Source: Anaerolineae bacterium (GTDB lineage Bacteria; Chloroflexota; Anaerolineae; 4572-78; J111). Taken from it: a stretch of DNA of 64,000 nt. Positions 1-64,000 of the stretch are shown piece after piece. The notes under the pieces are model-generated. The model was given only the letters and a program-made list of their open reading frames with translations. It made no database searches and had not been told where the DNA came from. The DNA lies in assembly GCA_022071955.1 (NCBI GenBank), contig JAJVIM010000042.1, forward strand, positions 1 to 64,000, in the 5' to 3' direction. Positions within the stretch are counted from its first letter, which is position 1. Every line of letters starts with the position of its first letter. Position numbers and translations under genes: made by a program.

Positions 1-1
1 G

Positions 2-127
2 GGAGACAGTATCAACCTGAAAGTGCAGTTGATTGTGCCGGTGGCGTTGGAAGACGGGTCGAAGTTTGCCATCCGCGAAGGTGGTCGGACCGTTGGCGCC
101 GGGATTATCACCAAAATTATCCAATAA
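2..127 (+). CDS. tuf: Elongation factor Tu, C-terminal fragment (5' truncated by window edge)
   Basis: Translation ...[20 protein letters not shown] matches the conserved EF-Tu C-terminus; in-frame stop at 125-127; followed by rpmG-secE-nusG, the canonical context. Confidence 0.9.
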
Positions 128-193
128 GCTGACTGGTTGAGTAGACCAGGGTAAATTTTGACGCTGGTTTTATCAGAAAGGAGTCTGAGGGTG

Positions 194-228
194 GAGAAGA
201 CACTCGACGTCTTCTCACCCTCTTTTTA
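194..228 (+). terminator. Rho-independent terminator after tuf
   Basis: Inverted repeat GAGAAGAC...GTCTTCTC (194-216) followed by a T-run CTCTTTTT. Confidence 0.6.
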
Positions 229-235
229 ATGAACT

Positions 236-400
236 ATGGCTAAAAAAGCGATTCGAATTGTAAGCACGCTGGCTTGTACCGAATGTGGCGAACGCAATTA
301 CACCACCGAGAAAAACCGACGGAATGACCCAAGCCGCATGGAATTGAAAAAGTATTGTCCGCGGTGCCGAGTTCATCGGTTGCATCGTGAAACCAAGTAA
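236..400 (+). CDS. rpmG: 50S ribosomal protein L33
   Basis: 54-aa [27 protein letters not shown]...[14 protein letters not shown] with a C4 zinc ribbon; below the ORF-track size cutoff but read directly; tuf-rpmG-secE synteny. Confidence 0.85.
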
Positions 401-411
401 GGGGATTTAGG

Positions 412-723
412 GTGGCAAAGTCAAAATCACGTCCGGTCACAACCGGTTCCAACAACGAACCGAATGTAATTGTAAAGTATTTTCTTGATACGCGTGCTGA
501 ATTGCGCCGGGTAACCTGGCCAACCCGCGATGAAACAAAAAACCTGACGCTAATCATCGTGGCGGTCACCCTGGTTATGGCCTTTTTTCTGGGTGCCCTG
601 GATTATATCTTCCAGATTGTAGTGGCCGGTATTGTCGGTGGCGACTGGATTAGAATTGGTATTGCGGTTGTGTTGTTTATTGCGGGTACTGCAGCATTTT
701 ACTACAACAGCCAGGAAGTATAG
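412..723 (+). CDS. secE: Preprotein translocase subunit SecE (GTG start)
   Basis: 103 aa, single C-terminal TM helix, position between rpmG and nusG. Confidence 0.8.
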   Translation: MAKSKSRPVTTGSNNEPNVIVKYFLDTRAELRRVTWPTRDETKNLTLIIVAVTLVMAFFLGALDYIFQIVVAGIVGGDWIRIGIAVVLFIAGTAAFYYNSQEV

Positions 724-756
724 TCAGTCGGTTTGATTGAGTTGAGAGAAGGTTAT

Positions 757-1422
757 ATGGCTGAAAAGTTGAAAAAGAGCGCCAAAAAAGCCGATAAGCC
801 GGTTGTAGAGCCTGCTGTTGAAACAGACGTGAATGATGTTGTTGACGAGGATGCGCTGGACAGCGATGATGGCGGCTCCCAGGAACAAGAAAAACCTTCT
901 GGCACCGAATGGTATGTCGTTCACAGTTACTCCGGTTACGAAAACAAGGTTGAAAAGAACCTGAGGCATCGCATTGATTCGATGGGGATGCAGAATAAAA
1001 TCTTTCAGGTAGTTGTTCCAACCGAGGAAGAAGTAGAGCTGAAAGATGGCCATCGCCGCACGATTGAGCGCCGCGTTTTCCCGGGTTACATCCTGGTAGA
1101 AATGATCCTGGATGAGGACTCGTGGTACGTGGTGCGCAATACACCCGGTGTAACAGGTTTTGTCGGTTCCGGTAATAAACCCACACCGCTTCGCCCTGAC
1201 GAAGTTGATAAAATTCTCAAACGGATGGAAGCCGAAGCGCCCAAAATTAAGGTCAGCTTCAAAGTTGGTGAAAAAGTTCGGATTGTTGAAGGCCCGTTTG
1301 AAGATTTTATGGGCACCGTCGATGAAATTGACCTTGACCGGGGGCGGGTGCGCGTGTTGGTAAACTTCTTTGGACGTGAAACGCCCATCGAGCTTGACTT
1401 TTTACAGGTAGAACGTGCCTGA
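757..1422 (+). CDS. nusG: Transcription termination/antitermination factor NusG (with acidic N-terminal extension)
   Basis: NGN and KOW regions (WYVVHSYSGYENKV..., KVGEKVRIVEGPFEDFMGTVDEID); ATG at 757 preceded by GAGAAGG; the upstream in-frame ORF start at 733 lacks an RBS. Confidence 0.9.
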   Translation: MAEKLKKSAKKADKPVVEPAVETDVNDVVDEDALDSDDGGSQEQEKPSGTEWYVVHSYSGYENKVEKNLRHRIDSMGMQNKIFQVVVPTEEEVELKDGHRRTIERRVFPGYILVEMILDEDSWYVVRNTPGVTGFVGSGNKPTPLRPDEVDKILKRMEAEAPKIKVSFKVGEKVRIVEGPFEDFMGTVDEIDLDRGRVRVLVNFFGRETPIELDFLQVERA

Positions 1423-1449
1423 TAGGGAAATTATTGGGAAGGATTGAAA

Positions 1450-1875
1450 ATGGCTAAAAAAGTAAAAGCTATTGTAAAATTGCAGATTCCGGCCGGTAAG
1501 GCCAACCCGGCTCCGCCCGTTGGTACCGCTTTGGGGCCGCATCAGATTAACATTATGGCGTTTTGTAAAGAATACAACGCCAGAACCCAGGGCCAGATTG
1601 GGTCGATTATCCCGGCCGAAGTGACCATTTACACCGATCAAACGTTTTCGTTTGTCACCAAATCGCCGCCCGTGAGCGACCTGTTGAAAAAAGCCGCCGG
1701 CCTGCCCAAAGGTTCTGGCGTGCCCAACCGCAACAAGGTTGGCAAAATTTCACGCTCGCAGGTGCGCGAAATCGCCCAGTCTAAAATGCAAGACCTCAAC
1801 GCCATTGACGTAGAGGGCGCTATGCGGCAGATCGAAGGGTCTGCCCGCAGCATGGGTATTGTCATAGAAGATTAA
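1450..1875 (+). CDS. rplK: 50S ribosomal protein L11
   Basis: [25 protein letters not shown]... typical L11; RBS GGAAGGA. Confidence 0.9.
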
Positions 1876-1935
1876 TTGTTGCCATTTATGTGGGAGGGTT
1901 GAAAAACCCGTAATCACCACCTTTAGGAGGATAAC

Positions 1936-2649
1936 ATGCCTAAACGAGGCAAAAAGTATTTAGAAGCAGCAAAATTGATTGAACCCCAAAAGTTTTACAC
2001 GCCGGAAGAAGCTGTCGATCTGGTCAAACAGACGTCTTACGCCAAATTTGACGCCACCATTGAGGCCCACTTGCGCATGGGGTTAGACCCGCGCAAAGCC
2101 GACCAGCAAATTCGCTCGACGGTGCAGTTGCCCAACGGTACCGGTAATATTGTCCGTATCCTGGTATTTGCCGAAGGCGAAGACCAGAAAGCGGCACTGG
2201 ACGCGGGCGCCGATTTTGCCGGCACCGACGAGTACGTGCAGAAAATTCAGGGCGGCTGGTTTGAGTTTGATGTATCGGTGGCTACGCCCAATGTGATGTC
2301 TAAAGTTGGCCGGCTGGGTAAAGTGCTCGGCCCGCGGGGGTTGATGCCCAGCCCCAAAGCCGGTACAGTTGTCCCCGGCGAAGACATTGGCCGGGTAGTG
2401 AGCGAACTGAAAGCCGGCCGGGTGGAGTTTCGGCTCGATAGAACGGCTAATGTCCATGTGCCTATTGGCAAAGCCAACTTCACCAAAGAGGCGTTGCTGG
2501 AAAATCTGGCTTCGCTCATGGAAGCCATTGTTCAGGCCAAACCAAATGCGGCCAAAGGGATTTACATCAGACGAGTGACTCTGGCTGCGACAATAGGGCC
2601 TGGGGTTAAAGTAGACGCAACTCAAGCCTCGGCGCTGAAGGTTGCCTAA
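1936..2649 (+). CDS. rplA: 50S ribosomal protein L1
   Basis: Sequence similarity across the full length; strong RBS TAGGAGGATAAC before the ATG. Confidence 0.9.
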
Positions 2650-2858
2650 ACGCACAAAAACGCAGTCTCACTAAAAACTGAATTGTTGGATACCCAAGAC
2701 AGCAGGTGCGGATAACGCTCAATTGGTAACACAGCCTGCCGAGGTAGATGCTTAGATAGTTAAGGTGCGTGCAGTTTATTGCATGCTGCCTGCTTAAAAA
2801 AGTCTCTGCCTTGGTGTGGCAGAGACTTTTTGATTTTTTGAGAAAGGAGGGAAAAAAC
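2650..2858 (+). promoter_or_regulatory. rplJ (L10) leader region
   Basis: About 200-nt structured untranslated region between rplA and rplJ, the position of the L10(L12)4 autoregulatory leader in bacteria; contains an internal terminator hairpin. Confidence 0.5.
2802..2840 (+). terminator. Attenuator/terminator hairpin within the L10 leader
   Basis: GTCTCTGCC-ttggtgt-GGCAGAGAC followed by TTTTTGATTTTTT. Confidence 0.6.
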
Positions 2859-3401
2859 TTGGCTATAACGCGCGAGAAAAAAGAAGAACTTGTCGCCAGC
2901 TACCTGGAAAAACTTGTTGATTGCGATGGGATCATTATCACCGACTATCGCGGGATGACGGTACCTCAGGTTCAGGCTCTGCGGGCCAAAATTCGTGAAG
3001 CCGAAGGTAGTTATCTGATTGTGAAAAACACCCTGGCCAAACGAGCCTTGCAAGAAGCCGGCTTGCCCAGCGTAGATAAGTTGCTGACAGGGACCATTGG
3101 GATTGGTTTTTGCGCCAAAAACGTTCCTGGCGTGGCCAAAGCAATCACCGATTTTGCCAAAGGCAATGAGGCGATGACGGTTAAAGGCGGGGTAATGGGG
3201 AAATCCGTAATTACCGAAGCCGAAGTCAAACAGCTTGCTTCGCTGCCTTCACTGGAAGTTTTGCGGGCGCAATTGCTGGGCGTGATCAACGCCCCGGCCA
3301 GTCAACTGGTTGGCGTGATTGCAGGCGGCGTGCGGCAGTTGGTCAATGTGGTCAACGCCTACGCCGAAAAAGAAGCCGAACCCGCTGCGGTCGAGGCTTA
3401 A
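2859..3401 (+). CDS. rplJ: 50S ribosomal protein L10 (TTG start)
   Basis: LAITREKKEELVASYLEKLVD... L10; RBS AAAGGAGGG 9 nt upstream of the TTG at 2859; the longer ORF from 2769 has no RBS and overlaps the leader terminator. Confidence 0.85.
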   Translation: MAITREKKEELVASYLEKLVDCDGIIITDYRGMTVPQVQALRAKIREAEGSYLIVKNTLAKRALQEAGLPSVDKLLTGTIGIGFCAKNVPGVAKAITDFAKGNEAMTVKGGVMGKSVITEAEVKQLASLPSLEVLRAQLLGVINAPASQLVGVIAGGVRQLVNVVNAYAEKEAEPAAVEA

Positions 3402-3452
3402 TGTTGAAAATAAACTATCTCATTATAGAAAATACTCAAGGAGTTTATAGTA

Positions 3453-3836
3453 ATGGCAGATCTTGCTAAAATTGTTGAAGAACTGAGCCAGCTTACCGTT
3501 CTGGAAGCGGCCGAACTGACCAAAATGTTGGAAGAAAAATGGGGCGTAAGCGCCGCCGCTCCGGTTGCAGCAATGGCTGCGATGCCGGTTGCCGCTGCCG
3601 CGGTTGAAGAAGTTGAAGAAAAAACCGAATTTGACGTTACCCTGAAAGATGTTGGGGCCAAGAAAATTCAGGTTATTAAAGCCGTGCGCACCCTGCGCTC
3701 TGACCTGGGCCTGAAAGAAGCCAAAGACCTGGTTGATGGCGCTCCGGCCAAAGTGATGGAAGGCGTGTCCAAAGAAGTTGCCGAAGACGCCAAAGCCAAA
3801 CTGGAAGCCGAAGGCGCTGTGGCTGAAATCAGCTAA
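3453..3836 (+). CDS. rplL: 50S ribosomal protein L7/L12
   Basis: [32 protein letters not shown]..., Ala-rich hinge, conserved C-terminal domain. Confidence 0.9.
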
Positions 3837-3862
3837 CCTGCCCGGTTACTGCCGCAAAAATA

Positions 3863-3898
3863 AAAAGAGCCGTATCTTTGCGATGCGGCTCTTTTTTA
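3863..3898. terminator. Bidirectional rho-independent terminator between convergent rplL and the GMPP/PMM gene
   Basis: AGAGCCGTATCTTTGCGATGCGGCTCT palindrome flanked by an A-run (5') and a T-run (3'). Confidence 0.65.
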
Positions 3899-6397
3899 TT
3901 CCATCGGGGATATTTTTTCAATCACCTGCGCGTATTCGTCGGCCAGCGCTTCGGCTTCGGCCTGCGAGTCGGCTTCGGTGGTAACGCGGAAGTAGGGCTG
4001 GTCGGGGTCGGGTACAATCAGCACCCAGCGATCGGCTCCCAAATTCACTTTAACGCCGTGTTCGGTTTGGTTGGCGTAGTGATCAAACTTTTCGCTGATG
4101 AGCCGCATCACTTTGGGTTTTGCTTCCCAAATGCAGGATACGCGGCGGTCGGCGATGTGATACGGCGGCAAATTGAGCGCCACATCGCTGATCAACACAT
4201 TTTGGGTGGCCAAAAATTCCAGCAATTTGGCTACGGCCATCATTCCGTCAAACGCGCATTGAAAATCGGGGAAGATAAAGTTGCCCCGGCCGTTGCCGCC
4301 CATAATAACATTGTTGGCATACGTTGCCTGGAGTAAGGCATCAGATTCCATGTCGGTGCGGATAATGCGCCCGCCGTGTCGTTTGGCGATCTTTTCAAAA
4401 ATATTGGGCAAATTGACCGGAATAGCGATGGCGCTGCCCGGCGCATCGCGCAGAGCCAGTTCGGTCATTACCGCGCAGGCCGTAATTCCTTTGAGCAGCG
4501 TGCCGCGGTCGTCAACCACCACAATTCTTTCACCGCCCGGCTCAAGGTGAACGCCTAATTGAGCGCCCAGCGCCGTGGTAATTAGCTGCATTTGTTTGAG
4601 CGTTTTTTGAAATTGCGATTGATCAACAAATGAATTGGTAACATCGACGCTGGCGTTTAAGGCCACTACGTTGCATTTGAGCTGCTCCAATATTACCGGC
4701 AATACAGTGGCAATGGGCGCGTCTGAATAGTTGACCACCAAATTAAAAGAGTTATTCTGGATTGCTTTGGTGTTGAGGTGTTTGAGAAAGTCCTCAATGT
4801 AACGTTCGCGCACCCGCTCGGCGTAATCAATGCTGCCAATATCATCCAGATACACGCGTCGGAAATCTTCTCTGAAAAAGATGCGTTCAATATTGCGCTC
4901 GGCATTTTTGCTGAGATTCATGCCCTCGCGGTCCATAAAACGGATGTCTACCACCCGCTGGTCAAAGGGCGATAACCGCACGTGAACGCCGCCTTCGGCG
5001 TTGCTGATTTTGGTGTAATACCGGGCCACCGGGATAGGCTGGCTGCCCAAATCCCAGGCGTTTACTCCCGCCGAAGGCAACCCGGAAATGATGGCGCGTT
5101 TAATCATACGCGGGCTGCGGTGCATATCGCGGTTGATGGTTACAATTGACCCTCTGGGCAGGGTGGCGCCAAACGCCGCCCCCAGTTTGGCGCTGAATTC
5201 CGGCGTTAAATCAATGTTGACCACGCCGGTAACGCCGTAGCGGCCAAACAGCACCCGTCGTCCCTGCGACCCCCAGATTATGCTGCTGTTGACAATTGCG
5301 CCCGGTTCAACTTCTTTGCCCGGCCAAATTTTAACGCTGGGGTGGATAACCGCCCCTTCGCCAATGATGGTGCCATCGCCAATAACGGCGCTTTCAAAAA
5401 CGGTGGCGTATGATTTGAGGCTGCACTGGCGCAGCACAATCGCGCCGCTGGTTTGCACCCGTTCGCCAATGTAACAGTTGCGCCACAAAATTGAGCGGTC
5501 AATCTGGGCTTCGTTGTCAACAACCGTGTAATCTCTGATCACGGTTGGCCCCAAAATTACGGCGCCGCTTTTAATCTGCACCGAATTGCCCAGGTAAATT
5601 GGTCCTTTTAAATAGGCGGTTGAGGCAATTTCAACATCCTGCCCGGCCCAGATGCCATCGCCTATAGAATTGCCCAGGTCCATCCCCTCAATCTGCCCCT
5701 CGAGCGCATTGGCCGTGGCCCGAATATATTCGGTAATGTTGCCAACATCGCACCAGTAGCCATCAGCAATAAACCCGTGCAGCGGGTAACCGCGTTCGTG
5801 CAGCATTCTGAACAGGTCTTTGGCAAAATCAAAGGGGGTGTTGGGCGGCACATAATCCAGAATTTCCGGCTCCAGCATGTAAATGCCGGTGTTTACATAA
5901 TCAGACATTACGTTGCCGCGGCTGGGTTTTTCTTGAAAACGGGTAATGTGGCCGCTGCTGTTAATGGTAATCACCCCGTACTCAACCGGGTTAGAAACAT
6001 TGTACAACGCCAGCGTGGCCAGGGTGTTGGCGTTTTTGTGGTAATCGTGCAGTTTGGTCAGATTAAAGTTGGTCAGCGCGTCGCCGCTGATCACCAAAAA
6101 CGTATCGTCCAAAAATTCCTGGGCATTTTTAACGCTGCCGGCTGTGCCCAGCGGCGTTTCTTCAACACTGTAGTGGATTTTCATGCCGATACTGGAGCCA
6201 TCGCCAAAGTAATCCTGGATAAAATCGGCCAGGTACTGCACGGTGACCACCACCTCGGTGATATCGTGCTTTTTGAGCAAATCCAGAATATGCCCCATGA
6301 CCGGCTTGTTAACAATGGGGATCATGGGTTTGGGTCTTTGTATGGTTAGCGGGCGCAAGCGAGACCCTGCACCACCGGCCATAACAACCGCTTTCAT
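3896..6397 (-). CDS. Bifunctional mannose-1-phosphate guanylyltransferase (N-terminal nucleotidyltransferase plus left-handed beta-helix) / phosphomannomutase (C-terminal PGM/PMM)
   Basis: N-terminus [18 protein letters not shown] (G-x-G-x-R NTP-transferase motif), hexapeptide-repeat region, C-terminal phosphohexomutase-like region; start at 6397 supported by RBS GGAGAA, whereas the ORF-track start at 6517 has none. Confidence 0.8.
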
Positions 6398-6749
6398 AGG
6401 GGATATTCTCCTGACAAGAGTGGCGAAAAAATCAGCTTGATGCATGATACCACAAACCGGTTTAACCGTAAACCGACCGCTGCCCAAAAAGTGACACGAT
6501 TTGGCAAAAGTGGCCACGACGCAGCTTCACAAATGGACATGGCCGGTTACTCGACCCCGTTTTGAGTAATATTGATGGTCAACTAACATTTTATTAGAGC
6601 TAACCATTAGCGAATCACGCCGGAGAACCAGCGGAGCGAGTGAACAATCGAACCGGTTTTTTTGCCGGTGCGCCCAACGGTTTTGGCTGCAATTTGACAA
6701 ACAGGTAAAAAATCGGACAATTTTGTCTACACCTAACTGTGAGGATGCT

Positions 6750-7355
6750 ATGAAACGTTACAAATCCACAAGTTTTATCGCACTGATGTTATTATTGCTG
6801 GGGTTGTTGAGCAGTGCCTGTGCCTCCACCTACGAATATTCTGGCACCGTGTTTGATCCGCCGCTGGCGCTCACTGATTTTGAATTGCAGGATATGAATG
6901 AACAGCCGTTTCATTTAAGTGATGTGCAGGGCGATGTCGTGCTGTTGTTTTTTGGCTACACCTTTTGCCCCGATGTCTGCCCCCTGACTCTGGCCGATGT
7001 CAAAACGGCGTTGGTTGATTTTGACCAGCGTGATCGGGTGAAAGTGATATTTGTGACCGTAGACCCCGACCGGGACACCCCCGAAGCGATGCGCGATTAT
7101 CTGGGCCATTTTGACCCGGAATTTATCGGCCTGACCGACGACTACGCTAAAACTCAGGAAGTGATGAAACAATTTGGGGCCTATGCTGAAAAAGAAAAAG
7201 TCAGCAACTCGGCGGCCGGTTATCTGGTTAATCACACCGCCCGGTTGTATTTGATCAACCCCCAACAGCAACTGCTGCTCACTTACCCCTTTGGGTTTGA
7301 GGCGGAGGGATTGCAGGCCGATCTGGCTCATTTGCTGGCCAACAGCGGCACGTGA
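6750..7355 (+). CDS. SCO1/SenC family copper chaperone (thioredoxin-like lipoprotein)
   Basis: CPDVCP (CxxxC) motif, lipobox LSSAC, RBS GAGGA before the ATG at 6750. Confidence 0.8.
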   Translation: MKRYKSTSFIALMLLLLGLLSSACASTYEYSGTVFDPPLALTDFELQDMNEQPFHLSDVQGDVVLLFFGYTFCPDVCPLTLADVKTALVDFDQRDRVKVIFVTVDPDRDTPEAMRDYLGHFDPEFIGLTDDYAKTQEVMKQFGAYAEKEKVSNSAAGYLVNHTARLYLINPQQQLLLTYPFGFEAEGLQADLAHLLANSGT

Positions 7356-7368
7356 GTTATTCCCGGCG

Positions 7369-8151
7369 ATGAGTTGGCCGTATTTGCAGCGCGGCCGCCG
7401 GCAAAACCCGCCCATCGTGTTTTTGCACGGTTTTATGGGCCGGGGTGCGAACTGGCTGCCGCTGGTTGAACCACTGGCAGGCCACTTTTACTGCCTGCTG
7501 CCAGATTTGCCGGGTCACGGCCGCAACACGCAGTTACCCCTCAATAATCCCCTCAATTTTGATGCCGTAACAGACGCGCTCTTTTCGTTTTTGCACACAG
7601 TGGATACCCTGCCGGCCGGCCTGGTTGGTTATTCGCTGGGCGGGCGGTTGGCCCTTTATTTTGCTGCAAAATACCCCACTGCCGTCTCGGCGCTGGTGCT
7701 GGAGGGCGCCAGCCCCGGCCTGGCCGCCGAACCGGCTCGCCGCGAACGAGCCGCGCTCGATGACCGGCGAGCGGCTGAACTGGTCCAGCTCGGTCTGGCT
7801 GAGTTTGTTGAGCGTTGGTATCAAATGGAACTGTTTGACAGCTTGCGCCGCCAGCCGGAATTGCTGGCCCAAACAAAAGCGCGTCGCCTGCACAACGATG
7901 CGCGCTGGCTGGCCAAAATCATCCGCGAATTGAGTCCGGGGCGGCAGCCAGCGGTGTGGGAGCAGTTGGCGCAGTTGCCCATGCCGGTGCTGCTACTAGC
8001 CGGCACGCTCGATGCCAAATTTACCGCGCTGGCCGGGCAAATGGCGGCGCGCATCCCCCGGGCGCAGGTGCAGATTGTACCAAACGCCGGTCACAACGTC
8101 CACCTGGAACAGCCGGCGGCCTTTACCCACCTGCTCCGCGAATTTTTGTAA
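7369..8151 (+). CDS. Alpha/beta hydrolase, MenH-like
   Basis: HGFMG...GYSLGGRLALYFAAKYP nucleophile elbow; family assignment by motif only. Confidence 0.65.
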   Translation: MSWPYLQRGRRQNPPIVFLHGFMGRGANWLPLVEPLAGHFYCLLPDLPGHGRNTQLPLNNPLNFDAVTDALFSFLHTVDTLPAGLVGYSLGGRLALYFAAKYPTAVSALVLEGASPGLAAEPARRERAALDDRRAAELVQLGLAEFVERWYQMELFDSLRRQPELLAQTKARRLHNDARWLAKIIRELSPGRQPAVWEQLAQLPMPVLLLAGTLDAKFTALAGQMAARIPRAQVQIVPNAGHNVHLEQPAAFTHLLREFL

Positions 8152-8156
8152 GTTGG

Positions 8157-8891
8157 CTACGCCGCCACTTTTTCGCCTTCACCGGCCAGAGCCAGAATTT
8201 CGGCACGGTTAGTGATCACTTTGCGCACCCGGCCATCGAGCATTTGGATGACTTTGTCAACGTGGCGGCACATGCGCAGGTCGTGCGTCACCATAATTCC
8301 GGCCCGGTTCTGCTCGTGGATGAGGTCGGCAAAGGTGCGGACTACCTGAAACGAGCGTTCGGTGTCGAGGCTGGCGGTGGGTTCATCGGCCAGTACCACG
8401 GTGGGGTTGTGGACGAGCGCCCGGGCTATGGCCACGCGCTGCTGCTGCCCGCCAGAAAGCTGCGAGGGCAGGTTGTGCAGCCGTTCGCCCAACCCCAGCC
8501 GGGTGAGCAGTTTTTTGGCCTCGCGCTGTTTTTCTGTGGTGAGCTGGCCGGTCAGTTTGAGGATTAATTCTACATTTTCCAGCGCGGTCAGATAGGGCAG
8601 TAAATTGCTGGCCTGAAAAACAAAGCCAATTTTATGCCCCCGAAATTTGGTGCGCCGGGCATCCTTCATCTGGCCCAGCTCTTCGCCTTCAATCAAAATC
8701 TGGCCTCGATCCGGGCGGAGCAGGCCGGCCAAAATAGCCAGCATCGTGGTTTTGCCGGAGCCGCTGGGGCCAACCAGCGCGGCAAACTCGCCGGCTTCAA
8801 CGTGCAAGGCGACGTCATCCACCGCGCGGATTTCGATGCCGCCGGTGTGGTAAATTTTGGTAACGCCGTGGGTTTCAAGGGCAATTGTCAT
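8157..8891 (-). CDS. ABC transporter ATP-binding protein (MacB/LolD-like)
   Basis: Walker A GPSGSGKTT, signature LSGGQQQRVAIARAL, Walker B VLADEPT; RBS CAGGAGATAACG. Confidence 0.9.
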   Translation of the reverse strand: MTIALETHGVTKIYHTGGIEIRAVDDVALHVEAGEFAALVGPSGSGKTTMLAILAGLLRPDRGQILIEGEELGQMKDARRTKFRGHKIGFVFQASNLLPYLTALENVELILKLTGQLTTEKQREAKKLLTRLGLGERLHNLPSQLSGGQQQRVAIARALVHNPTVVLADEPTASLDTERSFQVVRTFADLIHEQNRAGIMVTHDLRMCRHVDKVIQMLDGRVRKVITNRAEILALAGEGEKVAA

Positions 8892-8903
8892 CGTTATCTC
8901 CTG

Positions 8904-10130
8904 CTATGAGGCCAGTCCCAGGGCCTTGAGCGGCTCGGCCCGGAGCAAAGTAAACACCGACACCAGCCCGCCAATCGGGCCAATTAACAGCAGTAACAGC
9001 ATGGCGCTGCTAACGGCATCGCCCCGGAAAATGATGGGGATGCCCGCCGGCAAAATCAGGGTGAGGGCATAGGTGCCCAGCCCGCCAATCACCACGCCAA
9101 CTACGTTAATCGCCACAATTTGAATAATCGAGGTGGCGGCGATGGCCAAATTTGAAGTGCCAATGGCTTTGAGCATCCCAATTTGGGCCACTTTTTGCAA
9201 CGTTTGAATCTGGAAAAAGCCGCCCAGCACCAGCACCCCGATGATCAGCGTAAATATTTTCTGGGTGTTGAGCGTGCTCTGTTGCGCGGTGTAGCCCGGC
9301 GTGTTTTCATAAGCGGTTTTAATGTCGGCGACCTCAACATCTTTGACCGCGCTTTCCAGCCGACGTTTCATTGTGTCAAAATCAGCGCTGCCATCCGTTT
9401 TAACCGCCATGATGTTAAAAATGTATTCGGCCTGCGGATCGGTGGTGGCGGCGCGCGGTTTGATCTCTTCCCAGGTTTGGTACGGCACAAAAATTGAGGG
9501 CTGGATGGAGTACTTCTGGCTGTCGCTGATACCGACAACTTTCAGCTCGTAAAATTGCTCGTCTGTGCCCACAATGGATTTCACGGTGATGGTTTGCCCT
9601 ACGTTTACCCCGACCTGCCGGGCTACGTTGGCATCGATGACCGCTTCTTTGGCGCGGCGGCTGAGCAGATTTTGACCCCGCTGAGCCACCGGTTCGCCCG
9701 GCTGGCCCGGATCGACGCCAATCAGCGATATTTTGAGTGGCTCAGTGCCGCCGCCAGGCTCAATCGAAGCGTTGCTGAAGCCAACAAAGCCGGTGCCAAC
9801 CACGCTTGGCACGCGCCGGACCTGGCGCATGGTAGACCACCCAATCCGGCTGGACGGGATGGACAGATCGACATTGGCCTGGTAGAGGAGGACGTCGGCA
9901 TTGAGTTTTTCAATATATTCCCGGTTGCCGGTGCCCAAACCTTCGGCCAACCCGGCGATAAACAGCACCAGCGTGGTGATGAGCGCCACTACCAGGCTGA
10001 TCAGCAGATAACGGCCTTTGTTGCGCCAAATATCTTTCCAGGCCAGATAGACCGCGATGGGCATGCCTGCACTTCGGCTGGACCGGCGCGCCGGCAGTAC
10101 TTTACCATAATCCAAACTGTCAACGCGCAT
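8904..10130 (-). CDS. ABC transporter permease, FtsX/MacB family
   Basis: N-terminal TM, large periplasmic domain, C-terminal four-TM FtsX-like region; RBS AAGGAGA supports the start at 10130. Confidence 0.85.
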   Translation of the reverse strand: MRVDSLDYGKVLPARRSSRSAGMPIAVYLAWKDIWRNKGRYLLISLVVALITTLVLFIAGLAEGLGTGNREYIEKLNADVLLYQANVDLSIPSSRIGWSTMRQVRRVPSVVGTGFVGFSNASIEPGGGTEPLKISLIGVDPGQPGEPVAQRGQNLLSRRAKEAVIDANVARQVGVNVGQTITVKSIVGTDEQFYELKVVGISDSQKYSIQPSIFVPYQTWEEIKPRAATTDPQAEYIFNIMAVKTDGSADFDTMKRRLESAVKDVEVADIKTAYENTPGYTAQQSTLNTQKIFTLIIGVLVLGGFFQIQTLQKVAQIGMLKAIGTSNLAIAATSIIQIVAINVVGVVIGGLGTYALTLILPAGIPIIFRGDAVSSAMLLLLLIGPIGGLVSVFTLLRAEPLKALGLAS

Positions 10131-10414
10131 GGGTGGGGGTCTCCTTGTCGCGCATAGAAATGGCAGCGCAGTCCTGCCGGCGGAATAACACTGCTGCTAT
10201 ATTGAGTATTTTGTTTTTGGCACTGCAAATCATTTTTTCCGCCACTTCATCTACTGAACAATCATTGATCCAAGTTTTGTACAATATTTTATCAGGTTTT
10301 GTAGTGAATGTCAAGGAGGTACGGAAGGTAGGTTCGGATAATCGTTGGTTCCTGGATTCGCTTGAAGACACCAGTACCTTTTTACTATGTTAAGGCTTTT
10401 GGGGCCGTTGTAAT

Positions 10415-10457
10415 CTGTTTGTGACAAATGTCACTCTGTTTGTATTACATTTGTCAC
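10415..10457. promoter_or_regulatory. Tandem operator-like element: CTGTTTGT-GACAAATGTCAC / CTGTTTGT-ATTACATTTGTCAC
   Basis: Perfect palindrome GTGACAAATGTCAC (10421-10434) plus a second related half-site copy 21 bp downstream, in a low-GC divergent intergenic region. Confidence 0.4.
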
Positions 10458-10670
10458 TTCCCCGCGCGTCAGTAATCGAGTAAATTTATATTACGAATAT
10501 TGTATTTGATGTGCGTATAAATCTTTGGCCGAGACTGAGGTTTGCCAGACTGCCCTGCGGCAGTTGTGCTTTTCAAAATTGGCGAAAAACTGAATAAAAC
10601 GTCGTTCTGAGAACACTGTCGTCTCGTGTCATTGTTGGGTCATTCCACCTGCACATTTATAGTCAAATGA

Positions 10671-10716
10671 GGCTTCTCGCAATGCAGCTGCATGCGCATG
10701 AGAAGCCTTTTTGTTT
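10671..10716 (+). terminator. Orphan rho-independent terminator in intergenic DNA
   Basis: GGCTTCTC-(21 nt loop)-GAGAAGCC followed by TTTTTGTTT, 70 bp upstream of the SPFH gene start with no upstream + strand CDS. Confidence 0.5.
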
Positions 10717-10787
10717 AAATCATTTGTTGTCTTGATTGCAAGACCTATATCCATTATTAATTTTACGTAGCCAATAAAGAGTGAACT

Positions 10788-12197
10788 ATGTTGCCACGGA
10801 GATTTTTGTTTTTGATCGGTTTGGTGGGTGGGATTGGGTTGTTGTTCTGGCCAAACGGCTACGCCCTGTGGGCCGGGATTGGGCTGTTGCGGTTTGTTAC
10901 GTTGTTGCAGGCCACGTTCAACGAGGACGAGGCCAGCCGCGCCCGCTGGATTTTTGCGGTGATTTTTGTGCTGCTGCTGGGCGTAACAGCTTGGGTATTT
11001 GAGCAGCGTTTGCAGCAGGCCCGCCCGCCCGCTGATTGGGTGGTGGCGCTGGAGCAGCGGGGTATTGCCCTGCTGCTGGGCGGTTTCATTTCCGCCATCG
11101 CCACCACGGCCCTGGCCACTTTGACCATTTTTGTTGCCAGCGTGTATGTGTTGTCCATCAACATTGTGGAGGAGGTGTCAATCTGGGCTGCGTTTCGGTC
11201 GCTGCTGTCGCTGATTCTCAATACGCAGTATGATTGGCAGGTGGTTAGCGAGGGCAAAGTAACACGTACACGAGAAGGCGGGGTAATGAAATTTTTGGGT
11301 GGGCCGGGCAAATTGATTGTTGACCCCGGTAACGCCGTAGCGTTGCAGCGCAGCGGGAAAATCACCCAAATTGTAGGTAGCGGCGTGTGGCTGACTCAGC
11401 GCAACGAAAACATTCGCGAGATATTTGATCTGACCAACCAGTCTGCTGTTCAATCATTAACCAATGTGATGACCGCCGACCGGATTCCGTTGGAAGTAGA
11501 AATCGGCATTGGCTACAGATTGGTGCGCGAGGCAGGCTCGGAAGTTGAAGGGTTGATTGAAAACAAGGATGAACACAAGATATTCCCGGTTAAAGAGGGA
11601 ACGCTTTTAAAAGCGATAAGTAATAACACTACTGGCGGCAGGTGGTCCGGTTTTGGCGGCGGCGCGCCGGTTGGCCAACTACGCGACCAGTTTATGTCTT
11701 ACACCCTGGACGAGTTGTTTGAACTCAACCCTGGCAAAGGTGACATTCTTCGGCCTAATCGCCGCCGGATAAGACAGATTGAACAGGAAATTTTAACCGT
11801 GTTGAATGGGTTTGCCGGCAATGTTGGGGTAACTTTTACCGGGGTTGACATCCGCGAAATCAAACTGCCTGCCAAGATAATGGAAACCATCTTTTTGCGC
11901 GAACGAGCGCGAGCAGAGGCCCGTGCGATTAATCAAATTGAAGATACGCGTAACATGGCAATGGGTAATATGATAATGAATATTCTTAACAATATACCGA
12001 ACCAACCGGGTATCAACCTGAGAGATGCGTTGCGTCTAGTAGAGACTTTTGCAACACGGAGTCGGCGCAATCTTACGGACGATATTTTGGGGCATGAGTA
12101 TCTCGAAATGTTGGAAAAAATGGCTAGTGCAGAAGGAACAAAAATTTTCTCCACTGGCAATGGTCCGTCGCCGCAAATTGATGTCCAACCAAGATAA
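10788..12197 (+). CDS. SPFH/band-7 (stomatin/flotillin-like) membrane protein
   Basis: N-terminal multi-TM region, central SPFH-like core (KVTRTREGGVMKFLGGPGKLIVDPGNAVALQRSGKITQIVGSGVW...IPLEVEIGIGYRL), C-terminal helical region; the gene's 3' half is lower in GC than its surroundings. Confidence 0.75.
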   Translation: MLPRRFLFLIGLVGGIGLLFWPNGYALWAGIGLLRFVTLLQATFNEDEASRARWIFAVIFVLLLGVTAWVFEQRLQQARPPADWVVALEQRGIALLLGGFISAIATTALATLTIFVASVYVLSINIVEEVSIWAAFRSLLSLILNTQYDWQVVSEGKVTRTREGGVMKFLGGPGKLIVDPGNAVALQRSGKITQIVGSGVWLTQRNENIREIFDLTNQSAVQSLTNVMTADRIPLEVEIGIGYRLVREAGSEVEGLIENKDEHKIFPVKEGTLLKAISNNTTGGRWSGFGGGAPVGQLRDQFMSYTLDELFELNPGKGDILRPNRRRIRQIEQEILTVLNGFAGNVGVTFTGVDIREIKLPAKIMETIFLRERARAEARAINQIEDTRNMAMGNMIMNILNNIPNQPGINLRDALRLVETFATRSRRNLTDDILGHEYLEMLEKMASAEGTKIFSTGNGPSPQIDVQPR

Positions 12198-12215
12198 CAG
12201 AGATTCAGTTTTTAG

Positions 12216-12482
12216 TTATTCGGAGGATTTTGGGAGGCTGATCATTCTGTTTAATTGACGGATATCGTGTTGGTTGCATTGAGCAAGAAAATCATCAAAA
12301 ACGCCCATCATTTGAGCCATAGCGCGAAGCGCGCTTTCGTAACCTTCATTATATCCACAAGCGTAAATCTCATTTTTTTGGATATTGCTGAAGTTATATT
12401 GGGCTAAACGGAGAGCTTGCAAACCATCAACAATTGCAGAACGGTGAAGAAACGAGGGAATGCTTTGAAATTTTTGCGACAT
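12216..12482 (-). CDS. Hypothetical small protein (88 aa)
   Basis: Low-GC ORF with an AT-rich upstream region; no recognisable motifs. Confidence 0.4.
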   Translation of the reverse strand: MSQKFQSIPSFLHRSAIVDGLQALRLAQYNFSNIQKNEIYACGYNEGYESALRAMAQMMGVFDDFLAQCNQHDIRQLNRMISLPKSSE

Positions 12483-12683
12483 TGATCTTCCTTAGAATTA
12501 TATACAGAAAATTTGTTCTATTATAACACATGTTGTTCCGAACACATCCTTAAATTTTGTATATGGCGATTGTCCAAAATTTGCCCTATAAATTTTCTCT
12601 CCCCCCAACTGCTCCAATCGACCATAAAACTCCCAATAACCTAAAGCCGATTGCCCTGGCCGCGGTTGGCTGGTATGATACCG

Positions 12684-12725
12684 GCGGGAGTTTTCCTCCC
12701 GCATCCAACTTGCGGCTAATTTTTT
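12684..12725 (+). promoter_or_regulatory. Mutually exclusive hairpins (antiterminator GCGGGAG-tttt-CTCCCGC versus terminator CCGCA-tccaact-TGCGG plus T-run) in the leader of the antiporter gene
   Basis: The two stems share the CCGC segment; the second is followed by CTAATTTTTTAG. Confidence 0.4.
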
Positions 12726-12854
12726 AGGGAGTGCTACCGAAGCTGCGCCACAGCAACGGGGAATAAAAATTCTTATTTAATCGGTTGGGAGACCCTGTGC
12801 GAAGCGAAGGGCCTGCCCGGCCCGTATTGGGCGGGGTGACACGATTGAGCACCC

Positions 12855-12907
12855 CCTAACTCCTAATTCCTGACTCCTGAATCCTATTTTTAGAGGAGAA
12901 CCTGCTT
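12855..12907 (+). promoter_or_regulatory. CU-rich 5' leader (repeated CUCCU anti-SD-like pentamers) plus SD box CTATTTTTAGAGGAG before the TTG start
   Basis: CCCTAACTCCTAATTCCTGACTCCTGAATCCTATTTTTAGAGGAGAACCTGCTTTTG; a near-identical copy occurs inverted at 18811-18880. Confidence 0.45.
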
Positions 12908-14752
12908 TTGACCGAAGAACTCATTTTTGGGATCGCCATTATCATTGTATTAGGCATATCCGCCCAGTGGCTGGCCTGGCGGCTGCGCCTGCCCTCAATT
13001 TTGCTGCTGCTGCTGGCCGGCTTTCTGGCCGGGCCGGTGACCCACCTGCTCAACCCCGATGAACTGCTGGGCGATCTGCTCTTCCCGGTGGTGTCGGTCT
13101 CGGTGGCGATCATTTTGTTTGAGGGCGGACTCAGCCTCAAGCGCAGCGAAATTCAGACCACCGGCCACGTGGTGCGCAACCTGGTCACGGTGGGGGCGCT
13201 GGTCACATGGGCCATCGCTGCGACGGGGGCCTACACCATTTTGGGGCTGGCCCTGCCGCTGGCCCTGTTGTTTGGAGCAATTTTAGTGGTGACTGGCCCC
13301 ACGGTGATCATCCCGCTGCTGCGCCACGTGCGGGCGGTGGGGTCGGTCAGTTCGCTGGCCAAGTGGGAGGGCATTGTCAACGACCCCATCGGCGCAATTT
13401 TGGCGGTGCTGGTATTTGAAGGCATCGTGGCCGCCGAATTTCAGCAGGCCACAACAACCATCATTTTTAGCCTGTTGGTAGCGTTGCTCATTGGCGCGGC
13501 GTTGGGGGCTATTGGGGCGTACACCCTGGCTTTTTTACTGCGTCGCTACTGGATTCCCGATTACCTGCAAAGTGTGGTTACGTTGATGGTGGTGGTGGCC
13601 GCATTTGCCATTTCCAACATCGTGCAAAAGGAGTCCGGCCTGCTGACAGTCACGCTGATGGGCATTATTCTAACCAATCAGCGCGGCGTCAACATCAAAC
13701 CTATCATCGAATTTAAAGAGAATCTGGGCGTGCTGCTGCTGTCATCGTTATTTATTATTTTGGCGGCGCGGCTGCGGCTGGAAGATTTGGCCCACCTTGG
13801 GCTGCCGAGCCTGCTCTTTTTGGCCGTGTTGATTTTTGTGGCCCGGCCGGCGGCGGTGTTTGTTTCAACCATTGGCTCCGGTTTAAAGTGGCAGGATAAG
13901 GTTTTTCTCACCTGGATGGCGCCGCGCGGAATTGTGGCCGCCGCGGTGACCTCGGTGTTTGCGCTGGAACTGACCGAAGGGGCTGGTTATCACGACGCCG
14001 AACTGATGGTACCGCAGATGTTTGCCATCATTGTTGGCACGGTGGCCGTTTACGGCTTGAGCGCTGCCCCGCTGGGCCGCTGGCTGGGCATCGCCAAACC
14101 CAACCCGCAGGGCGCGCTGATTGTGGGCGCGCATTCGTGGGCGCGCACCATTGGCAGCATGCTCCAGGCCGAGGGAATTAAAGTGCTGCTGGTAGATACC
14201 AACCGCAGCAATCTGTCTGCTGCCCGGTTGGCCGGGCTGCCAACGCTCTATGCCAGCGTGCTGTCGGAGTATATTCACCACGAGGTTGAGTTGGGCGCTT
14301 TTGGCCGGCTGCTGGCGCTCACCCACAATGATGAAGTCAACTCGCTGTCAACCCTCCATTTTGCCGAAGTTTTTGGCCGGGCGGGCGTGTACCAGTTGTC
14401 GCCCAAAAAAACCGAAGATGGCCGCGCCGAAAGTATCTCGCTGCCGCTGCGGGGGCGGTTGTTGTTTAGCAAAGACCTGTCTTACAATGAGTTCAACCAT
14501 CGCATAGAAACCGGCTCAATGATCAAGCGCACGCCCATTACCGGCCAGTTTGCCCTGGCCGAATTCTACGATTATTACGGCGCGTCGGCCCGGCCTTTGT
14601 TTTTAATTGATACGTTGGGCAGGCTGCGGGTGTTTACCGCCGATGATCAGCCGCTTGCGCCCGAACCGGGCGATATTTTGATCAGCCTGGTTGAACCGGT
14701 TGAAACGATGGTCGAGACGGTGGCTGCGCAGGCTGATCCGGCGGCCGGATAG
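12908..14752 (+). CDS. Na+(K+)/H+ antiporter, CPA1/NhaP type, with a C-terminal regulatory domain
   Basis: 12-13 TM helices, conserved CPA motifs, cytoplasmic C-terminal domain; TTG start. Confidence 0.85.
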   Translation: MTEELIFGIAIIIVLGISAQWLAWRLRLPSILLLLLAGFLAGPVTHLLNPDELLGDLLFPVVSVSVAIILFEGGLSLKRSEIQTTGHVVRNLVTVGALVTWAIAATGAYTILGLALPLALLFGAILVVTGPTVIIPLLRHVRAVGSVSSLAKWEGIVNDPIGAILAVLVFEGIVAAEFQQATTTIIFSLLVALLIGAALGAIGAYTLAFLLRRYWIPDYLQSVVTLMVVVAAFAISNIVQKESGLLTVTLMGIILTNQRGVNIKPIIEFKENLGVLLLSSLFIILAARLRLEDLAHLGLPSLLFLAVLIFVARPAAVFVSTIGSGLKWQDKVFLTWMAPRGIVAAAVTSVFALELTEGAGYHDAELMVPQMFAIIVGTVAVYGLSAAPLGRWLGIAKPNPQGALIVGAHSWARTIGSMLQAEGIKVLLVDTNRSNLSAARLAGLPTLYASVLSEYIHHEVELGAFGRLLALTHNDEVNSLSTLHFAEVFGRAGVYQLSPKKTEDGRAESISLPLRGRLLFSKDLSYNEFNHRIETGSMIKRTPITGQFALAEFYDYYGASARPLFLIDTLGRLRVFTADDQPLAPEPGDILISLVEPVETMVETVAAQADPAAG

Positions 14753-14763
14753 TTGATGGTACT

Positions 14764-16632
14764 ATGGCCGAAGAATTTTCATTTTTATCGTTATTGCTCA
14801 TTACCGCGCTGGCGGCGTTTGTGCCGCTGCTGGCAACGCGGTTTAGCCAGTTCCGGGTGCCGATTGTCGTCGGTGAGATTTTGGCCGGGATGATTGTGGG
14901 CAAAAGCGGCTTCAACTGGATTGAAGCCAGCCCGGCGCTGGACTTTCTGACCATCTTTGGCTTCACCTACCTCATGTTCATTTCCGGCCTGGAAGTGGAT
15001 TTTACCACGCTGGCGGCCAACAAATCGTCAAAAAAATGGCTCGATAACCCCATTTGGCTGGGGGTGGTCGTATTTGCCATTACCGTGGGCGTGGCCTTTT
15101 TTGCCGCCGAAGGGCTATATGCCCTTGGCTTTGTATCCGAGCCGTTTATCATTGCCCTCATCCTCAGCACCACCTCGCTGGGAATTGTGGTGCCGGTGCT
15201 CAAAGAGCGCGGGCTAATGCCAACCCGCTTTGGCCAAACGCTGCTGATGTCGGCGTTGGTGGCCGATTTTGGCACGCTGGTGCTCATCACCATCGATGTG
15301 GCTATTTTGAGCCGCGGCCTCACCTTTGAGGTGCTGCTGGTGCTGTTGCTGCTGCTGGCTTTTGCGGTGGTGGTGCAGGTGGGCAAATGGGCGGCGCGCA
15401 TTCCGGGGCTGCCCCGCCTGTTCGAAGAACTGTCGCACGCTACGGCCCAAATTAAAGTGCGCGGCGCGGTGGCGCTGATGGTGGCGTTTATTGTGCTGTC
15501 CCAATGGCTGGGCAGCGAGATCATTTTGGGCGCGTTTCTGGCCGGGGCGGTGATTTCGCTGCTGGCCGGCCACGAAGGCTCAAACCTGCGCCTTAAAATG
15601 GACGCCATCGGCTTTGGCTTTTTTATTCCCATTTTCTTCATTATGGTTGGGGTGCAGTTTGATCTGCCGGCGCTGTTCCGTTCGCCGGAGGCGCTGTTGC
15701 TGGTGCCGGTGCTGCTGGTGATTGCCTATGCCGTTAAATTTGTGGCGGCGCTGCTTTATCGCCTCCAATTTTCGTGGCAGGAAACCTTTGCCGCCGGCGG
15801 CCTGCTGTCGGCCCGGTTGTCGCTCATTATCGCCGCGTCGGCCATTGCCCTCAATTTGGGCATCATCGATGAAGCCATCAACGCCGATTTTATTCTGGTG
15901 GCGATTGTCACCTGTACTATTTCACCGCTGATTTTTAACCGGGTTTACCCCGCCGCCCAAAAAATCAAGCGCGAGGGCGTGATCATTGTCGGGCTGGGCG
16001 AAACCTCGGCGATGCTGGCCCGGCGCTTGCAGCAAACCGGCGAGCGCGTGACCGTGCTGGGCCAAAGCCCGGAGCGGGCGCAGCGGCTGGCCCAGCAGCA
16101 AAACCTGACCGTGTTCGAAGGCGACCCGCGCCAGCCGGACTCGCTGCACCGGGCGGGCGCGGCGCAGGCCGCCACTCTGATTGCCGTGAGTACATACGAT
16201 GACGTGAATCTGGCCGCCTGCCGGCTGGCCGCCGAGGAATTTGGCGTGCCGCTGCTCATTGCCCAAAGCAGCGATCCGGCCGTGGCCGATTGTTTGACGG
16301 AGATGGGCGTGCGCGTGGTCCGGCCGCAGTTGGCTACCGTGCATGCGCTGGAAGGGGCGCTTCATTTTCCGGCGGCGTTTGATATGCTCACCAACCACGA
16401 AGATGGCGTGGAAGTGCGCGAGGTGCAGCTCAATCACCCGCAGTACAACGGCAAATTAATGCGCGAGATTCGGCTGCCGGGCAATGCGCTGGTGTTGGGC
16501 CTGCGTCGCAACGGCGAGGTGCTGGTGCCGCATGGCGACACCCAGCTTTATCTGGGTGATCTGCTGATGCTGGTGGGCCACCCGGAATCGTTGCAGCAGG
16601 CGATGGTGCAGATGAACTCAGTCCGGGCCTGA
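14764..16632 (+). CDS. Cation:proton antiporter, CPA2/Kef type, with RCK (TrkA-N/TrkA-C) domain
   Basis: TM domain then Rossmann VIIVGLGETSAMLARRL, TrkA-C at the C-terminus. Confidence 0.85.
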   Translation: MAEEFSFLSLLLITALAAFVPLLATRFSQFRVPIVVGEILAGMIVGKSGFNWIEASPALDFLTIFGFTYLMFISGLEVDFTTLAANKSSKKWLDNPIWLGVVVFAITVGVAFFAAEGLYALGFVSEPFIIALILSTTSLGIVVPVLKERGLMPTRFGQTLLMSALVADFGTLVLITIDVAILSRGLTFEVLLVLLLLLAFAVVVQVGKWAARIPGLPRLFEELSHATAQIKVRGAVALMVAFIVLSQWLGSEIILGAFLAGAVISLLAGHEGSNLRLKMDAIGFGFFIPIFFIMVGVQFDLPALFRSPEALLLVPVLLVIAYAVKFVAALLYRLQFSWQETFAAGGLLSARLSLIIAASAIALNLGIIDEAINADFILVAIVTCTISPLIFNRVYPAAQKIKREGVIIVGLGETSAMLARRLQQTGERVTVLGQSPERAQRLAQQQNLTVFEGDPRQPDSLHRAGAAQAATLIAVSTYDDVNLAACRLAAEEFGVPLLIAQSSDPAVADCLTEMGVRVVRPQLATVHALEGALHFPAAFDMLTNHEDGVEVREVQLNHPQYNGKLMREIRLPGNALVLGLRRNGEVLVPHGDTQLYLGDLLMLVGHPESLQQAMVQMNSVRA

Positions 16633-17355
16633 CTGTTCCAACTCGTCCAGATTACAGCCACGCCGCAGCATTTCCCCAAATTCGGCGGGCAGCTTTTTTT
16701 GCCGCAATTTTTCAACTACCCGTTCCACATCATAGTCCAGCCGAAAATGGCGCACTCTGACGCCAGATTTTTTGAGGGTGAGCAGCGCATACGCCGCGCG
16801 CGGGTCCCCGTCGTCCGGGCGGCCAACGCTGCCGGGGTTGATAAACCACACCCCGCCAACCTGCCGGGCAAACGGCCGGTGCGAATGACCGCACACAATA
16901 ATATCGACGCCGGCCAGTTGGGCCAGTTCTCGCAGCCGGGCATCCGGCGTATCCGGGGTCAGCCCCTCTTTGTTAGAGGCCGGGCTGCCGTGCGTGAGCA
17001 GCACCGAGGCGTGTTTGAAGCGGAGTACAATTTCGCGGGGCAGGCTTTGCAGATAGCGCCGGTTCTTTTTAGAAAGCGACCGGTACGCCCATTCAAACGC
17101 GCGATATTTCAGCGGATGGCGCGGCGCTTTCCACCCTTTTTGGCCAAAGCGCAGCGCCTTTTCATCGTAATTGCCAATAATGCTGACCGCGCTGGCCCGG
17201 CGCAGCAGGCGCACCACCCGGTTAGGGTAGGGATTGTAGCCCACAAAATCGCCCACATACCAGATGGCATCCGGCTGCTGTTGGGCGGCGTGAGCCAGTA
17301 CTGTTTCCAGCGCCGGCAGGTTGGCGTGGGCATCGCCCAAAAGCGCAATTTTCAC
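16618..17355 (-). CDS. Metallophosphoesterase (calcineurin-like)
   Basis: [22 protein letters not shown] motifs; GTG start overlaps the gatA stop (cagttGTGAaa), indicating translational coupling; the longer track ORF (start at 17502) overlaps gatA. Confidence 0.75.
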
Positions 17356-18809
17356 AACTGCGGTTTCTGTTTGTGCCAGTCGGTGGCCTGCTCGTACTGG
17401 TAGGCCACGCGCAAAATGGCGCTCTCGCCCAGGGCCGGGCCGATGATTTGCAACCCCACCGGCAGGTCGTTGGCAAAGCCGCCCGGCACCGAAACTCCAC
17501 ACGCGCCGGCCAGGTTGAGCGTCACCGTCAGCACGTCGCTCAGGTACATTTGCAGCGGGTCGTTGGCCCGTTCGCCAATTTTAAAGGGCGTGCCGGGCGA
17601 TACTCCGGCCACCATCACATCGACCTGCTCAAACGCCTGCTCAAAATCCCGCCGGAGCAGAGTGCGCACCTGTTGCGCCTTCAGATAGTAGGCGTCGTAA
17701 TAGCCGGCCGAAAGGGCATACGTGCCGAGCATAATCCGCCGTTTAACTTCCGGGCCAAAACCGGCCTCGCGGGTTTCGCGGAACATACTCCACATATCGT
17801 CGCCTTCGCGGCGCAGGCCAAAGCGCACGCCGTCGTAGCGGGACAGGTTGGCCGAGGCTTCGGCGGTGGAAATTAAATAATAAGCGGCGATGCCGTAGCG
17901 CGTGTGCGGCAGCGAGACCTCAACGATTTCCGCGCCCAAAGTGGCCAGCCGGTCAATGGCGGTGCGGACGGCGCTTTCAACCCCCGGCTCCATGCCTTCA
18001 ACAAAATATTCTTTGGGCACGCCGATGCGGGTGCCGCGCAGGTCGTCCCCTTTTTTGATGTCGGCGGCGTAGTTGGGTACCGGCGCGTTGAGCGTGGTCG
18101 CGTCGAGCGGGTCCGGCCCGGCGATAGCGCCCAGCAGCAGGGCCACGTCTTCCACATCTTTGCCAAACGGGCCAATCTGGTCCAGCGACGAGCCGTGAGC
18201 GATGGCCCCGTAGCGGCTGACCCGGCCGTAGGTCGGTTTGAGGCCAACCACGCTGCAAAACGAGGCCGGCTGGCGAATGCTGCCGCCGGTATCGGTGCCC
18301 AGCGCGCCCAGCGCCTCATCGGCGGCAATGGCCGCAGCGCTGCCGCCGCTGCTGCCGCCCGGCACGCGGCTGGTGTCCCACGGGTTGTGGGTGATTTTGT
18401 AGGCCGAATATTCAGTGGAGCTGCCCATTGTAAATTCATCGGTGTTGGTTTTGCCCACAAACACCGCCCCGGCCTCGCGCAGTTTGCGCACGGTGGTGGC
18501 GTCAAAAGGCGGCGTAAAGCCTTCCAGAATCTTCGATCCAGCGGTGGTCGGCACGCCCTGGGTGATGATGGCGTCTTTAATGGCCAGCGGGATGCCCAAC
18601 AGCGGGTTGTCTTCGCCGGTGGCGCGACGCTCGTCGGCCAGTTGGGCCATGCGCAGGGCCAACTCCGGCTGCAGGCTGATGTACGCGCCCACCCGGCTTT
18701 CCACGGCGTCGATGCGCTCCAGCACGCTTTCGGTCAGTTCCACGGCGGTAATCTCGCCGTGGCGGAGTTTGGCTTGCGCCTCGTGAATGGTCAGTTGGTA
18801 GAGTTTCAA
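17352..18809 (-). CDS. gatA: Glutamyl-tRNA(Gln) amidotransferase subunit A
   Basis: Amidase signature [12 protein letters not shown]..., full-length similarity to GatA; TTG start preceded by CAGAGGAG. Confidence 0.9.
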
Positions 18810-18810
18810 G

Positions 18811-18880
18811 TAATACTCCTCTGAAAATAGGAATCAGGAGTCAGGAGTCAGGAATTAGGGAAATACTCCTCTGAAAATAG
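18811..18880 (-). promoter_or_regulatory. gatA 5' leader: duplicated SD box (CTATTTTCAGAGGAGTATT x2) flanking a CU-rich block CCCTAATTCCTGACTCCTGACTCCTGATTC
   Basis: Inverted paralogue of the 12855-12907 leader. Confidence 0.45.
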
Positions 18881-18890
18881 AGTTGGTTGG

Positions 18891-19050
18891 CCCTCACCCC
18901 CCTGCCCCCTCTACCCTGCGGGCACTTCGTCCCTGCTGGACGAGGGGGGAAATCTTTTTAGGTGTGTGTTGGGGCGGCAAAGCCGCCCCAACACACACCG
19001 TTAAACTTACTCCCCCTCCCCGTTAACGGGGAGGGGGCAGGGGGGTGGGG
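18891..19050. repeat. Composite GC-rich intergenic element, copy A: C-tract arm, 18-bp perfect-stem hairpin, C5TC4/G4AG5 hairpin, four-G-tract G-quadruplex motif
   Basis: GGTGTGTGTTGGGGCGGC-AAA-GCCGCCCCAACACACACC (18961-18999); CCCCCTCCCC-gttaac-GGGGAGGGGG (19012-19037); GGGG-A-GGGGG-CA-GGGGGG-T-GGGG (19028-19050); same architecture at 26123-26267. Confidence 0.5.
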
Positions 19051-19061
19051 TAACGTAACAA

Positions 19062-19352
19062 TCAATCCAACACCGCTTTTACCCGAAAGCTGCGGTCAGC
19101 GGCGTCCGGGGCGTTGGCCAGCGCGTCTTCGTTATCCAGCGACAGCCGCACTTCATCGGCGCGCATCACGTTAAACAGGGGGATGGCGCTGGTGGTGGGC
19201 GGAATATCGCTGGTGTCGAGTTGCTGCAACATTTCGGCGTATTCCAGCACGCTGGAAAGTTGCTCCTGAAACATCAGTTTTTCTTCGTCAGACAGGGTCA
19301 GCTTGGCCAGTTCGGCGATGGTTTCAACTTCTTCACGGCTAATTTTGGCCAT
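19062..19352 (-). CDS. gatC: Asp/Glu-tRNA amidotransferase subunit C
   Basis: MAKISREEVETIAELAKLTLSDEEK... typical GatC; RBS GGAGGAA before the ATG at 19352. Confidence 0.85.
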   Translation of the reverse strand: MAKISREEVETIAELAKLTLSDEEKLMFQEQLSSVLEYAEMLQQLDTSDIPPTTSAIPLFNVMRADEVRLSLDNEDALANAPDAADRSFRVKAVLD

Positions 19353-19432
19353 GAGGGTTCCTCCAGGTTGGCGAAATTGCGCGGTCATGATAGGGTTGGG
19401 GGGGCAGATTGTCAAGCATAGGAGTTCACCCA

Positions 19433-19864
19433 ATGGGTATTTTTGACGAACTGAAAAAATTCCTCGCGCCGACGCCGCAGCCCGCGCCGCGCCCGCTGAA
19501 TTATCCCATCGATGGCTGGGCCATCCCCACGCTGGTAGTGAGCTATTTTCCGCTGCGCGGCCGCAACATCGACATGCGCGTTACCGGCGATGTGGGCGCG
19601 CCGCTGGAGTCGTTGCGGCGGCACACGGCGACCACCACCGAAACAGTGGCGCGGGCGCTGGAAACCGGCAGCATGTACCACGGCTACAAAGACCCCGCCG
19701 CCCAGCCCAGCCTGCGCTATGAAATTATCGATACCATTGAAGTTTTGGAGCCGCTGCCCACCTGGTCCAAGCCGGGCCACCGCGTACCGATGACCGATTA
19801 CAACGCCGTGATGCAGCGCATCGATATTGCCCGCTGGCTGGCGCGTGGCGTGAAAGAGGTGTAG
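19433..19864 (+). CDS. Hypothetical protein (144 aa)
   Basis: ATG with AGGAG RBS; no recognisable domain. Confidence 0.5.
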   Translation: MGIFDELKKFLAPTPQPAPRPLNYPIDGWAIPTLVVSYFPLRGRNIDMRVTGDVGAPLESLRRHTATTTETVARALETGSMYHGYKDPAAQPSLRYEIIDTIEVLEPLPTWSKPGHRVPMTDYNAVMQRIDIARWLARGVKEV

Positions 19865-19909
19865 CTGTGGGGCTACCACGGCGGGGTCATCGATATTTGG
19901 GAGAGCAAT

Positions 19910-20413
19910 ATGGCCGGCCCGTGGGGCGACATCAGCAACAGCGACCGCGACCCGCACGATTTGCCGGTACTGGACCGGACGTACACGGTGTACCACTACA
20001 ATTACGGGCGTGGCGCCAGCGAAGCCGTGGAAGATCACATGCACCAGATTGAGGCCGTGCTGCGCCACATCGACCCGCACTTGTTTTGGGATAAATTTGT
20101 GGGCCGGCCGGGCGAGGGGCGCTGCGGCTGGGCGCACTATCCGCCCAACGGTGTGCGTGATTACGATTGGGCCAACCCCACCAAAGTGTGGACGGACATT
20201 GAGGATTGGCGGCCGGACGGGACAGGCCAAAAAGTACTCATCAACAGTGATTGCTGGCAGCGTGACAGCCTGCGCTGGTTTATCTACTGGATGCAGAATG
20301 TGCCGGGCCGCAACCACGGCATCAGCTACCGTGGCCGGCCGCTGACCAACTGGTGGCGCTTTATTGGGGATTTTGATGGGGCAATAGAGAGTAGGATGGG
20401 TTTGGTGAGTTAG
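19910..20413 (+). CDS. Hypothetical Trp/aromatic-rich protein (167 aa)
   Basis: Same reading frame as the previous ORF, separated from it by a single TAG. Confidence 0.5.
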   Translation: MAGPWGDISNSDRDPHDLPVLDRTYTVYHYNYGRGASEAVEDHMHQIEAVLRHIDPHLFWDKFVGRPGEGRCGWAHYPPNGVRDYDWANPTKVWTDIEDWRPDGTGQKVLINSDCWQRDSLRWFIYWMQNVPGRNHGISYRGRPLTNWWRFIGDFDGAIESRMGLVS

Positions 20414-20449
20414 GTGAGTTCTGTGAGTAAAAACATTTAACTCACCAAC

Positions 20450-21781
20450 TCATGCTACTCTTTTAACCGTCAGTTTAAAACCATCCATTTTGGTTACCAC
20501 CACCTGCGCCCCCGCCGGAATAGGCTGGCCATCGGCGCTGGTGGCGCGCCAGCGTTCACCCCAAACAAACACACTGCCTTCCGGTTCGAGCGCCACTTTT
20601 ACCGTGCCCACCGCGCCAAGCATCGCCTCTTCGCCGGTGGTCGGCTGCCGTTTCATCGCCTGAAACACCTTGCGAAAGCCAAAGCCGACAATAATGGCCA
20701 TCCCCACCGGAATGCCAATGATCGACGGCAGGGGGATGTCGTAGGCAAACTCGCTGGTGTTAAACAGGATAATTGCCCCGAGAATGAAAGACACCACGCC
20801 GGTGGCGGTCAGCGCGCCAAATGTGGGGGTAAACAGCTCGGCCACCAGCAGGCCAATCGCCAAAATGATCAGCGCCAGCCCGGCATAATTAACCGGCAAC
20901 TGGCCGATGCCGTACAGCCCCACCAGCAGCAACATTGCGCCCACAATCCCGCTGATGTAACCGCCCGGATTAATGATTTCATACAAAATGGCCAGGCTGC
21001 CTATCGAAATCAGCAGCAGCGCGAGCGACGGGTTGGTAATGACCCCCAGCAAATCTTCCAGCATTGTCTCTTCTATGGTGCGGGTTGGGGCGTTGGCGGT
21101 GTGCAGCGTTACTTCCTCGCCGTTAACATCCACCACAAAACCGTCCATCTGCCGCAGCAAATCGTCCAGATCGTTGGCCACAAAATCGATGACGCCCAGT
21201 TCGAGCGCCTCCTGCGCAGTGGCGGCTTTGGCCTGGGTGATGGCCTGCTGCGCCCAATCGATGGCTTCTTTGCCGCGGCGATTGGCCAGGTTTTTGATGT
21301 CGGCTACCAGGATGTTCTCGATTTTGGCTCGCAGGGTTTCGTCAATATCGCCGCCGTTGCTGTCAATTGGGCTGGCCGCGCCGATGCTGGTATTGGGGGC
21401 CATTGCCGCCACATGAGCGGCCAAAGTGATGAACGTGCCGGCCGAGGCGGCAAAGCCGCCGCGCGGCCAAACGTAAACCACCACCGGCACATCGCTGGAG
21501 ATGATTTGCTGGATGATCTGGCGGGTCAAATCGACGCTGCCGCCGGGGGTGTTCAACCGGATGACCAGCGCTTCGGCGTTGGCGGTATCGGCGGCCTTAA
21601 TGGCGCGTTCAATAAAGCTGAGCATCACCGGCGTTACCGGGCCATCAACATCTGCCACCAGCACTTCCCGCTGGGGTTGGGCCAGCGCCGCCGGGGCCAG
21701 CAGGTGGGCTACCACCAGCACCAGATAGAACAGCCGCAGAAGTTTGTGTAATACCGGCATAAGTTCCTCGCTTTTAATCAA
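20450..21781 (-). CDS. NfeD-family membrane-bound serine protease (ClpP-class) with C-terminal OB-fold
   Basis: ClpP-like fold region (RLNTPGGSVD...FAASAGTFITLAA), multi-TM middle, NfeD short-form OB domain at the C-terminus. Confidence 0.8.
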   Translation of the reverse strand: MIKSEELMPVLHKLLRLFYLVLVVAHLLAPAALAQPQREVLVADVDGPVTPVMLSFIERAIKAADTANAEALVIRLNTPGGSVDLTRQIIQQIISSDVPVVVYVWPRGGFAASAGTFITLAAHVAAMAPNTSIGAASPIDSNGGDIDETLRAKIENILVADIKNLANRRGKEAIDWAQQAITQAKAATAQEALELGVIDFVANDLDDLLRQMDGFVVDVNGEEVTLHTANAPTRTIEETMLEDLLGVITNPSLALLLISIGSLAILYEIINPGGYISGIVGAMLLLVGLYGIGQLPVNYAGLALIILAIGLLVAELFTPTFGALTATGVVSFILGAIILFNTSEFAYDIPLPSIIGIPVGMAIIVGFGFRKVFQAMKRQPTTGEEAMLGAVGTVKVALEPEGSVFVWGERWRATSADGQPIPAGAQVVVTKMDGFKLTVKRVA

Positions 21782-21801
21782 TCGTGTATTGATATTATAG
21801 C

Positions 21802-23187
21802 TTGGCCGGCAGGCCGCGCCAAGCCGGGGTAAGGTTGAGGTTGGCTGTATTTGTGCTACAATGCGGTGCGGTCAGCTCACGTAAGGAGACTCCCATCGAC
21901 CTAACACAGACTCATGGCCAAAAGCGCAGCCTGCCTTTTATTTTGGCGGTGGCCCTGTTTGGCCTGGCGCTGGGCTTTAACGCCAGCACCCTTGACCCCT
22001 TTATTTACACCGAAAAAGTGCGCCTGCTGGCCCCGCCGGAATTAAAAAATACCGCGCTCGGCGGCATTACCATTTTGGCTTTGCTGATGGCGCTGCTGGT
22101 GCAGCCGCTGGTGGGCCAATGGAGCGACCGCACTCGCGGGCGGTGGGGCAAACGCGCCCCGTTCCTGATTGTTGGCTCGGTGGGGATGAGCCTGGCCCTG
22201 GCGGTACTGGTGGGGGCTAACAGTTTGGTTATTTTGCTGGTGGGCGCGCTGCTGGTGTCAATGTTTTCCAACACCACCCAGGCGGCCTGGCAGGCGCTCA
22301 TCCCCGATTATATTCGCGTGGCCCAGCACGGCACATCGGCGGGGGCCAAAACGGTGCTGGAGCTGGTGGGCGTGGTTAGCGGCATTGGCGTGGTGGGCTA
22401 TTTTTTGTCGCGGGGAAATGTGTGGGCCGCGCCGGCGGTTACCGCCGGACTGTTTTTGGTAATCCTGCTGGTAACGCTGGGACTGGTGCTGAAAACACCG
22501 GCCATCGACAGCGAGCCGGCGCCCCGCCAAACGGCCAGTTTTGCGGCGACGTTTGCCGTCAATTTAAAAAATGCGCCGCCGGCGTTTTTGTGGTGGATGC
22601 TCAACCGGATTTTATTTTGGGCGGCGGCTATTTCTGTCCGTACCTTTTTGCTCAATTATCTGGAAGATGTGCTGGGCCTCACCCCGGCCGAGGCGCAATC
22701 GCAAAGCAGCCGGATTTTGATTTTGCTGGGGCTGGGCGTGTTTGTGCTGGCGCTGCCGGCCGGCGCGGTGGCCGACCGGATTGGACGGCGACCAATTTTA
22801 ATTTTGGCCGGCCTGATGGCCGCCGGCGGTGCGACGTTGCTGGTGGTTTCCCGCGATCTGTCTGTTTTATACGTGGCCGGCGGGCTGATTGCCGGTGCGG
22901 CCGGTATATTTGCCAGCGCCAGTTGGGCGCTGGCCATCAACCTGGCTCCGCACCACGAAGGCGCGCTGTATTTGGCGCTGGCCAACGCGGCCACGGTGAC
23001 AGGCAGTATTGTTGGCCGGGTGGGCGGCGCGCTGATCGATGGACTCAACCAGTGGCTCGGCACGGCGACGACCGGCTATCTGGTGGATTACAGCATCGCC
23101 GCGCTGTTTTTTTTGGCCAGCAGCCTGGTAGCTTTCAAAATCCCGGAGACAATCCGGCGCCGCGGCGATACCGCCGGGCCGGATTGA
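21802..23187 (+). CDS. MFS transporter (start codon uncertain)
   Basis: 12 predicted TM helices, MFS loop motif GQWSDRTRGRWGKRAP; AAGGAG at 21883; a possible sigma70-like promoter TTGAGG-16-TACAAT (21835-21862) lies inside the maximal ORF, suggesting a later start. Confidence 0.75.
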   Translation: MAGRPRQAGVRLRLAVFVLQCGAVSSRKETPIDLTQTHGQKRSLPFILAVALFGLALGFNASTLDPFIYTEKVRLLAPPELKNTALGGITILALLMALLVQPLVGQWSDRTRGRWGKRAPFLIVGSVGMSLALAVLVGANSLVILLVGALLVSMFSNTTQAAWQALIPDYIRVAQHGTSAGAKTVLELVGVVSGIGVVGYFLSRGNVWAAPAVTAGLFLVILLVTLGLVLKTPAIDSEPAPRQTASFAATFAVNLKNAPPAFLWWMLNRILFWAAAISVRTFLLNYLEDVLGLTPAEAQSQSSRILILLGLGVFVLALPAGAVADRIGRRPILILAGLMAAGGATLLVVSRDLSVLYVAGGLIAGAAGIFASASWALAINLAPHHEGALYLALANAATVTGSIVGRVGGALIDGLNQWLGTATTGYLVDYSIAALFFLASSLVAFKIPETIRRRGDTAGPD

Positions 23188-23230
23188 CATTCTGTTTAGG
23201 GTGCGTAAAAATATAAGTTCCCGCGCCCCG

Positions 23231-23340
23231 GAATGTCACTCTGAGCCGAAGGCGAAGAGTCCCCAGGTTATCGGCTTAAACGGGCCACGGTCAGAGAGAT
23301 TCTTACCCAAGGGCACAGGTCGCTTCGCTCAGAATGACAT
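23231..23340. repeat. Long imperfect inverted repeat between convergent genes (AATGTCACTCTGAGCCGAAGGCGAAG ... CTTCGCTCAGAATGACAT)
   Basis: About 22-bp arms with about 52-bp spacer; candidate bidirectional terminator or MITE-like element. Confidence 0.45.
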
Positions 23341-23366
23341 AACGGAAGTTATTCTTTTACGAACTC

Positions 23367-25076
23367 TTAGCGCCGGTCCTGGCCGTAGTCGGGCACGTAT
23401 TCGGCCCGCTTGATTTTGTTGGTGGGAGTTTTGACAAAAGGCGCGCGCTGTTCGATCACCTTTTGGATTTGTGAAAAAGTGGGCAGTATTTTGTTCACCT
23501 GCCGGCGCACGTCTTCCAAAATTTGCTCGATGTCCTGGGCAATGGTCTCTTCTGATTTGTTCTTTTCGATGCTTTGAATGTAGCTGTAATCGGGGTAAAT
23601 CCGGGCCGTCAACTGGCCTTCCAGTTGTAAAACCAGCGCCTCGTCTACAAACGGCGAAGATTTGAGTTTGTCCTCAATAATTTCGGGGTAAATGTTTTCG
23701 CCGGATGGCCCAATGATGACGTTTTTGGAACGCCCTTTGATGTACAGGTAGCCGTCCGCGTCAATGTAGCCGCGGTCGCCGGTAATCAGCCAGCCATCGG
23801 CGGTGAACACCCGGCGGGTTTCGCTTTCGTTTTTGTAGTAGCCCTGCATCACGTTGGGGCCTTTTACCAAAATTTCACCGATGCCGGTTTCCGGGTTGGG
23901 GTCAATAATTTTTATCTGCACATCCTGAATCGGATAGCCAGTGGATCCCAGCCGGGTGGCGTGGATGGGCGAGCCGGTTACCAGCGGCGCGCATTCGCTC
24001 AGGCCGTACCCAATGGCGTAGGGGATGCCGGCTTCGCGCAGAAACAGTTCGGCTTCAGAGGCCAAACTGGCCCCGCCAATCAGTATCCCCTGCATTTTGC
24101 CCCCAAATACGGCTTTTACCTTGCGGCCAATGAGCCGATACACCAGTTTTCTGGTCAGCGGCAGCTTCACCAGTTGGCGCAGCGCCGGATTGCCGGCAAT
24201 GGCCGGCACCACCTGCTTTTGATAAATCTTTTCAAAGATCAGCGGGACGGCGGCCATAAACGTTGGTTTTACCTGCTGCATGGCGTTGAGCAGCACCTTT
24301 GGCGACGGTTTTTTGTCCATGTAGTACACCGACGCGCCGCAGTACAGCGGCGACAGCAGGGTAATGGTTGAGCCAAAGGCGTGGGCCATCGGCAAAATAG
24401 CCAGCAGCACGCTTTCCGGGGTGATCACTTTCACCAGCTCCGGCCCGCCGATCAGGTTGCTTACCAGATTTTTGTGGGTGAGCATTACCCCTTTGGAATG
24501 GCCGGTGGTGCCGGAAGTGTATAAAATCTGGGCCAGATCGTCTTCCCTGATTTCAATGACCGCCAGTTCCGGGCTGGATTTTTCGCGGACCGGCCGGATT
24601 TTTTCCGGCAGGTGGTGAAGCGGGTTCCACGGATTGTCGCTGGCCGGCGGCTCGCCGAGCGGGGCCAGGCAGGTCAGATCAACAATAATGTTGATTTTTT
24701 CCAGCGAGGGCAGATTGAGGCTGTTGTACAGCGCCTCGTCAATGATAATGGCTTTGGCTTCGGAGTGGTTAATAATGTAATCGATGTCCGGTTCGGGAAA
24801 TTCCGGCATCACCGGCACCACCACCGCGCCCATGGTCATCACACTCAAAAACGCCACAGACCAGTTGGGCGAGTTGGCTCCCACCAGCACCACTTTATCG
24901 TGCGGATTAACTCCGTACCGGCGTAACTGCTGTTGCAGATTTTTTACCCGCTCGCCCAATTCACGGTAGGTAAAGGGCGACTGGCCGGTAAAGGCCAGCG
25001 CCGGCCGGTCGGCGTATTTTTGAACTGCGGCCTCAAAAAATGCATTGAGGGTGAGTTTGGACAGATTTAACGTCAT
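23367..25076 (-). CDS. Long-chain fatty acid-CoA ligase (AMP-binding family)
   Basis: YTSGTTGHSKGV AMP-binding motif, full-length family similarity. Confidence 0.85.
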   Translation of the reverse strand: MTLNLSKLTLNAFFEAAVQKYADRPALAFTGQSPFTYRELGERVKNLQQQLRRYGVNPHDKVVLVGANSPNWSVAFLSVMTMGAVVVPVMPEFPEPDIDYIINHSEAKAIIIDEALYNSLNLPSLEKINIIVDLTCLAPLGEPPASDNPWNPLHHLPEKIRPVREKSSPELAVIEIREDDLAQILYTSGTTGHSKGVMLTHKNLVSNLIGGPELVKVITPESVLLAILPMAHAFGSTITLLSPLYCGASVYYMDKKPSPKVLLNAMQQVKPTFMAAVPLIFEKIYQKQVVPAIAGNPALRQLVKLPLTRKLVYRLIGRKVKAVFGGKMQGILIGGASLASEAELFLREAGIPYAIGYGLSECAPLVTGSPIHATRLGSTGYPIQDVQIKIIDPNPETGIGEILVKGPNVMQGYYKNESETRRVFTADGWLITGDRGYIDADGYLYIKGRSKNVIIGPSGENIYPEIIEDKLKSSPFVDEALVLQLEGQLTARIYPDYSYIQSIEKNKSEETIAQDIEQILEDVRRQVNKILPTFSQIQKVIEQRAPFVKTPTNKIKRAEYVPDYGQDRR

Positions 25077-26074
25077 TGTTGTCTTTCCTGATTGGGTTGA
25101 ATGATTTGACCGGCTTTGAGCTGCTGAACCAGCCGGGCGTTTTCAATGGCGACGGCGGTTTGGTTGGCCATGGCGGTCATTATTTTAATATCGCGTTGGG
25201 TAAAATTCGGCCCATCCAGATTGTTGGCGGCAGTTAATGTGCCAAGAATTGTACCCCGAAAGATAATAGGCACAACCAGCACCGCGCCGGCCTGGTTGTA
25301 CTGCCGGTACTGCTGTACCTCCGGGCTTTCGCGCAGGTCAGGCTGCTCCTTGGGCGAGAGCGCCGGCATTTTCTCGCGAATGACCCAACCGCTCAAACCG
25401 GCCATCATTTGGGCAAACGATATGACCGGTTTGTACTGGTTTGATTCAACATTGGTGACAATATTGGTTATATTTTGCCGGGCCAAATCCACCAGAATCA
25501 GCGCGGCCCGGTGCGCGGGCAGCGTTTGGCTAATGCTGTTTACGGCGTCCTGCAACAGGTCGGCCAGGCTGGTGATGGTAGTTAGCGACAGGCTGAAGCG
25601 GTACAGCGCCTCGGTATCGGCCAGCATGGCGGCGCTTTGCTCAAACAGGCGGCGATAGCGGGCCTCGCTGTATTTGAGCTTTTGCTCCATATTGTGTTTG
25701 TACAGGGCCATTTCGATGGTGCTGGGCAGGTCGCGGTTTTCAAAAGGCTTCAGCATGTAGCCGGCCGGTTCGGTTTGTTTGGCCCGCTCAAAGGTTTCGG
25801 CGTCGGTGTAGGCCGTCATAAAAACAATGGGCGTTACCTGCCGCTGGCGGATTTCCTGGGCCGCTTCAATGCCATCGAGCGAGCCTTGCAGTTTGATGTC
25901 CATCAGAATCAAATCCGGTTTAAGTTCCAGTGTCCGGGTAATGGCTTCTTCGCCACTGGCGACAATGGCCAGTACCGGGTAGCCGTGCTGCTCCAAACTC
26001 AGTTTAATGTTAGCAGCGACAATAAATTCATCTTCAACAATTAATATTCGGGCTTTGGGCATCCTGTTGCTCAT
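25073..26074 (-). CDS. Response regulator with REC and GAF domains (no DNA-binding output)
   Basis: ILIVEDEFIVAANIKL...DLILMDIKL receiver; C-terminal GAF-like region; ATGA overlap with the acyl-CoA ligase. Confidence 0.8.
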   Translation of the reverse strand: MSNRMPKARILIVEDEFIVAANIKLSLEQHGYPVLAIVASGEEAITRTLELKPDLILMDIKLQGSLDGIEAAQEIRQRQVTPIVFMTAYTDAETFERAKQTEPAGYMLKPFENRDLPSTIEMALYKHNMEQKLKYSEARYRRLFEQSAAMLADTEALYRFSLSLTTITSLADLLQDAVNSISQTLPAHRAALILVDLARQNITNIVTNVESNQYKPVISFAQMMAGLSGWVIREKMPALSPKEQPDLRESPEVQQYRQYNQAGAVLVVPIIFRGTILGTLTAANNLDGPNFTQRDIKIMTAMANQTAVAIENARLVQQLKAGQIIQPNQERQQ

Positions 26075-26122
26075 CAGTTTTGGCCAAAACTATACTGAAT
26101 CAATTTGAGAGTTACACTTTTG

Positions 26123-26267
26123 CCCTCATCCCCCCGGCCCCCTTCTCCCTCAGGGAGAAGGGGGAGAAAAGCTTTTTTGGTGCGGTTTTGAGCGGCGAAG
26201 CCGCTCAAAACCGCACCAAGTCAATCGTTCCCCCTCCCCAATTTGGGGAGGGGGTTGGGGGGAGGGG
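26123..26267. repeat. Composite GC-rich intergenic element, copy B
   Basis: GCCCTCATCCCCCCGGCCCCCTTCTCCCT arm; GGTGCGGTTTTGAGCGGC-GAA-GCCGCTCAAAACCGCACC (26179-26217); CCCCCTCCCC-aattt-GGGGAGGGGG (26230-26254); G4 motif 26245-26267. Confidence 0.5.
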
Positions 26268-26329
26268 ACCAGAAAGTGCAATTTTCATTCTGGCTTCAGT
26301 ATAAACGCCAGAAATTTCTATTGTAGTCT

Positions 26330-27460
26330 TCAACCGGGGTTGTCAGAAATAACCCGGTTCAGTGTTTCGATCAGTTTTTGCTGGGCCTGGGGCGATAATC
26401 CGCCGGCGGCCGCCGCCTGCAAAACGGGTTCCCAGTGCGGCACCGGCGTGTCCTGCCAGGCGATGCCGGCAGCTTCAAACACGGGCCGGGTGGCCGGCCA
26501 CGCTTCGGCCACCAGCGCCACCGGCTGGCTGCCATCGAGCGGCAGCGGCAGCGAAGTGGGCGGCGCGGACGGTGCGGGCGGTTGTTCGCCGGGGGGCAGC
26601 AGGCCAAACAGCCGCGCCGCGTTAAGGCCCATAATGTTGTCGGCAGCGTCGGGCGGCAACTTGAGCTGCTCAATTTCTTCGATAAACGGGCTAAAATCGG
26701 GGGCAGTCTGGCGGCGCGGGTAGAGTCGCAGCGGGTAGTCGGAGCCGTACAATATTTTGCCGGGGTCAACGCAGTGCAGGGCCGTGGCAAAAATTTTGGC
26801 GGTAGGGTAGAGCAGCGGCGAGGCGGCTGTATCGTACCACACGTTTTTGAGCACCCGGCCAACTTTGGGCATCAGCTCATAAAACAGCAACCCGCCGCCC
26901 CAGTGGGCCAAAATGAGCTTTAACTCCGGCAGGGTTTGCGCCAGCCGGTAGTAATGGCGCAGCGGCGTTGTGCTTTTGCCGGGGTAGTAGGGGCCAACCG
27001 CTTCGTTAACATGCAGATTGAGGGGAATATTGTGCCGGATGCAGGCCTCGGCCAGGCGCAGAAAATGGGTATCGCTCAGGCTGAAGCCCTGGGCGTACGG
27101 GTTCAACTCGCCCACCCCGGCAAAGCCGGCATCGAGGCAGCGCCGAAGTTCGGCCAGGGCCAGCGGACCGGCGTTAGGCTGAATCACTGCCAGCGGGATA
27201 ATCCGGTTGGGCCAGCGCCGGGCCAGTTCCATCGCCCGGTTGTTGCGCTCCACGCAGGCCTCGTGCCGCCGAAAATACTCGCCCACCAGCGCCACTCGGG
27301 CCAGCCCGGCCCGGTCCATAGCGGCGATCATCTGCTCGGCGCTGGCCCAGCCCTGCACCGATTTTGGCCCCAGCAGCAGCCCCCAATACGGTTCGCGCCC
27401 GGCCAGTTGGGCCGGGTCAATGGTGGGCGGCATATAATGAACGTGAGCATCAATGCGCAT
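26330..27460 (-). CDS. Amidohydrolase-family (TIM-barrel metal-dependent hydrolase) protein with C-terminal extension
   Basis: MRIDAHVHYMPP (HxH metal site) and conserved downstream His/Asp; start at 27460 or 27478. Confidence 0.75.
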   Translation of the reverse strand: MRIDAHVHYMPPTIDPAQLAGREPYWGLLLGPKSVQGWASAEQMIAAMDRAGLARVALVGEYFRRHEACVERNNRAMELARRWPNRIIPLAVIQPNAGPLALAELRRCLDAGFAGVGELNPYAQGFSLSDTHFLRLAEACIRHNIPLNLHVNEAVGPYYPGKSTTPLRHYYRLAQTLPELKLILAHWGGGLLFYELMPKVGRVLKNVWYDTAASPLLYPTAKIFATALHCVDPGKILYGSDYPLRLYPRRQTAPDFSPFIEEIEQLKLPPDAADNIMGLNAARLFGLLPPGEQPPAPSAPPTSLPLPLDGSQPVALVAEAWPATRPVFEAAGIAWQDTPVPHWEPVLQAAAAGGLSPQAQQKLIETLNRVISDNPG

Positions 27461-27519
27461 GGGCAGCTCTTTCTGCATAGCCGGATAATAGCACGGATAA
27501 GGCCAAAACGCTATCGGGA

Positions 27520-27548
27520 TTGCTTTCTGTCTGGCGTTTGGGTACAAT
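27520..27548 (+). promoter_or_regulatory. Candidate sigma70-type promoter for the STAND operon (TTGCTT-17-TACAAT)
   Basis: Hexamers and spacing read directly; 30 bp upstream of the ATG at 27579. Confidence 0.4.
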
Positions 27549-27578
27549 CTTAACCAACTTGCAAGAGGGTCCAGCGCG

Positions 27579-30500
27579 ATGAGTTTTACTGACGAGTGGC
27601 AGTCGCAGACAGCCGGCTCCATTGTTGAGGCGGCCCGATTGGTACCGCGGCTGCCCAATGTTGATCTCAAATTTGAGCTAATGGTGGTTGGGGTGCTCTG
27701 GCCGGCCCGGCAGCGGATTCAGGATTTTGAGGTGGATGCGCTGGGGGCGGTGCAGCAAGTTGTCGGTGGGCGCGCCGTAGCCGTGCTGTGCCAGGTGCAG
27801 CAGTGGAACGACGATATGCTGGCCGCCGCCCGCAGCCTGGCCGCGCTCGCGCCACGCAGCAGCGAACTTGACTCCGAATTGAAAAAGTTGATCGCCTATT
27901 TTAACGCGTTTCCGGTGTTTGCCCGGCAACTGGCCCAAAACGCCGCCGCGCCGCAGCCGGAGGTTGTTGCCCCGGTAACCGCGCCGGCCCCGCCGCGCGT
28001 GCTGCTGGCTTATGTTCAGCGCGATGGGGTTGAGCTGGCCGCGGAAATCCGCCAAACGCTGGAAGCCGAAGGGATTTCGGTGTGGCCGGATTTGGGCCAG
28101 CCGGCCGGCCAGCGCAACTGGTGGGCGCAAATGACCGCGGCCATTGCCCAGGCCGAATATTTGCTGGTGGTGATGACGCCGGCGGCGGCGCAATCCAAAT
28201 TGATTCGCCGCCAGTGGCGGGCGGCCAGCCAGCACGGCACCTGCATTTTCCCGGTTACCCGCGCCGACGACATCGATTACTCGCTGCTGCCGCGCTGGAT
28301 CAGGCAGGTTCACTTTTTCAATTTAAAGCTGGAATGGTCCAAGCTGATTGCCGCCCTCAAACAAAAGTGTGAAACCCCGCGCGTGCCGTTTATGGCCGAT
28401 GACCTGCCGGACGATTTTGTTGACCGGCCCCAGCTCGGCAAGCGGCTGCTTGGTTACCTGTTTGACCCCGTCCGCGAGGAGTCGATCCCCGGCACGGTGG
28501 GGTTATCTGGCCCCGGCGGTTACGGCAAAACCACGCTGGCCCAGATGGTTTGCCATAACGACGACATTCGGCAGGTGTTTGACAACGGCATTTTGTGGGT
28601 GACGCTGGGCGAAACCCCCGGCGATTTGAGCCGCCACGTGGTTGATTTGATCGAAGTGCTTAGCGGCGAGCGCCCCGGTTTTTCCGGGCTTGACGCGGCC
28701 GTGGTGCGGCTCAGCGAACTGCTGGCCGATCGCGAACTGCTGCTGGTCATCGACGATGTGTGGGACGCGGCCCATCTCAAACCTTTTTTGCAGGGCGGCA
28801 GCCACTGCGCCCGGCTCATCACTACCAGAAACATCAGCGCCCTGCCGGTTGATACCAAAATTGCCGAAATTGGCCCCATGCAGCCCGCCGAAGCGGTGTC
28901 GCTGCTGCGCTACCAGCTTCCCGCCGGCGGCGAAAACGAATTGCAGGCGCTGGCCCAGCGCATGGGTGGCTGGCCGCTGCTGCTCAAACTGACCAACGGT
29001 ACTCTGCGCGAGCGGGTGCAAAAATACAAACAGCCGCTGCTCGAAGCGGTTGCCTTTGTCAATCAGGCGCTCGATCAGCGCGGCCTGACCGCGTTTGATG
29101 ACCAGAGCGACGACGACCGCGATTCGGCGGTTACCCAGACCATCACCCTCAGTTTAGACCAGCTCACCCCGGTTGAACGGGAGCGCTTCAACGAGCTGGC
29201 CATCTTTCCGGACGACATCGACATTCCGCAGGCCACGCTGGAAACGCTGTGGGGCGCAACCGCCGGCCTGGATGATTTTGACACCGAAGAGCTGGCCGAT
29301 CACCTGCACGCGCTGTCTCTGCTCTCAAAGTTTGATTTAACCAGCCGCCAGATTCGGCTGCACAAAGTAATGCACAGTTATCTGCGCTACCAGCAGCGCG
29401 AGCAGCTTGTTCAAATTCACCAGCAGTTTTTGCAGGCGCAATTGGCGGCGGTGGGCCGCTGGAGTAACCTGCCCGCCAGCGATGGCTACATGTGGTCGCA
29501 CCTGGCTTACCACCTGCTCAACGCCAACCGCGCCGCCGAACTGCTGCAAACCGTGCAGGAGTTGCCTTACCTGGCCGCCAAAATTCAAATCAAAGGCTCG
29601 CACTACGCCGAGAGCGATTTAAAAACGGCGCAGGCGCTCAGTCCCACCGATGCGGCGCTGGGCGCATTGCGGCGGGCGGTATCGCAGGCCAGCTATCTGC
29701 TGGTGAAAGTTCAAAACCCGGCCGACATCATCAACACCCTGCACAGCCGCATGGTCAACATCCCGGAGCTGGCCGGCATTGTTGACTCGGCCAACTTGCC
29801 CCGGCCGCTCATCACCGCCCGCCACATGCTGCCGGATTTGCCCGATCCCCGGCTCATCCGCACTTTGTGGGGCCACACCACCGGCGTGCTGGATTGCGCT
29901 ATCAGCGCCGATGGCTCCACCACCGTTTCCGTGGACAAAGACAACACCGTGATTGTGTGGGATACCAACACCGGCGCGGCCCGCTTCCGGGTAATGCCCA
30001 GCGACAGCAAAGTGTGGAGTTGCGCGGCCAACGCCGATGGCTCGGTGGTGGTGTACGGTGCGGCCGATGGCCGGGTAACCCTGCTCGATACGGCCGCCGA
30101 GGCCGTGAAAAAACTGTGGAACGCCCACGAGGCCGGGGTCATCAGTTGCTGCATCAGCGCCGATGGCAAGCTGGTGGTCACGGCCTCTAAAGACAAAACC
30201 CTGAAAATTTGGGATGCGGCCACCGGCTCGCAGCGAGCCGTACTGGTGGGCCACGAGCGCACCGCCACCCGCTGCGGCATCAGCGCCGATGGCCGGGTGG
30301 TGGTTTCGGCCTCTAACGACGGCACGGTCAAAGTGTGGGATGCCGCCACCGGTGCGGAACGCCGCACCTTTGTGGTCGGCGCAGTTGATTCCGGGGTCGA
30401 TCAGCTTACCTTTTACAGCCAGCGCGACATCAGCTTTGGCTGCGCCATCAGCGCCGACGGCCGGATGGTAGCCGGGGCATCGTCGGCCGGCATGTTAAAT

Positions 30501-31649
30501 GTGTGGGATGCCGCCACCGGCGAGCTGAAATTTGGCACAATGGTCGATAAACGGGGCGTGTACGGCCTGGCGCTCAGCAGCGACGGCAGCCGGGTGGTTA
30601 CCGCCTCCAGCACCGGCGCGCTCAGCGTGAGAGACACCGCCGGCACGTTGCTGATGCGGCTTGAGGACCACACCCGCATTGTGAATGCCTGCGACATCAG
30701 CGCCGACGGGCTGCGCATCGTTTCGGCCTCTGATGATAAAACGGTAAAAGTGTGGGATGGCGGCAGCAGCGCCGCCGCCAGTTTGGCCGAGGTGCCGTAC
30801 AAACTCGCGGCCCAAACCTGCGCCGTCAGCGCCGATGGCCGGCTGGCGGTCACGGCGCTGGCCGATAATTCAGTAAAAGTGTGGGATGTGGCCAGCGGTG
30901 CGGATTTGGTCACCCTGCGGGGGCACACCCGCCGGGTCAATAGCTGCGCCATCGGCGCCGACGGCAAGCTGGTGGTTACGGCCTCGCAGGACCAAACGGC
31001 CATCGTTTGGGATGTTGCAACCGGCCAGCCGCAGCACACGCTGGCCGGCCACAGTTGGTCGGTGAATGGCTGCGCCATCGGCGCTAACGGGCTGTTGCTG
31101 ATGACCGCCTCAGACGACAGCACCCTCAAAGTGTGGGAAACCCGCACTGGCGAAGAACGGTTTACCCTCACCGGCCACAGCCGGGCCGTAAAAAGCTGCG
31201 CCATTAACAGCAACGGGGCGATGGCCGTTTCCGCTTCCGGCGATGGCACGCTGCGCCTGTGGAATCCGCATACCGGCGAGCAGCGGGCCGTACTCACCGG
31301 CCACACCGCGCTGGTCAACACCTGCGCCATCAGCGCCGACGGCAGCACCGTGGTCTCGGCGTCGCTGGACAAAACGCTCAAAGTGTGGAATACCCGCCCC
31401 GCCGCGGAACGGCTCACGTTGGCCGGCCACGATGCCAGCGTTACCGGCTGCGCCATCAGCGCCGACGGCCGGGTGGTGGTTTCTGTTTCTCGGGACAAAA
31501 CGCTCAAAGTGTGGGATGGCCGCTCCGGGGCGTGTTTGGGCACGCTGTTTGTCGATGAACCGCTGCACGACTGCGCCTGCTCGGCCGACGCCGGCACCAT
31601 TGTGGCGGTGAGCAGCGGCGGCGTTTATTTTTTGAAACTGGTGCAATAA
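27579..31649 (+). CDS. STAND NTPase, copy 1: N-terminal helical domain, divergent TIR, NB-ARC (Apaf-1-type AAA+), about 12-13 WD40 repeats (1356 aa)
   Basis: Walker A GLSGPGGYGKTTLAQ, Walker B LLLVIDDVWD, TTRN, GGWPLLLKL (GxP) motifs; TIR-like block RVLLAYVQRDG...; C-terminal half is repeated ...SADG..V(K/L)VWD... units. Confidence 0.85.
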   Translation: MSFTDEWQSQTAGSIVEAARLVPRLPNVDLKFELMVVGVLWPARQRIQDFEVDALGAVQQVVGGRAVAVLCQVQQWNDDMLAAARSLAALAPRSSELDSELKKLIAYFNAFPVFARQLAQNAAAPQPEVVAPVTAPAPPRVLLAYVQRDGVELAAEIRQTLEAEGISVWPDLGQPAGQRNWWAQMTAAIAQAEYLLVVMTPAAAQSKLIRRQWRAASQHGTCIFPVTRADDIDYSLLPRWIRQVHFFNLKLEWSKLIAALKQKCETPRVPFMADDLPDDFVDRPQLGKRLLGYLFDPVREESIPGTVGLSGPGGYGKTTLAQMVCHNDDIRQVFDNGILWVTLGETPGDLSRHVVDLIEVLSGERPGFSGLDAAVVRLSELLADRELLLVIDDVWDAAHLKPFLQGGSHCARLITTRNISALPVDTKIAEIGPMQPAEAVSLLRYQLPAGGENELQALAQRMGGWPLLLKLTNGTLRERVQKYKQPLLEAVAFVNQALDQRGLTAFDDQSDDDRDSAVTQTITLSLDQLTPVERERFNELAIFPDDIDIPQATLETLWGATAGLDDFDTEELADHLHALSLLSKFDLTSRQIRLHKVMHSYLRYQQREQLVQIHQQFLQAQLAAVGRWSNLPASDGYMWSHLAYHLLNANRAAELLQTVQELPYLAAKIQIKGSHYAESDLKTAQALSPTDAALGALRRAVSQASYLLVKVQNPADIINTLHSRMVNIPELAGIVDSANLPRPLITARHMLPDLPDPRLIRTLWGHTTGVLDCAISADGSTTVSVDKDNTVIVWDTNTGAARFRVMPSDSKVWSCAANADGSVVVYGAADGRVTLLDTAAEAVKKLWNAHEAGVISCCISADGKLVVTASKDKTLKIWDAATGSQRAVLVGHERTATRCGISADGRVVVSASNDGTVKVWDAATGAERRTFVVGAVDSGVDQLTFYSQRDISFGCAISADGRMVAGASSAGMLNVWDAATGELKFGTMVDKRGVYGLALSSDGSRVVTASSTGALSVRDTAGTLLMRLEDHTRIVNACDISADGLRIVSASDDKTVKVWDGGSSAAASLAEVPYKLAAQTCAVSADGRLAVTALADNSVKVWDVASGADLVTLRGHTRRVNSCAIGADGKLVVTASQDQTAIVWDVATGQPQHTLAGHSWSVNGCAIGANGLLLMTASDDSTLKVWETRTGEERFTLTGHSRAVKSCAINSNGAMAVSASGDGTLRLWNPHTGEQRAVLTGHTALVNTCAISADGSTVVSASLDKTLKVWNTRPAAERLTLAGHDASVTGCAISADGRVVVSVSRDKTLKVWDGRSGACLGTLFVDEPLHDCACSADAGTIVAVSSGGVYFLKLVQ

Positions 31650-34600
31650 ATGGCTTTTGAACAACAGTGGCGCGAGCAAGCGCATCATTGGATTGCCGAG
31701 TGCGTGCAGTTGGCCCAGGCCAACCCCGATGGCGAACTGGAATCGGTGCTGGCCGCGGTGGCGGTGCTGTGGCCGCTGCGCGAGCCGGTGCAGCAGTTTG
31801 ATCTGGAGGTCATCGCCGCAGTGCACCAGCAAGCTGGCGGCGGCTCAAAGTTTGTGCTGCGGCAGGTGCAGGCCTGGGATGATGGCGATCTGCTCAAAAC
31901 CGCCCGCCGCCTCCGCCGCGATCTGGCCCAAAACCCCGATCTGCTGGGCGCGGTCAACCGCCTGCTGGAGCAGTTTGGCGCCAAAGCCGAGTTTGATCGG
32001 CTGGCCGCGGCCGGCCAACCGACCCCCGCGAGCGCCGTGGCCGCGGCCCAATCGCGCGTGTTTATTTCGTATGCCCGCAGCGACGGCGAAACCGAAGCCC
32101 ACCATCTGCGCCAGCGGCTGGAGGCGGAAGGGATTGCAGTGTGGCAGGATCGGGTCAAAATGGTCGGTGGCCGCGATTGGTGGCTGCAAATTACCGAGGC
32201 GCTCGATCAGGTGGAGTTTTTGCTGCTGGTAGCTACCCGCGGCGCGCTGCAATCAGAAGTTGTCCACAAAGAGTGGCGCTACGCCCGCCAGCAAGGGGTG
32301 TGCGTGCTGCCCATCCAGGTGCAGGCCGATCTGCCGGAAGAGCTTATCCCCCGCTGGATGCGCCGCGCCCATTTTTACAACATCGAGCAGGAGTGGTCGC
32401 GGCTGATTGAAAATTTGAACACGCCCTGCCAAACCCCGCGCGTGCCGCACATGGTCGAAGAACTGCCGGATGGCTTTGTGTCCCGGCCGCAGCTTCTTGA
32501 CCAGGTGGCGGCGCAGTTGGTCAGCGCCAGCGGCGAGCCGGTGGCGGCAACGGTGGCTCTGCACGGGCTGGGTGGCTACGGTAAAACGTTGCTGGCCCGG
32601 TCGGTGTGCCACAGCGACGCGATTCGGCAGGGCTTTGACGACGGGATTTTGTGGATGACGCTGGGTGAAACCCCCGGCGACCTGACCGAGCGGGTGGTTG
32701 ATCTGATTGAGGTACTCACCGGCGAGCGGCCGGCCTTTGCCGGGCTTGACGCCGCCGAAACGCGGCTGGCCCAATTGTTGGGCGAGCGCAATTTTTTGCT
32801 GGTCATCGATGATGTGTGGCAGGCCAGCCATCTGGCCCCATTTTTGCAGGGCGGCCCGTGCTGCGGCCGCATCATTACCACCCGCAATCTGTCAACGCTG
32901 CCGCCGCAGGCCCAGCCCATCGAAGTTGGGCCAATGACCCAGCCCGAAGCAACGGCTTTGCTCGGCCGGGGGCTGCCGGCCGGGCCGGAAAAACCGCTGC
33001 ACGATCTGGCCGAACGGCTGGCGTACTGGCCGCTGCTGCTTGGCCTGGTGAACGGTACACTGCGCGACCGGGTGAATAATGACAACCAGCCGCTGGCCGA
33101 TGCGCTGGTTTACGTGAATAAAGCGCTCGACAAGCGCGGCCTGACTGCGTTTGATGCGGTCAATACCGGCGCTCGCGATCAGGCCGTAAGCCACACCCTC
33201 GGTATGAGCCGTGATTTGCTGCTACCGGATGAACTGGCCCGTTTTAACGAGCTGGCCATCTTTCCGCCGTATGCCGCCATTCCGCTGGACACGCTGGCCG
33301 TTTTTTGGGGCGCAACCGGTGGTCTTGATGCCGCCGCCATCGAAGCCCTGTGCCAGCGCCTGTTTCAGTTGTCGCTGTTGGCCCGGTTTGATATTCCCAG
33401 CCAAACCATCAAAGTGCATTCAATTTTGCGCAATTATCTCACCACCGAGCACGCCGCCCAGTTGCCGGCGCTGCACCAGAAATTTTTGGATGCCTTTGCT
33501 CAAAACCTGCCCGCCTGGGCCGCGTTGCCCCATGCCAACGGCTATTTGTGGAATCATCTGGCCTACCATCTGGTTAACGCTGGCCGCAGTGACGAGTTAG
33601 TCAGCACTGTGAAAGATTTGAGCTATCTGGCGCACAAAACATTTTTGCGCTCGGCCAACGCCGCCGAGGCCGATTTGCTGGCCGCCCGCCGGGTTGCGCC
33701 GGCAGACGCGGTTTTGGCCAAGTTGCATCTCGCCTTTTCACAGGCCAGCCACCTGCTGGCCGAGTGCAAGTCACTGGCAGAAGTGGCCGGCACGCTGCAC
33801 AGCCGGCTGGCTTTTGCGCCGCAACTAGCGCCGCTGGCCACCGCCGCCGAGGTTGGCTTGCCGCGGCCGCTGCTCACCGCCGGCCAACCCCTGCCCGATC
33901 TGCCGGCAGCCAGTTTGCTGCGGGCGTTTGCCGGCCATAATACCGCGGCGCTGGGCTGCGACATTGATGATGCCGGGGCCAGCGTGGTGTCTATTGACCG
34001 CGCGGCGCAGGTTAAAGTTTGGGACGCCCGGACCGGCGCGGAGCGGCTGACTCTGGCCGGCCACCAAACGCTGGGTAACTGCTGCGCCATCAGCGGCAAC
34101 GGTGCGGTGGTGGTGTCCGCTGCCTGGGATGGCGCACTCAACGTGTGGGACGCTGCTACCGGCGAACTGCGCCACGCGCTATCGGCCCACGAGGCGCCCA
34201 TTTACGCCTGCGCCATCAGCGCCGATGGCTCCGTTATTTTGTCGGCTTCCAAAGATAAAACGGTAAAAATTTGGGATGGCGTAACCGGCGCGCTGCGGTT
34301 TACGTTGAGCGGCCACGAGCGAACGGTGACCGGCTGCTCGCTCAACGCCGATGGCGCGCTGGCGGCCAGTTGCGCGCTGGACGGCACGGTAAAACTGTGG
34401 CATACGGCCAGCGGCCAGTTGCAGGCTACCCTCACCGCTTATGAACTGCGCGATTACAGCCCGGTGGCCGATTTAACCTTTACCTCCACCGCCTCATCGC
34501 TGTTGAGCTGCGCCCTCAGCGCCGATGGCCGCACGCTGGTGTCAACGCTGCCCAACGGCGCGCTCAAAGTGTGGGATGTGCCCACCGGCGCGGAACGCTG

Positions 34601-35705
34601 CCTGCTGCGCGGCCACACCGGCTGGGTTGAAAATTGCGCCGTCAGCGCCGATGGCCGGCTGCTGGTGTCCGCGGGGAATGATAAAACTCTCAAAGGCTGG
34701 GATGGCGTAACCGGCGACCTGCTGTTTACGCTCAAAGGCCATTTACGCGCGGTTGCCGCCTGCGCCATTAATGCTGATGGCACTATCATCGCCTCGGCCT
34801 CGCATGACCGGTCGGTGCGGTTGTGGGATGCCCGGGCCAGCCAGGAGCCTGTTGCCACCGAAGTATACAGTTCGCCAACGCAGGCGTGCGCCAGCAGCGC
34901 CAGTTTGCTGGCTTTTGGCGTGGCCGAAGAGTCCGTGCAACTTTTGGAAATCGCCACGCAGCAGCCGGGGCCGTTGCTCAGCGGCCATCAGCGGCCAATA
35001 TTGGGTTGCGCGGTGGGCCGGCGACTGGCGGTAACGGCTTCGCAGGATCATTCGCTCAAAATTTGGGATGCCGCCACCGGCCGCCAACTGCATTCGCTCG
35101 GCGGCCACGCCTGGGCGGTGAATGATTGTGCATTGACCCCCGATGAAACGCGGGTGGTTTCCGCCTCCGATGACAGCACCCTCAAAATTTGGGATACCGC
35201 TACCGGCGCCGAGTTGCGCACGCTGGCCGGCCATATCCGCGGGGTAAACGGCTGCGCGGTTAGCCCCGATGGCGCGTTTGTGGTTTCGGCCGCGGCGGAT
35301 GAAACGCTCAAAATTTGGGACTTGTCCACCGGCGCGGAGCGGTTGACTCTGGCCGGCCACACCGGTCCGGTGAATCAGTGCGCCGTCAGCCCCGATGGCG
35401 GGTTGATCGCTTCCGCCTCGCGGGACGGCACGCTCAAAATCTGGCGCAGTCAGAATGGGGCGGAGGTCATCACTTTAACCGGCCACACCGGTTTTGTGAC
35501 CGGCTGTGCGTTCCACCCCGGCGGCGAATTTCTGCTGTCGGTTTCCAGAGATGAAACCATCAAACTGTGGCGGATTGGCACCGGGCAGGGCGTGGCTTCG
35601 CTGCGGGTTAGCGGCGGCCTGCACAACTGCGCCTGGGCTTCCGACGGTCGGCTCGCGCTGGTGGCCGGGGCCAGAGGCGTTTACTTTTTGCGGGTTATTT
35701 GGTGA
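31650..35705 (+). CDS. STAND NTPase, copy 2: N-terminal helical domain, canonical TIR, NB-ARC, WD40 (1351 aa)
   Basis: TIR signature RVFISYARSDGETEAHHLRQRLEAEGIAVWQD; Walker A GLGGYGKTLLAR; LLVIDDVWQ; WD40 repeats; start codon abuts the copy 1 stop (TAAATG). Confidence 0.85.
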   Translation: MAFEQQWREQAHHWIAECVQLAQANPDGELESVLAAVAVLWPLREPVQQFDLEVIAAVHQQAGGGSKFVLRQVQAWDDGDLLKTARRLRRDLAQNPDLLGAVNRLLEQFGAKAEFDRLAAAGQPTPASAVAAAQSRVFISYARSDGETEAHHLRQRLEAEGIAVWQDRVKMVGGRDWWLQITEALDQVEFLLLVATRGALQSEVVHKEWRYARQQGVCVLPIQVQADLPEELIPRWMRRAHFYNIEQEWSRLIENLNTPCQTPRVPHMVEELPDGFVSRPQLLDQVAAQLVSASGEPVAATVALHGLGGYGKTLLARSVCHSDAIRQGFDDGILWMTLGETPGDLTERVVDLIEVLTGERPAFAGLDAAETRLAQLLGERNFLLVIDDVWQASHLAPFLQGGPCCGRIITTRNLSTLPPQAQPIEVGPMTQPEATALLGRGLPAGPEKPLHDLAERLAYWPLLLGLVNGTLRDRVNNDNQPLADALVYVNKALDKRGLTAFDAVNTGARDQAVSHTLGMSRDLLLPDELARFNELAIFPPYAAIPLDTLAVFWGATGGLDAAAIEALCQRLFQLSLLARFDIPSQTIKVHSILRNYLTTEHAAQLPALHQKFLDAFAQNLPAWAALPHANGYLWNHLAYHLVNAGRSDELVSTVKDLSYLAHKTFLRSANAAEADLLAARRVAPADAVLAKLHLAFSQASHLLAECKSLAEVAGTLHSRLAFAPQLAPLATAAEVGLPRPLLTAGQPLPDLPAASLLRAFAGHNTAALGCDIDDAGASVVSIDRAAQVKVWDARTGAERLTLAGHQTLGNCCAISGNGAVVVSAAWDGALNVWDAATGELRHALSAHEAPIYACAISADGSVILSASKDKTVKIWDGVTGALRFTLSGHERTVTGCSLNADGALAASCALDGTVKLWHTASGQLQATLTAYELRDYSPVADLTFTSTASSLLSCALSADGRTLVSTLPNGALKVWDVPTGAERCLLRGHTGWVENCAVSADGRLLVSAGNDKTLKGWDGVTGDLLFTLKGHLRAVAACAINADGTIIASASHDRSVRLWDARASQEPVATEVYSSPTQACASSASLLAFGVAEESVQLLEIATQQPGPLLSGHQRPILGCAVGRRLAVTASQDHSLKIWDAATGRQLHSLGGHAWAVNDCALTPDETRVVSASDDSTLKIWDTATGAELRTLAGHIRGVNGCAVSPDGAFVVSAAADETLKIWDLSTGAERLTLAGHTGPVNQCAVSPDGGLIASASRDGTLKIWRSQNGAEVITLTGHTGFVTGCAFHPGGEFLLSVSRDETIKLWRIGTGQGVASLRVSGGLHNCAWASDGRLALVAGARGVYFLRVIW

Positions 35706-35720
35706 GAAAGGAGCGCAGCC

Positions 35721-36167
35721 ATGAAAATTGCCGTCGCCAGCGATGAAAAAACTTATCTGACCGATTTTGTGGTCAAGGATTTGAATCAGCGCGGCCACGA
35801 ACCGCTGCTTTTTGGCCCGCTGGCCGGTGTTGACCTGCCCTGGACGCTGGCCTCGGAGCAACTGGCCGATGCTGTGGCCAGCGGCGAAGCCGACGAAGGC
35901 GTATTGTTTTGTTACACCGGCACCGGTGCCTCGATGGCCGCCAACAAGGTGCCGGGCATCCGCGCTGCCCTCTGCGGCGATGCCCAAACCGCCCGTGGGG
36001 CGCGCTGGTGGAATGACGCCAATGTGCTGGTGTTAAGTTTAAGAGCAACCTCGCCGGAGGTGGCAAAAGAAATTCTTGATGCCTGGTTTTCGGAAACCGT
36101 TCGGCCAGATGAAGTCGCCACGATTGCCCAGTTGAAAGCGATTGAAGCTCGCCACGCCCCAAAATAG
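35721..36167 (+). CDS. RpiB/LacA/LacB-family sugar-phosphate isomerase
   Basis: CYTGTGASMAANKVPGIRAALC...WWNDANVLVLSLR; 15 bp after STAND copy 2 with its own RBS GGAGC. Confidence 0.75.
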   Translation: MKIAVASDEKTYLTDFVVKDLNQRGHEPLLFGPLAGVDLPWTLASEQLADAVASGEADEGVLFCYTGTGASMAANKVPGIRAALCGDAQTARGARWWNDANVLVLSLRATSPEVAKEILDAWFSETVRPDEVATIAQLKAIEARHAPK

Positions 36168-36170
36168 CCG

Positions 36171-36208
36171 GTTGGGGGTGGTTTAACCCCAACTCTGTTT
36201 TCGTATTT
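36171..36208 (+). terminator. Rho-independent terminator after the RpiB-family gene
   Basis: GTTGGGG-gtggtttaa-CCCCAAC followed by TCTGTTTTCGTATTT. Confidence 0.55.
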
Positions 36209-36233
36209 GGCCCCCGATTCGTAAGTTTGGTTC

Positions 36234-36262
36234 TTGACAAGCGTGTTTAACTATGGTATTCT
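36234..36262 (+). promoter_or_regulatory. Promoter of the LacI-family regulator (TTGACA-17-TATTCT)
   Basis: Consensus -35 and near-consensus -10 read directly. Confidence 0.45.
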
Positions 36263-36273
36263 GGGCGAAATTT

Positions 36274-36289
36274 CCGGTAACGTTACCGG
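36274..36289. promoter_or_regulatory. LacI-family operator palindrome CCGGTAACGTTACCGG (autoregulatory site)
   Basis: Perfect 16-bp palindrome with central CG, immediately downstream of the -10. Confidence 0.55.
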
Positions 36290-36328
36290 TATTGATACCG
36301 AAATCGCGAAAAATTGAGAATTTGACCA

Positions 36329-37345
36329 ATGCCACGTTCAAAGGGATCCGTAACCATCCACGATGTTGCCCGCGCCGCCGGAGTTTCGGTGTCTACGGTT
36401 TCCCGTGTATTAAATGACAAAGACGATGTTGCCATTGATACGTATGAACAGGTGAAGCAGGTCATTTCAGAGTTAGGTTATACCTCCAGCCTGGCCGCCA
36501 AAAGCATGCGCAGCCGAAAAACAAATGTTATCGGTTTGGTCATGCCTGATGTGGGCGACTCTTTTTCAGTTGAGGTAATGAAAGGGGTCAACCAGGCGAT
36601 TGCCCAGTTTGGGTATGATTTGATTATGTACACCGGCGGCGACGCCAGCGCCAGTTCGTGGCCGGCCCGCGAACAAAAATACATCTCGCTGCTTAACGGC
36701 AGTATTACCGATGGCGTTGTCATTGTAGCACCCTACGCGCTCACCTTTCCCACCACTTACCCCGTAGTAGCAGTAGACCATCACCCCGGCGACACAAATT
36801 TTCCCGCTGTTGTTTCTACCAACCGTGAAGGCGCGTTAGCCATTATGGAATATTTGATTCAACTTGGGCATCGACGCATTGGCTACGTTGGCGGGCGTAG
36901 CGACCTGCAAAGCGGTATTCGTCGATATCAGGGTTATGTTGATGCCTTGCAGCAGGCGGACATCCCCGTTAACCCGGAACTGGTTCAGGAAGGTAATTTT
37001 ACAATTGATGTTGGGTATCGCTGTGGCCAGCATCTGTTGAACCTGCCCGAACGGCCAACAGCTATTTTTGCCGCCAACGACCAATCGGCCTTTGGTGTGA
37101 TTAGGGCTGCCCACGAAATGGGGCTGAAAATCCCCGACGATGTCTCGATTGTGGGGTTTGACAATATCCCGGAAACAGCCTATTTCCTGCCCGGTGGTTT
37201 AACAACCGTAGACCAGAGTGTGCGCCAGATGGGGCTGGCCGCAACGGAAATGCTGGTCAAACTTATTAAAGGGGAGGCATTGGCTGAAACGATTTACAAA
37301 GTGCCAACCCGACTTGTTGTTCGTGGCTCCTGCCGGGCCGTTTAG
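36329..37345 (+). CDS. LacI-family transcriptional regulator
   Basis: N-terminal HTH VTIHDVARAAGVSVSTVSRVLN, periplasmic-binding-protein-like core. Confidence 0.9.
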   Translation: MPRSKGSVTIHDVARAAGVSVSTVSRVLNDKDDVAIDTYEQVKQVISELGYTSSLAAKSMRSRKTNVIGLVMPDVGDSFSVEVMKGVNQAIAQFGYDLIMYTGGDASASSWPAREQKYISLLNGSITDGVVIVAPYALTFPTTYPVVAVDHHPGDTNFPAVVSTNREGALAIMEYLIQLGHRRIGYVGGRSDLQSGIRRYQGYVDALQQADIPVNPELVQEGNFTIDVGYRCGQHLLNLPERPTAIFAANDQSAFGVIRAAHEMGLKIPDDVSIVGFDNIPETAYFLPGGLTTVDQSVRQMGLAATEMLVKLIKGEALAETIYKVPTRLVVRGSCRAV

Positions 37346-37369
37346 TCCCCCATCTTTTTTTTACCTTTT

Positions 37370-37394
37370 CGGTAACGTTACCGGAAACGTTATC
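37370..37394. promoter_or_regulatory. Second LacI-family operator (CGGTAACGTTACCGG plus partial AAACGTTATC) upstream of the sugar ABC operon
   Basis: Same palindrome as at 36274. Confidence 0.55.
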
Positions 37395-37562
37395 ACTACA
37401 CAAGGAGGTGGCATCGGTAAAAAATCTGTTCATATGGAATAGCAAGGCTTCCCTTTCTTCTCTGCACTTGAGGGAAAACTTGCCCAAAGCGGTGTGGGGC
37501 CGAGCATCACACCTACAATGATTTAACCCGTTAAAACGAACACTATTTTAAGGAGAAGAACA

Positions 37563-39068
37563 ATGCGTAAGTCGTTTATGTATACCTTTAGTTTGTTGAT
37601 TATCTTGTCCCTGATACTCGGCGCTTGCGGTGGCGCTGCCCCGGCTCAGCCGGCCGCCGAAAAACCCGCCGCCGAAGCGCCTGCTGCTGAAAAGCCTGCC
37701 GAGCAACCCGCCGCCGAAGCGCCTGCTGCTGAAAAACCCGCGGAACAGCCCGCCGCCGAACAGCCCGCTGCCGAAAAAACTGTCTTGAATGTGTGGTCAT
37801 TCACCAACGAAATCAACACAATGGCTATTGCCTTTGAAGGCAAACATGCCGATGTGGATATTAAATACACGATGATCCCGATGACCAATGGTGAATACCA
37901 GACCAAGCTCAAAGCTGCGTTGGGCACCGCGGATGCCCCCGACGTAATCGCTCTGGAAGCTTCTTTTGTGAAAGAACTGGTTGAATCTGATTTTTTGGCC
38001 GACCTGGGCGAGCTGCTCCCCGACGCTGAAGCCAACAAAACCTATCCCTTTGTGGTTGATGTTGGCACAAACGATGGTGTAACCAAAGCCTACGCCTATC
38101 AGGCTACTCCCGGCGCATTGTTTTACCGCCGCAGCCTGGCCAAAGAGTATTTTGGCACCGACGACCCCGCAGAAATTCAGGCGCTGTTGTCTGACCTTGA
38201 CAAGTTCGTTGCCGCCGCGGCTGTTGTTAAAGAAAAATCTGGCGGCAACACCTACATGGTCGGCTCCAGCGGCGATTTCCAGAATCCCTTCTTTGCCAAC
38301 CGGGAACAACCCTGGATTGTGGATGACACGCTGGTAGTTGACCCCATGGTGCAAAAATATGTTGAAACCGCCAAGCTGTTCCGCGATCAGGGCTACGAAG
38401 CTCAGGCGCAGCAGTGGCAAGAAGGCTGGTTTGCCGGCATGAACGACAGCCTGGTTGATGCCCAGGGCAATCCCAAAAAAGTATTCAGCTACTTCCTGCC
38501 CACCTGGGGATTGCCCTACGTACTGGCCCCCAACGCCAAATCGGCGGATGGTTCGAGCGATACCAGCGGCGACTGGGGCGTTATCAGCGGGCCGCTGCCC
38601 TACCAATGGGGCGGCACCTGGCTGGGTGTGATGAAAGATAGTTCCAAAATGGACCTGGCCAAAGAATTTGTTCGCTTTGCCACGCTGGATCAGGAAAACC
38701 TCACCAACTGGGCCACCGGCGTTTACACCAACGACTACCTGAAGGCCATCGATCCCCAAGTTCCCGCCGACCAGATGCAGGCCCCTGGCGACTTTGTTTC
38801 CAGCCAGGTTGTTGTTGAAAAGATCATTTCTTCCTTTGATAATTCCGAACTCAGCGCCTTTTTAGCCGGGCAAAACTCGTATGCCGGCTTTGCCGAAGCC
38901 GCGCCCAGCGTCAATGCCAAATTGATGACCGGTTCCGACGATGCCATTCAACGAGCGCTCAACGACCCGCTTAACCAATACCTCAACGGCGAAATCACCG
39001 AAGACCAGATGTGGAGCACCTGGAAAGACAGCCTCCGCATTGAATTCCCGGATTTAACCATCCCCTAA
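37563..39068 (+). CDS. ABC transporter substrate-binding lipoprotein (carbohydrate, family 1)
   Basis: Signal peptide with lipobox LGACG, Pro/Ala/Glu-rich linker, SBP fold; strong RBS AAGGAGAAG. Confidence 0.85.
   Translation: MRKSFMYTFSLLIILSLILGACGGAAPAQPAAEKPAAEAPAAEKPAEQPAAEAPAAEKPAEQPAAEQPAAEKTVLNVWSFTNEINTMAIAFEGKHADVDIKYTMIPMTNGEYQTKLKAALGTADAPDVIALEASFVKELVESDFLADLGELLPDAEANKTYPFVVDVGTNDGVTKAYAYQATPGALFYRRSLAKEYFGTDDPAEIQALLSDLDKFVAAAAVVKEKSGGNTYMVGSSGDFQNPFFANREQPWIVDDTLVVDPMVQKYVETAKLFRDQGYEAQAQQWQEGWFAGMNDSLVDAQGNPKKVFSYFLPTWGLPYVLAPNAKSADGSSDTSGDWGVISGPLPYQWGGTWLGVMKDSSKMDLAKEFVRFATLDQENLTNWATGVYTNDYLKAIDPQVPADQMQAPGDFVSSQVVVEKIISSFDNSELSAFLAGQNSYAGFAEAAPSVNAKLMTGSDDAIQRALNDPLNQYLNGEITEDQMWSTWKDSLRIEFPDLTIP
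37650..37780 (+). repeat. Coding tandem repeat (about 42-45 bp x 3) encoding the AEKPAEQPAAEAPA linker
   Basis: Near-identical nucleotide repeats read directly. Confidence 0.6.
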
Positions 39069-39084
39069 GTTCTTGTTATAGTAT

Positions 39085-39120
39085 GGGCCAGTGTATTTCA
39101 AATACACTGGCCCATTTTAT
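39085..39120 (+). terminator. Intercistronic hairpin/partial terminator between SBP and permease genes
   Basis: GGGCCAGTGTATTT/AAATACACTGGCCC 14-bp perfect stem followed by ATTTTAT. Confidence 0.55.
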
Positions 39121-39220
39121 AGGAGTCCGGCAGAACCGGGGGTAGATACCAAAAATGCCTGCCTCTAAAGGGAGCTGCCTCCCACGCCCGGTCTGCGGTG
39201 TTATTTTCACAGGAGTAAAT

Positions 39221-40123
39221 ATGATGGGTCGATTGCGATTAAGAAAAGATCACTACGGATATGTTTTTATCGCTCCTTTTATTATTGGTTTTCTGACATT
39301 TGGTTTATACCCGGTTTACAACACGCTGTACCTCAGTTTTACAGATACAATCCTGTTAAGTAGCAGCGCCAATTTTGTGGGGTTTACCAACTTTGTGCGC
39401 CTGTTTGCTGATAATGTGTTTATGAACGCCATCAAAAATAGCTGGCTGCTCTGGATCCTAAATTTTATTCCCCAAATTGGAGTAGCCATGTTGCTGTCGG
39501 TTTGGTTTACCAGCCTGCGGCTGAGAATTAAAGGTGTTGGCATTTGGCGGGCGATATTCTTTTTGCCAAATTTGCTGATGCCCGCTGCTGTGGCGGCGCT
39601 GTATTTTAGCTTGTTCTCGTTTTACGGCCCGGTTAACCAATTTTTGGTCCGGGCCGGATTTTTATCTGAGGCGATGCAGTTTTTGCAGAATGCTACCATT
39701 GCCCGCGGCCTTGTGGTTTTCATTCAGTGGTGGATGTGGTACGGCCCAACCATCATTTTGCTGATGGCCGGGATGACCGCCATTCCCGTTTCGCTGTATG
39801 AATCGGCCATGATCGACGGCGCCAACGAGCAGCAGATGTTCTGGCGGATAACACTGCCGCTGCTAAAACCCATCCTGATTTATATTTTTGTCACGTCGCT
39901 GGTTGGCGGGATGCAAATGTTTGATATTCCCTACCTTTTAACGGACGGCCGCGGCTCGCCCAGCGGTTCCATTATGACCAACAACATCCTGATGTATCTG
40001 AAATTTGCCAGCAGTAAAGGTCACATTGGCGCGGCGTCGTCTGTTGGGGTTTTGGTTTTTATTATGACCTGCGTTTGTGCGCTCGGCATCTTTTATTTTT
40101 TACGAGAAAAAGACCATCGTTGA
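39221..40123 (+). CDS. Sugar ABC transporter permease (MalF/UgpA-like)
   Basis: Six TM helices, EAA-like loop; RBS AGGAG. Confidence 0.85.
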   Translation: MMGRLRLRKDHYGYVFIAPFIIGFLTFGLYPVYNTLYLSFTDTILLSSSANFVGFTNFVRLFADNVFMNAIKNSWLLWILNFIPQIGVAMLLSVWFTSLRLRIKGVGIWRAIFFLPNLLMPAAVAALYFSLFSFYGPVNQFLVRAGFLSEAMQFLQNATIARGLVVFIQWWMWYGPTIILLMAGMTAIPVSLYESAMIDGANEQQMFWRITLPLLKPILIYIFVTSLVGGMQMFDIPYLLTDGRGSPSGSIMTNNILMYLKFASSKGHIGAASSVGVLVFIMTCVCALGIFYFLREKDHR

Positions 40124-40168
40124 TGACCGTTTGGGGTGGAAAATAATGCAAAAACCGGAGATGTTGCG

Positions 40169-41014
40169 ATGCTGAACACTTATAAATTGAACACACTGAT
40201 CCTGCGTGGATTTATCTATATTATCCTGTTTGTCCTGTTAATTGTCACCATTGTGCCGATTTGGCTGTTAATTGTAAATTCAACCCGCTCTACCGTTGAA
40301 ATTCAACAGGGGTTGAGTTTTATGCCCAGCACCCATTTGGTTGAAAATTACGGCATTCTGCTCGGCCGGGGATTGAACCTGTGGCGCGGTTTTTTTAACA
40401 GCCTGTTTGTGGCCGTGGCGTCAACCATTCTGACAGTTTATTTTTCAATGCTCACCGCGTACGGTATTGTCGTTTACAATTTTAAGGGCAAACGACTCTT
40501 TTCTAATTTTATTGTGGTGCTGGTTATGATCCCAATGCAGCTTTCAATTGTTGGCTTTTACCAGTACATGTCAAAACTGGGGCTAACCGATAATTTTGCC
40601 TCGCTGATTTTGCCCACCATTGCCTCGGCCGGCTCCGTATTTTTTGGCAAGCAATACCTTGAGTCGGTGGTGATCAAAGACCTCATCGATGCCGGCCGCG
40701 TTGATGGAGCCAGCGAATTCAGCATTTTTCACAGCATTATGATGCCTATCGCTCTGCCGGGGGCGGTAACGATGGGAATTTTCGCCTTTATTGCATCCTG
40801 GAACAACTTTTTCAACGCGTTTATCCTGATTTCGTCACTTGAGCGCTACACCCTGCCGATGCTGGTGCAAACCCTGCGCGGCGACGTGTATCGCACCGAA
40901 TACGGCGCTATCTATCTGGGGCTGGCTTTTACCGTTGTCCCCATCATTATTATTTATACTATTTTTTCCAGATACATCGTCAGCGGTATCGCGATGGGTT
41001 CGGTTAAAGAATAG
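40169..41014 (+). CDS. Sugar ABC transporter permease (MalG/UgpE-like)
   Basis: Six TM helices; RBS GGAG. Confidence 0.85.
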   Translation: MLNTYKLNTLILRGFIYIILFVLLIVTIVPIWLLIVNSTRSTVEIQQGLSFMPSTHLVENYGILLGRGLNLWRGFFNSLFVAVASTILTVYFSMLTAYGIVVYNFKGKRLFSNFIVVLVMIPMQLSIVGFYQYMSKLGLTDNFASLILPTIASAGSVFFGKQYLESVVIKDLIDAGRVDGASEFSIFHSIMMPIALPGAVTMGIFAFIASWNNFFNAFILISSLERYTLPMLVQTLRGDVYRTEYGAIYLGLAFTVVPIIIIYTIFSRYIVSGIAMGSVKE

Positions 41015-41049
41015 GTTATCTCACATCGCCACATTTGAAAGGTAAAATA

Positions 41050-43656
41050 ATGACCCAAACGAATCACCCCTCCGAACGACTCTATCTCGACCCAACGCAA
41101 CCTATCGCCGCGCGCGTGCAAAACCTGGTCGGCCAGATGACGCTGGCCGAAAAAATCTCGCAGATGGTTTTTACCGCGCCGGCCATCGACCGGCTGGATA
41201 TTGCCAAACACAATTGGTGGAACGAAGGGCTGCACGGCCTGGGCCGGGCCGGCGTGGCCACCGTTTTTCCGCAGGCCATTGGGCTGGCCGCCACCTGGAA
41301 CGAGCAACTGATGCACACCGTCGCTACCGCCATTTCCGACGAAGCCCGGGCCAAACACCACGCCGCCGCCCGCCACGGCCTTCGAGAAATGTACACCGGC
41401 CTCACCTGTTGGTCGCCCAATGTTAACATTTTCCGCGATCCCCGCTGGGGGCGCGGCCAGGAAACCTACGGCGAAGACCCCTATTTAACCGCCAAAATGG
41501 GCGTCGCCTTTGTCAAAGGGTTGCAGGGCGATGACCCCCATTATCTCAAACTGGCGGCCACCCCCAAACATTACGCCGTCCACAGCGGGCCGGAGTCGCT
41601 GCGCCACCATTTTGATGCCCGGATTGATGAACGGGATATGCGCGAATTTTACCTGTTTGCCTTTGAAGCCACCGTTAAAGAAGCCAACGCCGCTTCAATT
41701 ATGGGCGCGTACAACCGCACCAACGGCGAACCGTGCTGCGCCAGCCCCACCCTGCTGGAGCAGATTTTGCGCCGCGAATGGGGCTTTGATGGCTACGTTG
41801 TTTCGGACTGCGAAGCTATCCGCGACATTTTTGAAAACCACAAAGTGGTGGCCACGGCCGCCGAAGCCGCGGCGCTGGCCGTAAAAAACGGCTGCGAGTT
41901 GAACTGTGGCCGAATTTATTCGGTGCTGCTCGACTCCGTTAAACAGGGACTGATTGACGAAGCCGCCATCGATCAGGCCGTGACGCGGCTGTTCACGGCC
42001 CGCTTCAAACTGGGCATGTTCGATCCGCCGAAAAGCGTGCCCTATGCCCACATCCCCATCGACGTGATTAATTCGCCGGCGCATCAGAAACTGGCGTTGC
42101 AGGCGGCCCGAGAATCGATTGTGCTGCTCAAAAATGAAGGCAACCTGCTGCCGCTGCGCAAAGACATCGGTTCAATTGCCGTGATTGGGCCAAATGCCGA
42201 CGACGTACAGATTTTGCTGGGCAATTACAACGGCACGCCGGCCACAGCGGTTACACCACTCGACGGCATTCGCCAGAAAGTTAGCCCGGCCACCCGCGTT
42301 TACCACGCCTCCGGCTGCGCGCTGGCCGACGGCATGCCGTTTTTGCAGACAATTCCCACCGCGCACCTGCGCCCTGCCCATCGAACCACCGCCGAAACCG
42401 GGCTGACCGGCCGTTACTATCCCAACGCTCAATTCAGCGGCCAGCCGCAACTGGAGCAGATCGACAGCCAGATCAACTTTATCTGGAAAGATACCAACCC
42501 GCTCACCGGCCGCTGGGGTGATCATTTCAGCGTTCGCTGGGACGGTTTTTTGGTGCCGCCGGCCAGCGGTGTGTACCATCTGGCCGCCAACGGCTTCAGC
42601 GAATACCGGCTCTATCTGGATGGCGAACTGCTGGTGGACAATAAAATGGAACACCATCCCATCCTCAAATACAAAGAAATCGCGCTCGAAGCCGGCCGAT
42701 TTTACCGTCTGCAACTGGAATACGTGAACGAGGGGCTTGACCCGCAAATTCAGCTTTTGTGGGCGCCCCCGGAACGGGATTACGAATCGGCGGCACTGGC
42801 CGCGGCGCAAAATGCCGAGGTGGTGGTGCTGGTAATGGGGCTGTCGGCGCAGTTGGAAGGGGAAGAAATGCCCATTTTCATTGATGGCTTTGCCGGCGGC
42901 GACCGGACCGACATCAAACTGCCGGCGGCGCAGGAAAATCTGCTCAAAAAAATCCACGCGCTGGGCAAACCGGTGGTGCTGGTGCTGACCAACGGCAGCG
43001 CGTTGGCGGTCAATTGGGCGGCAGAACACATTCCGGCCATTGTCGAAGCGTGGTATCCGGGGCAGGCCGGCGGCGCGGCCCTGGCCGATGTGCTGTTTGG
43101 CGATTACAACCCGGCCGGCCGGTTGCCGCTCACGTTCTACCAATCGGTTGATGATTTGCCGCCGTTTGAGGATTACCGGCTGGAGGGGCGCACCTATCGT
43201 TATTTCTGCGGCCAGCCGCTCTTTTCCTTTGGCCACGGTTTGAGTTATACTACCTTTGCGTATAGCAATTTACAGTTTGACCGCCCGGATGTTGCGGCGG
43301 GCGGAGAAGTGGCTGTCAGCGTGGATATTACCAACAGCGGCGCTCGCGCCGGCGATGAGGTGGTGCAGTTGTACATTCGCCAGGCCGAAGGAGCGCGGTC
43401 GGCGTTGAAGCTCAAAAGCTTCAAACGGCTGTCGCTGGAGCCGGGCCAATGCAAAACGGTTACGTTTTATCTGCACACCCACCAGCTCGGCCTGTATAAT
43501 GAGGCCATGCGCTACATGGTTGAGCCGCAAACGGTGCAGGTGCTGGTGGGACGCTCGGCCGCAGATTTGCCGCTGGCTGCAACGCTCAACGTGGTTGGCC
43601 AACCGGTCGATGCCACCGACCATAAAGTCTTTTTCAGCGAGGTTGTGGTGGATTAA
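41050..43656 (+). CDS. Glycoside hydrolase family 3 beta-glucosidase with PA14 insertion
   Basis: GH3 N-terminal catalytic region (GFDGYVVSDCEA...), PA14-like block (GRYYPNAQFSGQP...HFSVRWDGFLVPP), C-terminal Fn3-like region. Confidence 0.9.
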   Translation: MTQTNHPSERLYLDPTQPIAARVQNLVGQMTLAEKISQMVFTAPAIDRLDIAKHNWWNEGLHGLGRAGVATVFPQAIGLAATWNEQLMHTVATAISDEARAKHHAAARHGLREMYTGLTCWSPNVNIFRDPRWGRGQETYGEDPYLTAKMGVAFVKGLQGDDPHYLKLAATPKHYAVHSGPESLRHHFDARIDERDMREFYLFAFEATVKEANAASIMGAYNRTNGEPCCASPTLLEQILRREWGFDGYVVSDCEAIRDIFENHKVVATAAEAAALAVKNGCELNCGRIYSVLLDSVKQGLIDEAAIDQAVTRLFTARFKLGMFDPPKSVPYAHIPIDVINSPAHQKLALQAARESIVLLKNEGNLLPLRKDIGSIAVIGPNADDVQILLGNYNGTPATAVTPLDGIRQKVSPATRVYHASGCALADGMPFLQTIPTAHLRPAHRTTAETGLTGRYYPNAQFSGQPQLEQIDSQINFIWKDTNPLTGRWGDHFSVRWDGFLVPPASGVYHLAANGFSEYRLYLDGELLVDNKMEHHPILKYKEIALEAGRFYRLQLEYVNEGLDPQIQLLWAPPERDYESAALAAAQNAEVVVLVMGLSAQLEGEEMPIFIDGFAGGDRTDIKLPAAQENLLKKIHALGKPVVLVLTNGSALAVNWAAEHIPAIVEAWYPGQAGGAALADVLFGDYNPAGRLPLTFYQSVDDLPPFEDYRLEGRTYRYFCGQPLFSFGHGLSYTTFAYSNLQFDRPDVAAGGEVAVSVDITNSGARAGDEVVQLYIRQAEGARSALKLKSFKRLSLEPGQCKTVTFYLHTHQLGLYNEAMRYMVEPQTVQVLVGRSAADLPLAATLNVVGQPVDATDHKVFFSEVVVD

Positions 43657-43668
43657 CCTCGAACTGTT

Positions 43669-44595
43669 GTGAACAAAATGCGCCGAGGATCATCGCCCAA
43701 GTTTCGCTACTGGCTGCGGCTGGCGCTCTTTTTTGGAGCGACGCTGGTTGTGGCGCTGGCAATTGTGCCGGCGCTGTTTGGCGCGCTGACCACCCTCGGC
43801 CTGCTGTATGCGCCCTGCAGCCCGGCTGCCGCCACCCCCGCCGATTTCGGCCTCAACGCCGAGCCGGTGACCATTGCCACGGGTGCGGGCGGCGCATTTG
43901 CCGGTTATTTTATCCCCGGCAGCAACGGCGCTACCGCGCTGATGCCGCCGCCGTTTACCAGCAATCGCTCGGTGCGGCTGCCGGAGGCGGCGCTGCTGGC
44001 CAGGCACGGGTATGCGGTGCTCACGTTTGAGTCGCGGCGCTGCGCCGGGTTGGGGCCGCTCAGCCTGGGCGCGAGCGAAGTGCGCGAGGTAACCGCCGCG
44101 CTGGATTATTTGAGCGCCCGGCCCGAGGTTGACTCCACCCGGATTGGCATTCACGGGTTTTCATCGGCGGGGGCCACGGCGATACTGGCTGCGGCGGCGG
44201 ACTTGCGGCTGCGGGCGGTGGTGGCCGAGGGCGGTTACAGTGATTTTATGGCCGGCGCGGTGGGCTACGGCGACCCCGCCCGGCCATTTTCGGTTTATTT
44301 TATGGCGCTCTATCGCGCCGCGATGCGGGCCACCTACCGGCTGGTCACCGGTGCAAGCATTGATAACCTGCGCCCGGTGGCGGAGATCGGCCGGATTGCG
44401 CCGCGGCCGGTGCTGCTGATTTACGGCAGCCGCGAGCCGAGTCTGGCCGGCGGGCGACAGCAGGTCGCGGCTGCGGGACCATCAGCCCAATTGTGGGTGG
44501 TTGAGGGCGCGAGTCACGGCGATTATATGCAAGTTGCCCCGGCGGAGTACGAGCGCCGGCTGGTTGAGTTTTTTGACGCGGCGCTATTGAGGTAA
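43669..44595 (+). CDS. Alpha/beta hydrolase (dienelactone hydrolase/peptidase S9-like), N-terminal TM/signal
   Basis: GIHGFSSAG nucleophile motif; start at 43669 (GTG) or 43678 (ATG). Confidence 0.6.
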   Translation: MNKMRRGSSPKFRYWLRLALFFGATLVVALAIVPALFGALTTLGLLYAPCSPAAATPADFGLNAEPVTIATGAGGAFAGYFIPGSNGATALMPPPFTSNRSVRLPEAALLARHGYAVLTFESRRCAGLGPLSLGASEVREVTAALDYLSARPEVDSTRIGIHGFSSAGATAILAAAADLRLRAVVAEGGYSDFMAGAVGYGDPARPFSVYFMALYRAAMRATYRLVTGASIDNLRPVAEIGRIAPRPVLLIYGSREPSLAGGRQQVAAAGPSAQLWVVEGASHGDYMQVAPAEYERRLVEFFDAALLR

Positions 44596-44631
44596 AATAG
44601 GATTTTTACAAATCCAGCCCAGGAGAAAAAG

Positions 44632-45426
44632 ATGACTGACTCGGTAATTGCCCCAAATCTTATGAAACAGGCCTTGCAGCAGGGAAAATCGCTGGTGGGC
44701 ACGATGGTAGTTGAAATCCGCCAGCCATCGGTGATGCAGTTGCTGGCCAACGCCGGCTTCGATTTTGTGATCATCGACAATGAACACGGCTCTTTTAACG
44801 TGGAAACGCTGGCCGATTTGACCCGGACGGCGCTGTACGTTGGCCTGACGCCGATTGTCCGCCCGCCCGATCTGGCCTACCCCTACCTGGCTCAGGTGCT
44901 CGATGGCGGCGCGCAGGGAATTATGTTGCCGCGGATTTACGGCGTTGAACAGGTGCAGGAAGCGCTGCAAATTATGAAATACCCGCCGGTTGGCCGGCGC
45001 GGCAACGCGATGGCCCGCGGCTTTAGCAGATTCCTTTCGGCCCCGCCGCTGCCGGCGATGGCTCGCTCCAATCAGGAAACCATGCTGATCGCCCAGATTG
45101 AAACCAAAGAAGCTGTAGCCAACATCGATGAGATTGCGGCCACGCCCGGCGTCGATGTGGCCCTGATTGGCCCCAACGATTTATCGATTTCACTGGGCGT
45201 GGGCGGCCAGCTCGATTCGCCGGTGCTGCATCAAGCCATCGAAACCACCATCGCCGCCTGCCTGCGGCACGGCGTTTATCCGGCTATTCACATCAACGAA
45301 ACGGACAAAGCAGTTTATTGGGCCAAAAAGGGGATGCGGGTGATCAGTACCAACGCCGAAATTGGCTTTTTGGTGAAGGCCGGCGCAGAGGCCGCGACGG
45401 CAATCCGGCAGGGGTTTTTGGCCTAA
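44632..45426 (+). CDS. HpcH/HpaI-family 2-keto-3-deoxy-acid aldolase
   Basis: Family fold similarity, IIDNEHG motif; RBS AGGAGAAAAAG. Confidence 0.8.
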   Translation: MTDSVIAPNLMKQALQQGKSLVGTMVVEIRQPSVMQLLANAGFDFVIIDNEHGSFNVETLADLTRTALYVGLTPIVRPPDLAYPYLAQVLDGGAQGIMLPRIYGVEQVQEALQIMKYPPVGRRGNAMARGFSRFLSAPPLPAMARSNQETMLIAQIETKEAVANIDEIAATPGVDVALIGPNDLSISLGVGGQLDSPVLHQAIETTIAACLRHGVYPAIHINETDKAVYWAKKGMRVISTNAEIGFLVKAGAEAATAIRQGFLA

Positions 45427-46325
45427 AACAGCCGGGGCAAAATTAACCCCAACGCCAAAAGCAAACTGAAAACGAGTTCTAACCGGGCCGTTCCCGCCAG
45501 CGCTTGATTGAGGGGACGGCCTTTTTGTTTGAAAATGAGGTACAGCAGCGGGCGCAGCAGCGGCAGCGATAACCAGCTCAGCAGTACCCAGGCCGAACTG
45601 ACGCCGAGCAGAGCCATCAGCAGCGGGGCCAGGTACGAGCCGCCGGCCAACAGCAGATATTCCATTTGCGCGCCGCGCCGGCCCAGCCGCACGGCCATTG
45701 TTTTTTTGCCGGCGGCCCGGTCGGTGTCGATGTCGCGCAGGTTGTTGACGACCAAAATGGCGGTGGCCAAAAATCCCAGCGGGATGGCCGTCCACACGGC
45801 CGCCGCGCTCACCGTGAGCGCCTGCACGTAGTAGGTGCCGCACACGGCCACCAGCCCAAAAAAGATAAACACAAACAGATCGCCCAGGCCGTTGTAACCC
45901 AGCGGAAACGGCCCGCCCGTGTAGGCAATGCCTGCCAAAATGGACAACAGGCCGATGACCACAATTGGCCAGCCGCCCACCAAAACCAGATACACGCCGA
46001 TCACTGCTGCCAGCCCAAAGGTGAGCCACATACCGGCCATCACCTGCCCCGGCGAGAGCAGCCCGGCCTGCGTAACGCGCAGCGGCCCCAGCCGTTCGGT
46101 GGTGTCGGCTCCTTTTTTGTAATCAAACACATCGTTGGCAAAGTTGGTGGCTATTTGGATGAGCAGCGCGCCCAGCAGCGCCGCCAGCGCCGGCCAAAAG
46201 CTGAACACACCTTCACTGATGGCCACCGCCGTGCCAACCGCCACCGGGGCGGCGGCTGCGGGCAGGGTTTTGGGCCGGGCGGCCAGCACCCATTTTTGCG
46301 GGGTTGAAAGTTGGGCGTTAATCAT
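45423..46325 (-). CDS. UbiA-family prenyltransferase, likely 1,4-dihydroxy-2-naphthoate octaprenyltransferase (MenA)
   Basis: Eight or nine TM helices; Asp-rich motifs NFANDVFDYKKGAD and NNLRDIDTD. Confidence 0.75.
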   Translation of the reverse strand: MINAQLSTPQKWVLAARPKTLPAAAAPVAVGTAVAISEGVFSFWPALAALLGALLIQIATNFANDVFDYKKGADTTERLGPLRVTQAGLLSPGQVMAGMWLTFGLAAVIGVYLVLVGGWPIVVIGLLSILAGIAYTGGPFPLGYNGLGDLFVFIFFGLVAVCGTYYVQALTVSAAAVWTAIPLGFLATAILVVNNLRDIDTDRAAGKKTMAVRLGRRGAQMEYLLLAGGSYLAPLLMALLGVSSAWVLLSWLSLPLLRPLLYLIFKQKGRPLNQALAGTARLELVFSLLLALGLILPRLF

Positions 46326-46331
46326 GGGCAA

Positions 46332-46426
46332 GATGAAGGATGACCCCCCTTGCAGGGGGCAGGGGATGAAGGATGAGGGACAATCCGTTTATTGGCTGAT
46401 TCGTAATTCATCATTCGTAATTCATC
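46332..46426. repeat. Micro-repeats in the menA upstream region: 12-bp direct repeats GATGAAGGATGA flanking a 21-bp GC hairpin, then a 14-bp tandem ATTCGTAATTCATC x2
   Basis: Read directly. Confidence 0.5.
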
Positions 46427-46430
46427 ATTG

Positions 46431-48557
<2,127 letters not shown>

Positions 48558-48591
48558 AAGCGGTGTCCTGTGTTGAATCCGGGTTCGATTG

Positions 48592-50757
48592 TTAGGGAGT
48601 CCAACTGATGCGTTCTTCGGTCCAGCCGCGGCTGGCATTGCGGTTTGCCCCCACGTAGCCATCGGGCGAGCCTTCCAGCTCAAAGAGCAGGCGCTGGCCT
48701 TCGCCGGTGGGCAGGGTAACCCAAATGCCCCATTTGCCATCACGCTGGCTCACAAAAGCGATGACGTTGCCATCGGGCGACCAGGCGGGCAGGCCGTCGT
48801 CGCCGGGGTTGCTGGTAATGCGGATGGGATTGGAGCCATCGATATTGGCCACAAAAATATCCCAGTTGCCTTCCCGGCGCGACATAAACGCCACTTTGCG
48901 GCCGTTGGGCGATAACGACGGCGCGGTGTCTTCGTCACGTTGGGTGACGGGCTGGAGGTTGTCAAAATTGATGCTGCCGAGACGCAGCCCGGTGCCGGAG
49001 TTGCCCCAGCCGCGGAAAATGAGGTCGCCGGTGGAGGCCACGGTGGGATATTCGCCTTCGCCCAAAACCATGCCGTTGCTGTTGAGCTGGGTACTGCCCA
49101 CTTTGATCAGCCGCGATTTGCGGTCGCCTTCGCGGCGGGAGAGATAGATGATTTCGCCGCCGTCGCTGGTCCAGGTAGGGAGCTGGTCTTCAACAAAATC
49201 GGCAATGAGCAGCGGTTCGCTGTCGGGTAGCTGCATGGTTACCAGCCCCCACGGTTCCAGCCAGGAGTGAAAGGCAATCCGGGTGCCATCGGCGCTGAAC
49301 GCCGGCTGGCTGGCGTGTTTGCGAAACAGCATTGTCCCGGAGCCATCGGCCCGGCCAAAATACAGGTCAAAATCTGTGCCGTTGAACACCGGGTAGGCAA
49401 TGGTGCCCACCAGCGAGGCCGGTGAAATAGCCGTGCCGCCGGAACCGGCCGCGGGCGCGGTGGTAGGGCTGGCGGTGGGCGTGGCGGTGGGCGGCGCGAG
49501 GGTAGGGGTGTCGGTGGGTGGGGGTGTGGCGGTGGGTTCGACAACCGGGCCGGCGCTGGTTGGTTCGTTGGCCGGGGCATCGCTCAAAGGCTGCACGCTG
49601 AGCGATGCCGGCGTGGCGGTTGGGTCGCTGCCGGCCAGCGCGATGGGCCGTGGCAGGGCTTGGCCGCCATTACCCCCGGCAAACACAAACATATAAAGCG
49701 CGCTGCCCACCAGCCCCACCAGCAGCACTCCCAGCAGCGATACCAGCCACAGAGGCATTGCCCGCCGCGGCGGCGCAGCGGCGGCGCGCGGTTGGGCCGG
49801 GGCAGCAACCGGCTGCGGCTGCTGGCTGCCTTTGGCTATCTCTGTTAGCGCGGCCCGCATTTCGGCGGCGGATTGAAAGCGCTCGTTGGGGTAAACAGCC
49901 ATCGCTTTGAGGATAGCCTGTTCCGTTGCTTCTGACAGCCCGGGATTGAGCTGGCGCGGCTTTACCAGCGCCTCGGGGTCAAACAGCCGCTGGTGAACCT
50001 CGCTGGGCGGTATGTGAGTAACCAGATGGTAGAGTGTGGCCCCCAGCGCGTAAATATCGGAGCGGGCGTCGGTGTGTTCCTGGCTGCCGGCAAATTGCTC
50101 CAGCGGCGCGTAGGCCGGCGTGCCCAGCCCGCGCAGCTCAACTTTGGTGGCCGGGTTGCTGGGGTCCAGCAATTTAACCAGCCCAAAATCGACCAGTTTG
50201 ACTCGCCCGCGCGAGTTGACGCGCAGGTTGGCCGGTTTAATATCGCGGTGAATGATCGGCTGCGGTTCGTGGTTGTGCAGGTAATCGAGCGCGTCCAGCA
50301 CCTGATCGGCCCATTCCAGCACGGTCTGCTCGTCGAGGGGCTGTTTGCTTTTGGTGAGCACGCTGACCAGGTCATCGCCTTCAACGTAATCCATCACCAG
50401 ATATTCGCGGTTGTTTTCCACAAAATAATCAGATACTTTGGGCAGGCGCGAATGATCGAGCCGGGCCAGCACGCTGGCTTCGGCCAAAAACTGCTCGCGG
50501 GCCTGCCCCCGCAGTTTGTCCGGCAGCGATTCGTCGGGCCGGTTTTCTTTGATGGCGCAGCGCCGGCCGGCCAGGCGGTTATCCTCGGCCAGGTAAACCG
50601 CGCCCATCGCGCCGTACCCCAACACGCCAACCGCAGTGTAGCGCTGGCTGAGAACGCTGCCTTTGCCCAGTAATCCACGCAGAGTTGAGTCGCAGTTGAT
50701 ACAGACTTGGGCCTCATCTGAATTGTCAAAACTGCAACCCGGACACATTTGGGTCAT
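48592..50757 (-). CDS. Ser/Thr protein kinase, paralogue of the downstream kinase (Zn-ribbon, kinase, TM, TolB-like propeller)
   Basis: CPGCSF...CINCDSTL, HRDIKPANLRV, same domain order, conserved C-terminus RGWTEERISWTP. Confidence 0.8.
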   Translation of the reverse strand: MTQMCPGCSFDNSDEAQVCINCDSTLRGLLGKGSVLSQRYTAVGVLGYGAMGAVYLAEDNRLAGRRCAIKENRPDESLPDKLRGQAREQFLAEASVLARLDHSRLPKVSDYFVENNREYLVMDYVEGDDLVSVLTKSKQPLDEQTVLEWADQVLDALDYLHNHEPQPIIHRDIKPANLRVNSRGRVKLVDFGLVKLLDPSNPATKVELRGLGTPAYAPLEQFAGSQEHTDARSDIYALGATLYHLVTHIPPSEVHQRLFDPEALVKPRQLNPGLSEATEQAILKAMAVYPNERFQSAAEMRAALTEIAKGSQQPQPVAAPAQPRAAAAPPRRAMPLWLVSLLGVLLVGLVGSALYMFVFAGGNGGQALPRPIALAGSDPTATPASLSVQPLSDAPANEPTSAGPVVEPTATPPPTDTPTLAPPTATPTASPTTAPAAGSGGTAISPASLVGTIAYPVFNGTDFDLYFGRADGSGTMLFRKHASQPAFSADGTRIAFHSWLEPWGLVTMQLPDSEPLLIADFVEDQLPTWTSDGGEIIYLSRREGDRKSRLIKVGSTQLNSNGMVLGEGEYPTVASTGDLIFRGWGNSGTGLRLGSINFDNLQPVTQRDEDTAPSLSPNGRKVAFMSRREGNWDIFVANIDGSNPIRITSNPGDDGLPAWSPDGNVIAFVSQRDGKWGIWVTLPTGEGQRLLFELEGSPDGYVGANRNASRGWTEERISWTP

Positions 50758-50829
50758 TGAATGGCACCTGCAACAATTTGACCGTAATACTATACACCAA
50801 ACTCACAAAATCCTCAACGATTGCGCCGG

Positions 50830-51816
50830 TTATTCCTCGCCCAAAACGCCCAGCGCAATGCCGATGAGCAGCAGCACCAAACCGGCCAATTGCACCGGCG
50901 CAAACGTTTCGCCAAAAATAAAATAGGCCAGAATGGCCGAGCCAATTGGCTCACCCAGCACGGTGAGCGCCACCAGCGTGGCCGACAGGTGGGCCAGCGC
51001 CCAGTTGTACGCGGTGTGGCCCATCAACTGCGGCCCCAGCCCCAGCAGCAGAATCCACAGGTAAATCTGCCAGCCGTAGCCAAACAACGAGTGTTCGCTG
51101 AACAGCACCACAATCAGCATCGTTGCCATGGCCGCCGAATAAACCAGCCACACGTAAGCCGTGTTGGAAATGCGGCGGCGCAGGTCGCGGCCCACAAGCA
51201 AATACGCGGCCACGGTGACGGCCCCCACCAGCGCCAGCATATCGCCGGAGAGGGCGGTATCGGCTTTGCCGGCCGGGGCCAGCAGGTTTTCCCAGTAAAA
51301 CTGAACCCTGCCGCCGTCAACAACCAGAATGCCGCCATCGCTGAAGGCGATGAGCAGGCTGCCGGTAAAGCCGGCGATCAGCCCCAGCACGGTGCTGCGC
51401 GACAGCTTTTCGCGGAAGATAAAATAGACGGCCAGCGCTACCCACAGCGGGTTGGTGGTTACCAGCGCCGCCGATGACGCCACCGAGGTGTATTCCAGTG
51501 AGGTGATCCATGTGGCCAGATGGACGGCCAGCAGCACTCCAGCGGCCGCGGCCCAGCCCACATCTTTGCGGCGCAGGCGGACTACTTCGCTGCGGCTGTT
51601 GCGCCAGGCGATGGGCGTTAAAATGGCCGAGGCCACCGCCAGCCGCCAGGTGGCAATGACGATGGAGGGCGCGCCGTGGCCGCCATCCTGAGCCAGCCGG
51701 ACCAGTATCGAGGATGTGGCGGCGATAAACACACCCGCCAGCAAAACCAGATAGGGTACAAATCGAGATTGGGCCAATGGATTTTCCTGTAGCGCGCGCT
51801 GCGTGGCACGCAACAC
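50830..51816 (-). CDS. EamA/DMT-family transporter
   Basis: 10 TM helices in two EamA-like halves. Confidence 0.8.
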   Translation of the reverse strand: MLRATQRALQENPLAQSRFVPYLVLLAGVFIAATSSILVRLAQDGGHGAPSIVIATWRLAVASAILTPIAWRNSRSEVVRLRRKDVGWAAAAGVLLAVHLATWITSLEYTSVASSAALVTTNPLWVALAVYFIFREKLSRSTVLGLIAGFTGSLLIAFSDGGILVVDGGRVQFYWENLLAPAGKADTALSGDMLALVGAVTVAAYLLVGRDLRRRISNTAYVWLVYSAAMATMLIVVLFSEHSLFGYGWQIYLWILLLGLGPQLMGHTAYNWALAHLSATLVALTVLGEPIGSAILAYFIFGETFAPVQLAGLVLLLIGIALGVLGEE

Positions 51817-51825
51817 GCGGCGCGC

Positions 51826-51869
51826 ATTAAAAATAAAAACGGAGACCCCGTGAGTCCGGAGCCTCCGTT
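51826..51869 (-). terminator. Probable terminator downstream of ppdK
   Basis: CGGAG...CTCCG stem with T-rich run TTTTTATTTTT on the minus strand; stem is short. Confidence 0.4.
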
Positions 51870-51889
51870 TTGGTCAAACAGAATCAAAC

Positions 51890-54598
51890 TTATTTGGCTT
51901 TGAAGCCTTTTTCTTTCAACGCGGCCTGCGCGGCAGCCAACCGGGCAATCGGCACGCGGAAGGGCGAGCAGGAGACGTAGTTGTTGCCGGCGTAGTGGCA
52001 GAACTCCACGGATTCGGGATCGCCGCCGTGCTCACCGCAGATGCCCACTTCCAGGCTGGGGCGGGCTTTGCGGCCGTTGTCGATGGCCATTTTCATGAGC
52101 TGGCCCACACCGTCCACGTCGATGGTTTGGAACGGGTTTTTAGGCAGGATGCCGTCTTCTACATATTTCAGCAAAAAGCCGGCTTCGGCGTCGTCGCGGG
52201 AGTAACCAAAGGTCATCTGGGTCAGGTCGTTGGTGCCAAAGGAGAAGAACTCGGCCACTTCGGCGATTTCGTAGGCGGTCAGCGCGGCGCGCGGAATTTC
52301 AATCATCGTGCCGAATTTGTACTCAACTTCCACGCCTTGCTCTTCCATAACCGCTTTGGCTACTTCTTCCAGCGCCGGCTGGATGAGTTTCAGCTCGTTG
52401 ACGTGGCCGGTCAGCGGAATCATCACTTCCGGTTTGGGGTTGTAGCCTTCTTTTTTCACTTCGCAGGCGGCTTCAAAGATGGCGCGCACCTGCATTTTAA
52501 CCAGGCCGGGGAAGACCACGCTCAGGCGGATACCGCGCAAGCCCATCATGGGGTTGCTTTCGTGCATTTTTTCAATGGCTTCCAGCAGGGCTTCGTCTTC
52601 GGCCAGGCCGGCGGTTTCGCCTTTAACGCGTTTGGTGATGACGCGCTCAAAGACTTCGTCGTGTTCCGGCATAAACTCATGCAGCGGCGGGTCGATGAGG
52701 CGGATGATAACGGGCAGATCGGTCATGGTGCGGAACAGGCCGGTGAAATCGCCTTTTTGGTAGGGCAGCAGTTTGTCGAGCGCCTGCTGGCGAACATCTT
52801 CGCTCTCGGCCAGGATCATTTTCTGGACGATGGGCAGGCGTTCTTCTTCAAAGAACATGTGCTCGGTGCGGCACAGGCCAATGCCCTGCGCGCCGTAGTT
52901 GCGGGCGCGCTGCGCGTCGGCGGGGTAATCGGCGTTGGCCCACACTTGCAGCTTGCGGAAGTCATCGGCCCAGCTCAGCAGGGTCATCAGGTCTTCCTGC
53001 TCTTCCAGTTTGGCTTCCACGGTGGGAATCTGGCCGGCAAAGGCTTCGCCGGAGGAGCCGTCGATGGAGACCCATTCACCTTCTTTAATGGTAATACCGT
53101 TAACGCTCAGTTCGCGTTTTTCGTAGTTGAGGCTGATGTCGCTGGCGCCAACCACACAGGGCACGCCAAATTGGCGGGCCACAACGGCGGCGTGGCTGGT
53201 GGCCCCGCCTTCGGTGGTGAGAATGCCTTTGGCGGCGAGCATGCCGTGCACGTCATCGGGGCGGGTAAACTGGCGGACCATGATCACGTCCTTGCCTTCT
53301 TCTTTGCCCCATTTTTCGGCCAGGTCGGCGTCCATCGCGACCACGCCCACGGCCGCGCCCGGCGAAGCGTTGACGCCTTTGGCCAGCCGTTTGCCTTCGG
53401 CGGTGGCGGATTGTTTGGCTTCGTAATCAAATTGGGGGTGGAGCAGGGTATCAACCTGCTGCGGGGTAACGCGCAGCACGGCCTGTTGTTTGGTGATGAA
53501 ACCATCGTTGGCCATATCGACGGCAATTTTGATGGCGGCGCGAGCGGTGCGTTTGCCGTCGCGGGTTTGCAGCATCCACAGTTTGCCGTTTTCAATGGTA
53601 AATTCCACGTCCTGCATTTCGCGGTAGTGGTTTTCCAGTTTGGTGCAGATGTCCACAAATTCCTGGAAGGCCGCGGGGATTTCGTTTTTAAGGTTGGCAA
53701 TGGGTTCGGTGTTGCGGATACCGGCCACCACGTCTTCGCCCTGGGCGTTGATGAGGTAATCGCCGTAAAGCACGTTTTCGCCGGTGGCGGGGTCGCGGGT
53801 AAAGGCCACGCCGGTGCCGGAGTTGTTGCCCATGTTGCCAAAGACCATCGTTACAATGTTAACAGCGGTGCCCAGATCGTGGCGGATGCCGGCGGCGTTG
53901 CGGTAGTCGCGGGCGCGTTTGCCGTTCCAACTTTTGAACACGGCTTCGGTGGCCAGTTTGATCTGATAGGTGGGGTCTTGCGGGAAGGGGATGCCGGTTT
54001 CTTTTTTGAAGATTTCTTCAAATTCGGCCACAACTGCTTTCCACTGGTCGGCGTTCAGTTCGGTGTCGCTTTTTACGCCGGCTTTTTTGCGGGCTTCGGC
54101 CAGCACTTCTTCAAACGGCTCGTCGTCGATGTTCATCACCACGCTGCCAAACATCTGGATGAGGCGGCGGTAGCTGTCGTACACAAAGCGGGCGTCGCCG
54201 GTGAGTTTGGCCATACCGGCGGCTACTTCGTCGGTCATACCAATATTGAGCACGGTGTCCATCATCCCGGGCATGGAGAATTTGGCCCCGGACCGGCAGG
54301 AGACCAGCAGCGGGTTGTTCGGATCGCCAAATTTTTTGCCGGTTTGCTGCTCAATAACTTTCATGGCTTCCAGCTCTTGTTCCCAGCAGCCTTCGGGGAA
54401 TTGCTGGCCGGCGGCCAGATAAGCGTTGCAGGCTTCGGTGGTTACCGTGAATCCAGGGGGTACCGGCAGGCCAGCGCGGGCCATATCGGCCAGGTTGGCG
54501 CCTTTACCACCCAGCAAGGCACGGACGCCGTCCCAGTTACCAGTGTACTGTTCGGCTTCCGCAACTTCTTTGTATAGGTATACCCATTTCTTTGACAT
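51890..54598 (-). CDS. ppdK: Pyruvate, phosphate dikinase
   Basis: Full-length PPDK similarity (ATP-grasp, phospho-His and PEP-utilising domains); RBS GGAGGAA before the ATG at 54598. Confidence 0.9.
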   Translation of the reverse strand: MSKKWVYLYKEVAEAEQYTGNWDGVRALLGGKGANLADMARAGLPVPPGFTVTTEACNAYLAAGQQFPEGCWEQELEAMKVIEQQTGKKFGDPNNPLLVSCRSGAKFSMPGMMDTVLNIGMTDEVAAGMAKLTGDARFVYDSYRRLIQMFGSVVMNIDDEPFEEVLAEARKKAGVKSDTELNADQWKAVVAEFEEIFKKETGIPFPQDPTYQIKLATEAVFKSWNGKRARDYRNAAGIRHDLGTAVNIVTMVFGNMGNNSGTGVAFTRDPATGENVLYGDYLINAQGEDVVAGIRNTEPIANLKNEIPAAFQEFVDICTKLENHYREMQDVEFTIENGKLWMLQTRDGKRTARAAIKIAVDMANDGFITKQQAVLRVTPQQVDTLLHPQFDYEAKQSATAEGKRLAKGVNASPGAAVGVVAMDADLAEKWGKEEGKDVIMVRQFTRPDDVHGMLAAKGILTTEGGATSHAAVVARQFGVPCVVGASDISLNYEKRELSVNGITIKEGEWVSIDGSSGEAFAGQIPTVEAKLEEQEDLMTLLSWADDFRKLQVWANADYPADAQRARNYGAQGIGLCRTEHMFFEEERLPIVQKMILAESEDVRQQALDKLLPYQKGDFTGLFRTMTDLPVIIRLIDPPLHEFMPEHDEVFERVITKRVKGETAGLAEDEALLEAIEKMHESNPMMGLRGIRLSVVFPGLVKMQVRAIFEAACEVKKEGYNPKPEVMIPLTGHVNELKLIQPALEEVAKAVMEEQGVEVEYKFGTMIEIPRAALTAYEIAEVAEFFSFGTNDLTQMTFGYSRDDAEAGFLLKYVEDGILPKNPFQTIDVDGVGQLMKMAIDNGRKARPSLEVGICGEHGGDPESVEFCHYAGNNYVSCSPFRVPIARLAAAQAALKEKGFKAK

Positions 54599-54865
54599 AA
54601 AACGTTCCTCCAAAAGATTAACAGAAAAGTGTGTTTAGGATTTGGACATAGAAAAACCTCCACCACGCCCAAAGTGAGGGAGGCTGGTCAGCGTTGACCG
54701 TTGGTGCAGTTGTTACTTGCAACGGATTTTATCGATGTACAGACAAAAAACGCCAGCATCGATTATACGCAGCCCGTAACTTTTGGGCAAAGAGTCATCG
54801 GTATGATGGCAGCGTTTACATAAGGGCAGGGTGGCGCATTTCTGCTTTGGCAGGGGTAATCTTCA

Positions 54866-54898
54866 GGTGACTGGCACACTGAGCCAGCGCCAGTCACC
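54866..54898. repeat. 10-bp perfect-stem hairpin GGTGACTGGC...GCCAGTCACC flanked by direct CTTCAGG repeats
   Basis: Read directly in the ppdK upstream region. Confidence 0.35.
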
Positions 54899-54925
54899 CT
54901 TCAGGCGGCACAGTTGCTGGCCCGG

Positions 54926-56041
54926 TTACGCTACTTTTGTCCAGCAGACGGTATCAAAGCCAACGGCCAGCGGAGAGGCAGTCAGCTCGCCGGTTGCGTT
55001 TTCCAGCCGAACGTAGCCTTTGCCGGGGGCAAATTGAAAGCGACCCAAAATTTCCCAGCGACCGCGGTTGGCAGCCTGATTGACCGGGATTTCGGTTTGG
55101 CCGCCGGCGTGGATTATCTGATAGCGGGCGTAGGTGGTGGTGGCGTTATTTTTGGGAATGTAAACCCACACTTCCCACCAGCCGGCGCTGGGGAAAACCG
55201 GTCGCCATTCACCCCAATGGGTGGATTGTTGAGCCGCAGCCGGCGTCGAGAGGGCATCGCCCTGAAACCCGCCCGCAACTTTGGTAAACCCGGCTGATTG
55301 CGAGGCAAAAAAGCCACCGGTTTGCGTGCTGCTTTGCTGGGTGTTGATAACTACCTGCACCACCTGCGCTGCGGTGGCCGGCTGCGCCACCGGCGCGGGC
55401 TGAGTGACAACTGGCTGGGTCACCGGCGCGGGTTGGGGTGCGGCCGGTTGCGCTGGCGCGGGCTGGGGTGCGGCCGGTTGGGGCACTTCTAATTTGCGAT
55501 GACTTTTAATGAAGTCGTTGGGGCTGTAGTAGTTGGCCAGCACCTCGTCTTTGTCTTTGGTCATCGGCGACCAGTTGTTGATGGGCAGCCGGTTTTTGCG
55601 GATTTCAAAATGGAGGTGGGCCAGATAGCGATCTTTGTCGCCCTTGCCCATGGTGCCGATTTGGTCGCCGCGGCTTACTTTTTGGCCCACTTTGGTTACC
55701 AATATTTTTTGCAGGTGGGCGTACTGGCTCCAGACCCGGGTATTATCAGGCAGGGCGTGTTCCAGCAGCACAATGTTGCCCCAGGTGGGGTAAAAACCAA
55801 ACTCTACCACTTTGCCGTTTGAAACCGCGTAAATGGGGTCGCCCAAATCGGTGTCGCCGCCGCCCCGGCCGTTCCAGTCTTCGCCGGGGTGCCAGTAACC
55901 CAGCGATTTGAAATAGTCGGGGTCGGCCAAAACGGTGTCGATTTTTTGGGTTTGAAAAACATCAACATTATCGCCGCGTGGGCCCACCGGGTAATCAAAC
56001 CCATCGGAAATTGGCACGCCATCGCTTGTTTCGTTTGCCAT
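54926..56041 (-). CDS. M23-family metallopeptidase with Pro/Gln-rich linker and C-terminal domain
   Basis: HxxxD and HLHFE zinc-binding motifs; linker encoded by tandem nucleotide repeats at about 55330-55490. Confidence 0.75.
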   Translation of the reverse strand: MANETSDGVPISDGFDYPVGPRGDNVDVFQTQKIDTVLADPDYFKSLGYWHPGEDWNGRGGGDTDLGDPIYAVSNGKVVEFGFYPTWGNIVLLEHALPDNTRVWSQYAHLQKILVTKVGQKVSRGDQIGTMGKGDKDRYLAHLHFEIRKNRLPINNWSPMTKDKDEVLANYYSPNDFIKSHRKLEVPQPAAPQPAPAQPAAPQPAPVTQPVVTQPAPVAQPATAAQVVQVVINTQQSSTQTGGFFASQSAGFTKVAGGFQGDALSTPAAAQQSTHWGEWRPVFPSAGWWEVWVYIPKNNATTTYARYQIIHAGGQTEIPVNQAANRGRWEILGRFQFAPGKGYVRLENATGELTASPLAVGFDTVCWTKVA

Positions 56042-56181
56042 TTTGCTCGCCCCTTTTATGGTAAAGTTTAAAAAATTCTAGCATACGGCTGCGCTGGGGT
56101 CAACTGGTGTTGGCCAGTAATTGACACCGGCGCAACGCCGGGGTAAATTAGAGCGCTCACATTATGCACCCGGAGAAAAAG

Positions 56182-57504
56182 ATGACCACGACTCGTTGGG
56201 GACGGTTTTTAGTCAGGCGGCTGCTGCAACTGGATCGGCCTGCCCCGTTGCGCCTCAGCAGTGAGGTTGCCGCCGAGGTTGAGCGCAATTATCGCTGGAA
56301 TTTTACGGTGAATATGCTCGATGGCACGGCCTTTTGGTTTGGGCTGAACACCATTTCTTCGGCCACCATTATTCCGCTGTATGTTAGCAAACTCAGCGAC
56401 AGCACCGTACTGATTGGTTTGGTTGCGGTGCTGGCCCAGGCCGGCTGGTTGCTGCCGCAGCTTTTTGTGGCCGGGTTGGTTGAACGGCTGCCCCGCAAAA
56501 AACCAATGGTCATCAACGTGGGCTTTTTCACCGAGCGTCTGCCCACCTGGTTGTGGCCGCTGTCGGCGCTGCTGGTGCCGTTTTCACCCATTGCGGCGCT
56601 GGTGCTGTTTTTTGTGGGCTTTGCCTGGCATCATTTGGGGGCGGGAGTGATCGGCCCGGCCTGGCAGGATATGATTGCCCGCTGTTTTCCGGTGAACCGG
56701 CGGGGACGTTACTTTGGCACCACTACGTTCATCGGCACCGGCGTGGGGGCGCTGGGCGCGCTGCTGAGCGGCTGGCTGCTGGAAACATACCCCTTCCCGT
56801 TTAATTTTGCCTACATTTTTCTGATCGCCGCCATTGCGATTAATGTAAGCTGGGCGTTTTTGTCGCTCACCCGCGAACCGGTGCAGCCGGCCGAGCCGTC
56901 GCCGCACGCCCCGCCGCGGTTGTGGGGCAAACTGGTGGCTATTGTCAAAGCCGATGTCAATTTTAGAAACTATCTGATCGCCCGGATTACGCTGGCTTTT
57001 GGCTCGATGGGGTTGGGCTTTGTGACCGTGGCGGCGGTGCAGCGGTTGAATGTGTCTGATATTACGGTGGGGCTGTTTACGGTGGCCCTGCTGGTGGGGC
57101 AAACCACCGGCAATTTGCTGGCCGGCTGGCTGGCCGATCGTTTTGGCCACAAAGGGCCGCTGGAAGCAGCCGGGCTGTGCGCCGCGGCGGCGTTTGGGCT
57201 GGTGTGGCTGGAGCCGGGTGTGGACTGGTATTTTCTGGCGTTTGGGCTGCTGGGGATATCGGTTGGGGCCAGCATTGTGTCCGGCCTGCTGATTGTGCTG
57301 GAATTTTCACGGCCGGAGCAGCGGCCCACCTATGTGGGCATCGCCAATACCGGCGTCGGCGTGGGTAGCGCCATTGCGCCGCTGGTGGGCGGCTGGCTGG
57401 CCGGCGCGAGCTACGGCTGGCTCTTTGCCCTGAGCGCGCTGGTCAGCGTGGCGTCGGTGGCCCTGATGAGCGTGACCGTAAAAGACCCGCGCGACTCACA
57501 CTAA
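56182..57504 (+). CDS. MFS transporter
   Basis: 12 TM helices; ATG at 56182 with RBS GGAGAAAAAG. Confidence 0.8.
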   Translation: MTTTRWGRFLVRRLLQLDRPAPLRLSSEVAAEVERNYRWNFTVNMLDGTAFWFGLNTISSATIIPLYVSKLSDSTVLIGLVAVLAQAGWLLPQLFVAGLVERLPRKKPMVINVGFFTERLPTWLWPLSALLVPFSPIAALVLFFVGFAWHHLGAGVIGPAWQDMIARCFPVNRRGRYFGTTTFIGTGVGALGALLSGWLLETYPFPFNFAYIFLIAAIAINVSWAFLSLTREPVQPAEPSPHAPPRLWGKLVAIVKADVNFRNYLIARITLAFGSMGLGFVTVAAVQRLNVSDITVGLFTVALLVGQTTGNLLAGWLADRFGHKGPLEAAGLCAAAAFGLVWLEPGVDWYFLAFGLLGISVGASIVSGLLIVLEFSRPEQRPTYVGIANTGVGVGSAIAPLVGGWLAGASYGWLFALSALVSVASVALMSVTVKDPRDSH

Positions 57505-58326
57505 CCGCGCCTCAATCCAGTTCAATATAAAATCGATGACTTCCCCCTGTTCCGGCTCATTGTGCGGTTCGTGAAACAGGCCGTCCCACAATTTAAAGGT
57601 GCAGTTGGGCGCGCGCCGGGCAAATTCCTGGCTGGCCAGATGGCTGGTAATCCTGTCGTGGCTGCCGTGCATCAGCAGCAGCGGCCGGGTAAATTCCGCG
57701 GCGTGCGCCAGCGCCCACGCGCCGGCCCGGTTGGCCTCGGTGGCCAGCCGCACCGAAATCCGGTCGTGGTTGAGCGGGTCGGTCTGGTAGGCCCGCACCG
57801 AGTTGGGATCACGTGACACCGCCGTGATGTCGAGCCGGGTGGCAAAGGTGAGGCCGGGCCACACGCGGTCGGCCAGCGCCAGCAACCGTGTTTGCAGGGC
57901 GGGCGGCTCGGTGGCCAGTTGCAGCCACGGCGAGGTGACAATCGCTCCGGCCAGGGTTGGCCGGCGACGCAGCACATAATTGAGCGCCAGATTGCCGCCA
58001 AAACTGTGGCCGTACAAAAAACAGGGCAGGCCGGGGTAATCCTCGGCGGCGCGGTTGAGCAGCGTGGTAATGTTATCCAGCAAAATGGCGTAGGTGAGGG
58101 CGTGGCCGCGTTTGCCCCCCGATTGGCCGTGGCCCGGCAGGTCAAACGTAGTCAGGCAGAAGCCGGCCCGGTTAAAGGCGCGGGCCACGTGGCCGTAGCG
58201 GCTGCTGTGTTCGCCCAGGCCATGCACCAGGCAGACCACGGCGCGCGGCGCGGTTTCCGGCTGCCAGCTTTGGGCAAATATCTGTAAACCGTCTGGCGAG
58301 CGCCAGCCAGATGTGGCGTGGGTCAT
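57496..58326 (-). CDS. Alpha/beta hydrolase, lysophospholipase/monoacylglycerol-lipase-like
   Basis: HGLGEHSSRY, GHSFGG nucleophile elbow. Confidence 0.75.
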   Translation of the reverse strand: MTHATSGWRSPDGLQIFAQSWQPETAPRAVVCLVHGLGEHSSRYGHVARAFNRAGFCLTTFDLPGHGQSGGKRGHALTYAILLDNITTLLNRAAEDYPGLPCFLYGHSFGGNLALNYVLRRRPTLAGAIVTSPWLQLATEPPALQTRLLALADRVWPGLTFATRLDITAVSRDPNSVRAYQTDPLNHDRISVRLATEANRAGAWALAHAAEFTRPLLLMHGSHDRITSHLASQEFARRAPNCTFKLWDGLFHEPHNEPEQGEVIDFILNWIEARLV

Positions 58327-59081
58327 TCGGACAGGGCGGCGGCTATTTGCGGCAACACCAGGGCGGAGTTATCGCGGATAACCAGCTCGGCCTTGGAGTC
58401 CAGATAAGTGGGCTGGTAGTTGATGATGACGATTTTTGCACCGTTATCCAGCGCCACCAGCGGTAAATCTGAGGCGGGGGCTACTTCCAGCGACGAACCA
58501 ACAATCAGCAGCACGTCGGCGGCTTCAATGGCCATTTGGGCGGCCACAAACTCCTGCATGGGCAGTTGTTCGCCAAACAGGATGGTGTTGGGCTTGAGCA
58601 CGCCGCCGCACTCCGGGCAGCGCGGCACCTGGGCATCATCTACAAACTGGCGCAAAATACCGTCGGCCGGCTGCACCCGGTAACATTGCACGCAGGTTAC
58701 CTCGCGCAGATGGCCGTGCAGCTCAAACACGGTTTTTGAGCCGGCCCGGTGGTGCAAGTTATCGATATTTTGGGTGACGACAGCCTTTAAATGGCCGCTG
58801 CGTTCCAATTGCGCCAGGGCATAATGGGCTGCGTTGGGTTCGGCCTGCATGAACAGGCTGGAGAGCGGATGGATCCAGTTGTAAAAGGCTTTGGGATTTT
58901 GCCGAAAGGCGTGAATCGAAGCCACCGCCAGCGGGTCAACGCTGTCCCACACGCCGGAGTTGGGGCTTCTGAAATCGGGGATGCCGGAGATAGTGCTGAT
59001 GCCGGCCCCGGTCATGGCCACCACGTTGCGGGCCTTTTTGATGATGGCTGCTGCCTGTTGAATTTGTTGGCTGAGTTCCAT
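58323..59081 (-). CDS. NAD-dependent protein deacylase (Sir2 family)
   Basis: GAGIST..GIPDFRS, QNIDNLH, CxxC...CxxC zinc site. Confidence 0.85.
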   Translation of the reverse strand: MELSQQIQQAAAIIKKARNVVAMTGAGISTISGIPDFRSPNSGVWDSVDPLAVASIHAFRQNPKAFYNWIHPLSSLFMQAEPNAAHYALAQLERSGHLKAVVTQNIDNLHHRAGSKTVFELHGHLREVTCVQCYRVQPADGILRQFVDDAQVPRCPECGGVLKPNTILFGEQLPMQEFVAAQMAIEAADVLLIVGSSLEVAPASDLPLVALDNGAKIVIINYQPTYLDSKAELVIRDNSALVLPQIAAALSE

Positions 59082-59245
59082 ATGGCTAAAGATACCTTTA
59101 GTTAAGCATTAAGCAGTTTTCAACTCTAAATTGGTACTTTATATTGGATAGAATTAACAGGATTGATTTGATTTTAGCTGTTTTAATCCCGAAAATCCTG
59201 TCTATTTGTTTTATGACAATTTTAAAAGTTGGTTTTGAAAAATAC

Positions 59246-62200
59246 TTAAACGGGGAGCGGCAGGGTAAATGTAAAAATGCTACCCTGGCCGGTTTCGCTT
59301 TCGGCCCAGATTTTGCCGCCGTGCGCTTCAACAATCTGTTTGGCAATGTGCAGCCCCAGCCCGGTGCCCATCGGCGAGCGGTGGCTTCTGTTGCTCACCT
59401 GATAGTAGCGGGAAAAAATGCTTTCCAGCGCCTCGGCCGGAATACCGATGCCGTTGTCTTTCACCGAAACACGCACCTCGTCATTGCCAAGTTCGGCGGT
59501 AATCAAAATTTGTTCGTTGGCCGGCGAAAATTTGATGGCGTTGCCAATGAGATTATTCAGCACCTGTTCCAGCCGGTGGCTGTCGCCGATAATCACCGGG
59601 ATGGTCGCCGCCAGATTGGTGACAACTTTTACCTGCTGCTGGTGCGCGTAGCCCTGCAATTTTAAAATTGTCTGGTTGATCACATCCACCACCGACACCG
59701 GCTTTTGCTCCAGCACCAGTTTGCCATCTTCCAATTTAGAAATATCCAGCAGATTGTTGACCATTTCACTCAACTGGATGGCCTGACGCTGGATGGTGTT
59801 TAAAAATTCGGTGCGGGTTTCAACATCAAGTTCCGGTTCTTCCATCATAATCTGGGCAAAACCCTGAATGGAAAACAGCGGCGTGCGCAGCTCGTGGGAA
59901 ATGGTTGAGAAAAAGTCGTCCTTGAGCTGGTCCAGCTCGCGCTCTTTGGTCACATCGTGGACAACTCTCACTTCGCCGGCGGGGTGACGGGCGTTGTCGG
60001 TGATGATGGTTGAAAAGATTTGCAGCGTGCGCGGCCGCGGTGAGTCGATGTTTACTTCCTGGGCCAGCACGCCGGTGCGGGCCACCTGATGGGCCGTGGT
60101 GGCGGCCACCTTGGCCAGATTGGGGTGCAGGTTGTTGGCGTAAATATTTTGGCCTACAATCTGGCCGCGTTGCAACCCCAACATCATGGCCAGCGTGGAA
60201 TTACAGGTGATGATGGTGCCTTTGCGGTCAATCAACAGCAAGCCATCGGCCATGTGCTGAATCACCGCCTGCATCTGTTTTTGCTCGTTGGAGATTTTGG
60301 TAAACAGCCGCGCGTTTTCAATGCTGATGCCCACCTGGGTCGCGGCAATAGTCAGCAGTCGTTCCTGGTCAACACTAAAGGCATTGGGCGAGCTGTCATC
60401 AAGGTTAATGGTGCCGATGACTTTGCCGTGCGCCACCAGCGGCACCACCAATAACGATTTAACCGTTTCATCAAAAACCACGTAGCTGGGGTCCTGGGAG
60501 GTGTCCGGGATAAAAATGGTCCGGTTTTCGGCGGCGGCGCGGCCGGCAGCTCCTTCGCCCAACTGGAGTTTGGCCATTTTGCGCCAGTGCGGTTTTAGCC
60601 CGTCGGCGGCCCTGACTTCAAGCTGTTTTTCCTGCTCGTCCAGCAGAAAGATGGTGCAGGCCCGGCAGCCGGTCACTTCCCGCATCGATTTGACCACGGA
60701 GTTGAGCACTTCGTCAAGGTTTAGCGTTGAGGCAATCTGCTGGGCCATGGTGTACAGCATGCTCACCTCGTTGAGGCGATTGACCATTTCATCAAACATG
60801 CGGGCCTGTTCAATGGCGATGGCCGTTTGGGTGGCCAGAATCCGGCAAAACTGAATATCTTCCGGCGAAAAGGTGCGGTTGGGGTTTTTGTCGTAAATTT
60901 CAATGAGGCCGGCAATTTTGGATTTGGACTCAAAGGGAATGGCCAGCACCACGCTCCATTTTGATTCGGTGGTGGGTTTTTTGCCGCTGGGAATCCGCCA
61001 GATGAGGTTTTTGGTAGTGGTGGTGCTGGATTTTTGGGCGCGGCTGATGGCCGGCCGGGCTACTTTGAGCGTTTGCCGGGCGATGGGGTCTTTGGCAATG
61101 GGCGTGGCCACATTGAGCGGCCGCCACGTGTGCGATGGGTTGCCGGGGTGGCGCAGCACGTATTCGGCCAGGGCGGTGATGGTGTTGTATTTCTGGTTGA
61201 TCTGGCAGATAACGCAGGCCCCGGCTTCCATCACCAGCGTAATTTTCTGGCTCATTTGCCGCAGTACGTTGTCTACATTTGAGGCCGCGCCCAAACTCAC
61301 AATGGTATCGTAAATTAATGATTGCTCGCGGGCGTAACGTTTGAGGGTATCCTGCAGCCCCAGGTTTTCGGCGGTCATGGCCAGGTGATTGGCCAGCGAT
61401 TGCAGCACTTTTTGGTCATCGTCGGTAAAGGCATCGAGCTGATCGCTTTGAATATCGAGCACGCCAATCAGCCGGCGGGGCGTGAGCAGCGGCACAGCGA
61501 CCTCTGAGCGGGTATTGGGCAGCGACGGGTGCGGGCTAAACAGGCTGGTGTCGGCCACATTGTTGAGCAGCAGCGGCTGGCCGGTGGCGGCCACGCGGCC
61601 GGGCACACCTTCTTCCAGCTTAATCCAGATCATATCGGCCGGGGCAAACTGGCGGTTGGTCCAGGCGGCGTGGCGGAGTTGCAGCTCCTGTTTGGTCATC
61701 GGCATCACAAATATGTTGACGGTGGCAAAGCCAAAAATGCGCTGCACCAGTTGGACAACCTGATCAAACAGCATGTCCTGATCTACTCCGCCGGAAATCC
61801 TTCGATCCAGTTCGGAAACGGTTTGCAAATAGAGCGCCTGCCGGGTGAGCGAGCCGGTTTGCGGCAGCGCTTTTCGTTCTGCGGAAATTTGGGCTGCGGC
61901 CCGGAGAATGCGGTTTTGGATTTCAATCATACTTTGCCAGTCGTTGGAGTCAAGCTGACTGGCGTTGGTTTTGGCCGCCTCAAAGGTGGCGTTCAACAAA
62001 TCGGACAGCAACACCCAATCGCTCAGCGATTGGTCACCGCTTTTGGGCATCTTGAGTAACTGCACAACATATTTGGGCAGTTGCTCCGGCGCGGTGGCGG
62101 CGGCGTGCAGCAGGCTGAGCCAATCGCTCAGATTGGGCGTGGGCTGGCTGGCCGGAACACTCAAAAGATGGTCGGCCCATGAGGTGCGCAGCGAGTCAAA

Positions 62201-62281
62201 AACTTTGGGCACCCAACTTTCAAGATTAGCATCCGGCGAGTTGTACTTGCTTGACAGTGGCACGTTTGCAGACATAGGCAT
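59246..62281 (-). CDS. Multi-sensor histidine kinase (multiple GAF and PAS domains, HisKA, HATPase_c)
   Basis: H-box ISHELRTPL, N/G1/G2 boxes at the C-terminus, about 1011 aa. Confidence 0.8.
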   Translation of the reverse strand: MPMSANVPLSSKYNSPDANLESWVPKVFDSLRTSWADHLLSVPASQPTPNLSDWLSLLHAAATAPEQLPKYVVQLLKMPKSGDQSLSDWVLLSDLLNATFEAAKTNASQLDSNDWQSMIEIQNRILRAAAQISAERKALPQTGSLTRQALYLQTVSELDRRISGGVDQDMLFDQVVQLVQRIFGFATVNIFVMPMTKQELQLRHAAWTNRQFAPADMIWIKLEEGVPGRVAATGQPLLLNNVADTSLFSPHPSLPNTRSEVAVPLLTPRRLIGVLDIQSDQLDAFTDDDQKVLQSLANHLAMTAENLGLQDTLKRYAREQSLIYDTIVSLGAASNVDNVLRQMSQKITLVMEAGACVICQINQKYNTITALAEYVLRHPGNPSHTWRPLNVATPIAKDPIARQTLKVARPAISRAQKSSTTTTKNLIWRIPSGKKPTTESKWSVVLAIPFESKSKIAGLIEIYDKNPNRTFSPEDIQFCRILATQTAIAIEQARMFDEMVNRLNEVSMLYTMAQQIASTLNLDEVLNSVVKSMREVTGCRACTIFLLDEQEKQLEVRAADGLKPHWRKMAKLQLGEGAAGRAAAENRTIFIPDTSQDPSYVVFDETVKSLLVVPLVAHGKVIGTINLDDSSPNAFSVDQERLLTIAATQVGISIENARLFTKISNEQKQMQAVIQHMADGLLLIDRKGTIITCNSTLAMMLGLQRGQIVGQNIYANNLHPNLAKVAATTAHQVARTGVLAQEVNIDSPRPRTLQIFSTIITDNARHPAGEVRVVHDVTKERELDQLKDDFFSTISHELRTPLFSIQGFAQIMMEEPELDVETRTEFLNTIQRQAIQLSEMVNNLLDISKLEDGKLVLEQKPVSVVDVINQTILKLQGYAHQQQVKVVTNLAATIPVIIGDSHRLEQVLNNLIGNAIKFSPANEQILITAELGNDEVRVSVKDNGIGIPAEALESIFSRYYQVSNRSHRSPMGTGLGLHIAKQIVEAHGGKIWAESETGQGSIFTFTLPLPV

Positions 62282-62531
62282 TTTGGTGGGCTTACTTTAT
62301 CGGGCTGAGAAATATCGCAGAAGCAGCGAATTGTTGGAAAGTTTCAGGAATTTTACCACACTGGCGTTGATTACACAACGAGTCCGTTTGGTACATTCGG
62401 CGGATGGCACTTTGGACGAACCACCCCCATGCATGTTATAATGCCCCGCTGAGTTAAGCGTTTGCGCCGGCAAACTGGTTTGCGGGAACACGGCGCAGCG
62501 CATTTTGAAATGAATGGGATGTTTGAGAAAA

Positions 62532-63200
62532 ATGACGCGTTTGAGATTATTGTTGTTTGTGCTGGTTTTGCCGGTTTTGGCCTGTGGCCCGGCGGTAAGT
62601 ATCAGGGTAACGCCCACACCGACCAAAACCCCAAGAATTGTTAAAACCTTACCGCCGCTGCCAACCGCGACGCAGCCCGTAATTATTTTACCCACCGATA
62701 CCCCGCTGCCCACGCCCACTGATACGCCGACGCCGGAGCCAACCGCTACCGATACCCCCACCCCGGAACCCACCGCCACGGATACGCCCGTGCCGCCGCC
62801 AACGCAACCACCGCCACCGCCGCCCACGGATACGCCCGTGCCGCCGCCCACCGAAGCGCCTGCACCGCAACCGACTTCGCCGCCGCCACCCCCGCCTAGT
62901 TCCGGGCCGGTGGTGGTTATCAGCCTGCCAGATGGCGACACCTACAAAACCGGCGACAAGGTTAAATTTGATATTACGGTTTCTGATCCCGATGGTGTAA
63001 AAAGTTTTACCTGGGGCGTGTTTACGCAAAACCAATCGCCGGTTGGTTTGGGCGGCGATAAAGGCTGCGGTAACGCCACCCAATGCACCCTCTCAGATAA
63101 ATTTGAGGCCAAACTGCCCGGCATCTTCTTTTTGGGTGTCGATGCGCTGGACACCGCCGGCAATACTGTTCGCGAAGTGAAGCAGATTTATGTAGGCTGA
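62532..63200 (+). CDS. Secreted lipoprotein with Pro/Thr-rich linker and C-terminal Ig-like domain
   Basis: Lipobox LACG; PTPEPTATDTP tandem coding repeats. Confidence 0.6.
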   Translation: MTRLRLLLFVLVLPVLACGPAVSIRVTPTPTKTPRIVKTLPPLPTATQPVIILPTDTPLPTPTDTPTPEPTATDTPTPEPTATDTPVPPPTQPPPPPPTDTPVPPPTEAPAPQPTSPPPPPPSSGPVVVISLPDGDTYKTGDKVKFDITVSDPDGVKSFTWGVFTQNQSPVGLGGDKGCGNATQCTLSDKFEAKLPGIFFLGVDALDTAGNTVREVKQIYVG

Positions 63201-63212
63201 TGATTCGGCTTC

Positions 63213-64000
63213 ATGTCTAAACTCACCTATTTTGCGTTTCGCCTGGGGGGAGGATTGATTTCCAAAACGCCGCCGGCTTTGGGGTATGCCATTTGCCGGG
63301 GCGCGGCGGCGGCGTTGTACCGGTTTAACCCCACCGGCCGCCGGGTTATCGAACTGAACCTGTCCCGGATTATGGGGCCAGATTGCCCCCCGGCCGAAAT
63401 CCAGCGCCGGACCCGGTTGGCGTTTAACAACATTTTATATAACTATTTTGATCTGTTTAGATTGCCTGCCCTCACTGATGAGGCAGTAGACCGGTTAGTT
63501 ACGGTTGAAGGCTGGGAAAATGTGGAGGCCGCTCTGGCCGAGGGCAAAGGCATAGTGATGACCTCGGCTCATCTGGGCAACATCGAAGTGGTGCTGTACG
63601 CCATGCTGCGCCGTGGCCTGCAAATTACCATCCCGGTTGAACGGACAGAGCCGCCAGAATTGTTTGATTACCTCTCGCAATTACGGATGAGCAAAGGGTT
63701 AAAGCTGATCCCCATCGATGGCCCGCTGCTCCATTTGATCCGCACGCTGAAAAAAGGCGGCGTGGCCGGTTTGGCCGGCGATCGGGATATTACCGCTACC
63801 GGCCAAACCGTAGAATTTTTTGGCCACCCGGCCCGCCTGCCCGATGGTCACATTCGGCTGGCGTTGAAAACAGGCGCGCCGCTGGTCATCGGTTTTAGCC
63901 AGCGCCGGCCAAACCACACCTATCACGCCTATTTTTTGCCGCCGTACCACCCGCCCGCAACCGGTACCGACGAAGAGCGTGTGACCGCCGGCTTGCAGCA
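63213..64000 (+). CDS. Lysophospholipid acyltransferase, LpxL/HtrB family (3' truncated by window edge)
   Basis: Not in the ORF track because it has no stop in the window; acyltransferase HX4D-type region TSAHLGNIE. Confidence 0.7.
   Translation, partial: MSKLTYFAFRLGGGLISKTPPALGYAICRGAAAALYRFNPTGRRVIELNLSRIMGPDCPPAEIQRRTRLAFNNILYNYFDLFRLPALTDEAVDRLVTVEGWENVEAALAEGKGIVMTSAHLGNIEVVLYAMLRRGLQITIPVERTEPPELFDYLSQLRMSKGLKLIPIDGPLLHLIRTLKKGGVAGLAGDRDITATGQTVEFFGHPARLPDGHIRLALKTGAPLVIGFSQRRPNHTYHAYFLPPYHPPATGTDEERVTAGLQ

Follow-up and report, generated by a model that had tools for sequence, protein, structure and literature searches.

Do two adjacent NLR-like receptor genes of an Anaerolineae bacterium divide a single TIR enzyme between them, one partner being catalytically competent and the other inactive? 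This is the question raised by the locus analyzed here, which lies within a stretch of 64,000 nucleotides that we call the window. The upstream gene (copy 1, 27579-31649) and the downstream gene (copy 2, 31650-35705) are both on the forward strand, as are all features described below, and encode proteins of 1356 and 1351 residues, as defined by open reading frame, translation and Pfam. They are tandem paralogs with 45% identity and a common domain order, consisting of an N-terminal helical domain (N-domain), a TIR domain that is canonical in copy 2 and Glu-less in copy 1, an NB-ARC ATPase with APAF1_C, and a WD40 region of ~14 repeats in each protein. The ATG of copy 2 follows immediately on the stop codon of copy 1 (junction ...CAATAAATGGCT...). 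The two genes form a co-inherited pair of Apaf-1-like STAND (NLR-like) receptors that are probably translated together. Within the window the genes around the pair are housekeeping genes, and there is no defense island. A search of PADLOC-DB v2 matched no system-specific protein model, with TIR/repeat domain-level matches only (E = 1e-5 to 1e-12).

The N-domain spans 27579-27938 in copy 1 (residues 1-120) and 31650-32003 in copy 2 (residues 1-118, a predicted six-helix bundle), and the two align with each other. This ~118-residue helical bundle has no Pfam or NCBIfam match. It sits in the effector position of many other STAND proteins without a TIR, and its relatives often contain an 'IKAALVNIGGxTNIQSL' stretch that copies 1 and 2 do not have. 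Dyrka et al. reportedly described in 2020 a ~120-residue N-terminal helical bundle, Bell, and NLR partner genes that share a short amyloid motif. The ATPase module, which comprises NB-ARC, a winged helix (Dark-like in copy 2) and the APAF1_C helical domain HD2, extends over 28416-29828 in copy 1 (residues 280-750) and 32472-33884 in copy 2 (residues 275-745). NB-ARC is matched with 63.7 and 59.6 bits for the two copies, and APAF1_C with 27-28 bits at a cut-off of 22.8 bits. At all loci, both copies keep intact Walker A (GxxGxGK[ST]), Walker B (hhhhDD), sensor 1 (Arg) and GLPL-like motifs. The WD40 regions follow at 29829-31646 and 33885-35702 and are ~42% identical to each other. An integrated decoy domain is present in neither copy, the two having equal domain order and length and no extra Pfam domain.

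The TIR domains are located at 27993-28376 (copy 1, residues 139-266) and 32052-32435 (copy 2, residues 135-262), as delimited by Pfam and column analysis and, for copy 2, also by a structural model and Foldseek. The range 31650-32400 given in the original prediction covers, in copy 2, only the N-domain and the greater part of the TIR, and misses the copy 1 TIR. Both domains score above the 28-bit gathering threshold of Pfam TIR_2 (PF13676), with 55.3 bits over residues 141-250 of copy 1 and 68.1 bits over residues 137-244 of copy 2. The two TIR blocks do align without gaps, as had been claimed and as BLASTP confirms, over 81 residues rather than the stated 89; R140-G220 of copy 1 and R136-G216 of copy 2 are identical at 38 of these positions (47%), from which we infer a flavodoxin-like TIR fold for copy 1 as well. 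The motifs FISYARSDG and HKEW (E208) of copy 2 correspond to LLAYVQRDG and RRQW (Q212) in copy 1. Copy 2 had been called canonical and copy 1 degenerate, and this description stands: both motifs are present in the sequence, and copy 2 keeps all 31 of the TIR columns with ≥95% conservation among homologs, compared with 21 in copy 1. The changes in copy 1 include, in copy 2 numbering, F138L, S140A, R143Q, G174Q, E208Q and R213S. Copy 1 is without the catalytic Glu, the second Gly of the BB loop and, in the βA motif FISYAR, the Ser and Arg; Gln occupies the position of the catalytic Glu, of the BB-loop Gly (SARM1 G601 position) and of the βA Arg. The catalytic position is encoded by CAG in copy 1 (Gln212, 28212-28214) and by GAG in copy 2 (Glu208, predicted catalytic, 32271-32273). 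When both copies are aligned with 120 database homologs, this column is Glu in 120 of the 122 sequences, and Gln is restricted to copy 1 and one copy-1-like fragment. The difference between the copies at this column exceeds chance.

The identity of the catalytic column was examined by comparison with characterized TIR enzymes. The family profile aligns its 'rkEw' with 'WVHKEI' of SARM1, i.e. with E642 (E = 3.6e-9), and phmmer aligned HKEW of copy 2 with 'LKEL' of the SPARTA TIR-APAZ protein, where the Glu is E77 by our own residue count in the chain. In RPS4 the equivalent of SARM1 E642 and SPARTA E77 is E88. The E77A substitution is a published catalytic mutant of SPARTA (PMC10474274). The AlphaFold model of the copy 2 TIR (pLDDT 83) has the order βA-αA-βB-BB loop-αB-βC-αC-βD and positions E208 in the helix directly after βC, namely αC; Foldseek identifies TIR-1, SARM1 and SPARTA TIRs as its top matches, with a probability of 1.00. 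The BB loop of copy 2, DRVKMVGGRD (32148-32177, residues 167-176), was placed by profile alignment to SARM1 and contains G174, which aligns with SARM1 G601 and is conserved in all downstream copies. Direct reading of the copy 1 αC helix (QSKLIRRQWRAAS) finds no acidic residue. The alignments to E642 and E77, together with the location of E208 in the modeled αC, bear out the Gln/Glu difference that the original prediction had placed at the catalytic Glu. A catalytic Glu elsewhere, common to both copies, was considered and rejected on the basis of the SARM1 profile alignment and the AlphaFold model. The copy 2 TIR has all the hallmarks of TIR NAD+ hydrolases and is predicted to be active.

For the survey of related loci, an alignment of copy-1-like sequences served as the query of the genome scan. 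The pair occurs with its order unchanged in eight loci (the window, L004, L008, L007, L005, L006, L001 and L013), the seven others also belonging to Chloroflexota, and the genes are adjacent in all eight loci where both are visible, over ~50% sequence divergence. Intact copy-1-type reading frames of ~1360 residues are found in L004 to L008 and L013; these upstream genes are 51-94% identical to copy 1 of the window over its first 400 residues. The dichotomy at the catalytic position extends beyond the window: all downstream copies carry Glu, whereas 12 of 13 upstream copies have Gln, Leu, Val or Ile in its place. Only the upstream copy of L013 has Glu, so the loss of this residue is not the ancestral event that set the upstream type apart. 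Every upstream copy inspected at the SYAR Arg and the second BB-loop Gly has lost both residues. In L009 an intact upstream-type gene with Ile at the catalytic site lies on a 17-kb contig that has no gene of the downstream type. The upstream and downstream sequences form reciprocally monophyletic sister clades with identical topology, and this congruence indicates one old duplication. Together, the Glu position and the locus survey support the proposal of one competent and one inactive partner as a prediction, copy 2 being the putative enzyme and copy 1 the putative inactive TIR. Other searches added little. A metagenome scan yielded two short contigs only. The first 300 residues of copy 1 gave no match in a homolog search, probably because the Ala/Pro-rich linker overwhelmed the word prefilter, and the copy 1 TIR plus linker retrieved one canonical Glu-bearing TIR and zero further upstream-type sequences. 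A third gene conserved beside the pair, for instance a signal-sensing effector, was sought across the loci, and none is common beyond close relatives.

The Glu-less TIR of copy 1 is under strong purifying selection. Between the window and L004, dN/dS is 0.076 for the upstream TIR and 0.118 for the downstream TIR, and the value for the whole copy 1 gene is 0.11. The two types conserve different parts of the domain, as judged from nine sequences per group. Downstream TIRs are tightly conserved from βA to αB (0.79-0.93, with αA at 0.62) and at the end of αC (0.86), and are loose in βD-βE (0.38-0.51). The pattern is reversed in upstream TIRs, which score 0.36-0.56 where the downstream copies are tight and 0.58-0.70 in βD-βE. 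Single-gene relatives conserve both TIR halves.

On the sequence evidence, we lean toward a heteromeric pair in which one TIR would be the NADase and the other would have a structural or regulatory role. The trigger would presumably be a ligand that binds the WD40 propellers; NB-ARC would then exchange its nucleotide, and the activated copies 1 and 2 would join in one hetero-oligomer. Its TIRs would stack head-to-tail, an arrangement known from SARM1, SPARTA and the resistosomes of plants. Copy 2 would supply the BB loop and the active site with its TIR and cleave NAD+, and the infected cell would stop growing or die as NAD+ is depleted or a nucleotide signal is produced. The TIR of copy 1 would supply only the βD-αE docking face, opening or completing the copy 2 site, and at rest it may also restrain the copy 2 TIR. 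In this way two paralogs would divide what was a homomeric TIR interface, a model already put forward for RRS1/RPS4 of plants. The stronger version, an obligate hetero-oligomeric prokaryotic sensor/executor 'resistosome' that splits the TIR interface of an ancestral homo-oligomer and converged independently on the plant paired TIR-NLRs, is somewhat less probable than not. Several observations speak against a hetero-oligomer: both copies have an intact P-loop and a full WD40 sensor, and either could in principle act alone; the upstream-type gene of L009 is solitary; the L013 upstream copy has kept its Glu; the pair's neighbors in the window are housekeeping genes; and the contrast in TIR conservation comes from nine sequences per group.

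Copy 1 can also be read in other ways. It might be a duplicate in decay that is turning into a pseudogene, as its lower TIR_2 score relative to copy 2 could suggest; the conservation data, with intact reading frames in six further complete loci, low dN/dS for both the whole gene and the TIR, and intact ATPase motifs, refute this reading and leave it next to no probability. It is very improbable, too, that enzymatic activity persists in the copy 1 TIR via another residue or a different chemistry. The Glu of the L013 upstream copy would fit such an activity, as would the Asp after βB and the WW motif, which are kept in most upstream copies. However, αC of the window copy 1 contains zero acidic residues, the catalytic site varies among upstream copies (Gln, Leu, Val, Ile) as expected once catalytic constraint is released, and the SYAR Arg and BB-loop Gly are missing from all upstream copies examined. 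Moreover, Glu-to-Ala is the standard mutation for killing the NADase activity of such enzymes.

The remaining two readings accept a maintained, non-catalytic copy 1 and differ in how it would relate to copy 2. The copies may be independent tandem duplicates that recognize different ligands and form no complex, with copy 1 signaling by a route other than TIR catalysis, such as its N-domain or TIR scaffolding, and retaining the TIR only for folding or oligomerization of its own homo-oligomer. The complete sensors and ATPase motifs of both copies agree with this, as do the WD40 regions, only ~42% identical between the paralogs, the upstream-type gene that stands alone in L009, and the N-domain at the effector position of many TIR-free STAND proteins. 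We still consider independence unlikely, given that adjacency and order are kept in 8/8 loci over ~50% divergence, that the trees of the two clades are congruent, and that the reciprocal TIR constraint is hard to explain with two separate homo-oligomers. Alternatively, copy 1 could be a purely restraining guard or antitoxin, whose dead TIR (perhaps with the N-domain) blocks self-association of the copy 2 TIR until the trigger and which stays outside the active enzyme. There is a precedent in plants, where the RRS1 TIR suppresses autoactivity of the RPS4 TIR (bioRxiv 10.1101/2025.04.11.646618). Strong conservation of the copy 1 TIR in spite of its predicted lack of catalysis fits this reading, as does the gene order, which puts the putative inhibitor first, with abutting stop and start codons. 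For simple inhibition, however, a full 1356-residue receptor, complete with intact ATPase and WD40 sensor, would be unnecessary, and L009 would encode an inhibitor without a target. We regard pure restraint as about as unlikely as independence, while noting that the sequence data do not tell it from the hetero-oligomer.

The proposed hetero-oligomer has its closest counterpart in plants. The sensor TIRs of plant paired TNLs are without the catalytic Glu, and the active TIR is proposed to be held in check and/or assisted by its dead partner within a heteromeric complex (bioRxiv 10.1101/2025.04.11.646618). Like RRS1/RPS4, the bacterial pair consists of two genetically linked TIR-NB-ARC-repeat receptors, in which one TIR keeps the Glu and the BB loop and the other is Glu-less with a degenerate BB loop, yet conserved. 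The plant genes are arranged head-to-head and divergently transcribed, whereas the bacterial ones run in one direction, stop codon against start codon. The sensor repeats are LRR in plants and WD40 in the bacterial pair; RRS1 carries an integrated WRKY decoy, while the bacterial partners share one architecture; the plant sensor can do without its P-loop, and both bacterial P-loops are intact in sequence. In addition, both bacterial partners have the extra N-terminal helical domain. The pair originated independently of the plant pairs, copies 1 and 2 being each other's closest relatives.

Among bacterial proteins, the TIR_2, NB-ARC and repeat core is shared with single-gene TIR-NB-ARC-WD40/TPR proteins of Chloroflexota, Cyanobacteria and Actinobacteria (TIR-bearing Avs/NLR-type). 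Their TIRs are 50-64% identical to that of copy 2, and the catalytic Glu is essentially invariant. Unlike the pair, the single-gene relatives examined are without an N-domain and conserve both TIR faces; pairing and the division of conserved TIR faces are specific to the N-domain-bearing clade. The TIR of copy 2 finds its best matches in sequence and fold among SARM1/TIR-1, SPARTA TIR-APAZ and TIR-SAVED, NADases that head-to-tail assembly activates, and the Glu and BB-loop Gly align. Their regulatory modules are ARM-SAM, Argonaute or SAVED instead of NB-ARC-WD40, and the head-to-tail assemblies of SARM1, SPARTA and TIR-SAVED are built from identical TIRs. With Apaf-1/Dark/CED-4 the pair has in common NB-ARC, a Dark-like winged helix, APAF1_C and two WD40 propeller-sized repeat blocks, but those proteins begin with a CARD, whereas the present ones begin with a helical domain and a TIR, are bacterial and are paired. 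NAIP/NLRC4 is similar in concept, as paralogous STAND receptors divide labor within one hetero-oligomer, which is what we propose for the bacterial pair; NAIP and NLRC4 have NACHT rather than NB-ARC, no TIRs, and differing sensor and amplifier architectures.

In the literature searched, we found no description of bacterial paired NLRs of this kind, and a search on the TIR-TPR structure 9m0n returned nothing relevant. NLR pairs whose sensor TIR is catalytically dead are regarded as a plant innovation, and bacterial STAND immune proteins are not known to have been described other than as single genes. Why plant sensors lost NADase activity is debated, the choice being between restraint of the executor and supply of a substrate-binding face. 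If the proposed division holds, a bacterial pair with this asymmetry, otherwise identical architectures and no decoy domain would show that such a split can evolve from plain duplication of a homo-oligomeric TIR-STAND protein, and it would provide a simpler, bacterially expressible system for studying how an inactive TIR governs an active one. The pair would add a two-receptor logic to the bacterial STAND immune proteins.

The two receptor genes lie on the forward strand, copy 1 at 27579-31649 (1356 aa) and copy 2 at 31650-35705 (1351 aa), and they abut, the junction sequence placing the copy 2 ATG directly after the TAA stop of copy 1. Compared end to end, the proteins show 45% identity with only 17 gap positions, and both have the same domain order of N-terminal helical domain, Ala/Pro-rich linker, TIR_2, NB-ARC part and WD40. 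Pfam scores TIR_2 at 55.3 bits in copy 1 and 68.1 bits in copy 2 (gathering score 28). NB-ARC is followed in both by a Dark-like winged helix and an APAF1_C helical domain, and each protein carries ~14 WD40 repeats. TIR-NB-ARC-WD40 proteins are already known from Chloroflexota and other filamentous bacteria, and the glutamate criterion for TIR domains is standard.

The original prediction of a canonical TIR in copy 2 and a degenerate one in copy 1, with Gln at the putative catalytic Glu, is borne out: copy 2 has FISYARSDG and HKEW (E208), copy 1 LLAYVQRDG and RRQW (Q212). The two TIR blocks align without gaps as described, though over 81 rather than 89 aa (38/81 identical). In the alignment with 120 database homologs of the TIR, only copy 1 and a copy-1-like fragment depart from Glu in the E208 column (120 of 122 sequences have it). 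Among the homologs, 31 TIR columns show at least 95% conservation; copy 2 matches every one of them and copy 1 matches 21, deviating at S140, R143, G174, E208 and R213, among others. The copy 1 αC helix (QSKLIRRQWRAAS) contains no acidic residues.

The alignments and the model agree that this Gln/Glu column is the catalytic Glu position. The best PDB match of the family profile is the SARM1 TIR (E = 3.6e-9), where the profile segment evvrkEwryarqqG aligns with DWVHKEIVTALSCG, the WVHKE motif, whose Glu is E642; a "Sarm1 E642A" entry is present among the PDB entries matched by Foldseek. In the same profile alignment the second Gly of GGRD falls on the Gly of SARM1 EAGK (G601), and G601P mutant entries are also among the PDB matches. 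With phmmer, HKEW of copy 2 aligns with LKEL of the SPARTA TIR-APAZ, its Glu being residue 77 counted in that chain; E77A is the catalytic mutant used for SPARTA (PMC10474274). An AlphaFold model of copy 2 residues 128-275 (pLDDT 83) places E208 within the helix after βC, that is αC, and the first Foldseek matches to this model are the TIR-1, SARM1 and SPARTA TIRs. A catalytic Glu located elsewhere and conserved in both copies, the scenario named as refuting the original prediction, is thus not what the alignments, the copy 2 model and the acid-free αC of copy 1 show. The profile also matches PDB 9m0n_A (E = 6.8e-7), the structure of an 824-aa "tetratricopeptide repeat protein" whose N-terminal part is a TIR; among bacterial TIR-repeat receptors with a solved structure, it may be the closest.

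Scanning genomes with copy-1-like sequences yields five Chloroflexota MAG loci at 94-51% identity, of which three are from Caldilineaceae, one is from Anaerolineales and one from Anaerolineae. A further set (L001, L003, L013/L014, L009 and L010) came from looking up database homologs, and a metagenome scan contributed L011 and L012. All sufficiently long contigs (the window, L004, L008, L007, L005, L006, L001 and L013) hold the same tandem of ~1350-1390-aa genes, copy-1-type first and copy-2-type second. Across the survey, 12 of 13 upstream copies lack Glu at the catalytic position. Every downstream copy has K-E-W; the upstream copies have Gln (window, L004, L008, L001, L002, L011 and protein P0124), Leu (L007, L005, L012), Val (L006) or Ile (L009), with L013 the sole one to have Glu. 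Upstream copies aligned at these positions also all lack the SYAR Arg and the second Gly of the BB loop, both of which every downstream copy keeps. TIR relatives lacking the N-terminal domain are single genes with Glu. No conserved neighbour genes were found around the pair beyond close relatives.

At the catalytic position, the upstream-type gene of L013 (983-5071, Logan contig) retains Glu (LIRREWRYARQQG, codon GAA), despite which its βA motif (LISYIPEDG) and BB loop (PLEGKRDWW) are of upstream type; this copy could represent an intermediate or a revertant. With Glu in L013 and Q, L, V or I elsewhere, the position in upstream copies looks freed from constraint and not set to Gln. The 17-kb L009 contig carries an intact upstream-type gene with Ile (P0126, 6622-10713) and no downstream-type partner; the neighbours are a serine resolvase, a DDE transposase, HigB/HigA and an Eco57I-type methylase/restriction (restriction-modification) gene, a mobile, defence-like context in contrast to the housekeeping one in the window. 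Either the partner lies elsewhere, or the upstream type can act alone, perhaps through its N-terminal domain. Several metagenome assemblies break these long genes up into 2-4 called ORFs (L001 5887-12672, L015 10001-13664 and L016 10001-13699), in what look like frameshift errors. Because of such splitting, protein databases hold mostly fragments (≤513 aa), which limited the homolog searches.

Upstream and downstream copies fall into two reciprocally monophyletic clades with matching internal topology in an NJ tree built from the N-domain-to-HD2 region. This indicates a single duplication that predates the divergence of these lineages, the two genes having been inherited together since. Among orthologs, the downstream protein is best conserved in its TIR (77/72/59/59% identity to the window copy), whereas the upstream TIR shows only average conservation (66/59/49/48%). 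For the window versus L004, TIR dN/dS is 0.076 upstream and 0.118 downstream (whole genes, 0.11-0.14); the upstream TIR is not decaying, and pseudogenisation of copy 1 is refuted. The Walker A, Walker B, sensor-1 and GLPL-like motifs of NB-ARC are intact in both copies at all loci.

Mean pairwise identity per structural element differs between the nine upstream and nine downstream TIRs. Downstream TIRs are tightest at βA, the SYARSDG loop, βB, the BB loop, αB and the end of αC (0.79-0.93) and loose at βD (0.51), the DD region (0.43) and βE (0.38). Upstream TIRs are loose over the first half (0.36-0.56) and tighter than downstream ones at βC (0.69), βD (0.70), the DD region (0.64) and βE (0.58), with an almost invariant LLPRWIRQVHF(Y/F)NL motif. 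Single-gene relatives conserve both halves. With nine sequences each, the pattern would fit a contact that has become heteromeric, its BB/active-site side preserved in the downstream TIR and its D/E side in the upstream one.

The N-terminal helical domains (~118 aa; 27579-27938 in copy 1, 31650-32003 in copy 2) have no match in Pfam or NCBIfam and belong to a rare unannotated family (94 representatives among 1.84 billion proteins) in which the domain always starts at residue 1. In most members it leads into a conserved sequence, I[KQ]AALVNIGG[VI]TNIQSL, and into a P-loop NTPase in place of a TIR; some are short proteins of the domain and this stretch alone (e.g. P0129). The family may be related to Bell-domain and amyloid-motif NLR signalling.

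The pair is flanked by housekeeping genes: NfeD, an MFS transporter, an AMP-binding enzyme, a response regulator-GAF protein and an amidohydrolase on the 5′ side, and RpiB, LacI and an ABC sugar transporter on the 3′ side. Among genomes, a Caldilineaceae (Chloroflexota) MAG comes closest, with 94% protein identity. As listed, the amidohydrolase ORF (26330-27670, reverse strand) begins at a TTG and overlaps the copy 1 start by ~90 nt; since its Pfam match starts only at residue 72, translation probably begins further inside the ORF, with a short promoter region common to the two divergent genes. A low-GC block at ~36200-44600 (51-52% at 36-42 kb vs 61-64% around) carries an 873-aa ORF besides the LacI regulator and the ABC sugar transporter. 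The syntenic Caldilineaceae locus L008 lacks this block, with RpiB directly preceding the homolog of window 44596-45423; the difference is an indel of ~8.4 kb immediately 3′ of the pair.

At the sequence level, catalytic hallmarks are present in one TIR and absent from the other with both TIRs maintained, and both ATPases are intact in a conserved, ordered pair. We propose that both receptors would form a hetero-oligomer upon activation, in which only the copy 2 TIR would cleave NAD+ and the copy 1 TIR would act as a docking and/or restraining partner. That the two duplicated receptors act independently is less likely beside their co-inheritance and reciprocal constraint. About as likely as independent action is a role of copy 1, with its intact ATPase, as a pure inhibitor. 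A copy 1 TIR that is still catalytic is unlikely.

The proposed hetero-oligomer follows the same logic as Arabidopsis RRS1/RPS4, for which it has been proposed that a sensor TIR with a degenerate BB loop and no NADase site restrains the executor and may supply a substrate-binding face (bioRxiv 10.1101/2025.04.11.646618). In the literature searched, we found no account of bacterial receptors of this kind conserved as a pair in which one TIR is catalytically degenerate.
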